Part shown: positions 1 through 64,000 of the stretch, one piece after another
Numbering within the stretch: the first letter of the stretch is position 1
Layout of the letters: every line of letters starts with the position of its first letter
Assembly: GCA_043818055.1 (NCBI GenBank)
Contig: JBDRGF010000159.1
Span: forward strand, 17,623 to 81,622
Length of the DNA: 64,000 nt
Reading direction: 5' to 3'
DNA from: Pseudomonadota bacterium
Lineage (GTDB): Bacteria; UBA10199; 2-02-FULL-44-16; JBDRGF01
Program-made: the position numbers and the translations under genes
The notes under the pieces: model-generated
What the model was told of the DNA's origin: nothing
Databases searched by the model: none
Seen by the model: only the letters and a program-made list of their open reading frames with translations

Positions 1-1133
1 ATAAGTAAATAACTAGCATAAGCAACAAGCAAGTATCGTGCCGAATAATACGCTTTATATCTTATAAATGGGTATGCCAGCATCACGAAATAGAAAACTG
101 AAAATATCAATCCATAATTTCTGATTAACTCTACATATGTCAGCTCTACAATAGATAAATACTGCCCTCTGCCTGCCACATAAAATCTAGCCCCAAGTCC
201 TTGCCCAACCAGTAAATTCTTCAGACTTTCAAACACAACTGAGTAATCATTTAAAAAACTTATTTTTAATGCGTTAGATGATTCCTTCATTGATAGCGCG
301 TCTAGGAGCACATCTTTTATTAAAACACTAACAATTATTAAAAAAACAAATAGGATACTTATGACAAAAAGTTTCTTCTTTGTATATGTAAACCATGTGG
401 CAAGAGGTGTTAAAACACACAGCATAATACTACTCCTTGTTCCAACAATAAACATAGCAAAAACATTAACAAAAAGAATAAACATTGCGCCCATTTTTGC
501 AAAGCCTTTTTTTTTCATAAACTGATAAGTAAAATATGCAATCGGTATTACCAGTAATGGCGAAGTGTAGATATCTACCGTCAGGTAATCATAGCCCCCG
601 TAACTACGCATGCTCCCACCAAGCATACCATACTGTTCACCGAAATCCCACACTGCCAAACCATCAACAATCTTATACTTTACGACGAACAATATCGCAA
701 TCATTGCCATGGACAATAATGTCAAAATAACGCTCAACGTCCTGGTAAGATCGATATTCTCTGTGAACAATATGAATATAAGTGAAAGGAAAAGATATGC
801 CTTAAAATATCCAAAACCGTCGTAGTTTGCCAGTGTTTGGTTGCTTACCGCAAAATTAAATATCGACAGAACCGGCAGGACAAGACTGAACAACATAAAA
901 TAAATGACCATGGAAAAAGGAACATTTAACATGCCCTTGTCACATAGATGTTTCATTATAAAAACCAACCATGTAAGAACGAACAGCGGCACTTTTAAAT
1001 GAAATAGTTTATCAGCGGGATCAAAAACACATACGAACACGAGCAATACTATCACGATATGCAAGATCTTACTTAAAACATTATCACCTGCAATTTCTAT
1101 AGAATCGTTATTTATACAAGTGCAATTTTTCAT
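1..1133 (-). CDS. Polytopic membrane protein, O-antigen polymerase/ligase (Wzy)-like; partial, C-terminus runs off the window start
   Basis: Minus-strand ATG at 1133..1131. My manual translation gives an open frame for more than 370 aa down to position 1 with many hydrophobic segments. It is absent from the ORF track only because the stop lies outside the window. It lies at the distal end of the glycan locus. Confidence 0.5.
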   Translation of the reverse strand, partial: MKNCTCINNDSIEIAGDNVLSKILHIVIVLLVFVCVFDPADKLFHLKVPLFVLTWLVFIMKHLCDKGMLNVPFSMVIYFMLFSLVLPVLSIFNFAVSNQTLANYDGFGYFKAYLFLSLIFILFTENIDLTRTLSVILTLLSMAMIAILFVVKYKIVDGLAVWDFGEQYGMLGGSMRSYGGYDYLTVDIYTSPLLVIPIAYFTYQFMKKKGFAKMGAMFILFVNVFAMFIVGTRSSIMLCVLTPLATWFTYTKKKLFVISILFVFLIIVSVLIKDVLLDALSMKESSNALKISFLNDYSVVFESLKNLLVGQGLGARFYVAGRGQYLSIVELTYVELIRNYGLIFSVFYFVMLAYPFIRYKAYYSARYLLVAYASYLL

Positions 1134-1151
1134 GATAAAATTTACTGATAG

Positions 1152-2585
1152 TTAATACCGGAAATGCATGTCGGCAAGAATACTATTAAAGTCCTTTTCA
1201 ACATCTTTCCCTAACCGAAATACAAGACTCTCCAGATAAGAACTCTCAGAAAGCTGTCTTGACGCGGACTCAGTTAAACTCATATCGATAAGCGCCCGCA
1301 TCCAGCGTTCATCTACATTATACTTAACAAAAAAAGTGGTCATTTTTGTTAAATTTCTAATTTTTTTTGCTGTTTCCCGATCAAATCTAACAGATCCTTC
1401 GCCAGAATGCCACTCGTACTCGCATTTATCGTTTAACAAAACCCCATCATTGAGACATTTGTTGTAAAGTAAAGTGCCGGGATATAACATCAAAGGAAAA
1501 CACGTAGTAAAGCCGCCTGGAGCAACACGTTGACAAAGTTTGATTGTATCAAGGGCGTCTCCAAGTGGATCTTGGACGGGAAGTCCGATTATCACTTCTA
1601 ATTTTACTTTGATACCAAAACTACGAAGCCTTTCATAAGCTTTTTTAACCTGCTCTTCTTTTTGAAAAGTTCGATTGAAAAGGTTTAACGATTCTGGCCG
1701 CGCAGTCTGTACCCCCATTTGAACAGAACTTACAATCTTCGCCAAAGTGGTCAAAGCCTTATCAGATACCTTCATTACAGTTTGAGGCGTCACATTGGCA
1801 TATGTCGGCAAACCAATTTCCTTATTCCAAGCGTCCACAAATGATTCGATCCATGTTTCAGCCTCGGCACCTGCAAAAATATCATCATCTTCCAACGACA
1901 CTTCTCTCGTATCAAATTCAAGCAACACCTTAGCTTCTTTAATAAGCTCCTCTACGGGACGTCTCATCATCCAGTACTTATTATATTCAGTAGCACCATA
2001 ATGCTTCCGAAGTAATGAAGTAGTACAATAAGAACAGTTATATAAACAACCAAAATGCGACATGATGTATTTGCGATGTCTGTTTGCCATACGGGGAATT
2101 GACAAGTAATAATCACGTACAGACGGGTACATTACTTGGCTATCTACAGGTTTTCCTATGATAGTGCCTTTGCGCTCACTTTTTATAATTTTCTCCACTG
2201 TTCCGTACACCGGCCCTCTGACCAAAATATCGACTGCTTTACTTTCTATACATTCTGGAACGGCAAATGCATGCACACCGCCAAATACTGTCGAAGCTTC
2301 CGGTAACGCCGATTTTATCTTCATTGCAAGCTCTTCTGACTTTGAAAAAAATGTTGATAACGGAGAAAAACAGACAAAATTTGGCTTCCATTCCGATATT
2401 CTTGAAACCACATCAGGATCATCACCATCATACCATTTTACGTCATAGCCATGTCTTTCAAGCTCGCCGGCCACAAATGTAAGACCGTAAGCCATATCAT
2501 TACCTATGTGAATCAAAGCAAATTTTCTTGAATTCGATCTAATTTCTCCGACTGACGCCTTTGTTTTTTCACATGAGCAGTTCAA
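1152..2585 (-). CDS. B12-binding domain radical SAM enzyme (class B rSAM, probable methyltransferase)
   Basis: N-terminal cobalamin-binding-like region followed by CLYNCSYC, which fits CxxxCxxC. 477 aa. Confidence 0.8.
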   Translation of the reverse strand: MNCSCEKTKASVGEIRSNSRKFALIHIGNDMAYGLTFVAGELERHGYDVKWYDGDDPDVVSRISEWKPNFVCFSPLSTFFSKSEELAMKIKSALPEASTVFGGVHAFAVPECIESKAVDILVRGPVYGTVEKIIKSERKGTIIGKPVDSQVMYPSVRDYYLSIPRMANRHRKYIMSHFGCLYNCSYCTTSLLRKHYGATEYNKYWMMRRPVEELIKEAKVLLEFDTREVSLEDDDIFAGAEAETWIESFVDAWNKEIGLPTYANVTPQTVMKVSDKALTTLAKIVSSVQMGVQTARPESLNLFNRTFQKEEQVKKAYERLRSFGIKVKLEVIIGLPVQDPLGDALDTIKLCQRVAPGGFTTCFPLMLYPGTLLYNKCLNDGVLLNDKCEYEWHSGEGSVRFDRETAKKIRNLTKMTTFFVKYNVDERWMRALIDMSLTESASRQLSESSYLESLVFRLGKDVEKDFNSILADMHFRY

Positions 2586-2598
2586 TAGCCACCTCCGA

Positions 2599-3672
2599 TT
2601 AAAAAGCTTTATTCATATAACGCGAAAAAGTGGATGTTACTATATGAGCATATTTCAGATATTTAAGAGGTACCAACATTTTAAGCCTCGCTTTAGCAAT
2701 ATACAAAGGCATAGCATTAAACGCAATATTCAATTCAGAAACAGCATTATCATATAAAGTTGAACCTCTCAGAAAATCAAATCCCTTCTCAACCAAAAGA
2801 CGGTATTTCAGCATATCGTCCATAACTAACTTTTTATTATGCATTATGCTTCTTACAACAACAGCACATATAACCGATTTCAATATCGAAGATAAGTTTT
2901 TTTGGAAATCAACCTTCAGAGCATCCTTTGACAAAACCGTAATACTTTCTCGAATTAGATTTACCCCTGCTTCTTTAAACAATGCTACATCACTACTTGA
3001 GCATGTCCATGACTTTTCATGCATACGAGTCGAAACCAATGGAGCATCTATATAAACAACTTCAGGCAACAAACCAGTTTTAATTAAAAGTAAATCTTCT
3101 GTATATAAAGCTGTTGGCCCGCTTGATAGCCGTTGAACACCGCCAATACTTCTAAGATAATCTGTATTATAAAACCCACAACATCCCATCGCTTTTAACC
3201 CACCTGACAAATAAGCCCTTAGAAAAGCTCTCCCTGAAAACAACATGGCCCGTCCATCATTATATCTTTTGAACTTATGAACATGGGAACCATAAATACC
3301 AAAATATGATGTAAACACAGATATTGGGAAATCAAACTTAGTCAAAGCAGCACAAGACTCATTTAAAAAAGTTGGCGCACATGGGTCATCATCAAACTGC
3401 CATGTAAAATACTTACCATTAGCTCTGGTGAGCAAATAATTCATATTTTCCAACTCACCCATATTCCGTTTGTGATTGATAATTTTAACTCTTGGATCGT
3501 CAATTCCCAACATCTCGAGCGAAAGGGAATCGTCCACAAAATCATTTCCAACAATAACTTCAAAATCAGTAAAGGTTTGCGCTAAAATAGATGAAAGAGT
3601 TTGTTTCAATAAATCTTTTCTCCTATAAGTTGGAACACCTATTGAAAAAAAAGGCTGTCCTGTGATCGCCAT
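2599..3672 (-). CDS. Family 2 glycosyltransferase
   Basis: N-terminal FSIGVPTYRRKDLLKQTLSSILAQTFTDFEVIVGNDFVDD GT-A motif region. Confidence 0.75.
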   Translation of the reverse strand: MAITGQPFFSIGVPTYRRKDLLKQTLSSILAQTFTDFEVIVGNDFVDDSLSLEMLGIDDPRVKIINHKRNMGELENMNYLLTRANGKYFTWQFDDDPCAPTFLNESCAALTKFDFPISVFTSYFGIYGSHVHKFKRYNDGRAMLFSGRAFLRAYLSGGLKAMGCCGFYNTDYLRSIGGVQRLSSGPTALYTEDLLLIKTGLLPEVVYIDAPLVSTRMHEKSWTCSSSDVALFKEAGVNLIRESITVLSKDALKVDFQKNLSSILKSVICAVVVRSIMHNKKLVMDDMLKYRLLVEKGFDFLRGSTLYDNAVSELNIAFNAMPLYIAKARLKMLVPLKYLKYAHIVTSTFSRYMNKAF

Positions 3673-3695
3673 CCTAACTCCCCTTGTTATTAATT

Positions 3696-4565
3696 CTATG
3701 GTCTGTTTGCCGAAAACACGATATCCTTCAAATGCCGCAGTGTCATTAAAGAATATTTTTTGTCGCTTACGGTATAAAATTGACAGACAGCCCGCTTTAT
3801 GAGCCTAATATAGAATATGAAATTTTCCATTTTCGATCCATAAGATTTCATAAAAAGTGTTTCAGCTTTGAGAATATTTAAATATCTTTTTTCATTCATG
3901 AATTTATCATAGTTTCTTACGGAAAGCTCGTGTTCAACAATCGAATCCATTACATAAATCTTATTGCCTATTTTGTTGATAGAATAAAACATCCATCTAT
4001 CTAAGCAGTCCATCCAAAACACTTCATTAAATCCACCGATTTTTTGCAAAACGGGAACTCTGACAGTGCTTCCAGAACCGATGGCACAGGCGTTTTTAAA
4101 CATACAAATACCTCTGTGTCGCCTGTCTATCGCCCTGACTATCCCGCCAAACCAAATCCTTGTCGGAGAAAATATATTATTCTTAAAGCACATCTTTGGA
4201 ACAACGGCGGCAATCTCGTCATTATCACCAACCTTGGAAAGATTATCCATCAGGCTGACAATAAAATCATCCGGCAATGATGAATCTTGATCCAAAAGAA
4301 GCAACCAGTCGCAGAAAGCATTAACCGCTTTACTCAACGCGTAATTGTACGCAACTGCCAAGCCTTTGTTGGTGTTGTCATGAACATATTCGCATTTAAA
4401 TACTGTGAAATCCAGACTTTGTATTGATGGACTATTATCGTAGACAATAAAGTTTATTTTCTCAAATGATTGAGAATCTCTCATATAATTCTTCAACAGG
4501 GAAATATATGTTTTACTATTCTCAATTACACAATTATAAACCACTATAATGACCGTTAAACTCAT
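3696..4565 (-). CDS. Family 2 glycosyltransferase (rhamnosyltransferase-like)
   Basis: TVIIVVYNC...YDNSPS N-terminal GT2 signature and LLLLDQDS DxD region. 4-nt overlap with the upstream gene. Confidence 0.7.
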   Translation of the reverse strand: MSLTVIIVVYNCVIENSKTYISLLKNYMRDSQSFEKINFIVYDNSPSIQSLDFTVFKCEYVHDNTNKGLAVAYNYALSKAVNAFCDWLLLLDQDSSLPDDFIVSLMDNLSKVGDNDEIAAVVPKMCFKNNIFSPTRIWFGGIVRAIDRRHRGICMFKNACAIGSGSTVRVPVLQKIGGFNEVFWMDCLDRWMFYSINKIGNKIYVMDSIVEHELSVRNYDKFMNEKRYLNILKAETLFMKSYGSKMENFIFYIRLIKRAVCQFYTVSDKKYSLMTLRHLKDIVFSANRP

Positions 4566-6313
4566 GGTCTACCCCGACACAATTTTTCTCTTAGCACAAA
4601 CATCTTATTTTGGATTCGTCTAAACAAGCTTCTACATTTACGCGGAATGCAACCTAACAATGCAATAATAAAATATGAGTTGCAGTACAATAATATATTT
4701 ATACTTACTGCGTGTCGAAAATCACTTATTCCATACACAGCATTAGCTATAGAACTCTCCAACTTACAAAAACGATCAAAATCTTTTTTGTTAAGCAAAA
4801 CATTTAGACTTGATGCAATTCTTATAATTAACAATCTCATCGAATGGGTTTTTAAAGCCGATGTCACATCAGGAATGTTCTTCAACGCTACAAGAAAATT
4901 ATATATAGCCCTGATCACCATCACATTAAGATCAATTTTATCGCGCCATTCCCACTCAGCATCAATAAAAATGCATTTATTATCAAATATAAAACAGTTA
5001 CTCCACAAACAATCCAAATACTTTCCATCAAGTAGTTCCACTCCCATCTCCTTCGTGCATAACGATTTAAGATAGTAAAGCCACAATTTGCATGGAGCAA
5101 ATATATCCTCTATAGAAACATTTATTTCTCTAACCCTCTTCAATATCTGCGCATGCAACGTCGGCTCGTTCAGCCATTCATCTTTACATGTATGAAGTGA
5201 CATCTTTCCCAACGTCACTACTTCAAGACCACATTGAGGTACTTTATTTACAAATATTCTTTTATTTTCGCATTCAAGAATTCTGGTCACTGTTTGAAAT
5301 TCGCTAATTCGATTTTCACTATAAGCCAAACCAAGTTGGTCAAATTTAATCGATGATATGTTATGCCTGCCAGCTATAACCAAGAATGAATTAGAAAAGA
5401 AAGGGAGTTGGTTGTTTTTATCTAGTTCTAAGAGAGCGATATTTTCATCGAATAATGGTTTTCTACGGCCTGAGTAATCTCGCGGCCTATAAAGACCCGC
5501 AAGCTCACCCGCTTTTATTTTATTGAAAGCCCTCTCCGCTAAAACACATGATGGTATTTTATAATCTGGGTACGGAAAATAAAATTCGACATTTTCATAG
5601 TATTTTTTAAGTCTTGATCGCAACTCATAATAACCAAACGTCCGTCCTCTGTTTTTAAAACGGGGATACCCTTCTATGCCATCGAACATAACATCCGTAT
5701 GGTCTTCGCTACTCGATGAAAAGTATTTCAATCCAAACTGGTTTTCAATTGCCAGAACGACTACTCCATCTGGTGTTAAAATATCTTTAAAATACTCAAG
5801 AATGTAATCATAAGGATTATCTTTATTCACAAAAGCATTTGAATACTCAAAAACGCCGACACAAAAAATTATATCGAAAGGCTCTTTAAAATCCACCTCG
5901 TGAAATGGGGCACAAAGCACCGAAACATTGTTCATATCCTTTGTGCGCAAACGCGCCAAACGTGCTCTACTCTCGCTACCTTCAACGGCAACAACATCAT
6001 CGAATGTTTCTGCAAGAAAGCGAGTGATTGCTCCGCAACCGCAACCAACCTCCAACACTTTTTTTGTTCTATCATACTCAAAACCACGAAGAAGTTGCGT
6101 TCGTTTTCTCGACAAATGATATTCGCTTGACCAATCCCTAATGTAGCGTTCTAGTTCGTACGACTTTGAGCTCAAATCAGTCGCTTTCCTAAATACCTTT
6201 TCGAGGTAATTCTCAAAGAAACGACCCTCTGAGTAATTTATCGTATTTCCGTTAGCAAGAACCCAAACTGACCCATCGTTAAGCTCTATTTTGTTATTAA
6301 CTCTTTTTTTCAT
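4562..6313 (-). CDS. Class I SAM-dependent methyltransferase fused to a ~350-aa C-terminal domain of unknown function
   Basis: VLEVGCGCGAITRFLAETFDDVVAVEGSE SAM-binding motif I in the N-terminal third. I do not recognise the C-terminal part. Confidence 0.65.
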   Translation of the reverse strand: MKKRVNNKIELNDGSVWVLANGNTINYSEGRFFENYLEKVFRKATDLSSKSYELERYIRDWSSEYHLSRKRTQLLRGFEYDRTKKVLEVGCGCGAITRFLAETFDDVVAVEGSESRARLARLRTKDMNNVSVLCAPFHEVDFKEPFDIIFCVGVFEYSNAFVNKDNPYDYILEYFKDILTPDGVVVLAIENQFGLKYFSSSSEDHTDVMFDGIEGYPRFKNRGRTFGYYELRSRLKKYYENVEFYFPYPDYKIPSCVLAERAFNKIKAGELAGLYRPRDYSGRRKPLFDENIALLELDKNNQLPFFSNSFLVIAGRHNISSIKFDQLGLAYSENRISEFQTVTRILECENKRIFVNKVPQCGLEVVTLGKMSLHTCKDEWLNEPTLHAQILKRVREINVSIEDIFAPCKLWLYYLKSLCTKEMGVELLDGKYLDCLWSNCFIFDNKCIFIDAEWEWRDKIDLNVMVIRAIYNFLVALKNIPDVTSALKTHSMRLLIIRIASSLNVLLNKKDFDRFCKLESSIANAVYGISDFRHAVSINILLYCNSYFIIALLGCIPRKCRSLFRRIQNKMFVLREKLCRGRP

Positions 6314-6317
6314 ATAC

Positions 6318-7844
6318 CTATTCTCCGGCTAAGTTGGTTTGACTTTCGCAGACAAGCACAGGTCTGAAAAGTTGAATACGGACTCGAATTCCTAGTGAAG
6401 TTAGAGTATTATTAATTATTCCTACAAGTGATTCTCCGAGAAGACTTGGAACAAACGAGACTATTAATAAAACCGAAATTACACTACTGCCAAGAACAAC
6501 ACAAAGAAACATCATATTGGATGATGTTAGTTGCCGGACTGTTGTAACAATTGGTAAAATAGTTAGTAACAATAAACTACCGATTATAATTCCATGTGTG
6601 TATAGTTTAAAATAATCTTTCAATCTGAATCTGACGATTGATTTACTTAATTGTATCATTAAAATATAGCCAATTACGTTAGCTATATCAACCGCAATGG
6701 CCACGCCTTTCAAACCGAAAAATGTTCCCACCCAGCTAAATGATATGATTACGAGTGCAGTTATTGCCTTTCGCACGGCACTTGCATATACGGCACCGGT
6801 TGCACGCACAAGAGTATCGGAGATGGTTATAAATATTCTACAAACAATAGTGAGTAACAAAATGCGGAATGGCCAAATGGAAGCTGACCAGTTAGGACCC
6901 AATAAAGTGTAAATTATTTCGGGTGCAATTAGAAACATCAGCACAGTTAGCGGAATTAAAGCAGTACTTACAATGCTCGTAGAAGTAAAGTAAGCTTTTT
7001 CTAACCTTCCTGCTTGGCTTTGAACTTGAGACATTGCTGGAAAAAGAGCTTTGTCCAGGACAAGATTAAGATGCTGACCGGGCATCGACATAATTGAAGA
7101 CGCCCTGTCATAGAAGCCTAAAGATGTAGAACCTAAAAAATGACCAATAATGAAATAATCACCTTGTGAGGCAATGCTATCAAATACTCTTGTTAACGTC
7201 AGACCTCCACCATAAGTCAGAAGTTCTTTATACTCGCTGCCAATTATAAATGGCCTCAAGGAGCCTGGTCTTATAAACAATAAACACGCTGTTTGCAGAC
7301 AACATTGAGTTAATTTTCCCACAACAATTGCCCATGCCCCAGATCCATGCATTGCCATTAAAATACCAACTAGAGCATACCCAAACACATATGAACCAAC
7401 ATCAATCCACATTAGGATATCAAACCTCATCTCCCGCTCTATGCGAGAACGGGAAACAATGCCTATTTTGGTAATCAACGCCGAAACCGCAATCCATCTT
7501 ATTATACTTATAAGACTTTCAGCCTTAAAAAAGGTCGCAATTAGTGGTGCGCACAACCATAATATCAACACAAAGAAGGTACCCAATATTATCGATAGAA
7601 AAAAACCTGCCCTTATATGTTTTTCAGTTAATTCCTCTTTTTGAATTATTGCCGGGCCAATACCAGCATCGGCAAACATATCCACAAAAATCATCACCAT
7701 ATTGGCCATGGCTATGTAGCCGAATTCTCTGGGCAAAACATATCGCGCCAATACTGCTAATACCAATAATTGCAAGACACCCTTTGCGACAACAGCCACA
7801 AGTTGCCAGCTTCCCGCTTTTATGGTTCGGTGTGTTAGAGTCAT
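6318..7844 (-). CDS. wzx: Oligosaccharide/O-antigen flippase Wzx (MOP superfamily)
   Basis: 508 aa with about 12-14 hydrophobic helices and the typical N-terminal KGVLQLLVLAVLARYVLPREFG Wzx-like region. Set in a polysaccharide locus. Confidence 0.7.
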   Translation of the reverse strand: MTLTHRTIKAGSWQLVAVVAKGVLQLLVLAVLARYVLPREFGYIAMANMVMIFVDMFADAGIGPAIIQKEELTEKHIRAGFFLSIILGTFFVLILWLCAPLIATFFKAESLISIIRWIAVSALITKIGIVSRSRIEREMRFDILMWIDVGSYVFGYALVGILMAMHGSGAWAIVVGKLTQCCLQTACLLFIRPGSLRPFIIGSEYKELLTYGGGLTLTRVFDSIASQGDYFIIGHFLGSTSLGFYDRASSIMSMPGQHLNLVLDKALFPAMSQVQSQAGRLEKAYFTSTSIVSTALIPLTVLMFLIAPEIIYTLLGPNWSASIWPFRILLLTIVCRIFITISDTLVRATGAVYASAVRKAITALVIISFSWVGTFFGLKGVAIAVDIANVIGYILMIQLSKSIVRFRLKDYFKLYTHGIIIGSLLLLTILPIVTTVRQLTSSNMMFLCVVLGSSVISVLLIVSFVPSLLGESLVGIINNTLTSLGIRVRIQLFRPVLVCESQTNLAGE

Positions 7845-8776
7845 TATACCCGCATGTTCTTAATTAAACTAATCGTATCTGATATGCCGATATCCAGGTT
7901 GCCATTAAAAAGAAAATCCCTTGATTTAAACTTAGAGTTCGAAACATTATATGAAAGCTGGTTCATTATTTGAGAATCCACAAATTCAATCTTCAGATCA
8001 GAAACATGTTTCTTTATGATCTCTATAATATCATTCACAGTGGAATTGACTGTAACAATGTTATAAGTTTGTTTGTCAAACATGTTTCTTTTAATAACAA
8101 AATCTATAGCCCTAACTGCATCACCAAGATCAAGATATGGCCTCTTCTGGTACAATGCGGTCCGCCAAACGGTTATTGGCTGAGCAAGACATGCCTGCCA
8201 ACAGAACTTGTTAATCGCGGTATGAAAACGCATCCCCAAAGACGTACCGAAGATCGTGCCAAAACGTCCAACAAAGTACTTCAAACCATGCTCATCACCA
8301 AACTTTTTCAACATTTGTTCAGCACGAAGCTTGCTTGACGCGTATGGACTTTGTGGTTTTAATTCCTCGATCGAACAATTTTCATCAACGACCGCTTCTT
8401 GAGTTCCATAAACACTCGTTGTTGAAAAAAACATTATTTTACTCCCAGTCTCTAAACATGCCTTCGCAACACGTTCCGTCCCCTCATAATTAACCTTTTC
8501 AACCTGATCCTGAATATCGAAACTTCCTGCCGCATTTGTGATAGCCGCTAAGTGAATTACACAATCTATGCCATCACAATAATGCACCATATCAGCAGTA
8601 CAAACATCATCCTCCACAAACTTAAATGGCACTCCCTTGGAAAGGTTGAATAGAGAGCTGTAGCGCTGTGTCGATAAATTATCCAATAGAACAACTTTTT
8701 CAAACTCACCAGGTTTAATAGAGTGGATAAAACGAGATCCAATATGACCTAAAGCTCCTGTTATTAAAATTTTCAT
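7844..8776 (-). CDS. NAD-dependent epimerase/dehydratase (SDR family)
   Basis: MKILITGALGHIGSRF Rossmann GxxGxxG motif and YASSK catalytic YxxxK. Confidence 0.75.
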   Translation of the reverse strand: MKILITGALGHIGSRFIHSIKPGEFEKVVLLDNLSTQRYSSLFNLSKGVPFKFVEDDVCTADMVHYCDGIDCVIHLAAITNAAGSFDIQDQVEKVNYEGTERVAKACLETGSKIMFFSTTSVYGTQEAVVDENCSIEELKPQSPYASSKLRAEQMLKKFGDEHGLKYFVGRFGTIFGTSLGMRFHTAINKFCWQACLAQPITVWRTALYQKRPYLDLGDAVRAIDFVIKRNMFDKQTYNIVTVNSTVNDIIEIIKKHVSDLKIEFVDSQIMNQLSYNVSNSKFKSRDFLFNGNLDIGISDTISLIKNMRV

Positions 8777-8818
8777 TTTTCGTCCTTTGCTTGAGTTGTT
8801 TTCGTTTTACCTTATTTA

Positions 8819-9841
8819 CTAAACATATTCACTGAGGCAGTTTTTAAAATATGTTTTAGATTTCTGAAGACCTTCATCTAAACTATATTTTGGACACCAA
8901 TTCATAAATTCCTTGATTCTTTTGTTACTGATAACCGCATCCCCAAGCTCCATTGACTTGCGCTCCTTCGGCCAAGAGATATATTTCACACAACCACTAC
9001 CAATATTATGCACAGTCCTTTCTGCAATTTGTGCCACGCTATAATGATTATCGCCTACTGCAAAAAAAGTTTTACCATTCGAATCCTGTGATTCAGCAGC
9101 AGTAACCAGGGCGTCGACTGCATCCTCCACATAAAGAACATTTCGTAGCTGTTTTCCATCCCCATATACTGTGATATCCTTGTCTTGAAGTGATAAACCA
9201 ATAAAATAATTATTGAAAGTAAACTCTGGGCTATGGATAGACGCCCGGGGGCCAAATACATTAGCGAGTCTAACAACTGTTGCGCGTAAACCATAAGCAC
9301 GTGCGTATATTAGTACATATTTTTCTGAAACACTTTTATTGGCCGAATATATGTCGGTTGGAAATTCGGGATGATCTTCATCTGCAGGGTTGTAACGTAA
9401 CGGACCTAACTGAGTGCTTGTCCCAATGTGAACCAATTTTGCCTCCGAATTAAAACGTTTTATCGCCTCTATAAGATTTACGACGGCCCTGCTGTTTATA
9501 TCAAGGTCCAACCATGGTTCACGCATAGAAAAAGGATGCGACGTAGAAGCTGCGCAATTAAAAATTACGTCTTGACAACATACATGATCAGATAACAAAT
9601 CAAAATTCATGAGATCATGAAAATGCAGTTCAATAACGTCTTTAATATCTTTGACATTATAGAGATTACCTCCAGAGTGAGGGTCTAAGTTGTCATAGAT
9701 CGAAACTTTTGCTCCAAGCTCCACACAACGATGAGCAAGGTTACTGCCTATAAATCCCAATCCTCCAGTAATTAAAACCCTTTTACCTGCCATACCTGAC
9801 ACTGCACTTTTTTCGATCATATACACCTCATTGACTAACAA
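8819..9841 (-). CDS. NAD-dependent epimerase/dehydratase (SDR family); the true start is probably an internal Met
   Basis: VLITGGLGFIGSNLA motif and YSANK. The N-terminal ~20 aa of the track ORF are likely spurious. Confidence 0.7.
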   Translation of the reverse strand: MLVNEVYMIEKSAVSGMAGKRVLITGGLGFIGSNLAHRCVELGAKVSIYDNLDPHSGGNLYNVKDIKDVIELHFHDLMNFDLLSDHVCCQDVIFNCAASTSHPFSMREPWLDLDINSRAVVNLIEAIKRFNSEAKLVHIGTSTQLGPLRYNPADEDHPEFPTDIYSANKSVSEKYVLIYARAYGLRATVVRLANVFGPRASIHSPEFTFNNYFIGLSLQDKDITVYGDGKQLRNVLYVEDAVDALVTAAESQDSNGKTFFAVGDNHYSVAQIAERTVHNIGSGCVKYISWPKERKSMELGDAVISNKRIKEFMNWCPKYSLDEGLQKSKTYFKNCLSEYV

Positions 9842-9859
9842 ATTGAACTGTCGATTTGT

Positions 9860-10846
9860 TTAGCAATAAACATCTATCATTAGATCTATTCCATCTTTAA
9901 GAGAAACTTTTGCTCGCCAACTTGTAGCCTCAGTAAAACAATCAGTCTTGGCAACAAAATTACGCTCTTCTATGGGTGAAAGATTACTCGGAGGATCAAT
10001 ATGAGTAACTTTAATCTCTTTACCAGTTTTGAGTCTTGCTCGTTCCGCAACCAGATTCACAGCATCGGCAATAGTATATGCATCACCACTACCAATAACA
10101 AAATGCCGACCGTTGGCCATATCAATATTCGAAGCAGCGCTCAAGAAAGCAAATACAACGTCGTCCACATAGACATAATCTCTAATAAACTTTCCATCTC
10201 CATAAATAGTTAGTTCTTCACCTTGCAATGCCTTACGCACCATCATATTCAATACACCTCTGTCGGCACTACTACTGCGTGGGCCAGGGCCATAGACATT
10301 TGCTAGTCGTAAAATTGAGCCAAAAACAACCCCCCTATTAATATAGTGTTTTAAATACTTTTCAGACATCAACTTATGCATGTCATAGACTGTAATTGGA
10401 TTGTCTGGGTAGTTCTCATCAATTGGAATATGCTGTGTCAAACCAACCTCGGTCGCAGTTCCTGAAAAAATAATGATAGGTTTATATTGATTTTGACGAC
10501 ACGTTTCCAACAAATTCAACATTGGCATAACATTAATATTTAGGTCGGATCTTGGATCATTTTCTGCAACATAAACACTGGTTTGTGCGGCAAAATGAAA
10601 AACTATATCCACACCTTTTAATATCTGTTTCCAGGTTGTGCTATCACAAATATTCGCACAAACATCTTCAATTTGTGCAACTCCAGCGACCTGTTGAAAT
10701 GATATACCCGGTTTATCCAATCTAATTATATAGCAATCCAAGTTCCGCAATGAACTAATCACATTAGTTGCTAAGTAGCCAGCACCACCAGTTATCAAAA
10801 TTCTTTTGTTCTTGAAGAAATTCATCTGATTGAAACTGTGAACCAA
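9860..10846 (-). CDS. NAD-dependent epimerase/dehydratase (SDR family)
   Basis: ILITGGAGYLATNV motif and YDMHKLMSEKY YxxxK region. Confidence 0.75.
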   Translation of the reverse strand: MVHSFNQMNFFKNKRILITGGAGYLATNVISSLRNLDCYIIRLDKPGISFQQVAGVAQIEDVCANICDSTTWKQILKGVDIVFHFAAQTSVYVAENDPRSDLNINVMPMLNLLETCRQNQYKPIIIFSGTATEVGLTQHIPIDENYPDNPITVYDMHKLMSEKYLKHYINRGVVFGSILRLANVYGPGPRSSSADRGVLNMMVRKALQGEELTIYGDGKFIRDYVYVDDVVFAFLSAASNIDMANGRHFVIGSGDAYTIADAVNLVAERARLKTGKEIKVTHIDPPSNLSPIEERNFVAKTDCFTEATSWRAKVSLKDGIDLMIDVYC

Positions 10847-11277
10847 TCATAAACATCGTGTAATTTATCACAGGAAATACGAATTTCCTCCTGCAAATCA
10901 TATGTACCCGATGTAACATAAATCACGTTTGCTGGTCCCCCAATACATTGATAGCCATGCAAGACTCCAGGTGGAAATGAATACACCCTCGTATTTTGAT
11001 TATCTCCAACCAAAAATTCCATCTTTTCCCTATATGTTTGGGAGTCAGGGCGATTATCACATAACACCACTTTTAATAGTCCGTTAACAACATAATTCCA
11101 CTGCGTCTGTTTTTTATGTGCATGCCAAGCCTTTACAACTGCAGGATAAACAAGAGAGTGGCTAAGTTGACCAAAGCCATCTTTAAAAAATCCATCAGTC
11201 ACACGAATGATCTCACGAAAAAAGCCACGATCATCGGCATGCGTCACCAACTCCTTAAATTCAACTCCACTTATCAT
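10822..11277 (-). CDS. Cupin-fold NDP-4-keto-6-deoxyhexose 3,5-epimerase / ketoisomerase (RmlC-like)
   Basis: 151 aa with ELVTHADDRGFFREI...WHAHKKQTQWNYVVNGLLKVVLCDNR, which is RmlC-family-like. A second paralog of the bona fide rfbC at 37328. Confidence 0.6.
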   Translation of the reverse strand: MISGVEFKELVTHADDRGFFREIIRVTDGFFKDGFGQLSHSLVYPAVVKAWHAHKKQTQWNYVVNGLLKVVLCDNRPDSQTYREKMEFLVGDNQNTRVYSFPPGVLHGYQCIGGPANVIYVTSGTYDLQEEIRISCDKLHDVYDWFTVSIR

Positions 11278-12377
11278 TTTTTCTCCATAAACCTTTGAAT
11301 CACGGCTGCAACTGTCGCTAGTTCCGATGTCTTCAATTCGGGATACATCGGCAATGAAAGAACTTCATTTGCAATTTTTTCAGTATTCACAAGCTCGTCT
11401 GAACCCTTTAAACGCTTCAAATAGGCTGGCTGAAGATGTACTGGTACTGGGTAATGTACCAACGAGCCGACTCCATTATCCTTGAGATATTGCTGTAATT
11501 TATCACGTTCAGAAGATCTTATAACATATAAGTGATATACATGAGTGGATTCTTCGCGTTTCTTTGGTAAAATAATATTATGATTTACTAATAACTGATC
11601 GTATTTAGATGCCAACATTGATCTAAGTTCATTATCTTTATCTAGTGTACGTAATTTTATTCTTAGTATTGCAGCCTGCAATTCATCTAGTCTTGAATTC
11701 CAGCCTGATATTTTACTAACATAACGGTCAGCCCATCCATATTCACGCAACAATTTTGCTTTTTGCGCTATCTCTCCATCATTGGTGACCAACATACCAC
11801 CATCACCTAATGCACCTAAATTTTTGGTGGGATAGAAACTAAAACAAGCAGCATCGCCCCATGAACCAACTCGTCGCCCATGACACATCGCCCCAGTTGC
11901 CTGAGCACAATCTTCGATAACCTTCAATTTATTAGCGCGTGCTACGTCAATTATAGAGATCATGTCAACAGGCAAACCATAGAGATGAACAGGAATAATC
12001 GCTTTAGTTTTTGTACTAATCGCCTTTTCAATTTTCAATGGATCCAAAACATAAAATTTTGGATCAATATCAACTAAAACTGGTGTTGCGCCCGCAAGTT
12101 CGATAGCGGCTATTGTTGCAACAGCAGTATGAGCAACAGTAATAACTTCATGACCTGGCCCAATACCACATGCCCTTAAAGCAACGTGTAAAGCTTCAGT
12201 TCCGCTGCCAACCCCAACCCCAAACTTTACTCCAACATAATTAGAGAATTCTGATTCGAATAATTTGCATTCCTCTCCAGATATATACCATCCCTTCTCC
12301 AAAACATTAGAGATTGCAGAGACAATTTCATCCTTGTGTGATAAATATTGTATTTTAGGATTACTGCAGTGTATCAT
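11274..12377 (-). CDS. DegT/DnrJ/EryC1/StrS-family PLP-dependent sugar aminotransferase
   Basis: Strong family resemblance throughout, including EESTHVYHLYVIRSSERDKLQQYLKDNGVGSLVHYPVPVHLQPAY. 4-nt overlap coupling with its neighbours. Confidence 0.85.
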   Translation of the reverse strand: MIHCSNPKIQYLSHKDEIVSAISNVLEKGWYISGEECKLFESEFSNYVGVKFGVGVGSGTEALHVALRACGIGPGHEVITVAHTAVATIAAIELAGATPVLVDIDPKFYVLDPLKIEKAISTKTKAIIPVHLYGLPVDMISIIDVARANKLKVIEDCAQATGAMCHGRRVGSWGDAACFSFYPTKNLGALGDGGMLVTNDGEIAQKAKLLREYGWADRYVSKISGWNSRLDELQAAILRIKLRTLDKDNELRSMLASKYDQLLVNHNIILPKKREESTHVYHLYVIRSSERDKLQQYLKDNGVGSLVHYPVPVHLQPAYLKRLKGSDELVNTEKIANEVLSLPMYPELKTSELATVAAVIQRFMEKK

Positions 12378-13597
12378 TTAAGCACCTTTACTGTTGGAAC
12401 GTGGACAATCCATTTACCACCTGTTGATTTATAATCTTGTTCTTTAGCCATAATCTCTTCTGAATGGTTCCATGCAAAAAGAAAAGCATAATTCGGATAT
12501 TTTGTCTTAAATTCCTGATAACTTTTTACTGGTATATGCATTCCAGGACTAAACCTACCCTGCTTAATTGGCGTTGTATCACATATATATTCAATTAGTT
12601 CAGAACCTATCCCACAATAATTGAGAATTGTTGTACTCTTCGAAGTAGCGGCATATCCAACAACACGGTCCCCATCTCTTTTGAATTCGACCAAAAGTCT
12701 CTTCAACGACTCCTTTGACTGCTCACAATTTTTTCTAAACTTATCATATGTGTCCGGCAGATGTAACCCAAGGTCATGTTCTTTTTTTAGTTGTTCGCCT
12801 ACTCTCTTGGAAATTGGCTTTGTACCCTTATGAGCTATAACATAACGCATGGAACCACCATGAGTCGACTGAGGCTCCACATCAATAACCTCCATACCAT
12901 GTTCATTAAAAACATAACTGATGGAAGAAACAGAAAAAAGAAAAACATGTTCATCATATATTTGGTCATAAGATGTCTTTTCAATAACATCACCAAGATA
13001 TGGATCCTCGAACATCGCAACCCCATCATCTTTTAATAAAATGTTAATTCCCTCTGCTATAGAGTGGAAATAAGGTATGTGACACATGACATTTGCGGCC
13101 AAATAGGCATCTGCTTTACCATATTTATCAACGATCTTCCTTGCCAATTTCTCATCGAAAAATTCTGATATCGTATTGATACCACTATCCATAGCAACCT
13201 TAGCAACATTAGATGAAGGTTCAATTCCTAGATGCCGGATCTTTCGAGCCGCAAAGTTTTTGAGCATAATTCCATCATTACTACCTACTTCAACAACAAA
13301 CGGATCATTTGATTTTATGTAATCTTTAAGGGCATGATCGGCGAACTCAGCAAAATGGGCTATCATTCCTTTGGAAGTTTGGGAAAAGAAGGCATAGTTC
13401 TCATGAAACATCTTCTCACGATCAGGCTGATCAATAAGCTGTACCATTTTGCAGTGTGGACAAAAAGCGACCTTCATCTCAAAAAAATACTCTTCTGCAA
13501 ATCTATCCTTCGTCAGAAAACCATTAGCTATGGGCATCTTTCCAAAATCTATAAACGGCTCGATGTGAGTATTACAAATCAAACATTTTTTCATCAC
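12374..13597 (-). CDS. NDP-hexose C-methyltransferase (TylC3/Methyltransf_13-14 type, with N-terminal Zn-ribbon)
   Basis: N-terminal CLICNTHIEPF...CPHCKMVQL zinc-binding motif, then a class I MTase domain and the C-methyltransferase C-terminal domain. Confidence 0.7.
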   Translation of the reverse strand: MMKKCLICNTHIEPFIDFGKMPIANGFLTKDRFAEEYFFEMKVAFCPHCKMVQLIDQPDREKMFHENYAFFSQTSKGMIAHFAEFADHALKDYIKSNDPFVVEVGSNDGIMLKNFAARKIRHLGIEPSSNVAKVAMDSGINTISEFFDEKLARKIVDKYGKADAYLAANVMCHIPYFHSIAEGINILLKDDGVAMFEDPYLGDVIEKTSYDQIYDEHVFLFSVSSISYVFNEHGMEVIDVEPQSTHGGSMRYVIAHKGTKPISKRVGEQLKKEHDLGLHLPDTYDKFRKNCEQSKESLKRLLVEFKRDGDRVVGYAATSKSTTILNYCGIGSELIEYICDTTPIKQGRFSPGMHIPVKSYQEFKTKYPNYAFLFAWNHSEEIMAKEQDYKSTGGKWIVHVPTVKVLK

Positions 13598-13647
13598 GCA
13601 TCTCCTTTTTTATAAAATATTATCTCAAGCAATTATTAAGCCGACTC

Positions 13648-15249
13648 CTACCGTTTTTCTAAAGAAAAATAACTAACCGACTTCTCATCCTTTGGGAAAT
13701 CTCTCGGCAAATCAATATCTATTAAATTATACTTGTAAGCTTCGGCCCTTGGGTAAAAAGATGCCTTGGAAAACTGGACCGTCCTGTTTGAATATACATA
13801 TTTTCTAAACACACCACGTACAATAGGAGCTAAATCACCGCGAATATAAAAAATATTCGTCTTTCCTTTTACATTAATATCATTTTTGTCGATTATTTCT
13901 TTTAATGCATCCATGGCACCGCTGCTATATTGAATGTCATTATTTTGTTTTCCCCGTTCACCAAAAGAATTCAAGAGAGACATCGTATTTCCAAACAACG
14001 ATCCATAAAACAAATAATGAGATGCAACAAAAGCTGTCGCGGTCATTCCGATCATAGAAACACTCATATAAACATGCCGTTTAACTGCGCTCTTGTCTGG
14101 CAAAATAGCAAAGACAAAAACCGGCAAAATAACAAACCAGGCTGAACCGTAATAGAATCTCCAAACAATTTGATAATGAGTTATAATAGCGGCGACTATG
14201 AATGTTAACGGGATAACGGGAACTAAAAAAAACAGTATCGACGAAATCAATTGTGACTTAAACAGATTTTGATTTATTATTATGCTCCGTTTCTTTGAAA
14301 TCCATAGCGTAAAAAGACCCGCTAAGAGTGAAAATATGGCAATCTCGCTAAAGGCCTTTGGAAATGCGTTGAGCTCCATTACAAGCCTGCCTAAGCCTAC
14401 ACTTTTAACTTTATCGACATATAAAACATATGTGGCATAAAAATCAGTAAAAAGTGATGGTACAGGTATACTCTTTGTCAGGATAATAATTACAAAACAA
14501 ATCGAAAGAAATGATATTGCAAACACAAAGGGCCAACGATAAGCGATAATAATATTATGTACATAGGACCTACAGAAGCAAACCATCACCATCAACGAAA
14601 TTAAATAAAACAATGCTTCAGTAGGATGTATAATTAGAAGCAAAGGCAATATGAGAACGATCTGGGAAAGTGCAACTATTTTTTGCCTTCTAATCGAACA
14701 TTTATCGAACAATATGTGCATGGACAAAGCGGAAATATACCAATACAGCGGGATCGTTAAACCCTGATAGGTGATCGAATACCATAAGATCCAAGCTCGT
14801 TGATCATACTCAGCACTACCATTTCCTATAAACCAGAGAATTATAGAAAATATGATAAGCATCTGCCGCTCGACATTTTTAATATTTGGCAGGGCTAATT
14901 TTACAAAAGTTGAACTGAAAAAAGCGATACAGACGTAAGATAATATTGATTGAGAAACATGGATGATCTTTGCCCATACGAAAATGTCATTTATATGAAT
15001 AAATTTAAAGAAATATCCCCATACAAGGTGCCAAAGATACATTGAACGACGCACATCTTCTGGCCAAAAGATGAAGCTTTTACCATTGTCATAAAAACTC
15101 GTAATCACCGTGAGGTGTTCCCACATGTCAAATGGTAATTTCAGGAATGGATGCGAAAATATAATAGCTGCGATCACCATGACCGAGAATACAGCAATAT
15201 ACGAATTGTCTAAAATTTTATTCTTGATCGTCATAATATTCCAAAACAC
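13648..15249 (-). CDS. Large polytopic membrane protein, possible GT-C-type glycosyltransferase/polymerase
   Basis: 533 aa with more than 12 predicted hydrophobic helices. I see no recognisable soluble domain. Confidence 0.45.
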   Translation of the reverse strand: MFWNIMTIKNKILDNSYIAVFSVMVIAAIIFSHPFLKLPFDMWEHLTVITSFYDNGKSFIFWPEDVRRSMYLWHLVWGYFFKFIHINDIFVWAKIIHVSQSILSYVCIAFFSSTFVKLALPNIKNVERQMLIIFSIILWFIGNGSAEYDQRAWILWYSITYQGLTIPLYWYISALSMHILFDKCSIRRQKIVALSQIVLILPLLLIIHPTEALFYLISLMVMVCFCRSYVHNIIIAYRWPFVFAISFLSICFVIIILTKSIPVPSLFTDFYATYVLYVDKVKSVGLGRLVMELNAFPKAFSEIAIFSLLAGLFTLWISKKRSIIINQNLFKSQLISSILFFLVPVIPLTFIVAAIITHYQIVWRFYYGSAWFVILPVFVFAILPDKSAVKRHVYMSVSMIGMTATAFVASHYLFYGSLFGNTMSLLNSFGERGKQNNDIQYSSGAMDALKEIIDKNDINVKGKTNIFYIRGDLAPIVRGVFRKYVYSNRTVQFSKASFYPRAEAYKYNLIDIDLPRDFPKDEKSVSYFSLEKR

Positions 15250-15261
15250 CTAAACAAATGT

Positions 15262-15897
15262 TTACTCACAAGAATTTCGCAGGCCAACCTTTTCAAACAA
15301 TAACAGCCTGAACACATCCAGAAATATCTTCTCGTTTCGCACGATATTAAAACCATGCCCAGCAAAAATATTGATAAAATCCATAATTCTATAATTATAT
15401 TCGTAAACATTTTTATCGCCCACAAGCAGTTCGGACAAATATGCAAGCGTTTTGCCGATAAAAGAACCATGATTCGGCTGAATTAACAGCACGTAGCGTC
15501 GACTTATCCTTACCAAATGCTCTGCATACGGTTCAAAATTAAGGAAGTGTTCAAGCATGCCGTCGCTTGAAACAAGATCGAACTGCCGATCCATCGCGTC
15601 CAAATTCATCAGTGTAGCATTCAGTCTTTTTTTTCTGCACACTGCCACCGCTTCCGGAGAAATATCTATGCCCTCACATTCATAACCAGCATCGTGAAAA
15701 ATACGCAAGGTATGGCCAAGCCCGCAGCCAACCTCCACCACTGTCCTGATCTGAATATCATCCAGCACCTTTTTCAGAATGTGTTCTTTTGCGTTGAACA
15801 TTTTTCGACCAAGGATGGTCAACCTCTCCTTTTCCTGACTCCCGTCCCATCTTTTATCCCACTCAACAGCAAGGTTCTTGTCTATGTCATTTGTCAT
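15262..15897 (-). CDS. Class I SAM-dependent methyltransferase
   Basis: VVEVGCGLGHTLRIFHDAGYECEGIDISPEAV motif I and post-I. Confidence 0.75.
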   Translation of the reverse strand: MTNDIDKNLAVEWDKRWDGSQEKERLTILGRKMFNAKEHILKKVLDDIQIRTVVEVGCGLGHTLRIFHDAGYECEGIDISPEAVAVCRKKRLNATLMNLDAMDRQFDLVSSDGMLEHFLNFEPYAEHLVRISRRYVLLIQPNHGSFIGKTLAYLSELLVGDKNVYEYNYRIMDFINIFAGHGFNIVRNEKIFLDVFRLLLFEKVGLRNSCE

Positions 15898-15929
15898 ATG
15901 TTTTTAAAAAATCTGCTGTAAGGTTTATC

Positions 15930-16922
15930 TCATTTCACTCTTGGGTTGAGAAGCCCATACATCTCTCCTAGAGCATAGCCAAAATGTTGCACTATATAAA
16001 CAGATATAACATAAAAAACTACAGATAATTTCTTTTTTTTAAAGCACATAAAAAAAGATAATATCGTAATGGCCAAAAAATATAATAACGGCAGAAAAAA
16101 CATTCTATTCTGAATAGAAAATAATGTGGAAAGCATGATCAATATAAAAATTATCGGCAAGACAAAACTTGGCTTCCACATGGCCGGATACCGTTTCAAA
16201 AGACGAGCTCTCCCTTTTCCATAACGAAACATGTTTTTCAACCATCTTGTGGGGGTAGGCCGCATTTTGTGCCACACCATGGATTCGGGGATAAAGACAA
16301 ATTTATGACCTGACAAAGAAAGTCTATAATTAAGATCGGCGTCCTCTGCCTCGCTAAAAAGTGATTCGTCATAACATCCAGCCTCAACAATCTTATCTTT
16401 TCTATATAGAACATTGAGACTTGAAAGACTTGTAACGTACCTGTGTTCTGCAAAACATCTTCCTTGCACACTATTAAAGCTCCCGGCATACGAATCAAGT
16501 GCAACACCGATTGCATTCATAAACTTAGAAGAATATTCAGGAGGCTTATTTCCGCCTCCCACAGCCACAACCCGATGATCCTTATTTGTCGCACGTTGAT
16601 AATTATCGACAAGAATGGTCAACCAATTTGACAAGGCCTCGCAATCGGCATCGATAAGAGCTATATGGTCGTATCGCGAGGCCTTGATACCTGCGTTTCT
16701 ACCCGCAGCAACTCCTTTTTTTGGTTCAATTATGAGAGTAACCTTCTTCCCTTGTCTCTTACAAAACTCTTCAACAATAGCTCTAGTGCAATCATTGGAA
16801 TTACCATCAACAACAATTATTTCATACTCACCAAGCCGATAATTCATATTCAGAAGCGACCTCAAACAGTCCCCTATATTTTTTTCTTCGTTAACGCATG
16901 GAACTATTACCGACACGTTCAT
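15930..16922 (-). CDS. Family 2 glycosyltransferase with C-terminal transmembrane segments
   Basis: VSVIVPCVNEEKNIGDCLRSLL...IIVVDGNSND and ALIDADC DxD, with a hydrophobic C-terminal tail. Confidence 0.8.
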   Translation of the reverse strand: MNVSVIVPCVNEEKNIGDCLRSLLNMNYRLGEYEIIVVDGNSNDCTRAIVEEFCKRQGKKVTLIIEPKKGVAAGRNAGIKASRYDHIALIDADCEALSNWLTILVDNYQRATNKDHRVVAVGGGNKPPEYSSKFMNAIGVALDSYAGSFNSVQGRCFAEHRYVTSLSSLNVLYRKDKIVEAGCYDESLFSEAEDADLNYRLSLSGHKFVFIPESMVWHKMRPTPTRWLKNMFRYGKGRARLLKRYPAMWKPSFVLPIIFILIMLSTLFSIQNRMFFLPLLYFLAITILSFFMCFKKKKLSVVFYVISVYIVQHFGYALGEMYGLLNPRVK

Positions 16923-16924
16923 GA

Positions 16925-18412
16925 TTACTGTCCTCTTCCAAGTTGTCCCATAAAATATTTTGAGAAAAAAACCCTTGCGGATTTCAGACTCCTATAGCCT
17001 TCCGATGGGTCTTTAATGGCCTGTTTTAGCTTCATAAACATATATGCAAACCTTAAATGATATTTTTTTAAATAGTCATCACAAAGAGATACCATCTCTT
17101 CTGATTTGAGACTAGCAGTATTAATCACACAATTGTGTAATCCATCGTTTGTCAACCATTGTGAAAAATCTTCTGTTTTGAGATATCCATGCTCCTTTGC
17201 CCATGAATATGCTTCTGTTCCGGGATAGACGTAGAGCGGATAAAACTGCATACTGTCGCAGTTTATCTTTTTGGAGAACTCATAGCTCTTCATCAGAGTT
17301 GTCTTGGTATCTCCGGGATTGCCAACCATTATGCAACCATGTACCAGAACACCGGCCTTCCTCGCGCTGTCAGCAAATTTATAATAAACTTCAACCCTCT
17401 CACCTTTGCACATCTTGTCAAGAATCTGTTGACATCCGCTCTCAAAACCAACTGTAACGAGACGACAACCCGCGCTCTTCATCAATTTCAAAAGATCATA
17501 ATCAAGATCACCGCGCACATTGCAATACCACTTTATTTTTATTCCGCGGCCAATAATTAACTCACATATCTTTTTCACCCTTTTACGATCTGCGCTGAAA
17601 CAATCATCCTCTATACCGATCTCTTTTACATCTGGAAAGTTCCTGACAATATATTCAAATTCATCGACAACATTCTCCGGAGAACGCGTTCTGTAGGATC
17701 TTGCATGGAATACTTGCGGATAAACACAAAAAAAGCACTTAAACGGACAACCCCTGCCCGTAATTATCATCATCATGGGATAATTAGCTGCCGCAAAAAA
17801 ATATTTACGGCAGTTAAGATGCTTTTTATATACCGATGAGACAAAGGGAATATTGTCAAGGTCCTTGATTTTCTCCCTTTCCTTATTGCGAACTATCACC
17901 CCGTCTTTTCTAAAGACCAAGCCGTCAACCTCACCAATGTCATTCTTGTTCATTATGACGCCTGCAAGGTCACGGATCGTGTAATCATATTCGCCGATGG
18001 CAACGGCATCGACCTTCGTGCTTAAGTTCACCGTCTGTTCGGGAAGTGCGGAGGGATGTGTCCCGACCATTACAATGAACGAGGCAGGATATTGATCTTT
18101 GATGGTCCCTGCAATATGAACATCACTGAATATGCTCGGTGTGCTTGTATCGATAACCGCAATTTCAGGGACGAAACCGTCTAACGAGTTAAAGACCCCT
18201 TCGATATCAAGTCCAAGGGCCGGCGCATCTATCAGCCTGACGTTATGACCAGCCTGTTCGGCAACAGCCGTCGCATAGGCAAGCCACAAGGGGTAGTATA
18301 GCGTTCCCCCCTTACAAACCGCGGGGCTGCGCGAGGTCCGTGAAAACTGATCAAGAAACGGAGGATTGAGAAATAATATGTTCATTGAATTGATTTGATG
18401 CGTTAGATCCAT
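16925..18412 (-). CDS. B12-binding domain radical SAM enzyme
   Basis: GRGCPFKCFFC CxxxCxxC after an N-terminal B12-binding-like domain. 495 aa. Confidence 0.8.
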   Translation of the reverse strand: MDLTHQINSMNILFLNPPFLDQFSRTSRSPAVCKGGTLYYPLWLAYATAVAEQAGHNVRLIDAPALGLDIEGVFNSLDGFVPEIAVIDTSTPSIFSDVHIAGTIKDQYPASFIVMVGTHPSALPEQTVNLSTKVDAVAIGEYDYTIRDLAGVIMNKNDIGEVDGLVFRKDGVIVRNKEREKIKDLDNIPFVSSVYKKHLNCRKYFFAAANYPMMMIITGRGCPFKCFFCVYPQVFHARSYRTRSPENVVDEFEYIVRNFPDVKEIGIEDDCFSADRKRVKKICELIIGRGIKIKWYCNVRGDLDYDLLKLMKSAGCRLVTVGFESGCQQILDKMCKGERVEVYYKFADSARKAGVLVHGCIMVGNPGDTKTTLMKSYEFSKKINCDSMQFYPLYVYPGTEAYSWAKEHGYLKTEDFSQWLTNDGLHNCVINTASLKSEEMVSLCDDYLKKYHLRFAYMFMKLKQAIKDPSEGYRSLKSARVFFSKYFMGQLGRGQ

Positions 18413-19059
18413 CCCTTGAACCAGAAATAAACGATGGATAGATATTCCCTGATAATTTCCGGCATGAATCTAATCCTATTGGGAATGTGATATATCTCCT
18501 TTTCATAACAAGACACCGGTGCAGGATATGCTTCAATTCCCATTTTCTTACAGATCAGGAGACTTCTGAACATGTGATATGAAGATGTGACCAACAATGA
18601 TTTTTTTAAACCTAAGGAATCCAATATCGGCAGTGAATTGGCAAGATTCTCATAGGTATTTTGTGAACGCTCTTCAGTGATAATATCATCTCCATTTACG
18701 CCCATTTTCACCATAAGATCTTTTATTGTGACCGATATCGGCGGATCTCCTTTTTTCAGCACACCTCCACAAATAATTATCTTCTTGGCATACCCTTCTT
18801 TATATAGAGATACTGCCTGCAACATCCTTTGAAACGAGTTCTGTTCGGGTATGTTTTTAGTAAAATATCCCGACGAAAGAAGAATGATCGAATCGGCTTG
18901 TTTTATCTCGGGTATAACCTCTAAATACGAATATAATCGATTGACAAGTGGCGTGAACACAAGAATGCATACAAGAAAATTCATGAGCAAAGATAAGAAA
19001 AAAACCGATCTATAGATTTTCTGTTTCGCTGTCATTAAAACTTTCGGGGTATCTGTCAT
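18403..19059 (-). CDS. DUF218 / YdcF-SanA-ElyC family membrane-anchored protein
   Basis: N-terminal TM segment and KKIIICGG...GDPPISV DUF218 core. Confidence 0.55.
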   Translation of the reverse strand: MTDTPKVLMTAKQKIYRSVFFLSLLMNFLVCILVFTPLVNRLYSYLEVIPEIKQADSIILLSSGYFTKNIPEQNSFQRMLQAVSLYKEGYAKKIIICGGVLKKGDPPISVTIKDLMVKMGVNGDDIITEERSQNTYENLANSLPILDSLGLKKSLLVTSSYHMFRSLLICKKMGIEAYPAPVSCYEKEIYHIPNRIRFMPEIIREYLSIVYFWFKGWI

Positions 19060-19079
19060 CTGGGATAGCTCGTTTCGTG

Positions 19080-19670
19080 TTATCTTATTATGTATTCTAC
19101 TCTGCCGACGATCATGTCATTGATACAATGAAGAAGCAAATTATGAATGATCTCAACATAACCATAGGCCTTGGAGTTGATCCAAAAATTTATTGAACCC
19201 AATGCACTCAAAGGATTTTTTTGATCGAACCCTGAAAATGTGATCACGGTCATATTTTTTTTCAATGCCTCTTCACAGGCGTTCAAAATGTTCTTAGACG
19301 AGCCACTACTGCTGATAGCTATCAAAACATCACCCTTACAACCGTAGTGTTCAACGCCCTTTTGAAACATCCTTTCATATCCATAATCATTAGCATATGC
19401 CGTCATCATCGGAGACCCGCTGATCGTCATAGCCCTTAAACCAGCATTTTTCGTCAAATCGACAGACATGTGTTCAGCTATTGCCGCCGAAGCGCCATTT
19501 CCTATCAATATTATCTTAGCCCCCCTATTCTTCGTGGCAATAAGACACTTTGTGGCATCAATCAACTTAGCCTTGTTGTTCTTTTTTCCGATATGGGCTT
19601 CAACAATACTGTTAAAGTCACAAAAAAACTCATCCAAAAAACTATTATAAAACTCGTTCGTCTCATTCAT
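19080..19670 (-). CDS. gmhA: SIS-domain sedoheptulose-7-phosphate isomerase
   Basis: KIILIGNGASAAIAEHMSVDL...DVLIAISSSGSSKNIL, the SIS fold typical of GmhA. 196 aa. Confidence 0.75.
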   Translation of the reverse strand: MNETNEFYNSFLDEFFCDFNSIVEAHIGKKNNKAKLIDATKCLIATKNRGAKIILIGNGASAAIAEHMSVDLTKNAGLRAMTISGSPMMTAYANDYGYERMFQKGVEHYGCKGDVLIAISSSGSSKNILNACEEALKKNMTVITFSGFDQKNPLSALGSINFWINSKAYGYVEIIHNLLLHCINDMIVGRVEYIIR

Positions 19671-19706
19671 ATATTAAAACACCTATGGAGGAATCGTTAA
19701 ATAATG

Positions 19707-21008
19707 TCACTGACAATTGCCATGAAGCTCTGGATACAAGGTTTTATTGTTATTTTTCTCATATTCAGCCAAAATCTGTCTGAATTCGGGAATGGTCATA
19801 CTTCCTTTCTTCTCAAGTGCAGGATAATAAAAATTCATAAAATCCGGATCATCTGCCAAAAAGCAGGCGTGATATCCTCCAAATGGAGTTTCTTTCAGAC
19901 CTCTTTCCCGTGCAACAGACAGTGGCTCCTTCATAACATTTCCCATGTAAACATGCATGTTAGCACAATTCATGACATCACCGTAGGGGGTCATATTTAT
20001 CATTTCTTTCGTCCCGGGACATCCGAACTGCTTCCCGTAATTGAAGTTCAGATGCCTGGTAACCCAGTTGTATGGTTTTATAATTTTCTCGTAATTTTTG
20101 ACATCTTCCTTGTCGAGCATAACCTCCTTGTTATGGAAATTGCCTACTCCTTTGGCAAATAGTGTGCACAGAAGCACCTGTTCCCGTTCCGCAAGCTCCA
20201 ACAACTCCCTGAAACCATCTGTATAGAGATTACCTTTGTGAACGCAGCAATTAATAACAACTTTAATACCATATTTTTTACTCAACCTGATATTTTCAAC
20301 AACCTTTTCAAAGCTCCCAGCCTTTTTTCTGAAGGCATTATGAATTTCAGGATAACCGCTGTCGAGACTATAATTGATCGTATCAACACCCAACTCGTAA
20401 GCTCTTTTGATCTTTGCTTCGTCAACAAGATAACCATTGGTGGTAATAATAATATGATTCTTCATCGGTTGCCATGCCCTGATAAACTCCTCCCAGTTTT
20501 TTACAACAAAAGGCTCTCCGCCTTCCATGCCAAACGTAGTGGCACCAAGCTTCATCGCCTCTTTCACAACTCTCGCATAATCGGAAGGTTTCATCTCCTG
20601 TCTCTTCCCCGACTCATCAATCCTTGCACAAAGACAATGATTGCAACTAAAGTTACATCTAAAGCTAACTGCAAACTCTATCCCTCTTAGAATATATTTT
20701 TTCATTCCCAGGTAGTGATAAACTTTCCCTCGGATCTCATTCCAAATAATCCTGAAGGGATAGAATGGCTTTCTCCAATGGATCCCATATTTAAAACGAA
20801 TGCGCCATAACGTAAGGAATTTTTTAATTGGATTGTATTGCCGTGTAATTATTACCCGTTTGCGTTTTGTCTGTTCTTCGGCTTCTTTCAATTTTTTCAT
20901 TATACGTCTGGACTCTTCCTGTGTTTTGGCAATCAGCTTAACATCGTCTTCAAGCGTACTAAATACCGACACCTTGTTTTGTGACGCAAATACACTACTC
21001 TCAAGCAT
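19707..21008 (-). CDS. Radical SAM enzyme with auxiliary-cluster-like C-terminus and ~100-aa N-terminal charged/coiled extension
   Basis: FRCNFSCNHC CxxxCxxC and GGEPF. C-terminal Cys cluster CPGTKEMINMTPYGDVMNC. The N-terminal extension may be an artefact of an upstream start. Confidence 0.7.
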   Translation of the reverse strand: MLESSVFASQNKVSVFSTLEDDVKLIAKTQEESRRIMKKLKEAEEQTKRKRVIITRQYNPIKKFLTLWRIRFKYGIHWRKPFYPFRIIWNEIRGKVYHYLGMKKYILRGIEFAVSFRCNFSCNHCLCARIDESGKRQEMKPSDYARVVKEAMKLGATTFGMEGGEPFVVKNWEEFIRAWQPMKNHIIITTNGYLVDEAKIKRAYELGVDTINYSLDSGYPEIHNAFRKKAGSFEKVVENIRLSKKYGIKVVINCCVHKGNLYTDGFRELLELAEREQVLLCTLFAKGVGNFHNKEVMLDKEDVKNYEKIIKPYNWVTRHLNFNYGKQFGCPGTKEMINMTPYGDVMNCANMHVYMGNVMKEPLSVARERGLKETPFGGYHACFLADDPDFMNFYYPALEKKGSMTIPEFRQILAEYEKNNNKTLYPELHGNCQ

Positions 21009-21082
21009 AAAATCGCTCCTTTTTGATCTGTAATTATAGTTTTATACTTAACCGAACACCAAGGAATTCTTCTCTCAAATTA

Positions 21083-22078
21083 TCATAACAAACCCTCTTT
21101 TCTAAGATTTTCAACTGTTTTGCTAATCGACTTTCTCCAATTGGTAATAGCGTACCCCAACTCTTTTATGGCCAATTCCGAAGAATAAAAAAGATTCTGC
21201 CGAATCATCTCTCCTACTATTTTAGTAATCGGTGTTTCTTTCTTCAGCAAATTAAAGATCAACTCAGCACCATACCCAAGCCAGGGCAGTATAAATCTCG
21301 GCAGTGGAATTTTAGGCGAAATTCCTCCGGTGGCATAGGCTATATCGCTAAAATATTCTTTAAAAGATATATTATCCCCACCTAAGATATATTTTTTTCC
21401 AGTAATACCCTTTTCATAGCATAGGAAAAGACCTCTTACTAAGTCATCTATATCTGTAAGGCAGACCCCGCCTGAAGGATATATTTTCATCTTACCTTGA
21501 GCAATAGCCTTAAAATTATCTAACTGAGTTCTCTTGATACCGTGCGATCCTATCACATTTCCGGGACAAACGATGATCGAGTCTAACCCCAAGCCAACCT
21601 CTCTAAGGACGGCCTGTTCTCCCAGATATTTTGTATAAGCGTAGGGATCTCTGTAGTTGTTAAAAACAAATTTTTCATCGGCCACTTCTCCATGTTCAGG
21701 GACACCTACAGCCGACACCGAACTGATATGGATCAGACGCAATCCTCCTTTTTCTCTGGTCATTCTCGCAACATTGCTGGCAACTGCAATGTTAATGATC
21801 TCCCTTAAACGTTGATCTCTTTTCAATGAAGAGCCACACGCGGCAAAATTATAAACAGCAACACACCCCTCCATGGCTTTAGCCAGCGCCATATTGTCAG
21901 TTAAATCTCCTTCAAAAGGAGTAAAAGAAAAACCGGTTAGGTTCTTCATTGAAGATGATTTCCGATGGAAGACAACAACCTCTACATCCTTTTCCTGTAA
22001 ATATCTGACTAAATTACTGCCAATAAATCCTGTCCCACCTATAAGTAGAATCCTATTATTATTTGTTTTTCTACCCAT
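21083..22078 (-). CDS. NAD-dependent epimerase/dehydratase (SDR family)
   Basis: ILLIGGTGFIGSNLVRYL and YAYTKYLGE YxxxK. Confidence 0.75.
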   Translation of the reverse strand: MGRKTNNNRILLIGGTGFIGSNLVRYLQEKDVEVVVFHRKSSSMKNLTGFSFTPFEGDLTDNMALAKAMEGCVAVYNFAACGSSLKRDQRLREIINIAVASNVARMTREKGGLRLIHISSVSAVGVPEHGEVADEKFVFNNYRDPYAYTKYLGEQAVLREVGLGLDSIIVCPGNVIGSHGIKRTQLDNFKAIAQGKMKIYPSGGVCLTDIDDLVRGLFLCYEKGITGKKYILGGDNISFKEYFSDIAYATGGISPKIPLPRFILPWLGYGAELIFNLLKKETPITKIVGEMIRQNLFYSSELAIKELGYAITNWRKSISKTVENLRKEGLL

Positions 22079-22086
22079 ATATATAT

Positions 22087-22866
22087 CTATCCCTTTATGC
22101 CTTTAATTATCATAATGGGTCTCCGCATAAAATCTGGGTTATCCATTCCAATCAAACTATCATCTTCTCTAAAAAGCTTTCTTCTATTTAGAAAGATAAA
22201 TGGTTTAATTACCAAAGATACAAACACTTTATAACACCACAGAATTAATGGTTGCTTCTTTTCTAATTTGAAGGATATGTTTTCAGAATATCTATTTTCC
22301 TCAGGTTCCGGTTTATAACCAAAAAATGTCTGCAATTTAATGATAAACATTCTTAATTGCACCAAAGATGGAATTGCTCTAATTAGTTTATATTCCTTTA
22401 TTTTCAGATTTTTTTTAACAGCCGTAATTATAAATTCTTTAGTTATTCGGCATCCATTTCCCGGGCCTAGAGGAACTAAAAGCAATAGCTCTCCATTTTT
22501 GGTCAGTAAATTGGCAAAGTTTTCTATTGCGGTTTCCGGATGCTCTATATGTTCAAGTGCAGAAAGATTAATTATTTTTGTAAAGGATAATTTGGACAAT
22601 CTCTTGGAATGTTCTCCAATACTGAGGTTGCCAAGGTGAGTATGAAGAAAAACCAGATTATTCAAGTTATATATCTCTTCATTTCTTTTTATTCTTAAAA
22701 TATCCCAATCAACACCGACCACATTAGCAACTTTCTTAGCAACCTGTGAGCCAATATAACCATCCCCACATCCCGCATCCATTATAATGTCATCTTTCTT
22801 GAATTCTATAAAATTGGGCAGAATTTTTAGTTTCCACAATACATCTAAATGATATTTTGATAACAT
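22087..22866 (-). CDS. Class I SAM-dependent methyltransferase
   Basis: IIMDAGCGDGYIGSQVAKK motif I. Confidence 0.7.
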   Translation of the reverse strand: MLSKYHLDVLWKLKILPNFIEFKKDDIIMDAGCGDGYIGSQVAKKVANVVGVDWDILRIKRNEEIYNLNNLVFLHTHLGNLSIGEHSKRLSKLSFTKIINLSALEHIEHPETAIENFANLLTKNGELLLLVPLGPGNGCRITKEFIITAVKKNLKIKEYKLIRAIPSLVQLRMFIIKLQTFFGYKPEPEENRYSENISFKLEKKQPLILWCYKVFVSLVIKPFIFLNRRKLFREDDSLIGMDNPDFMRRPIMIIKGIKG

Positions 22867-22891
22867 TTATCACCTCCAATAGCTCACAAGA

Positions 22892-24265
22892 TCACAGTTT
22901 TTCCGTCGTCCATTGGATATAATCCCTGATGGCGCCCCAATTCCTTGTTTTATAGAAGTATGTTAAGACGGATTTGACTCCAACATAAGATCTATAATGT
23001 TTAAACATTGCCCTTCTACAAAAATTATAGAGAACATTTTCGTCAAGATCTTTTCTATAGATAGAAAAATACGGATATTCTTTATCTGAGGTAAAATCAT
23101 ATTTATCCTTGCATCGTTCAAATAGTGTGCTTCCGGGCAATGTCCTCAATACCCCCCAGCTAAGAAAGTTTGCTCTGATTTCCTTTTGTAGCTGAAGGCC
23201 CATTTTTATATCTTCATCAGTTTCATCCGGGTTTCCCACCATAAAAAAAGCAAATGTCGTTATTTTAAGTTCATGGCACCACTTAAAGGCATTTCGTATA
23301 TGCTCTACGGTATAGCCTTTCCTCAATGACTTCAGAACCCTCGGCGAACCGGACTCCACGCCCAAAACTATAAAATACAAACCGGCCTTTTTCATTTTGA
23401 CCAATAGTTCCCTTGTTAAAAAATCTACCCTAGTGGTGCAGGTCCATGGCAGGTTAATTCTTTCTTTAATTAACAAATCACAAATATCAAAGGTTCTTTT
23501 TTCCAAAATGGTAAAATCATCGTCGAAAAACCTTATCTCTCTTATTGGAAGCCTCCCCTTCCAGTATTTTATCTCTTCGATAATCCGATCGGGCGACATT
23601 GATCTAAGGGTATTCTTAAAAACCGCTTTCGAACAAAAAATACATCTGCCCGGACAACCTCTTGTTGTAACCATTGTTAAGGGAATACCATACCACCCGT
23701 ATGGAGGATGAATTTTATATTTGCTCGAATCAACCTGTTCTAGGTCTGGGAATGGAAGGGTATCAAGATTCTCTATGTATTCCCGGGGGGGATTAATTAT
23801 TATCTCATCTCGTTTCCTAAAAGCAATGCCTTTTATATGATCTAACCTGTCTGATTTTAAAGATTCTACAACATCTACTATTGTATTCTCACCTTCTCCA
23901 ATCGCCACCAAATCAATGGAATCTATCTCTTGCAATACTTCCCTCGGAAGAGCTGAGGGATGCGAACCACCAACAATTATTTTTATTGTCGGAAACCATG
24001 ATTTTAATTTATTCGCCAATTCCTTAACAGTAACATATCTTCTGGTAAAAAAAGTAATCCCGATTAAGTCCGGATTATATTCCAATATCTTTTTTCTGAG
24101 CGCATAGTCTGATAATGGCTCAGCGCAAAGATCCAGTATCAACGCCTCATGATTATTAGCTTTCAGGAATGAGGATAAATACGACAGACTCAATGCTGGA
24201 AAAGGGATATTTGATTTTTCAGGCAAGGGATTTATTAATACGACTTTCATCTTATTCCTTTCCAT
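22892..24265 (-). CDS. B12-binding domain radical SAM enzyme
   Basis: TRGCPGRCIFC CxxxCxxC with an N-terminal B12-binding-like domain. Confidence 0.8.
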   Translation of the reverse strand: MERNKMKVVLINPLPEKSNIPFPALSLSYLSSFLKANNHEALILDLCAEPLSDYALRKKILEYNPDLIGITFFTRRYVTVKELANKLKSWFPTIKIIVGGSHPSALPREVLQEIDSIDLVAIGEGENTIVDVVESLKSDRLDHIKGIAFRKRDEIIINPPREYIENLDTLPFPDLEQVDSSKYKIHPPYGWYGIPLTMVTTRGCPGRCIFCSKAVFKNTLRSMSPDRIIEEIKYWKGRLPIREIRFFDDDFTILEKRTFDICDLLIKERINLPWTCTTRVDFLTRELLVKMKKAGLYFIVLGVESGSPRVLKSLRKGYTVEHIRNAFKWCHELKITTFAFFMVGNPDETDEDIKMGLQLQKEIRANFLSWGVLRTLPGSTLFERCKDKYDFTSDKEYPYFSIYRKDLDENVLYNFCRRAMFKHYRSYVGVKSVLTYFYKTRNWGAIRDYIQWTTEKL

Positions 24266-24270
24266 TAAAA

Positions 24271-25407
24271 TCAGAATAAATTATTCATTTTAATTTCATA
24301 CCCGATGTTTAATTTTTGCATGCATTGCCGACAAATATCGAATGTATTATAATTTTCCCCGGTTACAAATAAACCGCGGATTTTCTGTAATTTTCTACTA
24401 TTCCAGATATCAGATAAATTGTCTTCGTTTATATTTCCCAAAACCAATCCTTTCTCGATTTTGTGAGAGAAGGCTGTGCAACATATTGAAACATCTCCGT
24501 TTATATATACCGCCAGTTGCAACCATGGTGACATGCATAAGAAGCGCCGTCCCCTGGTGTACTTAAACCATGGAAGATAGTAGTCGGAATCCTTAAGCCG
24601 ATACCCTTTTATGGAATCCTTCTCCATTTTATTGACGCCATTTAACAAGCTGGGAAGACTGCTCTTGAGACCAATCTTTGAGGAAAGCTTCTCGGCCTTC
24701 CTTAAAGTGGCAATGATTTTTTCCAGATCATAATTCTCTCTGAACTCCCTTGCGGTTTCTTCTGTAAATTGTGAAAAGTTTACCGGAACAAAACTAACGA
24801 ATGAACTATTTAACTCTTTTGCCAGATAGACAAATGGGATAATGTCGTCTAAGTTGTTTTTCTGAATAACAAAATCCAGACGGCATATTTCTCTTTTAAC
24901 ATCAAGTTCCTTTCTAATCCTATCCAGTCGTCTGATATTACCTAATAATTGATCAAATCCATTGTTTTTCCGTATCTTTTCGTAGGTCTCCTTTGTCGCT
25001 GCATCCATGGAAAATTTGATTAAATTGATGCCATTTTTTATTAAATTGTATGCAGTTCTTTCGTCAAGCAATAGACCGTTTGTAGTTATGAATGATTTAG
25101 ATTTATTTTCGCTAGCTATCCTCACCAATTCGCAGATGTCCTTATTCATCAACGGTTCAGCGGAAATGCCACCGAATAACATCATTTTTGGCTTTATCTG
25201 CGAATACAGCTTTTCTAATGTCTTAATGCTGAGAAATTGCTTCTCAGATTGCTTAAAATATGATTGATTCCGATAACACATTTTACAGCTCAAATTGCAA
25301 ACATTAGATGTGTCTACATTCACCGCAATCGGTTGATTTAGAATCTTTTTATGTTTTAAAATCAGCGAAATGAAAGCCTTTATATATTCTGACATAAACC
25401 GTCCCAT
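24271..25407 (-). CDS. Radical SAM enzyme with SPASM/twitch C-terminal domain
   Basis: VDTSNVCNLSCKMC and C-terminal CMSPW...ICC...CRQC Cys-rich SPASM-like region. Confidence 0.8.
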   Translation of the reverse strand: MGRFMSEYIKAFISLILKHKKILNQPIAVNVDTSNVCNLSCKMCYRNQSYFKQSEKQFLSIKTLEKLYSQIKPKMMLFGGISAEPLMNKDICELVRIASENKSKSFITTNGLLLDERTAYNLIKNGINLIKFSMDAATKETYEKIRKNNGFDQLLGNIRRLDRIRKELDVKREICRLDFVIQKNNLDDIIPFVYLAKELNSSFVSFVPVNFSQFTEETAREFRENYDLEKIIATLRKAEKLSSKIGLKSSLPSLLNGVNKMEKDSIKGYRLKDSDYYLPWFKYTRGRRFLCMSPWLQLAVYINGDVSICCTAFSHKIEKGLVLGNINEDNLSDIWNSRKLQKIRGLFVTGENYNTFDICRQCMQKLNIGYEIKMNNLF

Positions 25408-25409
25408 AA

Positions 25410-26498
25410 TTATTCAATTGTTATTGAAGAAAACTTTCCTTTTTTTAATTTATTCGCTATTAACAAGGCTATTTTTTCAAACCTGTATCCTAGAAAGTTT
25501 GTAACTGCATCAGTCAAACTAAGCCTTATGCCCGAAGGAATACCTACTATAGGGGGAGTGCCCAAGACAATACAATTACCGCATAGTGGCAACAGATCAA
25601 GATAATCTCCATCGAGCATTGATTGTCTTAATTTAAGCATTTTATTGCTGTTCCAAATATCTATTAATTTGTTTTCCTTGATATTTCCTATAACATATTC
25701 ATGATTGGTATCATAAACACATGGCACAACATCGCCATTCCAGGTGATACATACTGTACTCCACAATCGCGAGCACGGCGGAAAAAAGCGGTCATGTTTT
25801 CTAGGGTTAAAGGTATCTACACCCTCAAAAGTGCTACCCCAGGTTGAAACCTCCCTTAAACGGACCTCATCAATAAGACCATTGAATTTTTTCAAAAAAA
25901 CCTCTTTTTCTTCTCCACTACAATCCCCTATTTCGAGCATTAAGATGGATAATACGGTATAGGGAGATTTTTTTTCTTTTCTCTTTTTCAATTCTAGGAA
26001 GTAAAAAATGTTATCAAGGGTTTTTTCAAAATCAGCACCGACCCTTGCCTTTTCATAGGTTTCCTTATTAAACCCGTCAAAAGCAAAGCTTATACTGGCT
26101 ATTCCGGAATACAATAACTGCTCCACCTTTTCCTTAGTCAAGAGGGTAGCATTTGTATTTAGCAAGATCTTTATGTCATTAGAACTTGCATATCTTACCA
26201 TATCGAAGAATTGAGGGTGAAGCAGAGACTCGCCCCCAACTGCCAGGATGATTGCAGATGTATAATCCTTAACCTCATCTATTATCTTCTTGAACAGACC
26301 ATAATCCATATAGCCCTTTTTAACACTTGTCATTCCAGTCCCCGTAGGACACATAATACATTTCAAGTTGCAATGGTTGGTTGGCTCTAACCAAATAAAA
26401 CTAGGGGGATTATCTAAATGCACCTTTTTCCTGTGATAATTTTTTAAGGCCCTTATATTATTGAATAGTATTTTAATTTTTTTTATCATATCTGACAT
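25410..26498 (-). CDS. Radical SAM enzyme with SPASM/twitch C-terminal domain
   Basis: EPTNHCNLKCIMC and C-terminal CSRLW...PC...CGNC. Paralog of the preceding gene. Confidence 0.8.
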   Translation of the reverse strand: MSDMIKKIKILFNNIRALKNYHRKKVHLDNPPSFIWLEPTNHCNLKCIMCPTGTGMTSVKKGYMDYGLFKKIIDEVKDYTSAIILAVGGESLLHPQFFDMVRYASSNDIKILLNTNATLLTKEKVEQLLYSGIASISFAFDGFNKETYEKARVGADFEKTLDNIFYFLELKKRKEKKSPYTVLSILMLEIGDCSGEEKEVFLKKFNGLIDEVRLREVSTWGSTFEGVDTFNPRKHDRFFPPCSRLWSTVCITWNGDVVPCVYDTNHEYVIGNIKENKLIDIWNSNKMLKLRQSMLDGDYLDLLPLCGNCIVLGTPPIVGIPSGIRLSLTDAVTNFLGYRFEKIALLIANKLKKGKFSSITIE

Positions 26499-26512
26499 TT
26501 ATTAATTACTAA

Positions 26513-27964
26513 CTAACCGCATATCCGATGGTTTATCATAGCTACTTTTAAAGCTTCAAAATAATTTGTATAGGACTTCTTGGTCTTTTGAGTATAAAGT
26601 TGTCTCAGCAATACATATGGACGAAAAACCAACATTTCTAAGAGGAAGAGGCTAAAGCGTGGATACGTGAATAGATTAAGGTTAGCATTCTTTTGCCCCA
26701 ACGAGAGAAACTTTGATCTATAGTATAATAATTCATTTCTCGATAGAGTTGACCGAAAATTGGGATTTTCCGTTAACGAAAACGATAGATCATCCAACAT
26801 CTCTCCATCTTGCTCATTATAGTAGGAAGTACCTGGCATAGGCATATAATAGTTTACTGTTACAAAAGTTGGTTTGACCTCTTTCAACAATTCTACGGTT
26901 TGGTCCATATCGCGTTTGGTCTCTCCAGGAAGGCCTATGATAAGAAATATATATGTATATATACCAGCGTCGTTGATAGCCTTGATTGCCGTTTTAACCT
27001 GTTCAATTGTAATCCCCTTATTCATATCAATAAGCATTCTTGGAGACCCAGATTCAACCCCTAGTGCCAATTGCATAAAGCCCGCTTCCTTCATCAATTT
27101 CAACGTTTCTTTTGAACCTACCTTATCTACTCTTGTCTGTGCATATATCTTCAATTTTATCTTCTCTTTTAATAGTCCTTCACAGAATTCCGTAACGCGT
27201 CTATCAGTGAAATAAAAGAGGTCGTCCAGAAGGACAAGTCCCTTAATCTTATATCTGTCTATCTGCCATTTGATCTCATCTATTATTTCGCCGATAGGCC
27301 TTTCGCGGTACACGTTCCTTATTGGCTCAGTACAAAACTTACATCTAAATGGACATCCTCTATTGGCCATCAGAAAACCCGTCTTGATGAAATGCCCAGG
27401 TATACCACCCAGCTTGATATTTGTATAGTGAACATAGTCCACTAAATCAACTGCGGGATATAAAAGATTATAGAGATCCTTCGGTTCTCTTCGAGATGTT
27501 TGGAAAACCTTCCGTTCTTTCAAGAAGGCAATGCCTTTTATGTCTTCCAATGTCTTACTTGAATCATAAGCATTTATGAGTTCAACCGCTGTTTCTTCAC
27601 CTTCGCCAATTACTACCACATCGGCTGAATAGCTTAGATATTTTTCAGGTGAAAAAGAGGGGTCTTTTCCACCGCATATGATGATTTTATCCTTGGTAGT
27701 CTCTCTTACCTTTTTTATTATCCTTGAGGCAACCTTTCTATTCCAACTTATGACTCCTAAACCAATGAAATCGGGATCAAAAATGTAGAGCTCCTCCCAC
27801 AATTTCTTATTTTTTCGGGTATTAAAATCTTCATCGATAAATTCGATTATCTTCACCTCATGTTGTGCTCTTCTAAGATAACTAGCTACATATAGTAAAC
27901 CCAAGGCAGGACGCCATCCTTTTCTAGGATTTATAAGTAATATTTTCTTTCTCATATTATACAA
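26513..27964 (-). CDS. B12-binding domain radical SAM enzyme
   Basis: NRGCPFRCKFC CxxxCxxC with an N-terminal B12-binding-like domain. Confidence 0.8.
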   Translation of the reverse strand: MYNMRKKILLINPRKGWRPALGLLYVASYLRRAQHEVKIIEFIDEDFNTRKNKKLWEELYIFDPDFIGLGVISWNRKVASRIIKKVRETTKDKIIICGGKDPSFSPEKYLSYSADVVVIGEGEETAVELINAYDSSKTLEDIKGIAFLKERKVFQTSRREPKDLYNLLYPAVDLVDYVHYTNIKLGGIPGHFIKTGFLMANRGCPFRCKFCTEPIRNVYRERPIGEIIDEIKWQIDRYKIKGLVLLDDLFYFTDRRVTEFCEGLLKEKIKLKIYAQTRVDKVGSKETLKLMKEAGFMQLALGVESGSPRMLIDMNKGITIEQVKTAIKAINDAGIYTYIFLIIGLPGETKRDMDQTVELLKEVKPTFVTVNYYMPMPGTSYYNEQDGEMLDDLSFSLTENPNFRSTLSRNELLYYRSKFLSLGQKNANLNLFTYPRFSLFLLEMLVFRPYVLLRQLYTQKTKKSYTNYFEALKVAMINHRICG

Positions 27965-28967
27965 CCTGTTTTATCCGCAAGAAATCGCATCTTCTGCAGA
28001 AGTCAAATTCTTCCTGGTGTTTCCTGAGATAATTGAATTTCTCACCACACCATACTTCTCTTATGTCCTTTTCCAGCATGTTGCCCATATTTAGTTCTTT
28101 AGAAAAACAACAAGGATAGACATCGCCATTTTGAGCAATAAATACGAAATCTTGAAATCTGTAACAATATGTATCGAGTCTTAGAAGAAACTTGAAATAC
28201 TTGTAAAAAAACCCTTTCCATCCATCGAATATTTGATCTTGGAGATAGTCAATTCTTATCTTGTATCTCTTTCTTAACCTAGCAAATTCATTAAATATCT
28301 CTCTTTCTTCTATCAAGTTAGGCCGTTTCATGTCAGGGACAAACCTTAAATCAACGCGAACGACATTGATCCTATCAACACAATTTTCAGCACCCCACTT
28401 GATTATCTCATAAACATCTTGCACTTTATCGCTAAACAGAATGGGCTGAAGCGTAACTCTTGGTGTTAAAGAACCCAGTTCCTTTTTCATCTCAATCAAT
28501 CTTTTTATGTTCCTTAGCGCTTTTACATTTGGATGGGATATTTCACTGTTTTCCTTCAGACTTTCAATGGAAAACGAAATCCAGTCCAGTTTTGACCGAA
28601 TTACTTTCTCCATCTTCTCTTCATCTTCTAACAACAAACCATTTGTCGTTATCTGAACTTCCAAACCTCTTTCCTTACAGTATCTTATGGCCTCATAAAA
28701 TCTAGGGTATGTTAATGTTTCTCCAATTCCCACCAAAATCACAGTCTTTACCGCTTCAAGTCTATCTACCACTTTCTTGAATAACTCGTAATCCATATGA
28801 GTTCGTTCGATATCAATATAATTTCTGATGCACATCTTACAATCTAAATTACAACAATTGGTAATACATATCTGTGCAAAACGAGGTGAGCTCTCTGGTA
28901 TATGCAAGATTTTCCTTATCGCTGTAGAGATAAAGCTTCTACTCATATTAATAAACAAGCCTCTCAT
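27957..28967 (-). CDS. Radical SAM enzyme with SPASM/twitch C-terminal domain
   Basis: ICITNCCNLDCKMC and C-terminal PCC...CRRCDF. Confidence 0.75.
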   Translation of the reverse strand: MRGLFINMSRSFISTAIRKILHIPESSPRFAQICITNCCNLDCKMCIRNYIDIERTHMDYELFKKVVDRLEAVKTVILVGIGETLTYPRFYEAIRYCKERGLEVQITTNGLLLEDEEKMEKVIRSKLDWISFSIESLKENSEISHPNVKALRNIKRLIEMKKELGSLTPRVTLQPILFSDKVQDVYEIIKWGAENCVDRINVVRVDLRFVPDMKRPNLIEEREIFNEFARLRKRYKIRIDYLQDQIFDGWKGFFYKYFKFLLRLDTYCYRFQDFVFIAQNGDVYPCCFSKELNMGNMLEKDIREVWCGEKFNYLRKHQEEFDFCRRCDFLRIKQVV

Positions 28968-30012
28968 CTAAATTCTCCTGACTTTGCTGGGCACGCTTGA
29001 TTAGCTCTTTATTAAAGATATAATAAAGATAGCTAATGAACGCTACAAAAATTAAAGACGCCTCACCAAGTATTCTCGAAACCACTACAAAAATCCCAGC
29101 CTCAGGCGCATTAACACCCATCAATACCAAAACCCCAAACCAACTGACATCAAGTGATCCAAGAGCCCCTGGAATAAATGTTGCAATAATTATGACCTGA
29201 ACCACGGCAGAGCCTAATAAGATATAGTAAAAAGGGATGTTGATCTGTAAAGCTAAAATAATAATATAAACCCGTAATGTTATGCATAATTGTTTCAAAC
29301 AGGAGTAAAAAAATAATCTAATGGCAATACTTCTACTAAATGGGTTGAGTTTTTCGGACATTATAGAATTGTTCTGAAACCTTCTTTTGAAAAAGAAAAC
29401 CTTGGAAACGATCTTAAGTAAAAACCTATAAACCCGTATTATCAATCCGAATATCATTCCATTTTTATAAACAATCAAACCAAACAATGAGAGGATCGAC
29501 ACAACAATAAATGTAACCGAGGCCTCTAAAGATAAAATGTCAACAAAAAAAAGCAATGATGGGATAACCAGTAAAATGAGTATTAATAAATCAAATAATT
29601 GTTCGATAAAGATTGCCAGTACCCCTTTGTCTGCTGGTATTTTATGTAATAACTTCATGGAAATAGTTTTAAGGCCATAATTTCCACTTTGTGGTATTAT
29701 AGTATTCAATATCATAGCTATTGCACAATTGTATAAAAAATAACCTTTGGGGATTTTACTAATGTCCACTAAATTATTTAAAATCATTTTCCATTTTAAA
29801 CCTGAAATACTAAGAATGAAAAAATTTGTAATTACTATAGCAATGAGATAATAATATTTAATATTACGAAGATTATTTATAACCATTTTTGGTGAAATGC
29901 CGGCGAGCCTTATCATCAAGACAATCAAAAAAAAACCCAGAACAGCTAAAGATGAATTAATGATAATTTTATAATGTTGTTTAAAAAAAATTTTACCTGA
30001 AATTAATTTCAT
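28948..30012 (-). CDS. UPF0104 / lysyl-PG-synthase-TM-like 'flippase-like' membrane protein
   Basis: 354 aa with about 8 TM segments and the N-terminal pattern typical of the YbhN/UPF0104 family. Confidence 0.5.
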   Translation of the reverse strand: MKLISGKIFFKQHYKIIINSSLAVLGFFLIVLMIRLAGISPKMVINNLRNIKYYYLIAIVITNFFILSISGLKWKMILNNLVDISKIPKGYFLYNCAIAMILNTIIPQSGNYGLKTISMKLLHKIPADKGVLAIFIEQLFDLLILILLVIPSLLFFVDILSLEASVTFIVVSILSLFGLIVYKNGMIFGLIIRVYRFLLKIVSKVFFFKRRFQNNSIMSEKLNPFSRSIAIRLFFYSCLKQLCITLRVYIIILALQINIPFYYILLGSAVVQVIIIATFIPGALGSLDVSWFGVLVLMGVNAPEAGIFVVVSRILGEASLIFVAFISYLYYIFNKELIKRAQQSQENLDERLVY

Positions 30013-30041
30013 TCTTTATCCCCATCTCAACACCTATCCAA

Positions 30042-31301
30042 TCACTTGTTCAACCTCATTCTGAAAAAATCTTTTACACTGCTGGCAATGTAGCGAATGT
30101 CTTTTTCAGTCAAGCTGGGATGGCAAGGCAAGTAGATAATTTTGCCGTTAAGCTTACTGGCATTAGGAAAAACACTGTTAACATAAGGTTGAAAACGCTT
30201 CATCTGAGTGATATCTTCGGCCGATTCATCTTGGGCATCAATTTTGTTTTTTAGAAGATATTCTTGAAGGTCTTTTTTTCTTTCCGTCCAAATAGCATAG
30301 TGGACACAAACATGTTCTCTATCGGTTGGATCGGATGGGATATGAAGCTCTTTGATACTTTTTAGTTCATTATTTAGAATTTTGAGATACTCTCGACGCC
30401 GTTGATTAGTTGAGTCAATCGTCATAATCTGGCGCAGTCCCATCCTTGCCTGAATACTATACATATCTATCTTGAAATCTTCTGGGACGCCGTTGTAGTA
30501 AGGTTTTTTGATTCGAAACCACGAAGCAAACCTTTCATCTTCTTCTATCTGATATCTGTAACTAAGTGGAAAGAGAGTAAATCTATGTATCAAAGGCGTA
30601 TTGAGAAATTTGAGCAAGCAGCCTTTGAAAATACCATGGTAAAGATTCTTCACCGAAATAGTTTTGAAGTCTCGTTTCAACTCACGTAGTCGTTCAATAA
30701 AGATTTGGTCGTTGGAAGTGACCATGCCTCCACCAAATCCGTAAAAGGATTTTCCGTATCCAAAACTGAAAGCACCAATGTCAAAAGAACCAACTCGCCT
30801 ATCCTGAAACCGGCTACCACAAGAGCGAGCACAGTCTTCAATAACACGGAGATTATACTTCCGAGCTACATCCATAACAGCCTTTATATCGGCAGGAAGA
30901 CCGTTAAGATGCGCGAGCAAAATGACTCGGGTTTTGGAGGTGATAGCATTTTCTATTTTTGAGCTATCAATATTCAATGTTTCAAAGTCAACATCAACAA
31001 ATATTGGCTTCAATCCGGCCAAGAGAACCACAGCTGCATCCACCCAAAAGGTAAATGCAGGAAGAATAACCTCATCACCATCCTCTAAATTCAAGGCCTT
31101 AAGGCAAAAGTAGAGCGCGCTGCGGCATTTTGGAAAGGCTACTGCTTCTCTGGTGCCAATAAATCGGGCGTAGGCCCTTTCAAATTCAGATAACAATAAC
31201 CGACCCCCGGCCATAGATGGATTGAGAACGCGAAACAGGGCTGACATTACCTCGACTGTTTTAAGATCAACCCAGACCCTAGGATATGCCTTAAACATCA
31301 T
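30042..31301 (-). CDS. DegT/DnrJ/EryC1/StrS-family PLP-dependent aminotransferase (second copy)
   Basis: DVARKYNLRVIEDCARSCGSRFQDRRVGSFDIGAFSFGYGKSF covers the lysine-bearing region. Confidence 0.8.
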   Translation of the reverse strand: MMFKAYPRVWVDLKTVEVMSALFRVLNPSMAGGRLLLSEFERAYARFIGTREAVAFPKCRSALYFCLKALNLEDGDEVILPAFTFWVDAAVVLLAGLKPIFVDVDFETLNIDSSKIENAITSKTRVILLAHLNGLPADIKAVMDVARKYNLRVIEDCARSCGSRFQDRRVGSFDIGAFSFGYGKSFYGFGGGMVTSNDQIFIERLRELKRDFKTISVKNLYHGIFKGCLLKFLNTPLIHRFTLFPLSYRYQIEEDERFASWFRIKKPYYNGVPEDFKIDMYSIQARMGLRQIMTIDSTNQRRREYLKILNNELKSIKELHIPSDPTDREHVCVHYAIWTERKKDLQEYLLKNKIDAQDESAEDITQMKRFQPYVNSVFPNASKLNGKIIYLPCHPSLTEKDIRYIASSVKDFFRMRLNK

Positions 31302-31423
31302 TCACCAACCATTTCTTCACATTTCTGATAATAAAATTGTCCCAAATCCAGACCCTTCTCTTCCATTTACGGTTTATCAATCAATATACCATCACGCTAT
31401 TTTACTCTCCAACAACCTATCTA

Positions 31424-31546
31424 TTACACCATGTGATATATCACGTACTTCCGTGCCGCTTCTGCTGACATTACCAATCTAGATTCGATTTCTTCGACCA
31501 CTTGCCGTTTAAACCCTTTCTCAAATTTCCTTCTCGTCACTCCCAT
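31424..31546 (-). pseudogene. Remnant of an IS3-family transposase orfA (N-terminal HTH only)
   Basis: A 40-aa ORF MGVTRRKFEKGFKRQVVEEIESRLVMSAEAARKY resembles the IS3/IS911 OrfA N-terminus, and no remainder of the IS is present. Confidence 0.4.
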
Positions 31547-31736
31547 CACAAATCTCCCCTCTAGCTAAGTTCTCTGAGATTTGCAACATCCTTTCTCATT
31601 TTTTAGTCCAAAATCTCAACCCATAAGTATGCATATCAAAGTAAACCAAGAGGCAATATCGAGTTCGAGGCACACGAAACTGAATTGATCAATACTACAT
31701 GCATTTTTTCACTTTAGAAAAATATTTATTCAAGCG

Positions 31737-31907
31737 ATGACGTAACGGCACTGCCTCCATTACCAAAAATGAAGATGTTTACCGCATTTTCATACGCTAG
31801 AATAAGTTCAGAAATAAAACCCTTAAACTCTCTCTCATCAACTTTATCAAAGATGTTGATCAGTTCGGTAAAATATTGTCTCAAGAAGACCTCTTTCATA
31901 ATAAACT
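31737..31907 (-). pseudogene. gmhA: Truncated gmhA (N-terminal 56 aa of sedoheptulose-7-P isomerase)
   Basis: MKEVFLRQYFTELINIFDKVDEREFKGFISELILAYENAVNIFIFGNGGSAVTSSLE* parallels the N-terminus of the intact gmhA at 19080..19670. It sits directly downstream of hddA. Confidence 0.5.
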
Positions 31908-31908
31908 A

Positions 31909-32877
31909 TTACTCGCGGAATAACAATTTGGAACCTTCCGAATCGATGCTAAATGGTAGCGACCTACACCCCATTTTCTGTTCCAATTGTCCATGATCCA
32001 CCGCATAAACAAGCATAAAACCAGCCCCGCCAGCGCCCAGAAGCTTACCACCCGACGCTCCACCCTCTATTGCCTTTTTGTACATTGCATCGATCTCATG
32101 ATTAGAAATACCTGACGCAAGTTCCCTTTTGTAACACCACCCTTTATTTAAATATTCTCCGACTAAATCGTACTTACCCTTCGAGAGTTTGTCCTTTAGA
32201 TCATCTGCCATGGAAGCCATGTCTTTCACGCACAGCATCATTGAATCCTGAGATAAGTTATCTCTTTGTCTGGAAAGAATATCTGCCGATCGCCTCTCTC
32301 CACCCGTGTAATATAAACGTAAACATTCTTCAAACTTCTTAATAGTAACGATGTCCAATTCGATCGGATACACATTTACAGTTTCATCCTTATTAAATCT
32401 AATATAATTAAGTCCTCCGTAGGCAACGGCATATTGGTCCTGTTTTCCAACAGGATCTCCAAGAACATCCATCTCTATTTCACATGATTCCCTAGCCAAT
32501 CGTTCCTTTGAAACTTCAATTCCCCTATAAGCATAGAGAGCATTCAAAAGGCCGACTGTAAACGAACTGGATGAACCAAGGCCAGTACCCTTAGGGACAT
32601 CAGCAAAGCTTGCTATCTCGATACCTTTATCAATTTCCACTTTTTCCAAACAAGCCTTAACAATCGGATGCTTAATATCTTTAACGTTGGAAACATCTTC
32701 GGTTTTAGAATATTTTACGCGTATCTTGTCATGAAAGTAAGGATGAATCACTATGTACATGTACTTTCTAATCGCAGCACTCACAACAGATCCATAGCCA
32801 CTCTTCGAATAAAATTCTCTCAAATCGCTTCCTCCACCGACAAAACTCACTCTAAAAGGAGTTCTCGTTATTATCAT
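31909..32877 (-). CDS. hddA: GHMP-family D-glycero-alpha-D-manno-heptose 7-phosphate kinase
   Basis: MIITRTPFRVSFVGGGSD...PKGTGLGSSSSF GHMP motifs. Confidence 0.7.
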   Translation of the reverse strand: MIITRTPFRVSFVGGGSDLREFYSKSGYGSVVSAAIRKYMYIVIHPYFHDKIRVKYSKTEDVSNVKDIKHPIVKACLEKVEIDKGIEIASFADVPKGTGLGSSSSFTVGLLNALYAYRGIEVSKERLARESCEIEMDVLGDPVGKQDQYAVAYGGLNYIRFNKDETVNVYPIELDIVTIKKFEECLRLYYTGGERRSADILSRQRDNLSQDSMMLCVKDMASMADDLKDKLSKGKYDLVGEYLNKGWCYKRELASGISNHEIDAMYKKAIEGGASGGKLLGAGGAGFMLVYAVDHGQLEQKMGCRSLPFSIDSEGSKLLFRE

Positions 32878-32878
32878 A

Positions 32879-34213
32879 CTATATCGCCATCCTACTGTTT
32901 AAAATCACATTGACCGCTTCTTCCAAATTATCGCAGATAAAATCTGGGTTTATTGAAGTATTTTGATTTTTATCATCGTTATTTTTCCGAAGTAATATAG
33001 ATCTCAACCCTGCATTAATAGCGGCTTGAATATCTATCACTGAATCACCTATCATCCATGAGGATACAAGATCGATGTTATATTGGCTAGCCGCTTTCAT
33101 TATCATTCCCGTCTTCGGTTTTCTACAATCACAGACAATCTTGAACAAAGGATTTTCTTCAGGATATCCCTTATCGGGATGATGCGGACAGAAATAAATC
33201 TCGTCAACATATACCCCGTTTTTACCCAGCAAGGTCTCAAACTTATCGTGAATACTTTTTAGCGTTTCAAGAGAACAAAGATTTCTGGCTACGACTGGCT
33301 GATTCGTAACCACAATTGACAGATAGCCAGATTCGTTGATACGCTTGATGGCCGGTGTTGAAAACGGTAACAACTCGAGATCCTCCGACCTATGCAACAG
33401 ATCTACCTCCTTTACCAAGGTGCCGTCTCTATCCAAAAAGATCGCCGGTCTCTTATTTTTCTTTGAAAGTCTTTTAATTTTACCGTTCGCAAAATCTGAC
33501 TTGACCTTTTCCAGCCTATCGACCGTTCCTACATCTTTGATATACTCAGTGGTTTTGTATCCGCAAAGTTTTTCGAAATTCAGCATGCGAGGAAAGACAT
33601 CTTTAACAAAATCCGAAGCGACACCTTTGCTGATGTATTTAAAAATCCGCGGCGAAAGAACGTACATTGCGGCATTGATCTGATTTGGATAGCATTCCCT
33701 ATCGACGCTCTTTGGCAAAAAACCGACTATCTCCGATTTTACGTCTGTCAACACGATATCGCTGTCATATGGATGATCGTTGGGGTGAACAACAAGAGTT
33801 GCTGCTGCGCATTTTTCTTTATGATATTCAAAAAGATCGTCAAGATCCAGATCGAACATGACATCGCCATATGCAAGAAGAAAGTCCTCATCTATCTCAT
33901 TTTCCAGCGCCTTCAAGCAGCCCGATGTCCCCATTGGCTTATTTTCCAGATAGTGTCTAATATCGATTCCGTGTTCGCTACCGTTGCCAAAATAATCTTC
34001 AATCACATTTCCCATGTATCCTGAAAGAATGATCACTTCCTTTATCCCATGCCTTCTCATGACGTCGATCTGATGCTCGAGTATCGGCTTGCCGGCAATT
34101 TTCAGCATCGGTTTAGGGCAATCGAATGTCAAAGAATGAAGACGCTCCCCACGTCCTCCTGCCAGTATCACTGCTTTGCGAACAGAATGTTGTAACCGAA
34201 CTAAGCTTCTCAT
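32879..34213 (-). CDS. Bifunctional sugar-1-phosphate nucleotidyltransferase (HddC-like) / HAD D,D-heptose-1,7-bisphosphate phosphatase (GmhB-like)
   Basis: N-terminal AVILAGGRGERL...KPML NTP-transferase domain. C-terminal FLDRDGTL...VTNQ HAD motifs I/II of the GmhB type. Confidence 0.7.
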   Translation of the reverse strand: MRSLVRLQHSVRKAVILAGGRGERLHSLTFDCPKPMLKIAGKPILEHQIDVMRRHGIKEVIILSGYMGNVIEDYFGNGSEHGIDIRHYLENKPMGTSGCLKALENEIDEDFLLAYGDVMFDLDLDDLFEYHKEKCAAATLVVHPNDHPYDSDIVLTDVKSEIVGFLPKSVDRECYPNQINAAMYVLSPRIFKYISKGVASDFVKDVFPRMLNFEKLCGYKTTEYIKDVGTVDRLEKVKSDFANGKIKRLSKKNKRPAIFLDRDGTLVKEVDLLHRSEDLELLPFSTPAIKRINESGYLSIVVTNQPVVARNLCSLETLKSIHDKFETLLGKNGVYVDEIYFCPHHPDKGYPEENPLFKIVCDCRKPKTGMIMKAASQYNIDLVSSWMIGDSVIDIQAAINAGLRSILLRKNNDDKNQNTSINPDFICDNLEEAVNVILNSRMAI

Positions 34214-34216
34214 TAT

Positions 34217-34585
34217 CTATTTTTGGATATTTCCGTCTCTGCTGTTAAGCGTTGATAATTCACTTTCGAATATAGCTAGCTGTTGAATAAGCCGTCTGAT
34301 CTGACGTCTCTGGGAAGTGATAACAATCGAAAACTGCAAGCACATCAATAATACGACTATCAGCCCCAGAAAAAAAAGCGTATTTGCCGGAGCAACCACT
34401 CCAATCAAATGCGTCAAATAAATAAGCCATTCATATTTTACTACGATCAGTGTTGTTACGACACCTATCGCCAACCATAACCAGCAATAAGCCACATCCA
34501 GACGCCCTTTTTGAATCAATCTTATGATTAATAGCAATAAAGAAAGTGCAACGAACAAAAATACAATTACCTGATGTAAAGACAT
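34217..34585 (-). CDS. DUF2304-like small membrane protein
   Basis: 122 aa, 3-4 TM segments, located directly after a GtrB-like GT2. Confidence 0.5.
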   Translation of the reverse strand: MSLHQVIVFLFVALSLLLLIIRLIQKGRLDVAYCWLWLAIGVVTTLIVVKYEWLIYLTHLIGVVAPANTLFFLGLIVVLLMCLQFSIVITSQRRQIRRLIQQLAIFESELSTLNSRDGNIQK

Positions 34586-34610
34586 TAATCGCTCCTTTAC
34601 AAAATTTTAA

Positions 34611-35363
34611 TCATAATTCTTCAGAAACTTCGGACTGGTTGGACAATCTTCGAAGGCTTCTCTTGTTCAAACGAACAATAAACAAAGATAAAAACATTTT
34701 GAACACATAATATAGCGGTTTGACACCAGAATGCATAGAAACACCCTTAATTCTGTTCAACATTTTTACGGGCACTTCTTTGATTCTTAAGCCTGCAAAT
34801 TTTGACATCATAATCACATCGGCATCAGGATAATCATGTGGAAAAAGGCCACTGGCAAAAAGCCTTAACGATCGTTTATCCAGCCCCTGGAATCCAGACG
34901 TCGAATCGCTTATGTGAAATCCGGATAATAAATAAACAACGGTTGAAAACAATTTCTGTCCGATTTTTCTGAAGATAGAATGTGAATAATCACAATCGTT
35001 TCTGTCCCCAATAACAATATCCGCCTCGTTATTTTCAAGAATAGAAAGGATCTTTAACAACTCAGAGGCAAGATGTTGTCCGTCTCCATCCATTTGTAAA
35101 ACAAAATCATAGTTTTTCTTAATCGCATATAGATAACCGGTTTCTAAGGCGGCTCCATATCCCAAGTTGAAAGTATGAGAAACAACTTTTGCACCGACAC
35201 TTATGGCTTTTAATCGAGTTTTATCATATGAACCATCATCTACAACCAAAATATCTGCTGCAGGAACAGATTTGGCTATTTCACTTACAACTTCAGCTAC
35301 ATTGTTCTGTTCGTTGAATGCTGGAACAATAACCAGAATATGCTTTAACGTTTTGAAAGTCAT
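34611..35363 (-). CDS. GT2 polyprenyl-phosphate sugar transferase (GtrB/DPM1-like)
   Basis: VIVPAFNEQNNV...LVVDDGSYDKT...QMDGDGQH motifs. Confidence 0.75.
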   Translation of the reverse strand: MTFKTLKHILVIVPAFNEQNNVAEVVSEIAKSVPAADILVVDDGSYDKTRLKAISVGAKVVSHTFNLGYGAALETGYLYAIKKNYDFVLQMDGDGQHLASELLKILSILENNEADIVIGDRNDCDYSHSIFRKIGQKLFSTVVYLLSGFHISDSTSGFQGLDKRSLRLFASGLFPHDYPDADVIMMSKFAGLRIKEVPVKMLNRIKGVSMHSGVKPLYYVFKMFLSLFIVRLNKRSLRRLSNQSEVSEEL

Positions 35364-35388
35364 AAACTATTAATTCATTTATATTACT

Positions 35389-36459
35389 TTATCTTTTTGA
35401 ATAATTCTTATCAATCCATTCCCTATACTTATTACTTCGAATGTTTTCAATCCATGTTTCATTTGTCAAATACCACTTAAGAGTCTCTTCTAGAGCCAAT
35501 TCAAATCCATAATATTGTTTCCATCCAAGCTCTGTTTTTATTCTATCACAATTTATTGCATATCTTTTGTCATGACCTGGGCGATCCTTAATGTGTGTAA
35601 TTAATTTTTTATAATAATCGCTCGGTTTATCTACTATCATGGACATCTTTTCACAGAGAGTATTTACTAATCTAATATTTTCCCATTCATTCTCACCGCC
35701 GATGTTGTATGTCGCACCAAGCTTCCCCGCATTCAAAATCAACCAGACAGCGCTGTTATGATCATCAACATAAAGCCAATCACGAATATTCTTACCATCA
35801 CCATAAACCGGCAATGGCTTTTCTTCTTTCATATTCATAATCATTAATGGAATTAGTTTTTCAGGAAATTGATAAGGACCATAATTATTAGAACAGTTTG
35901 AGATTGTAATAGGCAATCCATAAGTATGATAATATGCCATCACCAGATGGTCAGATGAAGCTTTTGAAGCTGAATACGGGCTTCTTGGATCATACGGGGT
36001 ATCTTCATAAAAATATCCATTATCTTGGAGAGAACCATATACTTCGTCGGTACTAATATGATGAAACAACACACCATTTATGCCGCTCCAGTTTTCACGC
36101 GCCACTTCAAGAAGCGAGAACGTTCCAATGATATTTGTATGAACAAAATCTTTTGGACCATGAATCGATCTGTCAACGTGTGATTCAGCGGCAAAATGGA
36201 CCACAGTGTCAATATCAAATTTGTCAAATATTTCCTTTATTTTTTGACAATCACATATATCTGCTTTTTCAAAACAATATCTTTCGTTTCCAAATTCATT
36301 TTGAATATCTAGTAAATTTTCAAGATTGCCAGCATATGTGAGCTTATCGACATTTATTATTCGTCCTGTGAAATCCGTTTTTTTAAATACATAACGAATA
36401 AAATTCGAACCAATAAAACCAGCACCGCCAGTGACCATTATGTTTTTTAGTTTTCTCAT
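35389..36459 (-). CDS. rfbB: dTDP-glucose 4,6-dehydratase
   Basis: IMVTGGAGFIGSNFIRY...VHFAAESHVDRSI...YSASKASSDH. Confidence 0.9.
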   Translation of the reverse strand: MRKLKNIMVTGGAGFIGSNFIRYVFKKTDFTGRIINVDKLTYAGNLENLLDIQNEFGNERYCFEKADICDCQKIKEIFDKFDIDTVVHFAAESHVDRSIHGPKDFVHTNIIGTFSLLEVARENWSGINGVLFHHISTDEVYGSLQDNGYFYEDTPYDPRSPYSASKASSDHLVMAYYHTYGLPITISNCSNNYGPYQFPEKLIPLMIMNMKEEKPLPVYGDGKNIRDWLYVDDHNSAVWLILNAGKLGATYNIGGENEWENIRLVNTLCEKMSMIVDKPSDYYKKLITHIKDRPGHDKRYAINCDRIKTELGWKQYYGFELALEETLKWYLTNETWIENIRSNKYREWIDKNYSKR

Positions 36460-36470
36460 ATCTTCCTATT

Positions 36471-37331
36471 TTAAGTCAGCGACTTGATGAATTCATCTAA
36501 AGCTGAGTTCCAACTTCTGTTTTTAAAACCAAAAGTGTCCAACATTTTATTTTTTGATAAACATGAATTTTTAGGTCTAATCGCCCTTGTTGGATAATCC
36601 TTGGTGCTTATTGGAACAATGCTTACATCGTTTTCTACTAATCCATATTCTTTCGCAAATTCATATATCTTACAAGCAAATTCATACCATGTCGTGGCAC
36701 CATCATTAGTAAAATTATAAATTCCGTATTTTACTGAGTTTGAAACAACTATATTTAATATAAATTTTGCTAAATCCTTCGTAAAGGTCGGACTGCCACA
36801 TTGATCATTAACTACTTTTACAACATCCTTTTCATTGAAAAGCTTTATCATTGAACAGACAAAATTATTTCCATTTTTTCCATAAAGCCATGCTGTCCTG
36901 ATAATAAAATGTTTTTCAAAATTATTTCGAATATTTTTTTCACCTTGAACCTTGCTCTTCCCATAAATCCCCAATGGATTTGGCACATCATTTTCAAAAT
37001 ACTCAGCAGCTTTGTTCCCATCAAAAACATAATCAGTCGATAAATGAATCAATTTCGCACCAATTTCTCTAGCAACATTTGTAATATTTAAAACGCCGTC
37101 CGAATTGATTTTATAAGCAAGTTCCATTTCACCCTCTGCCCTATCTACTGCTGTATAGGCCGAACAATTTATAATCCAATTTATTTTTTTAGCTTCAATA
37201 AATTTTTTGAGTTGATCGGCGTTGCAAATGTCGACTTCTTTGTCAGATACAACAAAATTCAATTTTCTACTAGTCAACAATCGTTCAACATCTGAGCCAA
37301 GCATACCTTTGTTTCCAATAAGCCAAATCAT
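36471..37331 (-). CDS. rfbD: dTDP-4-dehydrorhamnose reductase
   Basis: MIWLIGNKGMLGSDV and an overall RmlD-like sequence. Operon position after rfbC. Confidence 0.85.
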   Translation of the reverse strand: MIWLIGNKGMLGSDVERLLTSRKLNFVVSDKEVDICNADQLKKFIEAKKINWIINCSAYTAVDRAEGEMELAYKINSDGVLNITNVAREIGAKLIHLSTDYVFDGNKAAEYFENDVPNPLGIYGKSKVQGEKNIRNNFEKHFIIRTAWLYGKNGNNFVCSMIKLFNEKDVVKVVNDQCGSPTFTKDLAKFILNIVVSNSVKYGIYNFTNDGATTWYEFACKIYEFAKEYGLVENDVSIVPISTKDYPTRAIRPKNSCLSKNKMLDTFGFKNRSWNSALDEFIKSLT

Positions 37332-37885
37332 TTGTATTCAAAATTATTATCGGCACATTCTAATGTTGGATTTCCTTTATCTTTATCGGAAAGAATAGGG
37401 CTTAAAGTGGGCCAATTTATGTTTATTATTGGGTCATTCCAAATAATTCCTTTGTCATTTTTTGAATCATATTCGGCGGAACATTTATAAACTATTTCTG
37501 TCATGTCACATTTTGCAAAAAAACCATGAGCAAAACCTGGTGGAATATATAACATATGTGCATTTTCCTCAGAAAGATCGGCAAAAATCCATTTACCATA
37601 GGTTGGCGAGCCTTTTCTTATATCAACCGCAACATCATATATTTCACCCCTTACACACCTAATAAGCTTTCCTTGTGCAGAAGGATTCTTTTGATAATGT
37701 AACCCTCTTAATGTATTCTTCGATGAACTTGAGTGATTATCTTGTAGAAATCTTATATTGACACCTGCATTTGTAAAATCAAGCTCCTTATATGTTTCTA
37801 TAAAAAAACCCCTTTTGTCACGTAATATTTTTGGTTTAATTAAAACTACTTCTGGAATTGCAAGTTTTTGGAATATAAATGACAT
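37328..37885 (-). CDS. rfbC: dTDP-4-dehydrorhamnose 3,5-epimerase
   Basis: EVVLIKPKILRDKRGFFIETY...RGLHYQ RmlC signature. Confidence 0.85.
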   Translation of the reverse strand: MSFIFQKLAIPEVVLIKPKILRDKRGFFIETYKELDFTNAGVNIRFLQDNHSSSSKNTLRGLHYQKNPSAQGKLIRCVRGEIYDVAVDIRKGSPTYGKWIFADLSEENAHMLYIPPGFAHGFFAKCDMTEIVYKCSAEYDSKNDKGIIWNDPIININWPTLSPILSDKDKGNPTLECADNNFEYK

Positions 37886-37892
37886 AATAGTT

Positions 37893-38795
37893 TTATTTCA
37901 ATATATTCATCAAGTAACTTCCATATGAATTTTTCTTTAAAGAGTCTGCCAATTTGATAAATTGATTATCATCTATATAGCCTAAAGCGTGCGCAATTTC
38001 CTCAATACACGCAATTTTCAACCCTTGCCTTTTTTCTATGGCTGATACATAATTTGACGCTTCTAAAAGGGATTCATGAGTTCCAGTATCAAGCCAAGAG
38101 AATCCTCTGCCCAGTATTTCAACGCGAAGTTGATTTTCCTTCAAATACTTTTTATTAACATCCGTAATTTCCAATTCCCCCCTTCGGGAGGGAGTTATTG
38201 TTTTTGCTATTTTAACAACGTCATTGTCATAAAAATAGAGTCCAGTAACAGCAAAATTTGATTTTGGTTGTTCTGGTTTTTCTTCTAATGAAACAACTCT
38301 GCCACTTTCATCAAACTCTACTATACCATATCTTTCTGGATCATTAACAAAAGAACCGAATACAGTTGATCCACCCTCTGTTTCAACAGCTTTTACAGCC
38401 TTTCTAAGTATGTCGACTAATCCATGTCCATAAAACACATTATCACCTAATATTAAACTTACTGCCTGCTTTCCTATAAAATCCTCACCAATGATAAATG
38501 CTTCTGCAAGGCCATTTGGTTGCAGCTGTTCCTTATATGACAACTTCAAACCCAATTGAGAACCATCGTTGAATATTTCTTTAAATCTAGGTACGTCCTG
38601 TGGAGTGGATATTATCAATATTTCCCGTATTCCAGCTAACATCAAAACGGACAAGGGGTAATAAATCATAGGTTTGTCATAGATTGGCAGCAACTGTTTA
38701 CAAACCGCTGTTGTAATAGGATAAAGTCTAGATCCACTTCCACCAGCTAAGATTATTCCCTTCATAGTTATCTCCAATTTACTTTTGGTTTTCAT
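37893..38795 (-). CDS. rfbA: Glucose-1-phosphate thymidylyltransferase (likely true start at the internal MKGIILAGG)
   Basis: [18 protein letters not shown]...[10 protein letters not shown] RmlA motifs. Confidence 0.9.
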
Positions 38796-39973
38796 CCATT
38801 AATATTTTCAACTACATACCTGCTAAACGAAAAAGCACATGTAAACGCAGGGGAAACAGCATTTAGAATATGGGTTGAATTTTCACCATGCTCGACTACA
38901 AAATCCATAACCAGATCCATTGAATGTTTATCAACAAGTTGCGCACGAATGCCAGGCTCAAGATATTTTCCAAATTTTAGATAGTCAACTGTTTTTGTCA
39001 TATATGTTGCTTGGCTTGTCATATATTTTTTATAATATTTTCGTATTTCATCAAATGCAAGTGAACGAAATTCAGGTTTTGTCAGAAACATCCTTGATTC
39101 GTAAAGCACAACTTCCATCAGTTCCTTGACCTTAAAACCCTTTCCAATACTGTAATTCTCTCTCCAAAACGCTGGCATTGATGTTGGGCCTATTTTTACA
39201 CTTCCATCAACTTTTTTTGTATAATGAACTCCCAAAAATGGATTTTTCAGATTGGGTACTGGATAGACATGCATTCGCAAAAAATCATCATCATTATATT
39301 TAACATACATACCTTTAAATGGAATCAGCGTGTACTTTTTCCCAACACCATATTGATGAGCAATCCTATCTGCATAAAGTCCGCCACAATTGATCAAATG
39401 CTTATATCCTATCCTGCCTTTATTTGTAATAACAGTTTTTTTACTATGTCCTTCAAATGTTGTATTAAACAAAATCTGTGAATTTTTCCCTAGATCATCG
39501 ACTATAGATTTACAAACAGCTTTTGGATCAACAGAAGATGTCGTCGGGGAATAAAGTGCTTTTTTATATGTCTTTGCATTTGGTTCAAGTTTTGAAAGTT
39601 CTTTTTCATCTATAATCTTTATAAAGACGCCATTTGTCTTTCCACGCTTTTCCAGTTCTAACAGCGTATTCAATTCCTGTTCATCCTTTGCAACAACCAC
39701 TTTTCCGCAACGATTTATCTTTAGACCTTTTTGTAGACAATAATCGGTCAATAATTTATTTCCATCACGCGTAAATCTCGCCTTCAGTGAATCTGCTGTA
39801 TAATAAAAACCCGCATGAAGAACTCCGCTGTTTCGTCCGCTGGAATGTAGAGCAACAGTGTTTTCCTTTTCCAGAATGACGATTTTGGAATCGGGATATC
39901 TCGTTGAAAGTTCACGTGTAATTGAAAGCCCTATTATTCCTGCGCCAACTATTACAAAATCCGCTTCAATCAT
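38792..39973 (-). CDS. FAD-dependent oxidoreductase, L-2-hydroxyglutarate oxidase (LhgO)-like
   Basis: [18 protein letters not shown]...[24 protein letters not shown] aligns with the LhgO/YgaF N-terminus. Overlaps the rfbA start by 4 nt. Confidence 0.65.
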
Positions 39974-39989
39974 CCATTCTCCTTTAAAG

Positions 39990-41918
39990 TTAAAAATTTA
40001 CGGTTTTTCCTCTACTATCTTCTTCAGACGCAAATGTATGGATAGTATTTGCTCTATCCAGTCCCCTCACAGCCTCCGCAATCGCCGATGAATCGATGTT
40101 GTGCATTCTTCTCAGATCATTTTGTGAAGTGTGTATGGTAAATTCATCGCTGATGCCAAGTTCGTAGATGGAAAGATCTTTATCTGAAATGTGATTTTTG
40201 ATCAGTGATCCCAGGCCTCCTGTTAAGCTACCCTCTTCAACTGTGATCACATTTGAACAATGTTTGGAAAGTTGGTTGAACAGTGAGAAATCAAACGGCT
40301 TCACAAAACATGGATCGATAACTGTGATATCGATTCCTTCTTCACTCAAAATATTTGCGGCTTTCACGGCTTCGATTACAAGATGGCCGGCTGCCCAGAC
40401 AGTTGTCTGTGGTTTTTCTTTTTCATAAACGATCTGAGCTTTTCCATACTCCAGCGTCTTGGGTAGCCTTTGATATTGCAAAGCAGGAACCTCACCTCTT
40501 GGATAGCGTATGGCCATTGGTCCATTATATTTTGATGCCATAAAAAGCATCTCTCGCAGTGTTTGTTCGTCCCTTGGTGCAGCGATTGTCATATTCGGGA
40601 TCGGATTTAAAAAGGAGATGTCGAAAAGGCCATGATGTGTGGAGCCATCTTCTCCGACAACACCGGCTCTATCGATAGCAAAAATCACCGGGAGATTTTG
40701 CAGACATACGTCGTGAATGATCTGGTCATATGCCCTCTGCAAAAACGTTGAGTATATAGCAACGACCGGTTTATACCCTTGAGTTGCAAGACCGGCAGCG
40801 AATGTTACAGCGTGTCCCTCTGCGATTCCAACATCAAAAAAACGGTCGGGATATTTTTTAGCGAATTTGGTCAAGCCTGTCCCTGTTGTCATTGCTGCTG
40901 TAATTGCTACAATTTTAGGATCGCGATCTGCAAGATCAACGATGGCGTCGCCAAAGGCATCTGTAAATGTCCTTCCACTTGAAGAATGAGTCTCGCCGGT
41001 TGTAATATTGAATGAGCCTATTCCATGAAATTTTGTTGGATTATCTTCAGCCAGTTTATATCCCTTTCCCTTCTTCGTCATCACATGAATGAGAATAGGG
41101 CGTTCACCTATAGACATGCTTTTGACTTCGTTAAATATCCTGATCAGTTCATCTATATTATGGCCATCAATCGGGCCCATATAATCAAAACCGAACGCCT
41201 CAAACAAAAATCCCGGCGTAAAAAAACTGACTGTTGTTTCCTTCGCCCTTTGCACGAGATTGAAAATCACAGTTCCCCAAAATGGTATCCTGAATAATAA
41301 CCTCTTTAATCTTTTATTTAATCTTGAAGCTGTTTTTCCATGAACGTTGATAGAAAAAAACTTTGAGAGTGCTCCCACATTCGGCGAAATGGACATCTCA
41401 TTATCGTTGAGTACAACGATAAGATTCCCCACTTTGTGACCTGCGTTATTCATCGCTTCGAAGGCGAGCCCCCCTGTCATTGCACCATCACCTATCACTG
41501 CAATCGCCCTGTTATCCTTATTTTGTCTCTTCATGGCATGCGCGATTCCAAGTGCAGCTGAGATCGAAGTTGACGAATGTCCGGTGCCAAAGGCATCGTG
41601 TTCACTCTCTGAGATCTTTGGAAAACCGCTTATGCCGTTTGCAGTTCGCAATGTATGAAAGCGATCTCTTCTTCCGGTTAAAATCTTATGCGCATATGAC
41701 TGGTGTCCCACATCCCAGACGACCTTGTCGTTCGGGGAATCAAAAACATAATGAAGTGCTGTGGTCAACTCAACGACACCGAGGCTGGGTGCAAGATGGC
41801 CACCGTTTTTTGAAACGGTATCTACTATCAACTCACGAATTTCTGAGCAGAGATTAGGGAGTTCTCTGGAAGAGAGTTTTTTTAGATCGTTGGGATTGTT
41901 GATTTTTTCTAAAAACAT
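39990..41918 (-). CDS. dxs: 1-deoxy-D-xylulose-5-phosphate synthase (ThDP-dependent)
   Basis: DVGHQSYAHKILTGRR, GTGHSSTSISAALG and GDGAMTGGLAFEAMNNAG DXS signatures. 642 aa. Confidence 0.85.
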   Translation of the reverse strand: MFLEKINNPNDLKKLSSRELPNLCSEIRELIVDTVSKNGGHLAPSLGVVELTTALHYVFDSPNDKVVWDVGHQSYAHKILTGRRDRFHTLRTANGISGFPKISESEHDAFGTGHSSTSISAALGIAHAMKRQNKDNRAIAVIGDGAMTGGLAFEAMNNAGHKVGNLIVVLNDNEMSISPNVGALSKFFSINVHGKTASRLNKRLKRLLFRIPFWGTVIFNLVQRAKETTVSFFTPGFLFEAFGFDYMGPIDGHNIDELIRIFNEVKSMSIGERPILIHVMTKKGKGYKLAEDNPTKFHGIGSFNITTGETHSSSGRTFTDAFGDAIVDLADRDPKIVAITAAMTTGTGLTKFAKKYPDRFFDVGIAEGHAVTFAAGLATQGYKPVVAIYSTFLQRAYDQIIHDVCLQNLPVIFAIDRAGVVGEDGSTHHGLFDISFLNPIPNMTIAAPRDEQTLREMLFMASKYNGPMAIRYPRGEVPALQYQRLPKTLEYGKAQIVYEKEKPQTTVWAAGHLVIEAVKAANILSEEGIDITVIDPCFVKPFDFSLFNQLSKHCSNVITVEEGSLTGGLGSLIKNHISDKDLSIYELGISDEFTIHTSQNDLRRMHNIDSSAIAEAVRGLDRANTIHTFASEEDSRGKTVNF

Positions 41919-41938
41919 TTTTTTAGAAGTCCATCCGC

Positions 41939-42755
41939 TTACTTGACATAATATCCACCGGTTTTTTTGCTGCCACGGTATTCGATTTTACCTTGCTTTT
42001 TTAATTTTGCCGCCCATCTTTCGACTGTCTTTGGCGACATGCTTATTTTTTCAGCAATTTCTGAAATTCTTTTACCTGGATTGACTCTAATAAATTCCAG
42101 AAAAACATTTATTCCCTCATTTATTCCCTCATTTATTCCCTCATTTATTCCCTCACTTATTCCCTCACTTATTCCCTCATTTATTCCCTCATTTATTCCC
42201 TCACCTCTTTTTCGTAAGTGAAAAACAATGACAAATGCCCCTGCTGTCTCACTAAACTCTGGTGCAGGGTTACCATTTTCAAGAGAATAGTTATAAATCT
42301 TTTGAAAGCCTCCTCCCCAGCCTTCAATCAAACCTATCTTATGAAAAACATCTACTATCGCCTTGTTCCGGGGTATGGAACGACCTTCAGTCAGTAAATT
42401 TTCTATGTTGATTTCCTTAGGTAACAATCCGGGGCTCCATATTTCCAGCCTGTCATCAAAAATTCTGATCTGTATATTACCTGCGTCTGCATAATCACGG
42501 TGTGCAACTGCATTAATAATAGCCTCTCTTATGGCCGGTAAAGAATAGTCCCGGATCTGTATGCAGCTTTACCTTGTTGATCAAATCCTCAATCGCTCCT
42601 TTTCCAACAACCATGTTTAAAGGTCCACCGCTATCATCCAAACCTACGATCACTTTTCCACCACTCTTGTTTGCAAAGGCACCAAGGGTGACTATTACAT
42701 CTCTCCACTCCGCAAGAGAGGATTTGAGTTCCAATGTTTCGGATTCTTTATACAT
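41939..42755 (-). pseudogene. AlbA_2 (Schlafen-like DNA-binding) + wHTH regulator, disrupted; contains (NEGI)n coding repeat
   Basis: Two adjacent ORFs, 42513..42755 (AlbA_2 N-domain, ETLELKSSLAEW...FANKSGGKVIVG) and 41939..42427 (wHTH C-terminus), are separated by a frame break. 12-nt tandem repeat at about 42100-42215. Confidence 0.5.
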
Positions 42756-43479
42756 GGCTATACACCCTCATGATCTCTTGTGCATACTCAACTGCCTGTT
42801 CAGCTTCTTTTCTGGTGATTTCATGTTCGTCATCCATCCAATTTTCAGACTTCTGAAATAACTTATAAAGATATTTAAATTTTGAGGCTATATCTTTACC
42901 ATAATATTTCTCGGTCAGCGGGAGAAGCACATCTATCTTGCTTGAATATCCCTCGTTCTTCATGGCAAGTGAAGCTTGTAAGGCATGTTTTGATGCAACA
43001 AAGCAATAATCGATCACACCATTTGTAAAGCCATCCTTCAGCAATTCCTGAGCCAACTTAACTTTCCGGGATTCAAAATCTCTAGAGTCTTTAAAAAAGC
43101 CTGCATATTTAGATGAAGGAGACTCAAAACTTAACGACATATCAATATCTCCAAAGATAAGCTTTCCTTCACGCTTAGCAGCTGTATAAACAGGCAACTT
43201 TTCCTTTACGAAATCCTTCTCGCTTGCAACTAAAACAGAAAAAGCCTCTTCCTTTACAAGTTCATCTCTGATGCGATTTGCCTTTTTATTCACATTATCA
43301 ACAACCATAAGCAGATCGACATCCGAATCTTCCCTGGCACATAATTTTGCCCATGACCCATAGAGAATGGCCGCTTTAATACTTTTACTTTCAGTTAGCT
43401 TTTGCCTGATTGTTTCAATATGCGTGTCTATTGGCTGAATCATATTAATTAATGGGTTGGGGTATTTTTCTATGAGCAT
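42748..43479 (-). CDS. Fused minimal nucleotidyltransferase (MNT) - HEPN domain protein
   Basis: N-terminal ILYGSWAKLCAREDSDVDLLMVV NTase motif and a C-terminal HEPN-like helical domain. Confidence 0.65.
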   Translation of the reverse strand: MLIEKYPNPLINMIQPIDTHIETIRQKLTESKSIKAAILYGSWAKLCAREDSDVDLLMVVDNVNKKANRIRDELVKEEAFSVLVASEKDFVKEKLPVYTAAKREGKLIFGDIDMSLSFESPSSKYAGFFKDSRDFESRKVKLAQELLKDGFTNGVIDYCFVASKHALQASLAMKNEGYSSKIDVLLPLTEKYYGKDIASKFKYLYKLFQKSENWMDDEHEITRKEAEQAVEYAQEIMRVYSHV

Positions 43480-43503
43480 TTTTTAATAGATAGTGGTCAG
43501 TCT

Positions 43504-43572
43504 GAAACTAGAAGCCAGAAGCAAGAAGCTAGAAATCAGAGGCCAGAAAATAGAAGTTAGAAACTAGAGGTC
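43504..43572. repeat. Heptanucleotide tandem array block A, about 9 units (AAGYYAG/AGAAGYY)
   Basis: gaaactag aagccag aagcaag aagctag aaatcag aggccag aaaatag aagttag aaactag, period 7. Confidence 0.8.
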
Positions 43573-43771
43573 ATAAATCCTTGATTCCTGCAATTTTTAG
43601 CAGGGCTTTTTGCAAACCGACTTTCAAAGGCCTATTGCCATGTATCGGCAAACTTATTCGTTCTCTCTATCCATCCTTCATAAATATATGATGGCTGCCG
43701 TGTATCCTCTTTAACATCCAGCCGTTATTTTCCAACAATTCTACCATTTCTTTACCTGATAGGGCTTTCAT
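43571..43771 (-). pseudogene. hicA: hicA toxin gene interrupted by an in-frame TAG
   Basis: MKALSGKEMVELLENNGWMLKRIHGSHHIFMKDG*RERISLPIHGNRPLKVGLQKALLKIAGIKDL. Amber codon at 43667..43669. ATGA overlap with the hicB stop. Confidence 0.6.
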
Positions 43772-43971
43772 ACAGCAATTTCCAGCACTTCTGCTTTATC
43801 ATGATTCTCTCCCTCATCAACATCGACAGACAAACAACCTTCCACTGCCTCGTATATATTACTTAGCAACTCTTCCCAAGTGTCGCCTTGCGTGATACAG
43901 CCCGGAACAGCCGGCACTTCCGCCCAATATCCACCCTCCTCCGCTTTGTGAACGACTACCTTTATCTTCAT
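43768..43971 (-). CDS. hicB: HicB-family antitoxin (UPF0150-like)
   Basis: MKIKVVVHKAEEGGYWAEVPAVPGCITQGDTWEELLSNIYEAVEGCL, the canonical HicB N-domain. Confidence 0.7.
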   Translation of the reverse strand: MKIKVVVHKAEEGGYWAEVPAVPGCITQGDTWEELLSNIYEAVEGCLSVDVDEGENHDKAEVLEIAV

Positions 43972-44009
43972 TATCTCACCCTCCCCCTGTTTATCATTTT
44001 TATTTTGTG

Positions 44010-44135
44010 GTTTTCATCAAAATTTTGAATACACCTTCATGATCTCTTGTGCATATTTGACCGATTGTTCAACTTCGTTTCTTTATATTTCATCTTCCGC
44101 ATCCAGCCAATTCTCAGACTTCTGATATAACTCAT
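44010..44135 (-). pseudogene. Degraded duplicate of the 3' end of the MNT-HEPN gene
   Basis: About 75% nucleotide identity to 42757..42870. Encodes ...YAQEIMKVYSKF* compared with ...YAQEIMRVYSHV*. Confidence 0.35.
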
Positions 44136-44142
44136 ATAGATT

Positions 44143-44205
44143 CAGAGGCTTGAAGTCAGAAGCTAGAAGTCAGAAGTCAGAAGCTAGAGGTCAGAGGGGG
44201 GAAGT
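44143..44205. repeat. Heptanucleotide tandem array block B (AGAAGYY)
   Basis: agaggct tgaagtc agaagct agaagtc agaagtc agaagct agaggtc agagggg. Confidence 0.8.
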
Positions 44206-44630
44206 TGCTATCGTTCCCTTTTTGTAATTGACTTTGACTTCAAATCGTCTGAAGAAGTCCAATCCTATCAGCACCTTTATTCCCCAAGATTGGTCGAAGT
44301 GCGAGACATAGAATTGCATCAAACTTATGCCATCTGCCATCCCTGGTTGTGACAAAAACCGGAAGAAATATGTAGCGCGCGCTCGTATCAAAAGTGGTGA
44401 TGTTCGGCATGAGCTCTCCATCCGCCGGGGAATTTGCTTTCGCCGGTGTACTTAAAAGTGCAATCCTTATCAGGTGCCGGAGGACTAAAAACATCCTGAT
44501 CGTTCTTTGAGTGTCGTTCAACAATACCGGAGATGAGCCGGCCGGATTCATCTTCATCACAATCAACAATCATAAGCCACTCATCCGGAAAGGCCTTCTT
44601 CATCTCTTCCCAACTCATTTTCTGTCCCAT
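44191..44630 (-). pseudogene. Frameshifted small gene; the C-terminal part resembles a retropepsin-like (clan AA) aspartic protease
   Basis: Three overlapping ORFs in three frames. One ends ...WGIKVLIGLDFFRRFEVKVNYKKGTI, which is like the C-terminal motif of bacterial retropepsin-like proteases. Confidence 0.3.
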
Positions 44631-44667
44631 GATTTTCTCCCAATGGAAATTTATATTGCGATATACA

Positions 44668-44782
44668 AAAGCAAGAAGTCAGAGGCAAGAAGTCAGAAGT
44701 TAGAAGTTAGAGGTCAGAAACAAGAAGTCAGAAGTCAGAAGTCAGAAGCAAGAAGCTAGGAGTCAGGGGCCGGAAGTCAACC
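44668..44782. repeat. Heptanucleotide tandem array block C, about 16 units (AGYYAGA)
   Basis: agcaaga agtcaga ggcaaga agtcaga agttaga agttaga ggtcaga aacaaga agtcaga agtcaga agtcaga agcaaga agctagg agtcagg. Confidence 0.8.
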
Positions 44783-44833
44783 GTAGGTTTGCCAGTTGTT
44801 TAAGAGTCCCCATAACATTTTGCCGATTTCATC

Positions 44834-45151
44834 TTAGTTTTCATAACATCCTTGGTAAGTTGCCTCATCGATATATTTGCACTTGCTTGCGAAATCAAGC
44901 CATACCTTAACGTCTTCGCATGAACCGATAGAATCCAACAGATGCCTTTTAAATACATTTTCAAATCGCCTTTTGGCCCAACATTCTGCAATATTGGCTG
45001 GAATTGATCTCGACGATCTTCTCATTTGATCTATCAAACTATAGCGTTCTTCCTTTGGAAATTTACCGGTCAATCTGAATATACCCATCGCAGATTCGAA
45101 AGATTTCGTAAAAACGACCAAATCTTTACATGTTTTTATCTTCTCTTGCAT
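44834..45151 (-). CDS. Four-helix-bundle protein (23S rRNA intervening-sequence protein family)
   Basis: MQEKIKTCKDLVVFTKSFESAMGIFRLTGKFPKEERYSLIDQMRRSSRSIPANIAEC, the typical family signature. Confidence 0.8.
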   Translation of the reverse strand: MQEKIKTCKDLVVFTKSFESAMGIFRLTGKFPKEERYSLIDQMRRSSRSIPANIAECWAKRRFENVFKRHLLDSIGSCEDVKVWLDFASKCKYIDEATYQGCYEN

Positions 45152-45200
45152 CTGGCTTCTTGCTTCTGACTTCTTGCTTCTTGCCTCTGGCTTCTGCGAC
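45152..45200. repeat. Heptanucleotide tandem array block D (inverted orientation) plus adjacent duplicated 5'-end fragment of the MNT-HEPN gene (to about 45250)
   Basis: gcttcttgcttctgacttcttgcttcttgcctctggcttctg is the reverse complement of AGAAGYY units. 45195-45250 is about 85% identical to 43390-43450. Confidence 0.7.
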
Positions 45201-45284
45201 TTTCAGTTAGCTTTTATCTAATTGTTTCAATATGCGTATCTATTGGCTGTCAGTTGAAAAAAATAAATTACAGATGTTGGTTTA

Positions 45285-46626
45285 TCAGTCCTTTTTTATC
45301 ACTTTCCAGTGACCACCCTTATCGGGGCCAACACGTTCTATAAATCCTTTTAATTTTAACTTCTTCAGGTTTTCCTCAATTTTCCTCTGTGAAATTCCAA
45401 CAAACGTTGCCAGTTCATTTGCAGAAACATGAGGTTTTTCCCTAATTGTTTTGAGAATTTTAGCCTGGTTTCCCGTTACCTTTTCTCCGACCTTTTCTCC
45501 GACCTTTTCTCCGACCTTTTTAGACCTATTATAAACAGTGACCAAAAACCCCCCACCCTGTACATCAAACTTTGGAGAAGGAAGTTTTCTATCGGCAAAT
45601 GAATCAAATACGCGTTTTATTCCGGAACCATATTTTTCCATTATCTTCAGCTCTTTAAACATTGTTGCAATCTGCTTGTTTCTTATCTCCGATTTATAAT
45701 TCCCTTTCACCAGCTGTTCAACAGTAAGCGGTCCCATCAATTTTCCTGGATTGTAAAATTCCATTCGATCACTAAGACGAACTTGAGTAGTCGCGATGAA
45801 CGACCATGTTTATTACCAGCTCTCTAAGTGCATCCAAAGGATAATCCCAAACCTCATCTCTTTGTGGCTTTCCAGTTATAACATATGCCTTATTGATGTG
45901 CTTGGTTATAAAATGCATCACTTCATCAACTTCTGAAAGCACATCCGTTCTAACCGTTGTACCATCTTTGATAAGTGTCTCCGTCTGAAATCTGCCCAGT
46001 TCAATCGTGCTTAATATCGACCACTCTTTCATAAAAAGTAGAAAACACGCCTTCGATATTTTTTTATCACGCAACAACTCATACTTTTTTAGAAACGTAA
46101 TAGGGTCATCCGTAATTGGATATTCTCTGTTTCTATTTGCTCTTTCAATGAACAGCACAACCTTATCCAGAGAAATATCATTTATTGTATGATTGCTGTC
46201 CTCATAATAATCCCAGCTAGAATTAAATGTTTTGAGATGCATATTGACGACTTCATTTATATTCAGAAGATGATTAGAATTTTTGACCCGTTTGTAATAT
46301 CTGCCTCTGAACGCCACCGGTTTTATCGGATATTCAATCGTATTTATAACAGCTATCAATTTTCCACCGCGTTTTTTAACATCGACGTCAGGAATGATTG
46401 ATGGGTTGGTTTTGTTCTTGATTTCATTTATCCAATTCTGAACAGTTTCTTTGCCTATTTTAACACCTTCCACTTTGCCTTTATCATTCACGCCGATAAC
46501 AACACTCCCGCCTTTCGCATTAGCAAAAGCCACAAGCGTCTCTATTACCTCATTTCCAAAATTGAGTTTAAATTCCTGTTTGTCTGATTCTTTGTATTTC
46601 ATTCTACACTGTCCACGGTAGCCCAA
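45285..46626 (-). pseudogene. AlbA_2 + HATPase_c_4-like + wHTH 'divergent AAA / Schlafen-like' regulator, split by a frameshift; contains (KVGE)n 12-nt coding repeat
   Basis: ORFs 45772..46626 (AlbA_2, FANAKGGSVVIGV) and 45285..45764 (wHTH C-terminus) lie in different frames. ccgaccttttct x3-4 at about 45480-45530. Confidence 0.55.
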
Positions 46627-46733
46627 CCCCCAGCAAGACTTATTTGTAAACCCACCGCTGATTTCCTAACAATTTTCCTTCCAAATCACATGGCATTAAA
46701 AGTGCCCACAAAAACACCAACTTTTAGGATTCG

Positions 46734-47678
46734 TTATACATGGTTCAAGAAAGTTGCGACATCTGGGGAAATCGTTACTCCATTATCCTGAAGCAGTTTG
46801 ACGCTACCCCAACCTCCTACGTCGCTCCAGTCGAATGCGGCTTTTACGACGGCTACTTGCTGGGATTTTTCTAGCAGGGCGTAATCGACTGATATCGATG
46901 GTGACTGTTCAAAGCATCTTTTGAGAAAATCTCCGCTATCCGCATCTATGTTGATAGATTCATAAACTTCTGTGGCATGAGTTTTGAGTTCACTTAAAAA
47001 TTTACTCGCTCTCCAGACGAAAATGCCGGCGTTCCAGAGATATCCCTCATCTATATATGTCTTTGCCAATTCTTCGTTTGGTTTTTCTGTAAAATTTTTG
47101 ACTGGCGACCAGTCTCCTTCATGCGCTGGAGAAATATAGCCATAGTCCACTGATGGCCAGGTTGGATTGATGCCTAATGTTACCAGATAATCTTTTTGTG
47201 CGATTTCTATCGCTTGTTTAATAACTTCATGAAAAAGATTCTCCTGCGGGATATAGTGATCGGACGGCACGCAACAGATGATCGATTCCCCGTCCTGCAT
47301 ATGAATAATTTTTGTAGCATAAGATAATGCGGGAGCAGTATTTTTTTTGCATGGTTCTGCTATGATATTTTTCTCAGGCAACTCGGGAATCTGTTCTTTC
47401 ACAAGATCGACATATTTTTCATTTGTGGAGATATAAATTTTCTCGCATGCAAACAATGGCAACATCCTATCAAACGTCTGACGAATGAAGGTTTTCTCAC
47501 CGATGAAGTTTAGAAATTGTTTTGGCTTTTCAGGCGTTGAAAGTGGATAAAACCTTGTCCCCTCGCCACCTGCCATGATAACTGCGTATAGATTTTTTGA
47601 GTGATTGTGATTCAAACGAATACTCCTGATTTCTCTACATTTTCCATATTGTGTACCAAAAATTTTTTGTTCTTTCAT
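46734..47678 (-). CDS. manC: Mannose-1-phosphate guanylyltransferase (no PMI domain)
   Basis: LYAVIMAGGEGTRFYPLSTPEKPKQFL motif. 314 aa. Confidence 0.75.
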   Translation of the reverse strand: MKEQKIFGTQYGKCREIRSIRLNHNHSKNLYAVIMAGGEGTRFYPLSTPEKPKQFLNFIGEKTFIRQTFDRMLPLFACEKIYISTNEKYVDLVKEQIPELPEKNIIAEPCKKNTAPALSYATKIIHMQDGESIICCVPSDHYIPQENLFHEVIKQAIEIAQKDYLVTLGINPTWPSVDYGYISPAHEGDWSPVKNFTEKPNEELAKTYIDEGYLWNAGIFVWRASKFLSELKTHATEVYESINIDADSGDFLKRCFEQSPSISVDYALLEKSQQVAVVKAAFDWSDVGGWGSVKLLQDNGVTISPDVATFLNHV

Positions 47679-47889
47679 CTATTTCCCGACTTCTTCTGAC
47701 AACTATTTTAATCGAACGAACACCTGTATTCTCTAATAGCCACCTCACAGCTTTTACATCTCCAAAATTCAGGATTCTCTCTATGATAAAAAACTTATAT
47801 TTTTCGAACTGCAAATCCTTAAACTCGCAGTCCCAGAAATATTTCGCAAACGATTTTGGGAGTTTTATATTTTTTTTCGATTTAGTCAT
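47635..47889 (-). CDS. Hypothetical small protein (84 aa)
   Basis: ORF only. Overlaps the manC start by 44 nt. No recognised domain. Confidence 0.3.
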   Translation of the reverse strand: MTKSKKNIKLPKSFAKYFWDCEFKDLQFEKYKFFIIERILNFGDVKAVRWLLENTGVRSIKIVVRRSREIDERTKNFWYTIWKM

Positions 47890-47984
47890 GTGATGACGCG
47901 TTTCTGATGTTATTAACGCTGAAGAGTGATTAAGAGTTTGATTAATTCAGTCCTTCGACCCCCTCCACCTCCCCCTTATAAGAG

Positions 47985-48062
47985 GCTGTTGCTAAAATGT
48001 AGGGGCACCCCCCCCGTGGTTGCCCTCTTATAAGGGCAGGCACGGGGGCCTGCCCCTACAAA
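47985..48062. repeat. Inverted pair of REP-like GC-rich hairpins (...GCCCCTACA family)
   Basis: tgtaggggcaccccccccgtggttgccc ... gggcaggcacgggggcctgcccctacaaaaac. Confidence 0.7.
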
Positions 48063-48095
48063 AACATCAAAAAACAGACTTCGGCAATTGGCTAT

Positions 48096-48518
48096 TCATT
48101 TTTTATTTACCAGGCTGTTTAAAAGACTCTTAATTTGGCTTATCTGTTTTTTATATACCATTATAGTCTGCCATTTGAGATCGAGATAGCGATGTACGAG
48201 CCTGTTTCGATGAAAGGCAAGTTGCCCAAGTGCCTGGGCTTGTTTTGCGCTCAATCCCGCATTTTTGGCCGCGAGAGATAAAGTTTGCGCATAGCTATCG
48301 GCGGAAATTCCTTTTTCAGCTAAAACAGTCCCGCAAATTTCTATCAGGGCGTTCAATATATTTTCCACTGTTCTGTCGATCAGCTTTTGTTTTTTTGTAT
48401 CAGTCCGATATTCTTCCCACGTAATCCTGGAGTATTCTGCATCAAACTCGCACATCTCCTGCGATATAAACTGAATCGATTCTGCTATTCTCCCCTTTGC
48501 ATAAGTATATTCAGGCAT
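48096..48518 (-). CDS. HepT-like HEPN toxin (DUF86)
   Basis: AFHRNRLVHRYLDL contains the Rx4-6H HEPN motif. 140 aa. Confidence 0.7.
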   Translation of the reverse strand: MPEYTYAKGRIAESIQFISQEMCEFDAEYSRITWEEYRTDTKKQKLIDRTVENILNALIEICGTVLAEKGISADSYAQTLSLAAKNAGLSAKQAQALGQLAFHRNRLVHRYLDLKWQTIMVYKKQISQIKSLLNSLVNKK

Positions 48519-48954
48519 TTTTGATTCTCCTTAAGTTTACCTTAGAAGCAAGAATCTGCCAGGCAGTCCCAAAAAGGCAAAAATCTTCCATCTGAGCTAT
48601 TGATTCAAACAAATAGCGATCACACAGATCCTTATTTTTAACATATACTGGGATTCCTTTTACAGAGGCATTGTAATAAACCATTGGATGATCAAATTCC
48701 TTTTTTAATCTTAGAATGTTCACTTCCAATCCAAGCAATTCACTTAAATCGACACTGATCTTTCCAATAACATCGAGCATTTTCTCCTCATCAGTATGTT
48801 CATCGGAAAACAGAACAGCTATATCGACATCGGATATCCTTCTCTGCTTCCCATGCGCCCAGGAACCATACAAAAAGACCAAATCTAATTTGAGTTTTTT
48901 TGAAACTCTTTTAAAATATTTTTCTAAGATTTTTTTTAACTTTGAGGAGTCCAT
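48511..48954 (-). CDS. MntA-like minimal nucleotidyltransferase antitoxin (start set at the internal Met; the track ORF extends to 49083)
   Basis: LVFLYGSWAHGKQRRISDVDIAVLF NTase GS...D.D motif. Start at 48954 overlaps the epimerase stop (TAATG). Confidence 0.65.
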   Translation of the reverse strand: MDSSKLKKILEKYFKRVSKKLKLDLVFLYGSWAHGKQRRISDVDIAVLFSDEHTDEEKMLDVIGKISVDLSELLGLEVNILRLKKEFDHPMVYYNASVKGIPVYVKNKDLCDRYLFESIAQMEDFCLFGTAWQILASKVNLRRIKNA

Positions 48955-49961
48955 TATATGTTCAACTCCTTCACAAACTCCCAATTCTCTCTGGTCCAAT
49001 CGACTGTTTTTTTGAGGCCATCTATAAAGGAAACTTTTGGTGACCAGTCGAGCATCTTTTTCGATTTTTCTATTGATGCCCATGTCGCTTTCATATCCTC
49101 TTTCGGGAATGGTAGACGATCAATTTTGAGTTTCGCGCCGGTCGCTCCCTCAATAAATGATATCATTTCAACTAGTTCATGAGGAGCATCGCCTCCCAGA
49201 TTGAATATCTCATAGCCAACATTTTTAAGCGCCTTTATCGTGCCATCGGCTATATCATCCACATATGTGAAATCACGCTTCTGAGTTCCATCCCCCATCA
49301 GCTGGATATGATTTCCTTCAAAAGCCCACTTTATAAAACGAAATATACTCATATCGGGTCGCCCAGCAGGTCCATAGACTGTGAAGTACCTTAAAATTGA
49401 GACATCGATATCGTAAAGATAATGATAGCTGTATGCAATTCCCTCCGCTCCACCTTTTGACGCTGCGTATGGTGATATCGGCGTTGTCGTTGGTATCGAT
49501 TCATCGAAGGGCATCTCTTTTCCGGCATAAAGGCTCGATGTTGAGGCCAGGACGAATTTTTTAACATCGTGTTTTTTACAGAGTCCCAACAAATTAGCGG
49601 TGCCAAGCATGTTTGTAGTGATATAAACTTGAGGATTATCGAGGCTTGCCCTTACACCCGCTCTGGCCGCAAGATTTATCACCGCGTCAAATTTATGCTC
49701 CGAGAAAATTCTTTCCAAGGCATCTTTGTCTTCGATATCGAGCTTTATAAATTTAAAATTGTTAAACTTTGACAGGAAATTTTCAAGTCGCCACTCTTTC
49801 AACCGGACATCGTAGTAGTCATTGAGATTATCGATACCCACGACCTCCACACCCAACTCACACAATCTCTTAGCCACATGAGAACCGATAAACCCAGCAA
49901 CCCCTGTGACAAGAATTTTCTTAGTATTTTGAGTCAATTTTTTAATATCGTTTACCATCAT
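48954..49961 (-). CDS. NAD-dependent epimerase, UDP-glucuronate 4-epimerase-like
   Basis: KILVTGVAGFIGSHVAKRL...YAASKGGAEG. Paired with ugd in the locus. Confidence 0.7.
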   Translation of the reverse strand: MMVNDIKKLTQNTKKILVTGVAGFIGSHVAKRLCELGVEVVGIDNLNDYYDVRLKEWRLENFLSKFNNFKFIKLDIEDKDALERIFSEHKFDAVINLAARAGVRASLDNPQVYITTNMLGTANLLGLCKKHDVKKFVLASTSSLYAGKEMPFDESIPTTTPISPYAASKGGAEGIAYSYHYLYDIDVSILRYFTVYGPAGRPDMSIFRFIKWAFEGNHIQLMGDGTQKRDFTYVDDIADGTIKALKNVGYEIFNLGGDAPHELVEMISFIEGATGAKLKIDRLPFPKEDMKATWASIEKSKKMLDWSPKVSFIDGLKKTVDWTRENWEFVKELNI

Positions 49962-50094
49962 CGATTTTTACCACATGCCACATGCTCAAGCCTACATACT
50001 GCTCTTGACAGGCTACCGCCGTCCCCGTTCAAAATTCGAACCGGCAAAAAGGAAAATAGATTGTTTATACTGCTCATCAATTTTTTTTTGGGAA

Positions 50095-50150
50095 GGTTTG
50101 AAACCTTCCCCTACATTCACGGGCGACCACGGGGGGATCGCCCCTACAAT
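50095..50150. repeat. Two tandem REP-like hairpins (...CCCCTACA family)
   Basis: ggaaggtttgaaaccttcccctacattc and gggcgaccacggggggatcgcccctacaataaa. Confidence 0.7.
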
Positions 50151-50191
50151 AAAACATTTCGCCGTACGCTATACGCCGTACACCGTACGTC

Positions 50192-50704
50192 CTATGCTAC
50201 TTTTTCAACACGCACGCAGGGCAATTCAAGCCGAACTTTCTTCCCTACAAGATTCAACAGCACTTTAACCCTTCCATCCGCAGAGATCGGTTTTTCCAGC
50301 ACTCCGACGAGATCCGTAAGCGGGCCATAGCAGATCCGCACGCTATCCCCGGCTTTAAAAAGCAGCTGCTGCTGTATAATTCCTTTTTCATCCACCCTGC
50401 CCTTTATTACATCTATCACAACATCATCAAGTGAGAGGGGAATGTCTCCGGCGCTTACAAATTTCCTGACTCCACGCGTATATTTTATCATCCTGAACAG
50501 ATTGATCTCGTTTGGTGATATGCGAACGAAGAGATATGAGGGAAAAAGGGGCTTTAGCCTCTGCAGTTGTCTCGTCACTCCCCTCACTGCAACGCGAATT
50601 TGCGGCAAAAAGGCCTCGACATTCGCCCGCCTCATATGTTCGAGGACGATATGCTCAATGCATGGCTTTGTCTGTAAAACGTACCATTTCATATCATGCA
50701 CCAC
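50192..50704 (-). CDS. NusG-like transcription antiterminator paralog (RfaH/UpxY/LoaP-type, NGN + KOW)
   Basis: WYVLQTKPCIEHIVLEHMRRANVEAFLPQIRV NGN domain and a C-terminal KOW-like AGDSVRICYGPLTDLVGVL. Confidence 0.7.
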   Translation of the reverse strand: MVHDMKWYVLQTKPCIEHIVLEHMRRANVEAFLPQIRVAVRGVTRQLQRLKPLFPSYLFVRISPNEINLFRMIKYTRGVRKFVSAGDIPLSLDDVVIDVIKGRVDEKGIIQQQLLFKAGDSVRICYGPLTDLVGVLEKPISADGRVKVLLNLVGKKVRLELPCVRVEKVA

Positions 50705-51242
50705 CCATCGCCAAACCGTTATTCCAGATCAACAGCAACCCCTCTTCTTTCAACCAGTCGTCCATCTTAGAAAATTCAGAGCTCGACAACAAAAGGGTGC
50801 GTATCTTCTTTTTCACCATGCCCTCAACTTTTGTGATGATCCCCTCAAGCTTACCCTTATCGACATCGCCTACGAGCAAAAGATCTAGAACAGCTGTCTC
50901 AGAGCCCTTCGCCAACGCACCCATCAGATAAGCGCTTTCCACGTTTCCGATCTCACTGACAATTTCGTGAAGCTTATCGATGCCGACCACCTTCTTTGAC
51001 ATGCTGTTGATTTCTGGGAAGAGTGGGTGCTCAGTATTTGCACAATAGTAAACATTCCTTCCCCGTTTTTCGGAGACGAGGAGAGAGGCCTTTTCTAATC
51101 TATTGAGTTCGACGCGAATTGAATTTGAGGAGCAATGAAACTCATCGGAGAGTTCGCGCAAATATGCCTTGGTCTTTGGATTTACAAAAAAGCGAATTAA
51201 CAACTTGATTCGCGCTTCCGATGTGATAATAGAGTCCAACAT
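50694..51242 (-). CDS. Winged-helix transcriptional regulator with C-terminal domain
   Basis: KAYLRELSDEFHCSSNSIRVELNRLEKASLLVSEKRGRNVYY is a wHTH motif. 11-nt overlap with the NusG-like gene. Confidence 0.5.
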   Translation of the reverse strand: MLDSIITSEARIKLLIRFFVNPKTKAYLRELSDEFHCSSNSIRVELNRLEKASLLVSEKRGRNVYYCANTEHPLFPEINSMSKKVVGIDKLHEIVSEIGNVESAYLMGALAKGSETAVLDLLLVGDVDKGKLEGIITKVEGMVKKKIRTLLLSSSEFSKMDDWLKEEGLLLIWNNGLAMGGA

Positions 51243-51405
51243 CTTGTGATGATTTCTCCCCTACCTTTTTAGACGATCAATTTAATCAATCGAAGCCATT
51301 GCGTTGCAATATGAGTAAAAATGTTGCTCATAATTATCATCTCTCACATACTTGTCAACCCGCTAAAGAACGATAATTGTAACGATTTGTTTTTTAATGA
51401 TTAAA

Positions 51406-52737
51406 TCATCCCACAGAATGAACAATGAATCCATGTTCATATAAATGAGACTTTTCATAGAGGTTTCTGCCATCAAAGATGATAGGGTCCGTCTTCATCA
51501 GGGATTTGATTTTAGAAAAATCGGGACTCCTGAATTCACGCCACTCGGTACAAACTATCAATGCATCGGCATTTGTCAGACATGCATATGCATCATCATT
51601 CCACATCACACTGTTTGCAATCTGTCCAAGGGCTTCCTGGGAACTTGCAATAGCAACTGGATCAAACGCATTGACCAAAGCCCCATGTGCTACTAACTTT
51701 TCTATCAAATATAACGAAGGTGCAAACCTCACATCGTCAGTATTTGCCTTGAAGGCCAAACCCCAAACTCCGAAAGTCTTTCCCTCGAGACCTCCCCTGT
51801 CATTAAAATGCTTAACGATCTTATTCCAATACCATTCCCTGTGATAATCATTGGCACGGTCTGCAGCCTCGACGATTGTTATAGGATGATCGTGTTCCCT
51901 GCCAAGCTGGACGAGCGCTTTGGTATCCTTTGGAAAACATGAGCCTCCGTAGCCAAGCCCGGCGTACAGAAAATCAGGACCGACCCGGGGGTCGCTTCCC
52001 AGCCCGCGTCTCACATGATTGATATCGGCACCTATCTTCTCGCAAAGGCGCGCCATCTCGTTCATAAAGGAGATGCGAGTGGCGAGCATCGCGTTGGCGG
52101 CGTATTTGGAAAGCTCTGATGAAGGGATGTCCATCTTTAAGAAACGATCCGATCTGCGCATGAAAGGGGAATAGAGTTCGTGCAATATCTGGCCAACACT
52201 CTCCTTCTCCATACCGACTATCACGCGATGAGGCTTCATGAAATCGCTGACTGCGTCTCCCTCTTTGAGAAATTCAGGATTCGAAGCGACATCTACGAGA
52301 TGTGGATCGAAGCCCCTCCTTATCAGTTTTTCCTCGATGACCTTTTTTACACGATATGTTGTTCCTACGGGGACTGTGCTCTTTGTCACAACCACGATGG
52401 GAGATGTGATGATGCTTCCTATCTCATCGGCAACTGCCAGGACATTTGTAAGATCCGCCTTGCCATCCTCCATGGGAGGGGTATCCACTGTGATAAAGCA
52501 GATCGTTGCATCTTTCAATCCGTTGCTGAGTTTGTTGACAAAGAAGAGGCGATTTTCTTCGATATTTCTGCTGACCACCTCTTTTAGACCGGGCTCAAAG
52601 ATGGGAATTTCTGAGCGTTTGAGTTTTTCAATTTTATCCAGATTTTTATCTACGCATGTGACGACGTTTCCGGCATCGGCAAAGCATGCCCCGGTGACGA
52701 GCCCCACATAACCTGTTCCAACGACACAGAGTTTCAC
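51406..52737 (-). CDS. ugd: UDP-glucose 6-dehydrogenase
   Basis: MKLCVVGTGYVGLVTGACFA...GGSCFPKD catalytic Cys region. UDPGDH family. 443 aa. Confidence 0.85.
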   Translation of the reverse strand: MKLCVVGTGYVGLVTGACFADAGNVVTCVDKNLDKIEKLKRSEIPIFEPGLKEVVSRNIEENRLFFVNKLSNGLKDATICFITVDTPPMEDGKADLTNVLAVADEIGSIITSPIVVVTKSTVPVGTTYRVKKVIEEKLIRRGFDPHLVDVASNPEFLKEGDAVSDFMKPHRVIVGMEKESVGQILHELYSPFMRRSDRFLKMDIPSSELSKYAANAMLATRISFMNEMARLCEKIGADINHVRRGLGSDPRVGPDFLYAGLGYGGSCFPKDTKALVQLGREHDHPITIVEAADRANDYHREWYWNKIVKHFNDRGGLEGKTFGVWGLAFKANTDDVRFAPSLYLIEKLVAHGALVNAFDPVAIASSQEALGQIANSVMWNDDAYACLTNADALIVCTEWREFRSPDFSKIKSLMKTDPIIFDGRNLYEKSHLYEHGFIVHSVG

Positions 52738-52767
52738 TTTGCCTCCATATAAAAATACTGCCCTCAG

Positions 52768-52840
<73 letters not shown>

Positions 52841-53047
52841 ACTGAAAGCAGTTTTTAAAAACATCAAACTGAGTTCGCTTAGCTAGCTAATATGTGAAAA
52901 AAGATCAAGGGTTTAATCTCATGTTTGGGATATTTTAGCATCGGCATCACATAAACTGTTTATTTTTATTCCCACTTGATATCTGGCTGGAATTATGCTG
53001 AATTAAGCATCAGAAGCCCTTTTTAAGGGAACAAATTAGGAGGCAAC

Positions 53048-54796
53048 ATGAAGAAAAAATCCCTATCAAACCTTGTGACCTTTATCCTCATCATGTCATT
53101 TCTTATAAGTTGTTCAGGAGGAACGAGTTCACAGGGAGGAGTAGATAATTCGGCATCGGTTGCAGATGATAGCCTTGTTGGAGTTTGGACGCAAAACACG
53201 AGTGACGCAAACGCTCTAAAAACGATGACTCTTACAAAAACGAACGTCACCAACAGCCTTAGCATGGATGGGAATATGGGGAATAACACACAAGTGAAAG
53301 GGGTAATGGTTGTAATCCCATCCTCCACTGCAAAAGCTGCTGCCGACGCTGAAACTGCAACAGCAATCTTGAGTTTCTATGATACAGGAACAAACGGCGC
53401 TATCCTAGATGTTACCATCAAAGGCGCGATCTCCTTATCTGCCGACTGCAAAACACTTACGATAGATGACAGCCAGAACAACACTACAACTACATTCACC
53501 AGCACCAAGACATCCTGCTCGGACACCGGGACAGTAACACAGCCTACAACACCCGGCGCACAGCCCGCCAACTGCATCAATAGCGATATCCCAGCAAAGA
53601 TAAATTGGGCAAGACAGATAGGTTCAACAAATACCGATTTTGCCACTAGCATTTGTATGGATAAAACCGGAAATGTTTACATGGCCGGACATACCCTGGG
53701 CAGTTTGGACAACAACCAAAACGCGGGGGGGGCCGATATTTTTCTCGTAAAACACGACTCCTCGGGAAATAAAATATGGCTTCGGCAGATTGGAACAGCA
53801 TCAAAGGACCTTGCTGCTGGGGTTGCTGCCGACTTGAATGAGAATATCTATATGACGGGATATACCCAAGGGGGTTTGGATAATAATCAAAATGCCGGTG
53901 ATTATGACATCTTTGTCATGAAGTTCGATGCCTTGGGGAACAAGCTCTGGACGCGCCAGATGGGCACTAATGCGTATGATGCCTCATCCTCAATAGCGGT
54001 GGATAGCAGCGGAAATGTGTATATTGCCGGCAAAACGAATGGAGCTTTGGATGGACAGAAACATTCAGGGCTCAGGGATATCTTTCTTATCAAGCTGGAT
54101 TCGTCAGGCAACAAGCTCTGGACACGCCTGTCGGGAACCGCTGCAAACGATGAAGCCACCGGTGTCGCTGTGGATAGCACCGGGAATGCCTATGTCACCG
54201 GCATGACAGAGGGTGCATTGGATGGCAATCAGCATTCAGGGTTCTCTGATATATTTGTTATGGAGTTCGATCCGTCAGGCAATAAGCTCTGGACGGAACA
54301 GAGGGGAACAGCCCTTAACGATAATACATCGGCCATTGCAGTTGATAGTAGTGGAAACAGCTATGTATGTGGCAGGACGGAGGGTGGGCTGAGTGGCAAT
54401 CAAAATGCTGGATTGACGGATATCTTTCTCATTAAGCTCGATTCAGCGGGAAATGATATCTGGACGAAACAGTTCGGCACAACACAAAATGACAGCGCAT
54501 CAGGGATCGCAACAGATATGAGCAACAATATTTATGTCACAGGCAATACCGATGGAGGTGTGGATAACTATAACAATATGGGATTTTCAGATATTTTTAC
54601 CGCAAAAATAGACCCATCATCTGGAAATCCAGTCTGGATATTTCAAACGGGTTCTCCCGGCGGCGACGAGGCAACTGGAATTACGATTGATTCAGGCGGA
54701 AGTATCTACGTGGCAGGACATACCGACGACGATTTGTATGGTAATAAGAATGCGGGCATAAGAGATGCCTTTGCGATCGCGCTGATTTGCAATTAA
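53048..54796 (+). CDS. Lipoprotein with multiple SBBP beta-propeller repeats
   Basis: Signal peptide plus lipobox (LISC). At least 7 repeats of the ...GNVYxxGxTxGxLDGNQNAGxxDIFLxKxDSSGNKLWTRQxGT type. Confidence 0.7.
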   Translation: MKKKSLSNLVTFILIMSFLISCSGGTSSQGGVDNSASVADDSLVGVWTQNTSDANALKTMTLTKTNVTNSLSMDGNMGNNTQVKGVMVVIPSSTAKAAADAETATAILSFYDTGTNGAILDVTIKGAISLSADCKTLTIDDSQNNTTTTFTSTKTSCSDTGTVTQPTTPGAQPANCINSDIPAKINWARQIGSTNTDFATSICMDKTGNVYMAGHTLGSLDNNQNAGGADIFLVKHDSSGNKIWLRQIGTASKDLAAGVAADLNENIYMTGYTQGGLDNNQNAGDYDIFVMKFDALGNKLWTRQMGTNAYDASSSIAVDSSGNVYIAGKTNGALDGQKHSGLRDIFLIKLDSSGNKLWTRLSGTAANDEATGVAVDSTGNAYVTGMTEGALDGNQHSGFSDIFVMEFDPSGNKLWTEQRGTALNDNTSAIAVDSSGNSYVCGRTEGGLSGNQNAGLTDIFLIKLDSAGNDIWTKQFGTTQNDSASGIATDMSNNIYVTGNTDGGVDNYNNMGFSDIFTAKIDPSSGNPVWIFQTGSPGGDEATGITIDSGGSIYVAGHTDDDLYGNKNAGIRDAFAIALICN

Positions 54797-54813
54797 AAAG
54801 TTTGTGTAAAAAA

Positions 54814-55572
54814 TTATTTTGTAAAATCAACTGTAAATGTGCTGCCGTTACAATTGCCGCAGTTTGCTATCTCAAGTGTAAATTTTGCCTTATCAGAACA
54901 TCCAACGCTACCCTGTGAGTTTTTAGCTAATACCAAATTGCAATTCCGCGTGTTATTCGTCCATGTACCTCCTGTTGTAGCGTTATCGTTCATCGTAAAT
55001 ATAACCCCACCTGCTATGTAGCGGTTTTGCTCACACTTTCCATCTTGATATTGACCGGCTGTATCTGCAGGCAGGTTGTAGCCCGAACAATCCAGAAGTT
55101 CAGTGAACATCCACCTTATTTTTGCAGAGTTTGGAGTCGTCTCGGCCGGAGGAGGCTCAGTAGAGGTTTCAGGCGACGTCTCTTTGTTGGATTCTTCCGG
55201 AGCAGTTTCATTCGCGGGTTCGGTTTCTCTTGCGGGTTCGTCTGGGCCGCCGTCGCGGGGGGCTCTTTCCTCCGCAACTATCTCAGGTGATTTCTCCTGT
55301 GGTTTCTCAGATGTCTTATCAACGGGCTTTTCAGCAGGTGGTGTGTCGGGCATCTTCTCTGTGCCGCCATCTTTTGGAGTCTCCTCGTATGGTTTCCCCT
55401 CTTTGATTTTTTCCAGCTGTTTGGCGCTTTTGCAATAATCCTCTAACTTCTTGCTACTATCCTTATCGACTTTGACCTTTTCCCCTTTGCACTCCACGTA
55501 GGTGTCTTTTCCCGCACAGCCTTTGAGCAACAGGGCCAGAGTCCCTAATCCCAATACAATCAACGGAACCAT
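54814..55572 (-). CDS. Putative lipoprotein with Pro/Glu-rich linker and Cys-rich C-terminal domain
   Basis: MVPLIVLGLGTLALLLKGC lipobox. Low-complexity PE-rich middle region. Confidence 0.45.
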   Translation of the reverse strand: MVPLIVLGLGTLALLLKGCAGKDTYVECKGEKVKVDKDSSKKLEDYCKSAKQLEKIKEGKPYEETPKDGGTEKMPDTPPAEKPVDKTSEKPQEKSPEIVAEERAPRDGGPDEPARETEPANETAPEESNKETSPETSTEPPPAETTPNSAKIRWMFTELLDCSGYNLPADTAGQYQDGKCEQNRYIAGGVIFTMNDNATTGGTWTNNTRNCNLVLAKNSQGSVGCSDKAKFTLEIANCGNCNGSTFTVDFTK

Positions 55573-55695
55573 AATTTCCTCCTTGCCGCATTGAAGTGCT
55601 ATCTGCAGAGAAAGTCAAGAGAATATATCGCCAAAAGCTCTATTTTCAACGTTTTGCGAGCAATAAAAAAATGCCCAATTAACAATACCAAAATT

Positions 55696-55828
55696 CAATA
55701 TCCAATATCCAATATCCAATATCCAATATCCAATATCCAATATCCAATATCCAATATCCAATATCCAATATCCAATATTCAGTTAACAATATCCAATATC
55801 CAATATTCAATACACAATACTCAATTAA
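55696..55828. repeat. (CAATATC)n heptanucleotide microsatellite, about 12 near-perfect plus about 7 degenerate units, in a divergent promoter region
   Basis: caatatccaatatccaatatcc... seen directly in the sequence. Between the minus gene start at 55572 and the plus gene start at 55866. Confidence 0.9.
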
Positions 55829-55865
55829 TGTTGAATAATTATCGACAAGAATATAGATTGTAGCG

Positions 55866-56378
55866 ATGTTATCGAAAACTATCATTCTATTCTTAATCAC
55901 GCTCCTGCCCTTTTTGGAGCTGAGAGCTTCGATACCATTTGGAATCTTATCCGGCACCGTTGCTATGCCTTTGGGGTTTCACGCTACAGGGCTTGATCTC
56001 AGCTGGCCGATCGTCTTTGCCATCTGTGTGGTTTCCAATATGGTGCTTGGTATTATACTGTATCCGGTCATCCATCATCTTATTCTTCTTTTGGAGAAGA
56101 TTCCTTTATTCGGGAAATTTTGGAAACGCCGCGTTGAAAAGACTCAAAGAAAAATCCACCAATATGTCGAGAGATGGGGGATGATCGGGGTTGCCCTGTT
56201 CATCGCCGTGCCGCTCCCCGGCAGTGGGTCATATAGCGGTGCAATCGGTGCTTATCTGATAGGCATGAGCTACAGGCGATTTATACTCGCCAATTGCATC
56301 GGCGTTACGATCGCGGGGATACTGGTGACGCTCGCAACGATGACTGGCAAAGGAATTTGGGCATTTTTCTCTAGCTGA
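55866..56378 (+). CDS. Small multidrug-export-like (COG2426/Sm_multidrug_ex) membrane protein
   Basis: LELRASIPFGI motif and 4 TM segments. 170 aa. Confidence 0.45.
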   Translation: MLSKTIILFLITLLPFLELRASIPFGILSGTVAMPLGFHATGLDLSWPIVFAICVVSNMVLGIILYPVIHHLILLLEKIPLFGKFWKRRVEKTQRKIHQYVERWGMIGVALFIAVPLPGSGSYSGAIGAYLIGMSYRRFILANCIGVTIAGILVTLATMTGKGIWAFFSS

Positions 56379-56404
56379 GAGCTAAAAACCTGCCCGAAAG
56401 TAGT

Positions 56405-56437
56405 AACGCGGGCGGGTTTAAAACCCGCCCCTACAAA
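56405..56437. terminator. REP-like hairpin, probable bidirectional terminator between convergent genes
   Basis: gcgggcgggtttaaaacccgcccctacaaaaag. Confidence 0.55.
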
Positions 56438-56442
56438 AAGAG

Positions 56443-57006
56443 TTAATCTTTGAGCGATGGGCATTTGCAACCCTGTTTACCCACTGACTTGACCTTTTTT
56501 TCGATGATGTTCATCTCGTCGGAGCCGCTTAAAATTAGAGGGAAAAATTCGGCTTTATCATCCTGTGCCCACTTTAGATTTTCATTCTCCCACCGGGCTA
56601 CCATCTGCCGCGATTCACCCTCATCGATCACAAATACAAGGTCTCTCTTATAATCGAAGTCCTTTGAGATAAGGGGCGCGTAGGTTTTGAGCCTCTTTGC
56701 CAGAAAGTTCACATAGACAGAAAAATAGCGCTTCAGGAAGCGATTCAGACGCGCCCTCTCCTGGGGCAGATATTTATCCAGCAACGTCACTTCAACCTCT
56801 ATCATGTTCTTATCCGTTACCCTCGGGGCAAAGGCCAGCAGGCATGAAGTGAGGTAGAGGCTGGTGATATCAAGTTGCAATTGCAACGCCTGTTTTTGAG
56901 TGAACGGCGCCGACTTGTTCAAATCGCCGCTTTTTAAACTGGCAAAGGCCTGTGATGTCGAAAACAAGAGAACTACGACGATCAAGCATGCGGAAAACCT
57001 TTTCAT
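56443..57006 (-). CDS. Secreted hypothetical protein
   Basis: N-terminal signal peptide MKRFSACLIVVVLLFSTSQAFA. No recognised domain. Confidence 0.45.
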   Translation of the reverse strand: MKRFSACLIVVVLLFSTSQAFASLKSGDLNKSAPFTQKQALQLQLDITSLYLTSCLLAFAPRVTDKNMIEVEVTLLDKYLPQERARLNRFLKRYFSVYVNFLAKRLKTYAPLISKDFDYKRDLVFVIDEGESRQMVARWENENLKWAQDDKAEFFPLILSGSDEMNIIEKKVKSVGKQGCKCPSLKD

Positions 57007-57103
57007 ATAACACCTCCAAGTAAGCTTGATGAACCAGTTTTATGCGATTGTCAACTCTCTAGGAAAAAGTGTAGGAGTGTAGAAGTGTAGGAGTGTTTAA
57101 GTT

Positions 57104-57760
57104 ATGATGATATGTGGATTGATATTGGCTGCGGGGGTGTCATCTAGGATGGGGGCTTGCAAGGCGCTGCTCTCACTTCGTGATGGAAGCACGCTTTTGT
57201 CTGCGCAATATAACCTGCTCAAAAATGCAGGGTGCGAGAGTATAGCGGTCGTAGTAGGAGCAAATAATAAAGATATCGTAAAGGCGCATGAGGATCTGGA
57301 TGTCATCTGGGTTGAAAATGAGCAATGGGAGTTGGGGCAGTTTTCATCTTTGCAATGTGGTTTGGATAAATTGCTAAAACTATCACCCCCTCCCCATCCC
57401 TCCCCCCTCAAGGGGGAGGGGCTAAATGTGGTGATCCTCCCCATCGATACTGTCGGGGTGGAGGGTAAAACGGTTGAAATTCTCATAAGCGAAGCTCAAC
57501 AGGATGAAAACTATGATGCTTATGTGCCAGAATATGCTGGTAGAGGTGGACATCCCATACTCATCACAAAAAAAATTATAACCCGCAGTCTTGATTTAGA
57601 CCCTAAAAATGAGAGGGCCAGACTCGATTTCATCATCTCTGAGGCTCACCATAGGATGGTCCCTGTCGATGACAAAGGTATAAGAAATAACATCAACACG
57701 AGAAGCCAATGGAGAAATTATATTTCCCAATCACAAGAGATCTTTCAGATAATCAGATAG
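57104..57760 (+). CDS. mocA: MobA-like NTP transferase, probable molybdenum cofactor cytidylyltransferase
   Basis: GLILAAGVSSRMGACKALL matches the MobA/MocA family. Adjacent to an XDH-family operon. Contains an unusual GC-rich palindromic in-frame insert. Confidence 0.65.
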   Translation: MMICGLILAAGVSSRMGACKALLSLRDGSTLLSAQYNLLKNAGCESIAVVVGANNKDIVKAHEDLDVIWVENEQWELGQFSSLQCGLDKLLKLSPPPHPSPLKGEGLNVVILPIDTVGVEGKTVEILISEAQQDENYDAYVPEYAGRGGHPILITKKIITRSLDLDPKNERARLDFIISEAHHRMVPVDDKGIRNNINTRSQWRNYISQSQEIFQIIR

Positions 57761-58570
57761 TATGTTAGCAGAGACAAAGCTCCTGTAGGCGGCGGTCGAT
57801 CTGATATCATCGATCGATTTCCATTCATTCTTCAGTGACTCTTTAGCTTGATCAATCAAATCTTCACTTAGCAACTCTCCTTCAAGAAGCTTCACTGTTT
57901 TAGGCGCCGTCACAACAGTCGGCCCCATGCTTGCGGCTGCTATCGAGATCGATTCGATAACGCCTTTTTTTACAATCGACCCAACGCAGAGAGCAGCCTT
58001 TGATATCGTCTGCGCCTTTCGTGTTCCTATCTTATAGAACTTCGCATTCATTCCATTTTGAGGAGTGGGAAGTTTTAATCTTGTGATGATCTCGTCCGGT
58101 TTTAGATTCAATTTTTTATACCCTTCAAAAAGATCGACGAGTTTGATAAGGCGAGAGCCTCTAAGACTTTTAAGTTCTAATTCACAATTGTAAACTACAA
58201 GGACAGGAGGGGTATCCCCCGCAGGACTTGCGTTTGCGACGTTTCCACCGATCGTTCCGCGACTTTGTATCTGCTTGGCGCCGATGGTCGAACATGCGTG
58301 CGATAGAGTAGAAAAATGTTTTTTGATCAAAGCATCCTCTTTGATCATCGCATGGGTAACGAGCGCCCCTATATAAACATCTTCCCCCTCTTCAGATATG
58401 CCGCTCAATTCAGAGAGGGCTGATATATCTATGACGCCCTTCAAATCGATGGCGCCGCTTTTCCATTGGACGATGAGATCCGTCCCTCCGGCGAGGAGTG
58501 GAAAGCGGGTCGATTCGTCGAATAGATATCGAAGCGCTTCGTCCAATGTTGTTGGTTTGAGATATTTCAA
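57731..58570 (-). CDS. Xanthine dehydrogenase family FAD-binding (medium) subunit; proposed TTG start
   Basis: FAD_binding_5-like LLAGGTDLIVQWK...GTIGGNVANASPAGD. Track ORF 57731..58906 has a spurious N-terminal 112 aa overlapping the 2Fe-2S gene. TTG at 58570 forms TTGA with the upstream stop. Confidence 0.7.
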   Translation of the reverse strand: MKYLKPTTLDEALRYLFDESTRFPLLAGGTDLIVQWKSGAIDLKGVIDISALSELSGISEEGEDVYIGALVTHAMIKEDALIKKHFSTLSHACSTIGAKQIQSRGTIGGNVANASPAGDTPPVLVVYNCELELKSLRGSRLIKLVDLFEGYKKLNLKPDEIITRLKLPTPQNGMNAKFYKIGTRKAQTISKAALCVGSIVKKGVIESISIAAASMGPTVVTAPKTVKLLEGELLSEDLIDQAKESLKNEWKSIDDIRSTAAYRSFVSANILSDYLKDLL

Positions 58571-59040
58571 CTTTTCATTTCCCTTGCGGCGTTTTCTATT
58601 GCGTCTATTATTTTCACATATCCGGTGCAGCGGCAGAGATTGCCTGAGATCGCTTCTGTGATCTCCTCGCGCGTCGGTCTTTTGTTCTTTCTCAAAAGGG
58701 ATTCGGCCGCCATCATCATGCCGGGCGAGCAGATCCCGCACTGCATAGCGCCACCTGAGACGAAGTGTTTTTGTAGCACTGAAAACTTTTTTCCTTGTGA
58801 TAAACCCTCTATCGTCTCCACATGATCGCCATCCTTCAGCTGGCCTAAAAGTATCAGGCATGAATTCACAACTTCGCCATTTAGCAGGACTGAGCAGGCG
58901 CCACACTCACCCTCTCCGCACCCCTCCTTCGTCCCAGTTAAATGAAGTTTTTCACGCAACAGATCGAGTACTCGGGAGTGAGGTTCGGCTTGAATCATCG
59001 TGTCTTTTCCGTTTAATTTTATTTTTATTTCTATCATCAT
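58567..59040 (-). CDS. [2Fe-2S]-binding small subunit of the XDH/aldehyde oxidoreductase family
   Basis: GCGEGECGACSV and CGICSPG...CRCTGY two-cluster motifs. Start taken at MMIEIK so that the REP hairpin is intergenic. Confidence 0.8.
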   Translation of the reverse strand: MMIEIKIKLNGKDTMIQAEPHSRVLDLLREKLHLTGTKEGCGEGECGACSVLLNGEVVNSCLILLGQLKDGDHVETIEGLSQGKKFSVLQKHFVSGGAMQCGICSPGMMMAAESLLRKNKRPTREEITEAISGNLCRCTGYVKIIDAIENAAREMKS

Positions 59041-59048
59041 ACGCCCTC

Positions 59049-59076
59049 GGGCAGACACAGGGGTCTGCCCCTACAT
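59049..59076. repeat. REP-like hairpin between Mo-enzyme subunit genes
   Basis: gggcagacacaggggtctgcccctacatc. Confidence 0.6.
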
Positions 59077-61311
59077 CTATTTTATACAAGCCGCTAATAA
59101 TTTCTCCGGTGTTATCGGCAGGTCGCGGATACGCACACCGATTGCATCATAAACCGCATTTGCGATCGCCGGAGCGGGGCCGTCCATCGGCAACTCCCCC
59201 AATCCCTTGCAGCCGCCGGCGCTGTATGAATATAAATTCTCTATAAAATGGACGTGCATCTTCGGGGCATCTAGCGCTGTCGGTATGAGATATGTCTGCA
59301 TGCGATCCGTTTTCACGTGCCCTTTATCCATGACAAAATTTTCGAGCAGCGCGTATCCGACGGCCTGAAGAGCGCCGCCCTCCACCTGTCCGGAAGCCAG
59401 CATCGGATTGACCACCTTTCCCACATCCTGGACGAGATGGAGATTGGTGAGTTTCACTTCAAATGTATTCATGTCGACTTCAACCTCTGCTATATTGGCT
59501 CCCCACGCAAATACGGGATAGGCATCCCCTTTGTAATTATGTTCATCCCATACGATACCGGGTGGAACCTGATACTGACGAATGACCTCGGTGGGACCGT
59601 TACTATCATAAAATTCCCGCGCGATTTCGATAAATCCTTTTTTAACTGGTGCAAAGCTCTCAATTCTATTCCTCAACTCCAATGCCGCATCGTACAACAC
59701 CTTTCCTATGACCATCGTCGTCCGCGATGCAACAGTCGGACCGCTATTTGGAACGACAGATGTATCCGGGGTTGCGACCTTAATATTTTCGATTGAGATA
59801 GCAAGTGCATCGGCGACTATCTGGGTCAAAACAGTATGAGAGCCCTGTCCCATCTCGGTCGATGCTGTTAGAATTGTAACTGAGCCATCCTTTTCCAAAC
59901 GTACACCGGCCTTCGATTTCAGACGATCCTCGCCGCTGCCTGTAAATCCGGCGCCGTGCAGAAACAACGAAATTCCGATGCCGCGCCTTTTCGAAGAATT
60001 CCTTTTCCATTTTGAATCGGGTTTGGACTTCTTTTCAAATTCGCTCATCGACGACGCCTTCTCCAGGACTTCCGATGCTGACACGCTCTCCTTGAGCCTT
60101 TGCCCCGTGGTGGTCTCGTCGTTTAACTTGAGGAGGTTTTTCCTGCGAAATTCCAGAGGTGACATTTTAAGCTCATTTGCTATCTCATCGATGTGCGACT
60201 CCAGCGCGAAGATCGACTGCGGCGCGCCAAAGCCTCTGAATGCGCCGTTTGGTGATGTGTTGGTGGCAAATGTTAAAGCATGTGCACTGAAATTTTCGAT
60301 CTTATAGGCGCCCCCCGAATGCAACACGCCCCTGGACAACACAACCGGGGAGAGAGACATATACGCGCCACCATCCAGAAAGAATCTTATCTCCATCGCC
60401 TTGATCGTTCCGTCGCTTAAAACGCCGGTCTTGTAATGCGCCTTTGCCGGATGGCGCTTCGTCGAGACGATTATATCCTCATTGCGATCGTAGATAATCT
60501 TGATGGGACGGCGTGCCTTGTATGAAAGGATGGCTGCATAACCTGCGATGACAGATGGATAATCCTCCTTGCCGCCAAACGCCCCACCGACAACGGCCTG
60601 ACGAACGGCGATGCGCGCATCGTCCCAGCCAAAAAGATATTTCATGGCATCGTGAACGTAATACGGACACTGAAGCGAACCGATTATCTCCATCACGCCA
60701 TCTTTACGAAAATCGGCGATCACGCTCTGAGGTTCGATATATAAGTGTTCTTGGTGACCGACGCTGTAATCACCCTCGATGATCAGATCGGAATTTTTGA
60801 ATCCTGCGTCAACATCACCCTTTACGATATCATAGGAGGCAAAGAGATTATCGTCGCCATATAAAACCCTCTTTTTCGAAAGCGACTCCTCCATCGTGAG
60901 GACTGGATCGATTGCCTCAAATTTGACTTCGACCCTCTTTCTCGCCTCGAGCGCCATCTCCCTTGTGGGTGCGGCAATCAGACATATCCCCTCACCGACA
61001 TAACGAAACTCAGCCGTAGCAAGCAGCGGCATATCTTTTTCTATCATCGCCACACAGTTTTTTCCGGGAATATCATCGGCAGTTGCCACAACGACCTTAG
61101 ACCAATCAAAGGAGGGATCGAAATCTACAGATGTGATGCGCCCAGCTGGGGCCTTCGCCCTCACAACAGCGCCATGCCACATGCCGGGAAGCACGATATC
61201 GTCGACATATTTTGCTATTCCAAGCGCTTTATCATGAGCATCAACACGAGGTGTATTTTGTCCTATAAAATTCATCACGTTATTTTTGCTGGAAGCACTG
61301 TAAAAAGACAA
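59077..61311 (-). CDS. Molybdopterin-binding large subunit of the XDH/aldehyde oxidoreductase family
   Basis: 744 aa. Ald_Xan_dh N-terminal a/b hammerhead region and MoCo-binding domain patterns (GGAFGGK, GQG...E). Confidence 0.85.
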   Translation of the reverse strand: MSFYSASSKNNVMNFIGQNTPRVDAHDKALGIAKYVDDIVLPGMWHGAVVRAKAPAGRITSVDFDPSFDWSKVVVATADDIPGKNCVAMIEKDMPLLATAEFRYVGEGICLIAAPTREMALEARKRVEVKFEAIDPVLTMEESLSKKRVLYGDDNLFASYDIVKGDVDAGFKNSDLIIEGDYSVGHQEHLYIEPQSVIADFRKDGVMEIIGSLQCPYYVHDAMKYLFGWDDARIAVRQAVVGGAFGGKEDYPSVIAGYAAILSYKARRPIKIIYDRNEDIIVSTKRHPAKAHYKTGVLSDGTIKAMEIRFFLDGGAYMSLSPVVLSRGVLHSGGAYKIENFSAHALTFATNTSPNGAFRGFGAPQSIFALESHIDEIANELKMSPLEFRRKNLLKLNDETTTGQRLKESVSASEVLEKASSMSEFEKKSKPDSKWKRNSSKRRGIGISLFLHGAGFTGSGEDRLKSKAGVRLEKDGSVTILTASTEMGQGSHTVLTQIVADALAISIENIKVATPDTSVVPNSGPTVASRTTMVIGKVLYDAALELRNRIESFAPVKKGFIEIAREFYDSNGPTEVIRQYQVPPGIVWDEHNYKGDAYPVFAWGANIAEVEVDMNTFEVKLTNLHLVQDVGKVVNPMLASGQVEGGALQAVGYALLENFVMDKGHVKTDRMQTYLIPTALDAPKMHVHFIENLYSYSAGGCKGLGELPMDGPAPAIANAVYDAIGVRIRDLPITPEKLLAACIK

Positions 61312-61408
61312 GACAAAAAACGTGAAGCCTAAAAACGTGAAGCGTCCACGCGTGACGCGTGAAGCGAAAAAAAAGGAGCAGCATTACTGCGCCACCTTAT
61401 ATTCTCAA

Positions 61409-62533
61409 TCAGTACTCCTGAGATAAATAGTATGCAAAGAACGGATCGGCGATGCGCACACCATTTTCGTCCTTTTCGACATATCCTTTATCCATGAGCA
61501 GGTTACACATCTGAGACATCCCTCTCGCTGAAATTCCACTTTCAGAAACCGTCGCTTGCGATGTGACCTCCTTAATGTATCCGTTTTTTGCAATCACAGA
61601 AAGAAACTTGACCTGTTTTATACTCAAAAATGCAACCTTTTCAGCATATCGGCTCTGTGCATCGAGGTATCCATGATGGATGATGTTTTTAATCTCCGAA
61701 ATTTCGACAGCCTCATGTTCATGAGAGTTGTAAATATCAGAACAGAGCTTACATATATAGTTAGGGATATGATATCCGCTTTGAATGATGAATCTCAACG
61801 CATCATCATCCAATCGAATTTTTTTGTTTTTCATTCTCTCCAGTATATACGGCTTCCAATTTTCAAAGCTTATCTCTTTCAACTCCAGGCTTTTTCCCCA
61901 GTTATAAAATGGCCTTCGCTCGTCAAGAAAGATATCCTTGAGAAGATGTTTCTTAGACCCTGAGATGATGATGGAGCCCTTATTCAATTTCTGGGTCAAA
62001 TCTCTTAACAGTGCTTCTGCCTCTGGCACGAAAACCACATCCTGAAACTCATCCATGACAAGAAGAAGGGGATATTCGCTGCCTAATCCTAATAAAGAGT
62101 TAAAAATATCATGAAGGCTTCTTTTATCTGTTGTTTCTGTCGATATGGTGAGCTTTGTCTCACCAGATAATGAATCGACCTTGATCTCCGGACGCAAAGA
62201 TTTCAGAAGCTTTAATATATTGGAGGCTATCACTTTTATTGAAAAAACTTTATTGATCACATCTGTCAGCGCATGTGAGAAACGAATTGCTATCGAATCA
62301 AGATCCTTCACCTCCTGCAAGTTCACGTAACAAAAGATTGCGCTTTTTTTCCTCGCAAGAAAATGTTTACCTGTCACATTGACCAGCACAGAGGTCTTTC
62401 CAAATCGACGGGGGGCGAAGAGAAGAATTTTTTCACCACCGTTGACATATCTATCAAGCCTTTTTATCTCCTCCTCGTAGTTACAGATATCCTCTTCGTC
62501 TATCAACACGTCATATTTAAACATGGCTTCCAA
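61409..62533 (-). CDS. AAA ATPase (archaeal-type ATPase_2 + DUF234)
   Basis: LLFAPRRFGKTSVL Walker A, LLVMDEFQ Walker B, and a C-terminal DUF234-like region. Confidence 0.65.
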   Translation of the reverse strand: MEAMFKYDVLIDEEDICNYEEEIKRLDRYVNGGEKILLFAPRRFGKTSVLVNVTGKHFLARKKSAIFCYVNLQEVKDLDSIAIRFSHALTDVINKVFSIKVIASNILKLLKSLRPEIKVDSLSGETKLTISTETTDKRSLHDIFNSLLGLGSEYPLLLVMDEFQDVVFVPEAEALLRDLTQKLNKGSIIISGSKKHLLKDIFLDERRPFYNWGKSLELKEISFENWKPYILERMKNKKIRLDDDALRFIIQSGYHIPNYICKLCSDIYNSHEHEAVEISEIKNIIHHGYLDAQSRYAEKVAFLSIKQVKFLSVIAKNGYIKEVTSQATVSESGISARGMSQMCNLLMDKGYVEKDENGVRIADPFFAYYLSQEY

Positions 62534-62545
62534 CCCTCCTAAAAT

Positions 62546-62609
62546 ATTGATTATACTAAAAGTATAATACTGTTAGTATCATATATATTATACTTTTAGT
62601 ATAATCAAG
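62546..62609. promoter_or_regulatory. 23-bp perfect inverted repeat (16-nt spacer), 13 bp upstream of the AAA ATPase start
   Basis: TTGATTATACTAAAAGTATAATA ctgttagtatcatata TATTATACTTTTAGTATAATCAA. The arms contain TATAAT-like boxes. Confidence 0.7.
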
Positions 62610-62626
62610 AATAAAATTTACACATT

Positions 62627-62656
62627 AAAAAAACGGGCGGATCATCGATCCGCCCA
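62627..62656 (-). terminator. Rho-independent terminator of rpoD
   Basis: On the minus strand, gggcggatcgatgatccgccc followed by a T7 run. Confidence 0.7.
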
Positions 62657-62696
62657 ACTTAAACACTCAAACACTCCTACACTTAAACACTCACAC

Positions 62697-64000
62697 CTAC
62701 CAATCAATAAAACTCTTCAGCTTCTTAGCACGACTGGGGTGGCGCAGCTTTCTCAAAGCTTTGGCTTCGATCTGTCTGATACGCTCCCTCGTCACGGAGA
62801 AATCTCGGCCCACCTCTTCGAGCGTATGATCCGATTTCTCACCTATGCCGAATCTCATCCTGAGCACCTTCTCCTCACGCGGTGTGAGAGTAGATAGAAT
62901 CTCCTGAGTCTGTTCGGAGAGATTTAAATATGAGACTGCATCGGAGGGTTTGACGACCGATTTGTCCTCGATGAAATCACCAAGGTGGCTATCCTCCTCC
63001 TCGCCGATCGGCGTCTCTAGGGAGATCGGCTCTTTTGCGATCTTGAGCACCTTTCTCACCTTCTCAACCGGCAACTCCATCTTCTCGGCTATCTCTTCAG
63101 GAAGCGGCTCTCTTCCCAGCTCCTGAACGAGGTAGCGGGATGTCCTCACAAGCTTGTTGATCGTCTCGATCATATGGACAGGGATCCTGATCGTGCGCGC
63201 CTGATCGGCGATCGCTCTGGTTATCGCCTGTCGTATCCACCACGTTGCGTACGTGGAAAATTTATATCCCCTCCTGTATTCGAACTTATCGACAGCCTTC
63301 ATGAGGCCTATGTTGCCCTCCTGAATCAGATCCAGAAACTGCAATCCACGATTTGTATATTTCTTCGCGATGGAGACGACCAGCCTCAAATTCGCTTCGA
63401 TCAACTCGCACTTTGCCCTCTCAGCGAACTGCTCAGCCCGTTTTACTTCGAGGTAAGTCTGTCGCAAGCTCTCAACGTCCTGTCCTGCCACCTTCTCCAG
63501 ATCCTTTATAGCGGCAACGATCTCTGAATATTCCTTTGATAAATCCAGGACATCGTTTCTCGACAGCCCTGACTGCTTTGTGAGCTTTCTCTTCTGATAA
63601 TCATTTCTCTTGAATTCGACAAAGAGTTTTTTCAAATCCTTCCGGTCAGATTCAAGCTTATGCGCCATCTTCTTGACGGCGTACTGATGTTTATCGATAT
63701 CCTCAACCTTGTCGTGCAGAAGCTCGATGATCCTGTCGATCGTGCGAGTCGCAAGGCTCATATCCTTGACATGTTCGAGCATCTTCTCTTTGAGATCCTT
63801 CTGCTGTCCCATGAGTTTAGTCTTCACGGCTTCACTGATCCGCGACCTCTTGAGCTTATCCTGAACGGAGTTCAACTGTTTTAGACTTGTTTTGAGTTTC
63901 GAAACCGCTTTGAGAAAATCTGCCTTGCACTTCTGTTCGTCAAATGTCTCCTCGGTCGAATCGATATCCTCAATCTCTTTGATCACCTCGATGACCCTGA
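62697..64000 (-). CDS. rpoD: RNA polymerase primary sigma factor (sigma-70); N-terminus beyond the window end
   Basis: Regions 2-4 are fully recognisable, including ...[52 protein letters not shown].... The frame stays open to the window edge. Confidence 0.9.

Follow-up and report, generated by a model that had tools for sequence, protein, structure and literature searches.

A short-HicB hicBA module whose toxin gene carries an in-frame amber codon, very probably through recent nonsense inactivation

The window (the whole 64-kb stretch of DNA analyzed here) carries a hicB-hicA module on its minus strand, with the antitoxin gene placed first. The hicB gene (positions 43768 to 43971) begins with ATG and encodes an intact, short, single-domain antitoxin of 67 amino acids, as judged by Pfam and by the length of its homologues. 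A Shine-Dalgarno sequence, GGAGG, can be read on the same strand at 43980 to 43984, 8 nt 5' of the hicB ATG. The TGA stop codon of hicB overlaps the ATG start codon of hicA in the sequence ATGA (43768 to 43771, minus strand), an arrangement that points to translational coupling of the two genes. The complete hicA frame (43571 to 43771, minus strand) consists of 34 sense codons, a TAG at codon 35 (43667 to 43669), 31 further sense codons, and a TGA (43571 to 43573). Its translation is MKALSGKEMVELLENNGWMLKRIHGSHHIFMKDG-TAG-RERISLPIHGNRPLKVGLQKALLKIAGIKDL-TGA, and the peptide that spans codon 35 reads DG-X-RERISLPIHGNR, with X marking the position of the TAG. Under the standard code, codons 1 to 34 (43670 to 43771) are the sole part that is translated, while codons 36 to 66 together with the TGA (43571 to 43666) are conserved and untranslated. 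The coordinates given in a first-pass annotation of this locus, its intact hicB, and the ATGA overlap were all correct, with the module lying on the minus strand. In the NCBI records, the 34-amino-acid hicA open reading frame (ORF) is listed not as a pseudogene but as a "type II toxin-antitoxin system HicA family toxin" (MFH1654838.1), and the hicB product is listed as a HicB family antitoxin (MFH1654839.1). The gene arrangement is shared by relatives of the module: an NTGA overlap with an upstream ORF was present in all 79 hicA relatives whose match begins at residue 1, and this upstream ORF was most often 67 to 68 amino acids long. A promoter scan returned no more matches than were found in shuffled sequence.

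When the stop codon was masked, the HicA sequence matched the Pfam HicA_toxin profile (PF07927) over its full length (positions 1 to 58 of 58) with 61.2 bits against a cutoff of 27 and an E value of 1e-16. The N-terminal 34 amino acids alone match only profile positions 1 to 28, and positions 29 to 58 are matched by the sequence 3' of the TAG, in which all eight invariant HicA residues (P42, H44, N46, L49, K50, G52, L53, and A61) are retained. Alignment to HicA families, a check that the first-pass annotation had proposed, thus gave a full-domain match across the stop, and that annotation's report of an in-frame TAG with conservation continuing beyond it is borne out. The motif residues G25, S26, and H27 are present and line up with those of the solved structures 4C26 and 6G26, and a cognate hicB lies directly upstream with the ATGA overlap. 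What the gene lacks is an uninterrupted ORF for the α1-β1-β2-β3-α2 fold. In the model of P0001, an intact homologue with 75% identity (pLDDT of 91.4), α1 spans residues 6 to 15, β1 spans 19 to 24, β2 spans 27 to 31, β3 spans 38 to 42, and α2 spans 51 to 60, which places codon 35 in the loop between β2 and β3. The 34-residue product therefore keeps α1, β1, β2, and the GSHH motif and is without β3, α2, and the eight invariant residues, for which reason it should not, on the evidence of this model, fold into an active HicA RNase, and its toxicity is presumably lost. Since the sequence hallmarks of the family are all there and the uninterrupted reading frame is not, hicA is a HicA pseudogene and not a working member of the family.

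The HicB protein matched HicB_lk_antitox (PF15919) with 40.8 bits and UPF0150 (PF21748) with 29.7 bits, both above the respective cutoffs. A comparison with homologues gave 7,987 significant matches among 8,000 scored candidates; the best 120 homologues listed are nearly all 67 amino acids long, and those that were aligned cover 100% of the query. Among the matches listed, the top identity was 81% for HicB and 75% for HicA. The protein matches the N-terminal domain of the solved HicB structures 6G1C/6G1N, aligning solely with residues 1 to 56 of the 92- and 142-residue HicB chains, and it also matches the 67-residue protein TTHA1756 (2YZT). Pfam identified no C-terminal DNA-binding domain in this HicB, which ends at residue 67, so that the C-terminal RHH/HTH domain, which would serve autoregulation in a canonical two-domain HicB, is not a feature of this protein. 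Because of its alignment with only the N-terminal domain of the longer chains and with TTHA1756, the module is, to judge from these comparisons, a member of a large and widespread short-HicB subfamily.

To trace the origin of the TAG codon, we compared the module with its relatives. A search of 5.8 billion proteins yielded 14 HicA relatives with 57 to 75% identity, all of them uninterrupted; the modules of the two closest, P0001 and P0002, are laid out alike, with a 68-amino-acid HicB, a 65-amino-acid HicA, and a 4-nt overlap. The closest intact modules (L004, L002, and L003) have this same layout. In the DNA alignment, L004, the closest relative, has CAG and L002 and L003 have CAT where hicA of the window has TAG, and a single C-to-T transition on the coding strand (G to A at plus-strand position 43669) therefore suffices to explain the TAG. 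Across 83 relatives, the residue aligned to codon 35 was variously S, R, H, Q, E, K, T, and others, and it was a stop codon in none. The scan of genomes with hicA required the conserved C-terminal motif and kept the best 80 matches, which skews it toward intact copies; the zero count at codon 35 is accordingly uninformative as to how often hicA is dead. The proportion of nonsynonymous differences (pN) relative to P0001 and P0002 was 0.14 after the stop, 0.19 to 0.20 before the stop, and 0.14 to 0.15 in hicB, i.e., hicA shows no extra nonsynonymous change 3' of the stop. With the nearest relative being just 75% identical and synonymous sites being saturated, this is a selection test of low power that does not separate a recent mutation from a codon that is read through, and the lack of detectable decay after the stop fits a recent mutation and would be equally expected under read-through.

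The module is part of an island, 5 kb long (41.9 to 46.6 kb), that is made up of small accessory cassettes and lies between dxs and sugar-nucleotide genes, and several of its neighbors are broken. One gene encoding SLFN_AlbA_2, HATPase_c_4, and winged-helix (wHTH) domains (45285 to 46626, minus strand) is split into two ORFs by a frame change inside HATPase_c_4, and a paralogue of it (41939 to 42755, minus strand) has lost its middle by an internal deletion. Both copies have 12-nt in-frame tandem repeats before the HTH (8 copies of "(E/S)GIN" at 42106 to 42203 and 3.6 copies of "GEKV" at 45478 to 45520). A remnant of the 3' end of an NTase-HEPN paralogue, comprising its last ~40 codons (44030 to 44140, minus strand), has a heptamer array on one side and the hicB ribosome-binding site on the other; it shares 82% DNA identity with 42748 to 42870 and carries an in-frame TAA, its translation being ...LYELYQKSENWLDAEDEI*RNEVEQSVKYAQEIMKVYSKF, compared with ...LYKLFQKSENWMDDEHEITRKEAEQAVEYAQEIMRVYSHV for the NTase-HEPN gene itself (42748 to 43479). 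Heptamer arrays of 5 to 13 imperfect units, AGAAGYN on the plus strand, are found between every small cassette of the island and thus divide the NTase-HEPN gene, hicBA, an ORF pair, and a 23S-IVS four-helix-bundle gene from one another. Those with AGAAGYN-like units at 43504 to 43577, overlapping the last hicA codons, and at 44142 to 44195 form the 3' and 5' borders of the hicBA cassette, respectively, and further arrays are located at 44674 to 44766 and, inverted, at 45144 to 45196. Since the NTase-HEPN remnant abuts one of them, these arrays may be hot spots of recombination or deletion. Cyanobacteria and large sulfur bacteria have heptanucleotide repeats that these arrays presumably resemble.

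Some other features of the surroundings are of note. The ORF pair (44191 to 44630, minus strand), which has heptamer arrays on both sides, consists of an 80-amino-acid ORF (44388 to 44630) overlapping a 76-amino-acid ORF (44191 to 44421); neither has a Pfam match, and the cassette may represent either a further small module of two genes or a gene that has been broken. Seemingly intact small modules follow at 47635 to 49083 (minus strand), namely, a DUF6922 protein (47635 to 47889) and an MNT-like nucleotidyltransferase (48511 to 49083, minus strand) that overlaps a HepT-like RNase (48096 to 48518). A repeat with a different heptamer unit from that of the island, CAATATC, is present in 18.7 copies with an 87% match at 55683 to 55812. 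The G+C content is 32 to 41% over positions 1 to 40000, a long minus-strand polysaccharide/nucleotide-sugar cluster, versus 45 to 49% beyond 50 kb; this cluster may have been acquired horizontally or may merely be of different composition.

To estimate how often hicA is dead beside an intact hicB, metagenome contigs were probed with the intact HicB sequence and the downstream gene was assessed, HicB being chosen as the probe because a hicA-based scan favors intact hicA. This gave 80 loci (L085 to L164) with 64 to 79% identity, of which three could not be assessed for hicA. An intact hicA followed hicB at 51 of the 77 assessable loci. At six others, hicA had a single in-frame stop with similarity continuing beyond it, at codon 55 (L107), 21 (L112), 30 (L121), 24 (L135), 19 (L145), and 11 (L159); four of these stops are TAA and two are TAG. 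The gene was frameshifted at three loci (L096, L110, and L154), truncated at three (L109, L122, and L163), and reduced to its first ~6 to 16 codons at six (L093, L124, L148 and L158, which have the same sequence, L149, and L161). Three loci were ambiguous (L120, L134, and L146), and five had a different gene or nothing 3' of hicB (L091, L094, L143, L144, and L147). By this rough count, which is not a controlled survey, hicA is visibly dead beside an intact hicB at about 18 of the 77 assessable loci (23%). Because the stops are scattered in both position and type, they bear the signature of random inactivation and not of a recoding site, and by this count the antitoxin seems to persist longer than the toxin in the short-HicB subfamily. 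At two of the loci with a different gene (L094:1001-1240 and L147:1001-1240), the intact hicB overlaps, again by ATGA, an ORF that is not HicA-like (MNVDAIPDDIANKSKATRFGFGFE... and MNSAIAPYEPTPESKSQRFEFGYEKE..., respectively), which could serve short HicB as another kind of partner.

Taken together, the data make it very probable that a recent nonsense mutation, most likely CAG (Gln) to TAG at codon 35, killed the hicA toxin gene and left HicB effectively an orphan antitoxin. The locus would have started as a type II HicB-HicA cassette with the gene for the 67-residue antitoxin first and the toxin gene coupled to it via ATGA; one C-to-T change would then have ended translation of hicA after 34 residues. 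HicB would still be produced, although effectively without a partner, and is presumably still expressed and of some use to the cell. The mutation appears to be recent relative to any detectable decay, which would explain why hicA 3' of the stop still looks conserved. This reading is further supported by the decaying surroundings, i.e., the two broken SLFN_AlbA_2/HATPase_c_4 genes and the NTase-HEPN remnant. The first-pass annotation had offered recent nonsense inactivation with an orphan antitoxin and programmed read-through or suppression as alternatives; the former gains from a CAG that is one step away, a stop that is unique among 83 relatives, the decayed neighbors, and the base rate of ~23%, and for the latter we found no support. 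Nonsense decay of a toxin-antitoxin (TA) toxin is an ordinary event of an already-known kind and not a case of unusual decoding.

Read-through of the TAG at a low set rate, by a suppressor tRNA, pyrrolysine, or the codon context, would keep the toxin dosage below that of the antitoxin. The fully conserved sequence 3' of the stop would agree with this, as would the position of codon 35 in a variable loop with a broad tolerance for different residues, so that any inserted amino acid would give an active toxin; indeed, since codon 35 appears from the alignment to tolerate many residues, even rare spontaneous read-through would be expected to yield active HicA. Generic read-through of stop codons runs at about 0.01 to 0.1%. 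However, TAG serves as an ordinary terminator in the window: among 47 stop-to-stop ORFs with 200 or more codons, 11 end in it, and 10 of these lie on the main coding strand. A search of the window for open frames separated by just one stop flagged only pairs of adjacent genes that share a frame by chance and short ORFs in noncoding frames within 43.6 to 44.2 kb, and no other recognizable gene split by an in-frame stop was found in the 64 kb; a second in-frame TAG, which the first-pass annotation had suggested looking for, is thus missing from the window. One TAG, at 34217, was considered as a second in-frame amber codon and rejected, as it divides a small membrane protein from a nucleotidyltransferase/phosphatase; besides that of hicA, it is the only TAG at which two long ORFs of the window adjoin. 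The suppressor tRNA(CUA) that it had likewise been suggested to look for is not encoded in the 64-kb window, nor are pyl genes, the sole tRNA there being Lys(CTT). In the vicinity of the stop, no Rfam family matched, and the RNA shows no unusual fold (z = -1.09; of 200 shuffled sequences, 26 reach an equal or better fold). A stop at codon 35 is not a shared property of the relatives (0 of 83), and the stops in other hicA copies fall at six different codons and are mostly TAA, which is a pattern of random decay. A literature search turned up no TA toxin with programmed amber read-through, and to our knowledge none has been described; for hicA genes with premature stop codons, it returned just engineered or unrelated cases. 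We therefore regard programmed read-through as highly improbable. A related and very unlikely idea is that the amber codon is deliberately retained to throttle toxin dosage or, in a weaker form, that the orphan short hicB is selected as immunity against incoming hicA genes. If the throttle existed, rare read-through in the loop would supply traces of active HicA, greatly outnumbered by HicB, which would make HicA a hair-trigger or bet-hedging toxin, and if the immunity version were true, it would explain why around a quarter of the loci keep hicB beside a dead hicA.

A more mundane alternative is that the TAG stems from a faulty consensus or assembly or belongs to a minority allele, with most cells having an intact CAG and a working HicBA. 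The window comes from a metagenome-assembled genome, and the base rests on this one assembly, with no same-strain copy in the metagenome contigs or the protein collection: exact-protein lookups for HicB and for the 34-residue HicA fragment gave no independent copy, a DNA pattern across codon 35 with NNN in place of the TAG had no match in metagenome contigs, and the metagenome scan with HicB gave at best 79% identity. The neighboring NTase-HEPN protein is present in three other short contigs, one of which (L001; 1,190 bp) reaches only as far as the heptamer array, short of hicA, and the gene for it is also carried by SRR6514274; the cassette sits between arrays at which other assemblies break, a setting that favors misjoins or collapsed paralogues. 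Against this, an error would be unlikely to take the form of a base change that by chance yields a stop, ~8% of comparable loci, taken from many independent assemblies, have a genuine in-frame stop in hicA, and the adjacent ~40 kb of back-to-back long ORFs (1 to 41.9 kb) is without broken genes, so that general assembly quality is not to blame. An artifact or minority allele is therefore improbable. Least probable of all is a function for the 34-residue fragment, such as that of a decoy or regulator that binds HicB, which would make the truncation adaptive and not neutral. The fragment has kept the GSHH motif and the translational coupling to hicB, and NCBI annotates it as a protein, but it is without two of the five secondary-structure elements and the eight invariant residues, and other hicA truncations occur at many different positions. 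It is also the single member of its protein cluster, and such a truncated form of HicA is hence not conserved.

On its own, the hicA gene of the window is a correct but routine pseudogene call that matters little. However, automated TA inventories would count this hicBA locus as a live module, since the 34-residue fragment is annotated as a HicA toxin. The figure of ~23% for dead hicA beside intact hicB may be of interest to students of TA turnover and orphan antitoxins.

Among characterized systems, the HicA of the window aligns over residues 4 to 63 with Burkholderia pseudomallei HicA (4C26 and 6G26), with the GSHH motif in register and a similar two-gene module, and it also aligns with the solved structure of Yersinia pestis HicA3 (4P78). 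In contrast to B. pseudomallei HicBA, the module described here has hicB first and a hicA that is interrupted at codon 35. B. pseudomallei HicB is, moreover, a 142-amino-acid protein with a C-terminal DNA-binding domain, whereas the HicB of the window is 67 amino acids long, is without this domain, and aligns with the N-terminal, toxin-binding domain. In length it equals short HicB/UPF0150 proteins such as Thermus thermophilus TTHA1756 (2YZT), and its gene order and 4-nt NTGA overlap are those of the pairs of short HicB and ~65- to 69-amino-acid HicA found in many environmental bacteria. It differs from these modules by the nonsense codon in its toxin gene, the toxin being intact in 51 of the 77 assessable comparable loci. 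Chromosomal TA systems have been described to decay by deletion or nonsense mutations, with ccdO157 in Escherichia coli as a reviewed example of a decaying locus (PMC7167474), and orphan antitoxins are abundant and have been reported in Klebsiella (PMC7192599). Our estimate for dead hicA agrees with this literature on TA decay and orphan antitoxins (PMC7167474 and PMC7192599). The TA family and the host differ from those of the ccdO157 and Klebsiella cases, and the locus is known from one assembly; what it has in common with them is a toxin that was in all likelihood killed by a point mutation, an antitoxin ORF that is intact, and a location in an accessory island with other pseudogenes.

Follow-up and report, generated by a model that had tools for sequence, protein, structure and literature searches.

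GTAG-footed hairpins between genes of an uncultured Pseudomonadota bacterium resemble the REPs associated with RAYT subclass 2.4

The superfamily of GTAG-tagged REPs, which includes the SMAG elements of S. maltophilia, is defined by a GTAG foot abutting a GC-rich palindrome; 24 families with stems of 6-13 bp have been defined, and their members lie near the 3' ends of ORFs with a preference for head-to-head (HH) dimers (Di Nocera, De Gregorio and Rocco 2013, BMC Genomics 14:522). In the outline given by Quentin 2018 (BMC Genomics 19:475), TnpA_REP subclass 2.4, equivalent to group 4 of the RAYTs in Bertels 2017 (GBE 9:2110), is characterized by a "canonical long REP with three G-C pairs at the stem base" and by the protein motifs NH[IFV]H, WQ and YIxNNP, with double-foot REPs, REPs lying in frame inside tnpA_REP, and an occurrence in Cyanobacteria and various phyla. 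The REP/BIME elements of E. coli are served by RayT (YafM), a member of subclass 2.2 or group 2 (Messing 2012; Ton-Hoang 2012; Corneloup 2021), and this system and two group-3 systems are the only ones to have been tested biochemically (Corneloup 2021).

We analyzed a stretch of 64 kb (the window) from an uncultured Pseudomonadota genome and found six GC-rich hairpin copies at four intergenic sites between 47998 and 59075 (Table 1). These are very probably REPs of the GTAG-tagged superfamily, of the type that accompanies RAYT/TnpA_REP subclass 2.4 (group 4 of Bertels), together with a palindromic relative. Elements of this kind are already known, and the findings imply neither a new kind of element nor a new mechanism. 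With subclass 2.4 as outlined in these two papers they have in common the 5' GT[AG]G foot, a long stem that is perfect or nearly so and rests on three G-C pairs in a row, and a double-foot palindrome as a related form. Related genomes add REPs that lie in frame within the RAYT gene, between its HUH and Tyr motifs, the motifs NH[IFV]H, WQ and YIxxNP in the RAYT itself, and a scattered distribution over Cyanobacteria and many phyla. The likeness is one of described anatomy. Unlike the subclass so described, the window comes from an uncultured Pseudomonadota MAG of about 37-46% GC and has no cognate RAYT in its 64 kb, and unlike the double-foot form, both palindrome-type copies in the window are single-footed.

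The features shared with the wider GTAG-tagged superfamily are a 20-40 bp stem-loop with an unpaired terminal GTAG, stems of 6-9 bp with compensatory variants, occurrence as singletons and as HH, TT and head-to-tail (HT) dimers with HH preferred, several sub-families per genome, and a location mostly past the 3' ends of ORFs, with unidirectional or convergent genes on either side. The loop strings CACRGGGG are absent from the text and supplements of Di Nocera 2013. The E. coli REP/BIME likewise has a GTAG foot beside a GC-rich hairpin and inverted pairs with a short linker, but E. coli REPs differ from the window copies in their mandatory bulge and longer stem. The residues with which E. coli RayT, a single-copy HUH-Tyr enzyme, contacts GTAG are kept in RAYT-like proteins of related genomes, although overall identity is 22% (BLASTP 1e-07) and the HUH motif is EHMH in RayT versus NHxH in these proteins.

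Anatomy and placement of the six copies

Read on one strand, all six copies have a common layout of 5'-(T)GTAG followed by a GC-rich hairpin of 6-9 bp with GGG at its start and CCC at its end; the GGG...CCC stem base and the abutting GTAG (CTAC on the opposite strand) are found in 6/6. The copies are 26-28 nt long, have DNA fold energies of -6.8 to -11.5 kcal/mol, and carry a mismatch or bulge in two of the six stems. Four (type 1) have a CACRGGGG loop region and the other two (type 2) are near-perfect palindromes of the form GGG..GGTTTNAAACC..CCC, and no two copies of a type share a stem, which makes four stems for type 1 and two for type 2. Some are paired, as one HH dimer, for which a 101-nt stretch containing it folds at -28.4 kcal/mol (z -5.2), and as one HT pair formed by copies 3 and 4 (50090-50148).

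Table 1. Putative REP copies in the window, with the strand that carries the GTAG foot and the energy of each fold
Feature	Coordinates	Strand of GTAG foot	Sequence and fold
REP copy 1, CACGGGG-loop type; left half of dimer	47998..48025	+	TGTAG-GGGCACCCCCCCCGTGGTTGCCC; DNA fold -7.4 kcal/mol; one stem mismatch
REP copy 2; right half of dimer	48034..48060	-	TGTAG-GGGCAGGC-CCCCGT-GCCTGCCC; -10.0 kcal/mol, z -3.9
Head-to-head REP dimer, feet outside, BIME/REPIN-like	47998..48060	.	8-nt linker TCTTATAA
REP copy 3, palindrome type	50090..50115	-	TGTAG-GGGAAGGTTTCAAACCTTCCC; -8.9 kcal/mol, z -4.3
REP copy 4, CACGGGG-loop type, bulged 28-nt form	50121..50148	-	TGTAG-GGGCGATCCCCCCGTGGTCGCCC; -7.0 kcal/mol
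REP copy 5, palindrome type	56410..56435	-	TGTAG-GGGCGGGTTTTAAACCCGCCC; -11.5 kcal/mol, z -3.6
REP copy 6	59049..59075	-	TGTAG-GGGCAGAC-CCCTGT-GTCTGCCC; -8.7 kcal/mol, z -3.5

The initial annotation of this DNA had described a family of REP-like hairpins, and the family is real, with every copy present where it had been placed. It had counted five intergenic sites where there are four, and its GC stem of 8-10 bp is indeed GC-rich but shorter and in two cases imperfect. From its CTACAWWWA tail only (Y)GTAG/CTAC(R) is constant across the six copies; the letters that follow CTACA vary (AAAAA, TTCAC, ATAAA, AAAAG, TCTAT and TTTTA), and WWWA is not conserved. Its term REP-like was well chosen, given the GTAG foot abutting a GC-rich palindrome, the inverted dimer at one site and the match to a published REP/RAYT class, and its REP reading was right because the hairpins appear to be ordinary REPs of a type that accompanies a known family of domesticated RAYT transposases.

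All six copies are extragenic, and each site lies 1-43 nt past the stop codon of a minus-strand gene. The dimer is 35 nt downstream of the stop (48096) of a HepT toxin gene, and the HT pair follows the stop (50192) of a NusG-like gene by 43 nt, upstream of an epimerase gene (start ~49961). Copy 5 sits between the convergent genes 55866-56378 (+) and 56443-57006 (-), at 31 nt from the stop of the former and 7 nt from that of the latter. Copy 6 is inside a Mo-hydroxylase operon, where 36 nt separate the stop of the large subunit (59077-59079) from the 2Fe-2S subunit's ATG (59040); the copy lies 1 nt after the former and 8 nt before the latter, with a GAGGG Shine-Dalgarno-like motif adjoining its 3' arm. 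From this position between stop and start codons it might exert translational or mRNA-stability control on the operon. The placement first reported, at gene ends, once between convergent genes and once inside the Mo-enzyme operon, holds throughout.

No copies were found in the first 47 kb of the window, where the genes of a polysaccharide locus of lower GC are packed tightly and leave little room between them; all six are in the last 16 kb. In 120 listed loci of other genomes, open frames of 250 aa or more contain 29% of the REP midpoints, against 74% of all positions. An empty site or presence-absence polymorphism was not found: both metagenome contigs of the same organism (L001 and L123) carry the REPs, and the nearest homolog of the neighboring gene is only 59% identical.

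A cross-genome family linked to RAYT-like genes

A search with the pattern GGGCNNNCACNGGGGN{3,4}GCCCCTACA recovered the 27-28 nt element in at least 120 stretches of genome, which belong to about 18 phylum-level groups, including Cyanobacteria, Chloroflexota, Desulfobacterota, Myxococcota, Latescibacterota, Planctomycetota, Acidobacteriota, Omnitrophota, Nitrospirota, Campylobacterota, Gammaproteobacteria and others. Flanks are unrelated from one locus to the next, which limits the unit to about 27 nt. The three stem positions left free by the pattern are fully Watson-Crick in 88 of 96 copies, with 12 different complementary triplets; structure, rather than sequence, is conserved in the stem. 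When the 1155 GC-rich perfect hairpins in the matching loci were sorted by their 3' pentamer, CTACA (103) and CTACG (35) led and TTTTT (10) came next; the foot is specific. Some individual copies recur outright: copy 2 is matched exactly over 28-31 nt by three loci from other phyla (L042, L045 and L054) and over 31/32 nt by L108, and a 27-mer identical to copy 6 is present in L034 and L114. Dimers in other genomes are oriented HH in 35 cases, TT in 12 and HT in 7, most commonly with the stem combination AACC+AGGC. The palindrome type of copies 3 and 5 is widespread in metagenomes, where the sequence of copy 5 is common among contigs and the double-foot GTAG...CTAC form accounts for 90 of 177 type-2 copies.

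The initial annotation had suggested looking for a RAYT gene. None lies within the 64-kb window, but in other genomes the same REPs adjoin Y1_Tnp genes: in Anabaena (L048), a member of the Latescibacterota (L063), two deltaproteobacterial MAGs (L082 and L052) and a Deltaproteobacteria MAG (L124). REP copies stand on both sides of the gene in L048, L063, L082 and L124, and the gene in L052 runs off the end of the locus. The encoded RAYT-like proteins have the motifs NHxH, WQ and YIxxNP and score 51-71 bits against NCBIfam REP_Tyr_transpos, better than against the IS200 model and below the curated cutoff of 80 bits for the RayT equivalog; relatives of the Anabaena protein are named "REP element-mobilizing transposase RayT" by JGI. 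Aligned to E. coli RayT, they conserve the HUH motif, W94, Q95, E100, H101, R104 and the YIxxNP tyrosine motif, residues that appear as GTAG contacts in the account of Quentin 2018. In three related genomes REPs are inserted in frame within the RAYT-like gene, leaving the traces ...GAPPCGCP...GHPQGGAPT... in L082 and a GPCAVPK repeat in L063, and in L125 forming a dimer at 10269/10355 inside the gene 10001-10666.

Alternative explanations

It is a negligible prospect that these GC-rich palindromes arose independently and cluster by chance, even though there are only six of them, all within 11 kb in the GC-richer part of the window. The exact string CCCCTACA occurs six times in the window against 1.01 expected, always between 47998 and 59075, and six was reached in 0/100 shuffles; when the 30 nt upstream of each of the 49 CCTAC sites in the window were folded, a hairpin ended at the foot in six cases, at -6.8 to -11.1 kcal/mol as DNA, and in none of the other 43. 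This sharp split, the shuffles and the 27-mers identical to copies 2 and 6 in other phyla refute a chance origin. It is also very unlikely that the hairpins are ends or remnants of IS200/IS605-type elements, or a MITE, with subterminal hairpins derived from an autonomous element, rather than RAYT-dependent REPs. IS200/IS605 ends are likewise hairpins read by a Y1 HUH transposase, the RAYT-like proteins of related genomes match Pfam Y1_Tnp, and 29 predicted viral contigs carry copies. Against this stand the short conserved unit with its unrelated flanks, the absence from the window of terminal inverted repeats, tnpA and tnpB, and the linked proteins themselves, which fit the RayT model better, carry the RAYT-type WQ...EH..R and YIxxNP, and are encoded by genes flanked by REP arrays (REPtron-like) and not by a left-end/right-end pair.

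A role primarily in RNA, as Rho-independent terminators or 3'-exonuclease barriers repeated through selection for that role, is a possible but minority account. In this account the hairpins would stabilize the mRNA upstream of them and let genes of one operon be expressed at different levels, as with the Mo-enzyme large subunit versus its 2Fe-2S and FAD subunits. All four sites follow a minus-strand stop codon closely, the hairpins are stable when folded, many REPs have been argued to be transcribed and to act as RNA (Di Nocera 2013), and such a role would be compatible with a REP origin as an exaptation. Five of the six copies also have the same orientation relative to minus-strand transcription, although almost every gene here is on the minus strand, which confounds this evidence. 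Termination, which the initial annotation had offered as one function, fares poorly. A T/U run is absent after the stem in either orientation: on one strand the stem is followed by CTACA and then by varying letters, on the other by non-T sequence that varies (TTATAAGA, GTGAATGT, AAAAAAAA, GCGTTACT, GAGGGCGT and TCTTATAA). A terminator scan that did call a genuine terminator after a sigma-70 gene (62634-62656) called no REP as a hairpin, its one overlapping match being an off-register 5-bp alternative on the + strand. The hairpins are not canonical intrinsic terminators, and termination would be harmful at copy 6, which splits three subunits of one enzyme. Neither a terminator nor a stabilizer needs an invariant GTAG foot or a CACRGGGG loop that recurs across phyla. 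Among the three functions first offered, a mobile miniature repeat is the best supported, and an mRNA-stability role for transcribed copies is possible.

Proposed mobilization and significance

If the copies are REPs of the subclass-2.4 type, the source genome would be expected to encode a cognate RAYT outside the window, and this enzyme may have mobilized them. When DNA becomes single-stranded, for example at a replication fork, the strand bearing the 5'-GTAG-hairpin would fold, and a single-copy HUH/Tyr RAYT encoded elsewhere in the genome would bind the hairpin, read the GTAG foot, and cleave and rejoin next to it. Over evolutionary time, copies would be seeded singly or as inverted dimers in intergenic DNA just downstream of ORFs. 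We also entertain, as a rather unlikely extension, that the subclass-2.4 REP doublet and its RAYT travel together horizontally as a unit whose substrate recognition is unusually rigid. The basis for this idea is the fixed GTAG foot, GGGC/GCCC clamp and CACRGGGG loop, with only three freely covarying stem pairs and often in the form of an AACC+AGGC doublet whose feet point outward, an architecture kept near letter-for-letter in about 18 phylum-level groups while the RAYT diverges to about 50% identity.

These hairpins of 27 nt, and the small spurious ORFs that arise from them, recur in very many uncultured genomes, where they are properly labeled as REPs and not as terminators or hypothetical genes. 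The matches in other genomes, with their covariation counts, document that the subclass-2.4/group-4 type of REP reaches well beyond the genomes surveyed in 2013-2018. To our knowledge no biochemical work on subclass 2.4 enzymes exists, and one defined sequence could serve as the substrate for a first biochemical test of a group-4 RAYT. If the REP doublet and its RAYT do travel together, they would offer a compact model, defined by sequence, of how REPs spread outside Proteobacteria.

GTAG-footed hairpins in the window

The GC-rich hairpins that the initial annotation had assigned to five intergenic sites are present where it placed them, as six repetitive extragenic palindromes (REPs) at four sites, all of them extragenic and near the 3' ends of ORFs (see the table). 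Opposite the CTACA foot, the strand of every copy reads 5'-(T)GTAG and then, directly, a GC-rich hairpin that starts with GGG and ends with CCC; an example of such a single-stranded REP is 5'-TGTAGGGGCAGGCCCCCGTGCCTGCCC-3'. The motif CCCCTACA occurs six times in the window against an expectation of 1.0, and no shuffle reached six. The window has 49 CCTAC sites. Folding of the 30 nt that precede each gave a sharply bimodal outcome, with a hairpin ending exactly at the foot in six (−6.8 to −11.1 kcal/mol) and no hairpin at the foot in the other 43. This split leaves no further copy with a CTAC foot in the window and reduces the number of sites to four. An Rfam scan of the window returned only a tRNA-Lys, with no known RNA family over the REP hairpins.

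Coordinates of the REPs, of other features of the window and of loci in other genomes
Feature	Position	CTACA strand	Sequence or form	Context
REP site 1	47998-48060		feet-outside inverted dimer	35 nt past stop of HepT toxin gene
Copy 1	47998-48025	-	GGGCAACCACGGGGGGGGTGCCC-CTACA	site 1
Copy 2	48034-48060	+	GGGCAGGC-ACGGGG-GCCTGCCC-CTACA	site 1
Linker of site-1 dimer	48024-48036		TCTTATAA, 8 nt	site 1
Inverted linker copy	47975-47987		CCCTTATAAGAGG	11 nt left of dimer
C-rich tract	47957-47977			adjoins inverted linker copy
REP site 2	50090-50148		head-to-tail pair, one of each hairpin type	43 nt past stop of NusG-like gene
Copy 3	50090-50115	+	GGGAAGGTTTGAAACCTTCCC-CTACA	site 2
Copy 4	50121-50148	+	GGGCGACCACGGGGGGATCGCCC-CTACA	site 2
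REP site 3, copy 5	56410-56435	+	single, GGGCGGGTTTAAAACCCGCCC-CTACA	between two convergent genes whose stops are 31 nt and 7 nt away
REP site 4, copy 6	59049-59075	+	single, GGGCAGAC-ACAGGG-GTCTGCCC-CTACA	most of 36-nt gap from large-subunit stop (59077) to 2Fe-2S subunit ATG (59040)
2Fe-2S subunit gene	58567-59040		Fer2_2, 1.3e-29	
NusG-like (UpxY/RfaH-type) gene	50192-50704			heads ~45-kb polysaccharide locus
CCAATAT array	55688-55783		tandem heptamer, ~14 units	upstream of Sm_multidrug_ex gene
CCAATAT array, contig L001	L001:241-332		four units (28 nt) fewer than window	
AGAAGTC-like heptamer arrays	44128-44791, 45143-45196		inverted partner ~400-950 nt away	flank small ORFs
GTGTAGGA / AGTGTAG-like arrays	57068-57123, 62644-62692		inverted pair, 5.5 kb apart	bracket Mo-hydroxylase operon
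Toxin-antitoxin / defence-like genes	48096-49083, 42748-43479, 41939-42427, 45285-46626			interspersed in locus
ORF with 12-nt triplicate	45285-45764		ACCTTTTCTCCG	
Perfect 23-nt inverted repeat	62547-62608		TTGATTATACTAAAAGTATAATA, 16-nt spacer	between sigma-70 and AAA_14 ATPase genes
Intrinsic terminator	62634-62656			after sigma-70 gene
RAYT genes with own in-frame REPs	L082:6357-7058, L063:4251-4841, L125:10001-10666		between HUH and Tyr motifs	three phyla
Clustered REPs	L061:1423-4276, L111:1450-6300, L091:5917-7580		4-5 within few kb	Myxococcota, Hydrogenedentota and Campylobacterota MAGs

The dimer at site 1 can alternatively fold as a whole, giving a single long hairpin (−28.4 kcal/mol, z −5.2). 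The inverted copy of its linker, together with the C-rich tract that this copy adjoins, is possibly what is left of a decayed third REP or of a BIME-like linker motif.

The initial annotation had considered that the hairpins were terminators, mRNA-stability elements or a mobile repeat. No run of T follows any copy on either strand, and a terminator scan called none of the REPs as a hairpin, yet it picked up the clear terminator that follows the sigma-70 gene; the terminator reading is rejected, and the window REPs are not terminators. The initial annotation's placement of one copy between convergent genes and of another inside the Mo-enzyme operon holds, at sites 3 and 4 respectively, the large subunit that precedes site 4 being of the xanthine-dehydrogenase family. 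Copy 6 lies 1 nt past the stop codon and directly beside the ribosome-binding site of the cistron that follows, a position from which it might plausibly influence mRNA stability or translational coupling. The GTAG strand is the G-rich minus strand in five of the six copies, which fits action on the lagging-strand template; the minus strand also codes for nearly all genes of the window, so this bias is confounded with the direction of transcription, and a sample of six allows no judgement.

Repeats and genes around the copies

The GC content of the window steps near 50 kb, from about 0.33-0.41 (one bin 0.43) over 1-50700 to 0.45-0.49 over 50700-64000. The low-GC part is a run of about 45 kb of minus-strand sugar-nucleotide genes and further tightly packed ORFs. 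The site-2 pair separates the NusG-like regulator gene from the first biosynthetic gene of this polysaccharide locus, inside which there are no REPs. The toxin-antitoxin and defence-like genes interspersed in the locus include a fused nucleotidyltransferase-HEPN ORF, an MNT/HepT pair and two groups of Schlafen AlbA_2 / HATPase_c_4-wHTH ORFs, apparently pieces of a single gene type that was split or duplicated.

Several heptamer arrays also occur, of which the AGAAGTC-like and AGTGTAG-like ones resemble the heptanucleotide STRR repeats of cyanobacteria. Contig L001, from the same organism, is identical to the window over 2.7 kb apart from its CCAATAT array, and the four-unit difference indicates that the length of this array varies within the population. 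The 23-nt inverted repeat, which adjoins the intrinsic terminator of the sigma-70 gene, is possibly an operator or part of a promoter region.

The same elements and RAYT genes elsewhere

A pattern covering the four copies of the CACGGGG type (type 1), with the three inner stem pairs left free, matched at least 120 stretches in a collection of species-representative genomes. By record title, Cyanobacteria are the most numerous hosts among the matches listed, which also include Chloroflexota, Desulfobacterota or "Deltaproteobacteria", Myxococcota, Bdellovibrionota, Latescibacterota, Planctomycetota, Acidobacteriota, Omnitrophota, Nitrospirota, Campylobacterota, Gammaproteobacteria, Binatia, Hydrogenedentota, Armatimonadota, Deinococcota, Bipolaricaulota, Chlorobiota, WOR-3 and Bacillota. 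The family is very widespread, and its loci have unrelated flanks, so conservation is confined to the 27-28 nt element. Its stem covaries: in the loci listed, the three free positions are fully Watson-Crick in 88 of 96 27-mers, where chance would give 1 in 64, and they use 12 different complementary triplets, so what is maintained is the hairpin and not its sequence.

The 3' pentamers of the 1155 GC-rich perfect hairpins in the type-1 loci listed are led by CTACA (103) and CTACG (35), followed by TTTTT (10). Copies are often paired: dimers are feet-outside in 35 cases, feet-inside in 12 and tandem in 7, and the commonest feet-outside pairing, an AACC-stem with an AGGC-stem copy, is that of site 1. 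REP midpoints avoid long open frames, falling in frames of 250 aa or longer in 29% of cases versus a background of 74%. In the three loci with clustered REPs, the copies share conserved flanks of at least 20 nt, which makes the REP there part of a longer repeated unit, either as clustered REPs or as a composite repeat. The type-2 hairpin, a near-perfect palindrome (GGGNNGGTTTNAAACCNNCCCCTAC), gave no match in the genome loci with a first regular expression; in metagenomes a better pattern picked out at least 120 contigs, and 90 of the 177 copies in the contigs listed are footed on both sides (GTAG...CTAC).

REP-associated tyrosine transposase (RAYT) genes were sought in all six-frame ORFs of the loci by phmmer with E. 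coli RayT, which alone was barely sensitive (best E-value 1e-4), and then with an HMM built from three matches, which added a fourth. Y1_Tnp genes were found in an Anabaena locus (L048), a Latescibacterota locus (L063) and two deltaproteobacterial MAGs (L082 and L052), each with multiple copies of these REPs around it; the L048 gene, at L048:7401-7985, is from Anabaena sp. UHCC 0451. The RAYT gene that the initial annotation had proposed to look for is found beside these REPs in other genomes, and neither search found one in the 64-kb window. The HMM likewise found none in 29 predicted viral contigs with type-1 copies.

Aligned with E. coli RayT, the encoded proteins retain the HUH motif (NHIH versus EHMH), W94, Q95, E100, H101, R104 and the YIxxNP tyrosine motif, which Quentin et al. 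2018 (PMC6006769) give as the residues in contact with GTAG. The initial annotation's REP and RAYT lead was right: this family is physically linked to RAYT genes that retain those contact residues. Against NCBIfam REP_Tyr_transpos, the L048, L063 and L082 proteins score 51-71 bits, under the 80-bit equivalog cutoff, and the IS200 model scores lower; a sequence search of solved structures gave no match to the Anabaena protein at E up to 0.01. That protein has at least 7994 relatives, under the JGI name "REP element-mobilizing transposase RayT", and two of these were examined with flanking DNA. In one, from a Deltaproteobacteria MAG (L124), the RAYT gene is preceded by an AGGC/AACC feet-outside dimer and followed by an AACC copy, the arrangement of a textbook REPtron. 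The other (L125) has a REP dimer in frame inside the RAYT gene, as do L063 and L082 with REPs between the HUH and Tyr motifs; the translated REPs read ...GAPPCGCP...GHPQGGAPT... and a GPCAVPK repeat. The spread in length of the homologues of the Anabaena protein (122-277 aa among the matches listed) is in line with such insertions.

Class of element and manner of spread

The superfamily of GTAG-tagged REPs was defined by Di Nocera et al. 2013 (PMC3733652), who count 24 families. Its hosts exceed 80 species from 8 phyla, among them Cyanobacteria, Chloroflexi, the PVC group and every proteobacterial class; HH (feet-outside) dimers are favoured, the copies lie close to ORF 3' ends, and RAYT genes are linked to them in REPtrons. 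For TnpA_REP subclass 2.4, Quentin et al. 2018 (PMC6006769) give the motifs NH[IFV]H, WQ and YIxNNP and, as a "unique feature", in-frame REPs inside the tnpA_REP gene; Bertels et al. 2017 place these proteins in RAYT group 4, from 61 species in 17 classes. Our observations match this description point by point. By these published descriptions, the window elements belong to a known kind, the GTAG REPs of RAYT group 4 / subclass 2.4, and do not represent a new class. As strings, the REPs are absent from the supplements of Di Nocera et al. 2013, and in literature searches short strings matched only unrelated primers and 16-17-mers matched nothing.

In the mechanism known for groups 2 and 3, as summarised by Corneloup et al. 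2021, the enzyme binds the folded single-stranded REP and not its complement, GTAG is required, and cleavage and rejoining adjoin the hairpin. If the window copies arose in a similar way, then the source organism would encode, or would once have encoded, a subclass 2.4-type RAYT that spread them by cleavage and rejoining of single-stranded DNA. REPs can persist after their RAYT is lost. Two metagenome contigs of the same organism, L001 (ENA ERZ27247128) and L123 (JGI 3300014656), both carry REPs; the nearest other homologue of the Mo-enzyme large subunit is 59% identical, leaving no close relative for an empty-site comparison. Copies that are transcribed may in addition affect the mRNA. For the family as a whole, the rigidity with which so many phyla preserve a single 27-nt architecture and doublet composition is mildly notable.

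Follow-up and report, generated by a model that had tools for sequence, protein, structure and literature searches.

Does a long heptanucleotide repeat between two divergent genes of an uncultured bacterium act as a phase-variation switch, or is it one of the many generic intergenic heptamer arrays of bacterial genomes? A preliminary description of the locus had proposed that changes in heptamer copy number alter promoter spacing or phase and had regarded this as a classical slipped-strand phase-variation architecture. We analyzed the repeat within a stretch of 64,000 nucleotides (referred to here as the window; G+C content, 39.7%). The organism (NCBI label, "MAG: Pseudomonadota bacterium") belongs to an uncultured lineage that has been sampled poorly; the nearest Dxs and the nearest homologue of the exporter described below are 66% and 67% identical, respectively. 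The named neighbors are Deltaproteobacteria, Nitrospirae, and Thermodesulfobacteria MAGs, and the neighbors come from MAGs of the groundwater type.

The repeat tract and the two genes that flank it are as follows.

54814 to 55572, minus strand: orphan secreted-protein gene (252 aa), predicted from the open reading frame (ORF)
55682 to 55695, plus strand: two decayed leading units, ACAATAC and CAAAATT (the Tandem Repeats Finder array starts at 55683)
55696 to 55772, plus strand: perfect core, 11 copies of CAATATC when read in register (7 copies in the allele of an ENA contig, L001)
55773 to 55828, plus strand: degenerate tail of 8 units, with the same sequence in both alleles
55866 to 56378, plus strand: exporter gene (170 aa), encoding a PF06695 (Sm_multidrug_ex/COG2426) membrane protein (Pfam E = 4.7e-26)

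The tract lies in the 293-bp gap separating the two divergent genes. Tandem Repeats Finder reported a period-7 array at 55683 to 55812 (18.7 copies; score, 197; consensus, CAATATC) and a further call in the tail at 55801 to 55825. Read in register, the tract comprises 19 CAATATC-type units from 55696 to 55828 (perfect core, 77 bp; whole tract, 133 bp). The tail units are, in order, CAATATT, CAGTTAA, CAATATC twice (i.e., a perfect pair at 55787 to 55800), CAATATT, CAATACA, CAATACT, and CAATTAA; the first of these, the twelfth unit of the tract, has one mismatch to CAATATC, and CAGTTAA has four. This reading agrees exactly with the 12 near-perfect plus 7 degenerate heptamers counted previously, and the ORFs confirm the earlier placement of the tract between a minus-strand gene starting at 55572 and a plus-strand gene starting at 55866. 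With 11 perfect units and 1 near-perfect unit in succession, the tract contains a run of identical short units that is long enough to slip. The 14-mer CAATATCCAATATC, which corresponds to two units, had 13 matches in the window with at most one mismatch, every one of them inside the tract, versus an expectation of 0.08 (100 shuffles). No Rfam family was detected in the 293-bp gap, and no inverted copy of the array occurs within 700 nt. On the plus strand, the RNA of this tract was unstructured (z = -0.12). The minus-strand RNA, (GAUAUUG)n, was predicted to fold on itself via G-U pairs (-76.6 kcal/mol; z = -4.3), and this self-pairing stretch lies upstream of the predicted minus-strand promoter.

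The orphan protein has a hydrophobic N-terminal segment that ends in LLKGC and is followed by an acidic, Pro-rich linker and a Cys-rich C terminus, and its gene carries a strong AGGAGG ribosome-binding site (55578 to 55583). The protein had no Pfam match and no homologue among 5.8 billion proteins, the sole match being itself (NCBI ABIE74_12495). It had been called a lipoprotein; the hydrophobic N-terminal segment and the Cys residue agree with this call, but the lipobox (LKGC) is noncanonical, with K at position -2, and the assignment is therefore plausible, not firm. For the plus-strand gene, the earlier label of a small membrane exporter-like gene is upheld by the match to PF06695, which is described as a "putative small multidrug export protein." Its ATG is not preceded by a Shine-Dalgarno sequence. 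Both gene products are predicted to be located at the cell surface, and no regulator gene is adjacent to the tract.

An exact-protein look-up of the 170-aa exporter retrieved a second allele from ENA ERZ27247128 (contig k141_364108, i.e., L001; 2,724 nt). The contig was 100% identical to positions 55402 to 58153 of the window over its 2,724 nt, with no mismatches and one 28-nt gap. The gap, located in the perfect core, corresponds to exactly four units and leaves 7 perfect copies instead of 11, with the degenerate tail and both flanks unchanged. Since the tract is present in an independent second assembly, it is not an artifact of one assembly, and since a four-unit gap interrupts otherwise identical DNA, the tract is length-polymorphic. 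This rests on one allele pair, in which both members are short-read metagenome assemblies rather than reads. The preliminary description had named a lack of length polymorphism in deep reads or among related strains as grounds for abandoning its reading; the comparison instead revealed alleles of 7 and 11 units. Exact-protein look-ups of five neighboring genes gave that single ENA contig or nothing, and a protein-guided scan of JGI metagenomes detected no relative. We infer that slippage is the mechanism of the copy-number change.

Tandem repeats can be miscounted by De Bruijn assemblers. Given that both sequences are short-read metagenome assemblies, the difference could in principle be a collapse or expansion of the repeat during assembly, with the tract being stable in the organism. 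We consider this highly improbable: the k of 141 in the contig name exceeds the length of the near-perfect tract (84 nt), so spanning k-mers should resolve the repeat and a simple collapse would not be expected, and outside the gap the two assemblies match without exception, in the flanks and the degenerate tail as well as in the 2.7 kb of sequence around them.

Sigma-70-like sites were predicted by a consensus scan and a relaxed scan, and those considered match the consensus at 8 to 10 of 12 positions.

55649 to 55622, minus strand: best promoter-like site for the orphan gene, TTGAAA-16-TATATT (10/12), predicted
55811 to 55839, plus strand: best promoter-like site for the exporter gene, TACACA-17-AATAAT (9/12), predicted, with its -35 hexamer in the degenerate tail
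55831 to 55859, plus strand: alternative exporter promoter, TTGAAT-17-TAGATT (8/12), predicted by the relaxed scan
55679 to 55708, plus strand: weak alternative promoter, TTAACA-18-CAATAT (8/12), recognized by eye, with its -10 hexamer in the second repeat unit

Both best sites are outside the perfect core. That of the orphan gene is located between the array and the gene, which puts the array upstream of the predicted -35 hexamer. From the TTGAAT-17-TAGATT site, transcription would start on or near the ATG and yield a leaderless mRNA, which would fit with the absent Shine-Dalgarno sequence of the exporter gene. The weak TTAACA-18-CAATAT site (TTAACA at 55679; CAATAT at 55703) would, if used, make the array the 5' leader of the exporter gene, as in "Ca. 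Haliotispira prima" (see below). Its TTAACA aligns with TTGCCA, a -35-like hexamer kept upstream of the homologous gene in relatives, and its spacing is constant whatever the copy number. No -10 element of the Haliotispira type directly abuts the array, this weak site being the nearest to such an arrangement. The repeat itself creates periodic weak TGGATA-17-GATATT sites on the minus strand (relaxed scan).

In every arrangement that we predicted, the copy number would leave the spacing between -35 and -10 unchanged. At 77 to 133 bp, the tract cannot be a 16- to 18-bp spacer, and with the best sites outside the perfect core, the proposal that copy number alters promoter spacing is not supported in its classical sense. 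That sense is exemplified by the (TA)n tract between the divergent fimbrial genes hifA and hifB of Haemophilus influenzae and by the homopolymers of Neisseria porA and opc, in which the repeat itself is the 16- to 18-bp spacer between -35 and -10. The present locus resembles these systems in having an SSR in a promoter region and divergent envelope-related genes. Promoter-spacer phase variation of the hifA/hifB, porA, or opc type was nevertheless rejected, as the tract is 77 to 133 bp long and lies outside the predicted hexamers. What survives of the slipped-strand architecture described earlier is an SSR that is long, perfect, and prone to slippage, lies between divergent genes, and shows a four-unit difference; its predicted position outside the core promoters departs from the classical design.

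The array was absent upstream of exporter homologues at 65 to 68% identity, and it is therefore recent and lineage-specific. In two of the homologous regions, the gene order is UDP-glucose dehydrogenase, tRNA, and exporter (L165, 2675 to 3000; L163, 965 to 1417). The corresponding tRNA gene of the window is farther away.

52767 to 52840, minus strand: tRNA-Lys gene (in relatives, the tRNA gene directly adjoins the exporter gene)

Between tRNA-Lys and the exporter gene, the window contains an SBBP beta-propeller lipoprotein gene (53048 to 54796), the orphan gene, and the array. Compared with the relatives, this layout (52767 to 55865) suggests an insertion beside the tRNA gene. A separate element was observed in the same region of the relatives. 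In L163 (1350 to 1420), three tandem copies of a unit of ~21 nt (GGATAACTTCGATAGC...) stand directly upstream of the exporter ATG; a single copy is present in L165 and a diverged remnant (ATCGACAAGAATATAGATT) in the window. This unit may be a conserved operator or leader element.

The CAATATC tract is not the only heptamer array in the window. Four others, all intergenic and composed of degenerate (AGAAGTC)n, were detected.

43504 to 43577: (AGAAGTC)n array
44142 to 44195: (AGAAGTC)n array
44674 to 44766: (AGAAGTC)n array
45144 to 45196: (AGAAGTC)n array, inverted

These 64 kb of the genome thus contain five intergenic heptamer arrays with two motifs. The AGAAGTC arrays include an inverted pair, whereas the CAATATC array has no inverted partner. 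The AGAAGTC arrays separate small accessory genes: a HicB-like gene (43768 to 43971), an unassigned gene (44388 to 44630), and a 23S_rRNA_IVP gene (44834 to 45151) with a product of the four-helix-bundle type. The 1.8-kb segment from 43387 to 45249 is bracketed by 51-nt direct repeats (43387 to 43437 and 45199 to 45249; 92% identical) and has a cassette-like layout. The genes flanking this segment encode paralogous proteins (HATPase_c_4 plus winged helix; 25% identity) and contain in-frame 12-nt tandem repeats (42106 to 42203, 8.2 copies; 45478 to 45520, 3.6 copies) that encode (EGIN)n and (GEKV)n linkers. Elsewhere in the window, a long codirectional cluster on the minus strand (1152 to 31301) encodes at least four B12-binding radical-SAM enzymes, a SPASM-type radical-SAM protein, a methyltransferase, an MOP flippase, and a sugar aminotransferase; it is probably an unusual cluster for the modification of glycans or lipids.

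When species-representative genomes, one for each species, were scanned for exact (CAATATC)3, at least 120 stretches matched. Among the matches listed were Anaerolineae and other Chloroflexota, Patescibacteria, Saprospiraceae and other Bacteroidota, Verrucomicrobiota, Gemmatimonadota, Gammaproteobacteria, and one spirochete. Runs in the listed matches mostly had 3 to 5 units, the 11 units of the window being the longest among about 150 sampled, and the arrays usually had point-variant heptamers at their edges and often an inverted partner. Outside Haliotispira, 44 of the 111 short runs (3 or 4 units) among the matches listed were within long open frames, and 37 of these 44 had exactly 3 units (21 nt, which preserves the frame); runs of at least 5 units in the same matches were all outside long ORFs. 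According to crude ORF calls for the matches listed, the gaps occupied were codirectional (35 sense and 14 antisense), divergent (9), or convergent (10), the unstructured CAAUAUC strand being the sense strand more often (35 versus 14). Given the convergent and codirectional occurrences, (CAATATC)n arrays are therefore not confined to promoter regions. Inverted pairs, i.e., (GATATTG)n, a short spacer, and (CAATATC)n, were frequent, mainly in Anaerolineae (L021, L028/L079, L054, L096, and L108, among others), and would form long hairpins or cruciforms. Some three-unit arrays occupied orthologous, in-frame positions inside long ORFs of different MAGs (L013/L034).

Viral contigs (IMG/VR) provided a measure of how common such arrays are in general. 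Three-unit arrays of CAATATC were present in 16 stretches, compared with 8 and 15 for same-composition controls, 107 for TAACTGA, and 47 for AGAAGTC. We rejected the idea that CAATATC is a special cross-phylum motif, as composition-matched heptamers are equally frequent in viral contigs; the many CAATATC matches therefore reflect the general abundance of heptamer arrays. TAACTGA and AGAAGTC, by comparison, are truly enriched, several-fold over composition-matched AT-rich heptamers, even in viral or proviral DNA. Taken together, the four other arrays in the window, the occurrence of the motif in many phyla, and the equally common control heptamers weaken the reading of the tract as a classical contingency locus.

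One genome among the matches differed from this general picture. In "Ca. Haliotispira prima" (NZ_CP123443), at least 38 (CAATATC)3-8 arrays each directly follow a consensus promoter (stretches L006, L014, L024, L025, L029, L036, L047, L052, L058, L060, L062, L066, L104, and L115; for example, L062, 2270 to 2460). A TANAAT -10 hexamer abuts the array in 38 of the 38 scorable cases (TATAAT in 26), with a -35 hexamer of the TTGAC[N] type exactly 17 nt upstream of the -10 hexamer (TTGACN in 35 of 38). Conserved hexamers on either side of a 17-nt spacer that takes 29 different forms are the mark of a real promoter. The arrays are located about 60 to 220 nt upstream of tandem paralogous lipoprotein genes (lipoboxes LSGC, LPAC, or LLAC), and the number of units varies from 3 to 8 among the paralogues. 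From this arrangement, the repeat would be the initial transcribed region, and the set looks like an SSR-in-leader family of surface lipoproteins in a host-associated (abalone) spirochete. Because the repeat is there built into the expression signals of envelope genes, a phase-variation reading stays alive for the window as well. The window differs from Haliotispira in having no abutting -10 hexamer and in the antisense orientation of its array relative to the orphan secreted-protein gene. The literature searched contained nothing relevant on (CAATATC)n or on the Haliotispira repeats.

Heptamer SSRs as a class have been described previously. They are overrepresented in many bacteria, mostly nonpathogens, in which they are intergenic, variable in length between close relatives, sometimes arranged as inverted pairs, and unlinked to pathogenicity; cyanobacterial STRR heptamers and the GGGAATC and GGGGAYT arrays of Xanthomonas and Nostoc, respectively, are examples (Rehm et al. 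2015, PMC4692102). TAACTGA arrays are known from Beggiatoaceae, Cyanobacteria, and Bacteroidetes (MacGregor 2015, PMC4679880). The present tract resembles the STRR, GGGAATC, and TAACTGA arrays in its 7-nt head-to-tail units, intergenic location, heterogeneous edge units, and length variation between close relatives, in the presence of several arrays in one region, and in having no tie to pathogenicity genes, the function of these arrays being unproven. Like them, it consists of tandem intergenic 7-nt units with variable edges and a length difference and is absent at the orthologous site. It differs in several respects: CAATATC is AT-rich, without G-quadruplex potential, and outside the named motif families (TAACTGA, GGGAATC, and CCCCAGT); typical arrays of the class have 2 to 6 units, as opposed to 11 perfect units here; and most TAACTGA sets are directly against a start codon, whereas the CAATATC tract is not. 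On these features, the tract appears to be of the same kind as the STRR, GGGAATC, and TAACTGA arrays without being a member of a named motif family.

Among repeats with an established effect on expression, those outside the core promoter offer the closest parallels. The TAAA repeat upstream of nadA is of this type. In H. influenzae, the (ATCTTTC)n heptamer SSR of hmw1A and hmw2A controls hmw1A, with expression that is graded, inverse to repeat length, and changed by slippage; the transcribed repeats base-pair with a G-rich arm, and RNase III cleaves the resulting hairpin (PMC12721329, PMC8262952). The two loci share a heptanucleotide SSR upstream of a surface-protein gene (predicted here), and a graded effect is proposed for ours too. 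They differ in that hmw belongs to H. influenzae and the present tract to an uncultured environmental organism in which transcription of the tract is putative. A hairpin of the hmw type was excluded, as the plus-strand RNA is unstructured and there is no complementary arm within 700 nt. For Vibrio cholerae ctxAB, a preprint reports TTTTGAT heptads whose copy number varies among strains and tracks promoter activity and which ToxR, ToxT, and H-NS bind (bioRxiv 10.1101/2021.05.14.444153). The direct heptads immediately upstream of a -35 hexamer (predicted here) are common to both loci; those of ctxAB are bound by defined regulators, and for our tract, the adjacent genes suggest no binding protein. 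By analogy, the tract would work most like the repeats of hmw, nadA, or ctxAB, i.e., from outside the core promoter.

On balance, we lean toward the view that the tract is a slippage-prone generic intergenic heptamer SSR serving as a variable spacer or leader and having at most a graded effect in cis; we hold this to be somewhat better than an even chance. Under this explanation, the tract would gain and lose whole 7-bp units, as in the alleles of 7 and 11. It would constitute most of the DNA between the two divergent core promoters or, with TTAACA-18-CAATAT in use, most of the 5' leader of the exporter gene. A single unit would shift the distance by 7 bp and rotate the helical phase through ~240 degrees, with three units restoring the phase. 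As the -35/-10 spacing is predicted to be unchanged, any influence of the tract on its two neighboring genes would be expected to be graded (i.e., that of a rheostat) or absent rather than classical on/off. An on/off phase-variation switch at the tract is possible only, and the promoter positions and any effect on expression are what we infer from consensus matches. Counting against a generic reading, no longer run of CAATATC occurred among the roughly 150 sampled, and a secreted-protein gene lies next to the tract, as might be expected of a selected contingency locus.

A true contingency locus, in which slippage in unit number stochastically switches or strongly modulates the orphan gene, the PF06695 gene, or both, and in which hypermutability is selected, is the strongest competitor, although we judge it rather unlikely. 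The mechanism would resemble that of nadA or hmw, with the tract upstream of the -35 hexamer or in the 5' untranslated region. It is favored by the long perfect run, by the four-unit difference between alleles with identical flanks, and by the location between divergent genes, in a promoter region beside a lineage-specific secreted-protein gene. The Haliotispira repeats, placed after consensus promoters and before dozens of paralogous lipoprotein genes with 3 to 8 units, speak for it as well, as does the control of hmw1A by a heptamer SSR (PMC12721329). However, the tract is outside the predicted core promoters, and, contrary to the orientation in Haliotispira, the array runs antisense to the orphan gene. 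Heptamer arrays are also generic, both in the window and across phyla, convergent gaps included, and the organism belongs to an uncultured environmental lineage (nearest Dxs, 66%) rather than to the host-adapted pathogens.

Alternatively, the tract could be a candidate protein-binding array, with a regulator or nucleoid protein occupying CAATATC units and the number of sites setting promoter strength. The direct heptads do run into the predicted -35 hexamer of the exporter gene, three units would correspond to two helical turns so that every third unit would be on the same face, and ctxAB offers a reported precedent (bioRxiv 10.1101/2021.05.14.444153). We regard this as improbable, given that no regulator gene is adjacent, that the motif is no more common than control heptamers, and that relatives lack the array at this site, although binding units are usually conserved by selection.

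We attach very little credence to a frame-dependent upstream ORF running through the array and coupled by termination-reinitiation to the exporter ATG, which lacks a Shine-Dalgarno sequence: with 11 units, an ORF at 55591 to 55863 (plus strand) does end 2 nt short of the ATG, and with 7 units (L001, 190 to 357) a frame shift moves the stop about 80 nt earlier, to the TAA of CAGTTAA, but the ORF starts with TTG without a ribosome-binding site, inside the leader of the other gene and with no good promoter upstream, and none of the six frames of the repeat contains a stop codon, so that an open frame across it is expected by default; the stop position may be coincidental.

A broader proposal goes beyond this locus. 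Sense-strand (CAATATC)n placed just downstream of a promoter could have evolved repeatedly and independently as a variable-leader module of envelope genes, which we consider doubtful on present evidence. If it were true, the module would control at least 38 paralogous lipoprotein genes in "Ca. Haliotispira prima" and, here, the PF06695 gene or the adjacent orphan gene, and the tract would be a genuine contingency locus in a free-living, nonpathogenic lineage. Haliotispira is probably the more tractable system for studying SSR-in-leader control of lipoprotein families; the practical value of the present locus is limited, as it comes from an uncultured MAG with no close relatives. Heptamer SSRs are overrepresented in bacteria, and the functional cases come from a few pathogens (i.e., hmw and ctxAB). 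Against this background, the locus is a clean example, with a long perfect array, a four-unit length difference, divergent genes on either side, and no counterpart in relatives, and it could serve to test whether heptamer arrays tune expression in environmental bacteria.

Follow-up and report, generated by a model that had tools for sequence, protein, structure and literature searches.

Within the window, defined here as the whole 64 kb stretch of DNA that was analysed, the gene of an AAA+ ATPase is flanked by a sigma factor gene upstream (rpoD, sigma-70) and by genes of the xanthine dehydrogenase type downstream, all of them on the same strand. The ATPase gene is preceded by a perfect inverted repeat, which was delimited by a repeat search as two arms of 23 nt each (62547-62569 and 62586-62608, 100% complementary) separated by a spacer of 16 nt. 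The distance from the repeat to the ATG is 22 nt, and a Shine-Dalgarno sequence lies between the two (Table 1). The initial annotation of this DNA had reported a perfect 23-bp inverted repeat immediately upstream of the ATPase gene, and both statements were confirmed, the sequence quoted for the arms being exact. The interval proposed at that time (62546-62609) was correctly placed, with one base too many on each side.

Table 1. Features of the ATPase gene and of its upstream region (positions in the window)
Feature	Position	Strand	Remarks
ATPase gene, 371 aa	61409..62524	-	AAA+ domain (Walker A GKT 42-44, Walker B DE 158-159) and C-terminal winged helix
C-terminal winged-helix coding region (residues ~300-371)	61412..61627	-	From the AF2 model; proposed reader of the palindromes
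Shine-Dalgarno sequence AGGAGG	62535..62540	-	10 nt before the ATG; GGAGG-type sequence at the same place in most close homologues
Whole inverted repeat	62547..62608	.	Arms of 23 nt each around an A+T-rich spacer of 16 nt; interpreted as a composite operator
Proximal arm	62547..62569	.	Nearer the ATPase gene; gene-strand sequence TATTATACTTTTAGTATAATCAA
Proximal 19-bp palindrome, ATTATAC-N5-GTATAAT	62550..62568	.	Core at 62553-62565; counterpart, in the alignment, of the second member of the conserved pair
Perfect TATAAT	62550..62555	-	25 nt before the ATG, without a good -35 partner; among the close homologues, hexamer shared by L167 and L168 only
TACTTT	62559..62564	-	Putative; within the proximal palindrome, at the homologue position 17 nt after TTGACA (TACTAA or TACTTT there)
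Middle palindrome, ATACT-GTT-AGTAT	62567..62579	.	Counterpart, in the alignment, of the first member of the pair conserved in the close homologues
TATATG	62580..62585	-	Putative -10, 17 nt after TTGATT; not among the calls of the consensus scan
Distal arm	62586..62608	.	Upstream on the gene strand; gene-strand sequence TTGATTATACTAAAAGTATAATA
Distal 19-bp palindrome, ATTATAC-N5-GTATAAT	62587..62605	.	Core ATACT-N3-AGTAT at 62590-62602; additional site, absent in the close homologues
TTGATT	62603..62608	-	-35-like, at the outer end of the distal arm; read from the sequence, putative promoter function
Intrinsic terminator of rpoD	62624..62656	-	10-bp G+C-rich stem and T-run; upstream limit of the ATPase promoter region

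Other copies of the 23-mer were searched for in the 64 kb window, and none was found outside the two arm positions with up to 3 mismatches; no shuffled control (0/100) contained any match to it. The repeat is the only long perfect inverted repeat of the window. The runner-up (52753-52856, 23 nt at 87%) overlaps a tRNA-Lys gene and was discarded as unrelated. When perfect inverted repeats are counted from 23 nt upwards and with loops of up to 40 nt, the number expected per 64 kb is about 1e-7 with the composition of the window, and 8e-7 when computed at 31% GC. The element is thus far longer than a chance palindrome, as originally stated. It is however not one long site, and the arm should not be considered as a single 23-bp operator: the repeat is a composite of three palindromes of 13-19 bp, with a core ATACT-N3-AGTAT and an extended form ATTATAC-N5-GTATAAT. 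Exact matches to the core number three, all inside the repeat, with 0 elsewhere in the 64 kb. The centres of the proximal and middle palindromes are 14 bp apart, as in homologues, and the perfect symmetry of the whole reaches into the bases of the spacer, which exceeds the need of three independent dimer sites.

The terminator scan called the intrinsic terminator of rpoD at 62656-62634, and not the repeat. Between the T-run of this terminator (62624) and the ATG (62524), the non-coding DNA measures 99 nt, of which the repeat fills 62, and 15 nt separate the T-run from the repeat. Since the room available for a promoter is restricted to these 99 nt, the repeat sits where the promoter must be. 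Moreover, the palindromes span the region from the -35-like TTGATT to 22 nt before the ATG, and therefore cover every plausible position of the -35, the -10 and the start site. In the alignment with homologues, a TATATA (62582-62587) that overlaps the candidate TATATG occupies the position of the homologues' TTGACA, and the hexamer at the conserved -10 position (TACTTT or TACTAA) is a weak one. A standard sigma-70 consensus scan of the gene strand yielded no passing hexamer pair inside the repeat, so that the promoter assignments given in Table 1 all derive from the alignment and are putative. The location and a -35-like hexamer in 9 of the 10 close homologues (see below) speak for the putative promoter overlap proposed initially, and the absence of a call in the consensus scan speaks against it. 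TATAAT hexamers are present in both arms, as noted initially.

The encoded protein, an AAA+ ATPase of PF01637-like and Orc1/Cdc6-like type, carries a winged helix at its C-terminus. In Pfam searches with the whole protein, ATPase_2 (PF01637) scored 19.6 bits, below its gathering cut-off of 33.2, and AAA_14 scored 32 bits for a cut-off of 27, on a span of 70 residues only. The C-terminus gave weak matches to winged helix-turn-helix families (MarR_2, SarA/Rot and MCM_C), those to MarR_2 and SarA/Rot being below threshold (17 bits vs 27), and NCBIfam returned nothing meaningful for the ATPase. DUF234 (PF03008), which is a PD-(D/E)XK nuclease-type domain (PMC3424549), had no match at E<=0.01 with the whole protein, nor at E<=10 with residues 255-371 (the C-terminal 117). 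The description as an AAA/DUF234 ATPase was therefore kept for its first term and abandoned for the second.

In the AF2 model (pLDDT 82.7), the C-terminal winged helix is confidently modelled and comprises helices at 302-314 and 323-329, a recognition helix at 333-346 and a wing at 349-358. The close family shows no variation at S332, R334, G335, K346 and R357, nor in either Walker motif, and the invariant Arg and Lys residues fall in the recognition helix and the wing. Foldseek searches gave as best matches the archaeal structures 2qen (PABY2304, E 8.9e-14) and 2fna (SSO1545, E 2.9e-12), with TM scores of 0.63-0.70, followed by the Orc1/Cdc6 structures 2qby, 1fnn, 2v1u and 1w5s (E 4e-10 to 1e-8). 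At the sequence level, 2qen was the only PDB match (E 4e-4). The family is broad, at least about 1,000 clusters (50% identity) matching the protein at E<=1e-10, and a literature search found no paper on the function or the DNA target of the PF01637-type family. PADLOC matches were weak and partial only (Avs1a, 5.7e-5 over the winged-helix region; mad8, 1e-3), and no assignment to a defence system was made.

Ten non-redundant homologues sharing 49-60% identity with the ATPase were considered as the close set. All ten genes are preceded by a pair of palindromes, (G/A/T)TACT-N3-AGTA(C/T/A), with 14-bp spacing, located 10-40 nt before the Shine-Dalgarno sequence and the ATG. A hexamer TTGAC(A/G/T) or TTGATG directly precedes the palindromes at nine of these loci, L164 being the one without it. 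The arrays mix inverted and direct repeats with a 14-bp period, and the flanking genes are different at every locus. No long hairpin is present in the close homologues, which carry tandem palindromes of 5-7 bp instead.

The distant set comprised 124 homologues with 23-32% identity, from Bacteroidales, Campylobacterota, Desulfovibrionales, Kiritimatiellia and others. Distant members are carried, among others, by the cultivable Aliarcobacter cryaerophilus LMG 9065 (L032), Desulfovibrio sp. 7SRBS1 (L053) and Parabacteroides distasonis (H1). The most enriched 6-mer in their upstream regions was ATTATG/CATAAT (8.5-fold, in 61/124 loci), and about half of these homologues have upstream arrays of ATTAYRC-type half-sites, the sequence of which is kept in both orientations across phyla. 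At least three half-sites within 70 nt were found in 51% of the upstream regions, vs 12.5% for the remaining intergenic DNA of these loci and 5% for random windows. Perfect inverted repeats with a length of 15 nt or more had frequencies of 11.3% upstream of the ATPase genes vs 0.7%, and exact palindromes gave 88 matches in the 170 nt preceding the ATPase start vs 3 for all other positions in 272 kb. The Desulfovibrionales array is likewise fused to TTGAC and extends to the ATG. One Bacteroidales clade has its array 105-141 nt ahead of the ATG and, as it seems, far upstream of the TAnnTTTG -7 box, which fits poorly with a simple promoter occlusion. A large clade, characterized by an STTQKA recognition helix, has no such arrays upstream. 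At five of about 130 loci (L078, L021, L092, L152 and L072), a second, near-identical array occurs downstream, so that direct copies flank the gene or a two-gene unit; that of L078 lies between convergent gene ends, at a promoterless position.

The half-site word changes with the type of recognition helix. Helices of type RG(I/M)SQ are paired with the half-site (G/A)TACT, RG(I/L)L(T/M)I with TTACT..AGTAA, GSFQTA with ATTATGT, and GGVQ(S/A)A with ACTATTG. Inside the xTLQRx clade, QRS is found with TTACGC (6/6) and QRA with TTATGC (11/14), an association with a Fisher p of 0.002 that is uncorrected for phylogeny. This agreement between helix and half-site could reflect shared ancestry instead of a direct readout.

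Comparison of the neighbourhoods showed no conserved family, recombinases included: the largest cluster is represented in 11 of about 158 loci, and the ATPase is thus the only gene consistently linked to the sites. The largest neighbour clusters (each in at most 11 loci) correspond to a sugar dehydratase/epimerase, an AAA_14/DUF4143 ATPase, a nucleotidyltransferase and a four-helix-bundle protein. The homologue genes are solitary and their surroundings unrelated, with toxin-antitoxin and DUF4143 ATPase genes often close by. They are carried by 5 of 72,556 plasmid records and by 1 of 50,697 phage records. In the window, no recombinase gene was found among the flanking genes examined. Cumulative GC skew falls steadily over 60-64 kb, with no sign change at the repeat. 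A recent horizontal transfer was not retained on the basis of composition, the G+C of the gene being 0.398 and the window mean 0.397. A low G+C of the ATPase gene had been suggested by comparison with rpoD and with the gene for xanthine dehydrogenase.

We consider the repeat as a promoter-overlapping operator bound by the winged helix of the ATPase itself, resulting in autoregulation, and we give this reading a probability of about 0.55. Following this model, an operator composed of three dyad-symmetric sites would serve the ATPase gene. The C-terminal winged helix is predicted to read each palindrome as a dimer. Neighbouring dimers would be 14 and 23 bp apart and could perhaps be joined via the ATPase domains. 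Occupied sites would block RNA polymerase and produce a negative autoregulation, which might depend on ATP. The comparative sequence data point to the ATPase's own winged helix as the probable repressor, for which the initial annotation had given no name. The tight repressor control put forward in the initial annotation is consistent with a conserved palindrome array, of protein-binding type, at the place where the promoter must be, and repression is the direction of regulation that we infer. The downstream copies at five loci, that of L078 being at a promoterless site, count against the self-operator, as do the lack of arrays in the STTQKA clade, the remote array of one Bacteroidales clade and the symmetry of the spacer bases.

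Other readings of the array were weighed against the self-operator. It may tentatively be viewed as mainly a site in cis at which the ATPase assembles or is loaded, in the manner of ORB boxes, DnaA boxes or Rep iterons, with autoregulation as a side effect of its position next to the gene; ATP-dependent oligomerisation at the array would then remodel, loop or mark the DNA. Several observations are in line with this unlikely, though sizeable, possibility: after the two archaeal PF01637 structures, the nearest fold is that of Orc1/Cdc6 bound to origin DNA; the combination of inverted and direct repeats with a 14-bp period is like that of Rep iteron/operator sets; the distant array of the Bacteroidales clade does not overlap a promoter; the arrays flank the gene at five loci, as expected of paired or looping sites; and the symmetry is perfect even in the spacer bases. 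It is opposed by the classical operator position (fusion to a -35-like element and abutment on the Shine-Dalgarno sequence) in the window and in 9/10 close homologues, by a spacer that is too short at 16 nt for an unwinding element, by the constant sign of the GC skew among co-directional flanking genes, and by the rarity of the family on plasmids and phages. A related and rather improbable proposal is that the array and the ATPase gene constitute a self-contained mobile module, able to pass from genome to genome, in which the array would exceed the role of an operator as the assembly site of an Orc1/Cdc6- or Rep-like ATP switch, and the paired flanking arrays of some genomes would result from looping or from the unit being inserted and excised. 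Slightly less probable again, in our view, is that the operator belongs to some other host repressor, unlinked to the locus, of which the ATPase would simply be a regulated gene. Palindromes at a promoter position suit any dimeric helix-turn-helix repressor, and the search for further sites covered 64 kb of the genome only; nevertheless, the arrays accompany the gene family across several phyla in unrelated neighbourhoods with no conserved neighbour, so that an unlinked regulator would need to co-migrate every time, and the half-site word shifts together with the recognition helix of the ATPase.

An att-like recombination site, also mentioned initially, or the cassette boundary of a small mobile unit formed by the array and the ATPase, is doubtful. 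The solitary gene, its changing contexts near toxin-antitoxin and DUF4143 ATPase genes and the direct copies that flank the gene or two-gene unit would agree with it. This alternative is weak for the window, where the repeat is single-copy, no recombinase was found among the flanking genes examined and the G+C of the gene equals the average. It is weakened further by the lack of a shared neighbour family and by the low number of loci with flanking arrays, and the half-site sequence goes with the gene family and with the recognition helix of its proteins rather than with a recombination core of general type. Very little credit is given to an RNA hairpin in the 5' leader with a role in translation, in stability or in attenuation. 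If transcribed, the repeat would form a 24-bp stem ending 8 nt before the Shine-Dalgarno sequence, and a 111-nt stretch has a minimum free energy of -28.2 kcal/mol (z = -4.7 vs shuffles). However, the tandem palindromes of the close homologues are negligible as RNA stems, conservation of the half-sites in both orientations is a feature of DNA sites, and the 15 nt between the rpoD T-run and the repeat offer hardly any space for a promoter further upstream. The stem consists of A+T alone and is followed by four T only, unlike an intrinsic terminator or attenuator, and Rfam 15 gave nothing relevant at E<=1 in 61000-64000 and no gathering-level match in 14 homologue loci. Finally, a chance palindrome in an A+T-rich spacer, or a dispersed repeat (MITE or REP), which the local G+C of just 0.31 could have favoured, is effectively refuted by the expectation of about 1e-7, by the single copy in the window and by the presence of the same design before homologue genes. 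The repeat was thus not found to be a common one unrelated to gene starts: it is unique in the window, and the homologue palindromes are almost confined to the regions upstream of the genes.

The archaeal PF01637-type structures were released in 2006 and 2008. For the bacterial branch, the prediction is that each protein has a cognate palindromic array beside its own gene, with a half-site word that tracks the recognition helix. These arrays supply defined DNA probes for binding and structural work, and the helix/site pairs form a small natural set for the study of winged-helix specificity. With the self-operator reading, the most conspicuous palindrome of the 64 kb would be explained as an element of an ordinary type (an operator), not an exotic one. 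The mobile module, if true, would represent a minimal ATPase element bound to DNA, of a kind so far undescribed in bacteria and with a possible selfish or defensive nature.

Among known systems, winged-helix autorepressors of the MarR and SarA/Rot types share with this locus sites of dyad symmetry, with half-sites spaced by about one helical turn, which overlap or adjoin a -35-like element and the Shine-Dalgarno sequence, and a presumed reader encoded by the adjacent gene. The locus differs from them in that a domain at the C-terminus of an AAA+ ATPase of 371 aa takes the place of a small dimeric regulator as presumed reader, and in having three or four sites per array with a perfect higher-order symmetry. 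The ATPase_2 + DUF234 proteins have an N-terminal AAA+ module of the same broad type, and their C-terminal DUF234 is missing here. The best structural matches, the archaeal PF01637 ATPases PABY2304 and SSO1545, have the same domain order but only 16-17% identity to the protein, whose ATPase_2 score is below the gathering cut-off; the literature search gave no paper on either structure, and to our knowledge both are structural-genomics entries for which no target DNA is defined.

Archaeal Orc1/Cdc6 proteins (2qby, 2v1u) also combine an AAA+ domain with a C-terminal winged helix (structural E values of 1e-8 to 1e-10), and the ORB and mini-ORB repeats adjacent to orc1/cdc6 are, like the present array, inverted repeats around an A+T-rich stretch directly upstream of their own gene. 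The differences lie in the bacterial host (rpoD is present), in an identity of 13-15%, in the 16-nt spacer and, with respect to Orc1/Cdc6 origins, in the lack of a GC-skew switch and of co-located replication genes. The repeat showed neither a switch in strand composition nor an A+T-rich unwinding region that extends over tens of bp from one inverted box to the other, and a replication function of the predicted ATPase and its array is considered unlikely. In bacteria, the dnaA promoter contains DnaA boxes, and plasmid rep genes are preceded by Rep iterons or inverted repeats, the inverted copies serving autorepression. The protein has no homology to DnaA domain IV or to the winged-helix pairs of Rep, and its gene, unlike those of Rep, is chromosomal, solitary and nearly absent from plasmids. 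By analogy, it would resemble DnaA and Rep as an initiator-type DNA-binding protein with arrays of its own sites, direct and inverted copies mixed, placed before its own gene.

The rpoD gene, its terminator, the repeat and the ATPase gene all lie on the minus strand, and the ATPase gene has only 99 nt of promoter space. The repeat was recovered exactly as quoted in the initial annotation, although the limits given there were one base too wide on each side. It is the sole long perfect inverted repeat of the 64-kb window, the second-longest overlapping a tRNA-Lys(CTT) gene; about 1e-7 such repeats are expected per 64 kb from base composition, which upholds the earlier view that it is far longer than a chance palindrome. 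A search for other copies of the arm 23-mer in the window at up to 3 mismatches gave none, nor did 100 shuffles. Chance and a dispersed repeat were both excluded by this expectation, the single copy in the window and the recurrence of the design in homologues.

The 23-nt arm is composite rather than a single site. The palindrome ATACT-N3-AGTAT has only three exact matches in the window, all within the repeat, with centres 23 and 14 bp apart along the gene strand, and both outer copies extend to 19 bp (ATTATAC-N5-GTATAAT). Read along the gene strand, the element is TTGATT-ATACTaaaAGTAT-aatatatatg-ATACTaacAGTAT-t-ATACTtttAGTAT-aatcaa, and the long perfect repeat results from the outer palindrome occurring in both orientations together with its TTG/CAA flanks and its own asymmetric centre.

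The rpoD product matches identically one from an NCBI MAG labelled Pseudomonadota bacterium, and its relatives are labelled Deltaproteobacteria bacterium. Between the rpoD stop codon and terminator, three overlapping copies of the 16-nt unit ACTTAAACACTCAAAC were observed (start-to-start spacing 8 and 16 nt; 81-100% identity). An identical ATPase gene with its repeat was found on a 3.8-kb contig of JGI metagenome sample 3300014656; this independent contig (Ga0180007_10034866; L001/L082) ends 98 nt upstream of the ATG, 14 nt past the repeat and shortly before the rpoD terminator, so that hairpin formation by these sequences may have interrupted the assembly.

Coordinates of features in the window, in the modelled protein and at homologue loci (L numbers)
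Locus	Feature	Coordinates	Strand	Remarks
Window	Repeat arms	62547-62569; 62586-62608		23 nt each, 100% complementary, 16-nt spacer
Window	ATACT-N3-AGTAT	62553; 62567; 62590		exact matches
Window	Second-longest inverted repeat	52753-52856		23 nt, 87%
Window	tRNA-Lys(CTT) gene	52767-52840
Window	Sigma-70 (rpoD) gene	ends 62697	minus	carries regions 2, 3, 4
Window	Copies of 16-nt unit	62657-62696
Window	rpoD intrinsic terminator	62656-62634, T-run to 62624	minus	G+C-rich; terminator scan
Window	Shine-Dalgarno AGGAGG	62540-62535	minus	between repeat and ATG
Window	ATPase ORF	ATG 62524, end 61409	minus	371 aa; own terminator
ATPase	Winged helix (AlphaFold2)	H302-314; H323-329; H333-346; 349-358		H333-346, recognition helix; 349-358, beta-hairpin wing
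L078	Arrays	2555-2590; 3703-3750		second copy 23 nt after stop, between convergent gene ends
L021	Arrays	about 3848-3927; 5381-5460		second ~280 nt after stop, before nagB; 80-nt repeat
L092	Arrays	about 250-285; 1784-1819		second ~280 nt after stop, before nagB
L152	Arrays	about 812-863; 2128-2150		partial copy
L072	Arrays	3921-3955; 6817-6851		flank ATPase and adjacent DUF4143 ATPase gene
L163	AAA_14 + DUF4143 ATPase gene	545-1864
L072	AAA_14 + DUF4143 ATPase genes	2237-3898; 5408-6745
L099	AAA_14 + DUF4143 ATPase gene	1288-2523
L076	STTQKA-clade repeat	1869; 2926; 3702; 4270		unit GCAAAACGCTAAAATGCAAGACCTGACCCC
L108	STTQKA-clade repeat	1042; 1683; 2387; 6532; 7049
L118	STTQKA-clade repeat	3704; 5183; 5614; 6622		98-nt unit
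L133, L127, L161	STTQKA-clade repeat			further loci

Pfam searches with the ATPase returned weak AAA_14 and ATPase_2 (PF01637) matches only. The DUF234 label of the initial annotation was wrong: DUF234, a PD-(D/E)XK-type domain (PMC3424549), had no match in the whole protein, nor at E=10 in the C-terminal 117 residues, which gave sub-threshold winged-helix matches (MarR_2, SarA/Rot, CARF-associated HTH, MCM_C wHTH). In an AlphaFold2 model (21 close homologues as input, mean pLDDT 82.7), a winged helix of canonical form comes after an AAA+ module. Residues that do not vary across the close family are GKT 42-44 of Walker A, DE 158-159 of Walker B and, in the winged helix, S332, R334, G335, K346 and R357. 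The best Foldseek matches in the PDB were the archaeal "Walker-type ATPase" PABY2304 (2qen, 8.9e-14; also the sole sequence-level PDB match) and SSO1545 (2fna, 2.9e-12), with origin-bound Orc1/Cdc6 proteins ranking next. The family comprises at least 1,026 clusters (50% identity) at E<=1e-10, nearly all of 370-385 aa.

Upstream regions were compared for ten non-redundant close loci (encoded proteins 49-60% identical to the ATPase), each with different flanking genes, among them peptidase S8, UvrA-like, MazG, radical SAM, HEPN/MNT toxin-antitoxin and DUF1016 genes. All ten carry the block TT-[GTACT aaa AGTAT]-T-[GTACT aaa AGTAC], 10-40 nt before a GGAGG-type Shine-Dalgarno sequence and start codon (alignment consensus TTGACATTGTACTAAnAGTATTGTACTAAAAGTACAA); its outer base is G, A or T, changing symmetrically on both sides. 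In the window, it is the middle and proximal palindromes that correspond to this pair in the alignment, with the same 14-bp spacing. TTGAC(A/G/T) or TTGATG directly precedes the block in 9/10 loci (L164 lacks the hexamer). In these nine the first half-site is thus joined directly to a sigma-70 -35 consensus, and the palindromes run across the spacer and the -10 position (TACTAA or TACTTT) into the start region, an arrangement that would be classical for repression through occlusion of the promoter. Where the close homologues have TTGACA the window has TATATA, and its extra distal palindrome provides, at its outer end, TTGATT 17 nt before TATATG. As to the promoter overlap proposed initially, the repeat fills 62 of the 99 nt available, and a standard consensus promoter scan called none of these hexamer pairs, so the promoter is one that we infer.

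The distant set comprised 160 loci (encoded proteins 23-32% identical to the ATPase) from Bacteroidales, Campylobacterota, Desulfovibrionales, Kiritimatiellia, Verrucomicrobiota, Spirochaetia, Ignavibacteriota, Bdellovibrionota-like MAGs and others. At many of these loci a long perfect inverted repeat lies 40-200 nt ahead of the start, built from different words to the same design, as in ATTATGCAAAAAAGCATTATGCA/aaaa/... (L059), CATTACGCAAAATTGCGTTACGCA (L138) and GACTACACTAAAAGGACTACAC (L087). Of 119 non-redundant upstream regions, 17.6% contain an inverted repeat that is perfect over 12 nt or more, compared with 0.4% for random windows and 0.3% for shuffles; for a minimum of 15 nt the share is 11.3%, versus 0.7% in other intergenic DNA (same loci, similar G+C). 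The top enriched upstream 6-mer was ATTATG/CATAAT (8.5-fold, 61/124 loci), with GCATAA, GCGTAA, TTATGT and GTATAA also highly enriched, which yields ATTAYRC as the half-site of the family as a whole, ATTATAC in the window being one version of it. At least three such half-sites within 70 nt were present in 51% of upstream regions, the corresponding shares being 12.5% for other intergenic DNA, 5% for random windows and 13% for shuffles; the exact 7-N-7 upstream palindromes gave 88 matches there and 3 elsewhere in the same loci (272 kb). The Campylobacterota array covers a TATTAT -10-like box, and that of Desulfovibrionales is fused to TTGAC and reaches the ATG (TTGACTATTGtttttCAATAATttaaaaaCAATAAccATG). 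Within the 45 nt that precede the start codon at four Desulfovibrionales loci (L053, L031, L117, L145), TTGACT and a 17-nt spacer are followed by a TAAAAA ending ~8 nt before the ATG, so these genes may be expressed as leaderless mRNAs, with the operator covering the whole promoter.

No conserved neighbour gene was found among ~158 homologue loci, the largest neighbour clusters covering at most 11 loci each with unrelated functions, so that of all genes only the ATPase is invariably found with the sites. An operator of an unlinked host repressor is hard to reconcile with sites that follow this gene across phyla. AAA_14 + DUF4143 ATPase genes, to our knowledge a distinct and likewise uncharacterised family, are among the commonest neighbours (11 loci), and HEPN/MNT-type toxin-antitoxin pairs are also frequent. 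The half-site word tracks the type of recognition helix: RG(I/M)SQ goes with (G/A)TACT, RG(I/L)L(T/M)I (two close-family proteins) with TTACT..AGTAA, GSFQTA (Campylobacterota) with ATTATGT-N5-ACATAA, GGVQ(S/A)A (Desulfovibrionales) with ACTATTG-N5-CAATAAT and SSVxK with GACCACT-N3-AGTGGCC. Within the xTLQRx clade, ...QRS goes with TTACGC (6/6) and ...QRA with TTATGC (11/14; Fisher p=0.002, not corrected for phylogeny). Such agreement is predicted by direct readout through the ATPase's own winged helix, though shared descent could also produce it.

We infer that winged-helix dimers, whose attached AAA+ module may form oligomers with ATP, would occupy the three adjacent palindromes spanning the putative promoter and thereby shut off transcription of the ATPase gene itself (probability about 0.55). 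Of this scheme, the sites with their position and conservation, the fold and the accord of word with helix were observed; binding by the ATPase, the direction of regulation, the exact -35, -10 and start site and any nucleotide dependence are proposed. The broader statement, that the repeat is a protein-binding operator controlling this gene, is held with good confidence.

Several observations do not fit this autorepression. One large clade (STTQKA helix) has no ATTAYRC arrays; its ATPase genes are surrounded by short genes with a recurring repeat of 25-100 nt in between, an arrangement that looks like a cassette array. Another misfit is a Bacteroidales clade with an SSVQKN helix, whose array is 105-141 nt from the ATG and apparently upstream of the TAnnTTTG -7 box, which would not be an occlusion geometry. 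At five loci a second near-identical array lies downstream, so that direct copies flank the gene; that of L078, lying between convergent gene ends, cannot be a promoter element. These misfits leave room for an array serving as the functional assembly, looping or iteron-like site of the ATPase, with autoregulation as a by-product, which we consider unlikely, and, still more doubtful, for an array marking the boundary of a small mobile cassette. The window itself supports neither reading: it has no second copy, no compositional anomaly and no GC-skew switch, and the family is nearly absent from plasmids and phages. If transcribed, the repeat would form an RNA hairpin with a 24-bp stem (minimum free energy -28.2 kcal/mol, 111-nt stretch); against such a role, close homologues lack any long stem, the half-site sequence is kept in both orientations, no Rfam model matches and hardly any promoter room is left upstream.

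The observation was confirmed and, apart from the DUF234 identity, the initial interpretation of a promoter-overlapping operator appears largely right. As such the repeat would be an ordinary kind of element. Its added value is to be part of a module in which site and protein are conserved and co-vary, within a large uncharacterised ATPase family for which no description of a DNA target was found in the literature searched. With its domain absent, the ATPase is not a member of the DUF234 architecture, and it scores below the Pfam threshold for PF01637 while sharing the fold of both solved members. The window site fails the origin tests run. The initiator proteins Orc1/Cdc6, DnaA and Rep keep boxes in front of their own genes (ORB for Orc1/Cdc6, DnaA boxes for DnaA, iterons and inverted repeats for Rep); the module would resemble these systems in architecture, the repeat itself probably working like the operators of winged-helix autorepressors.
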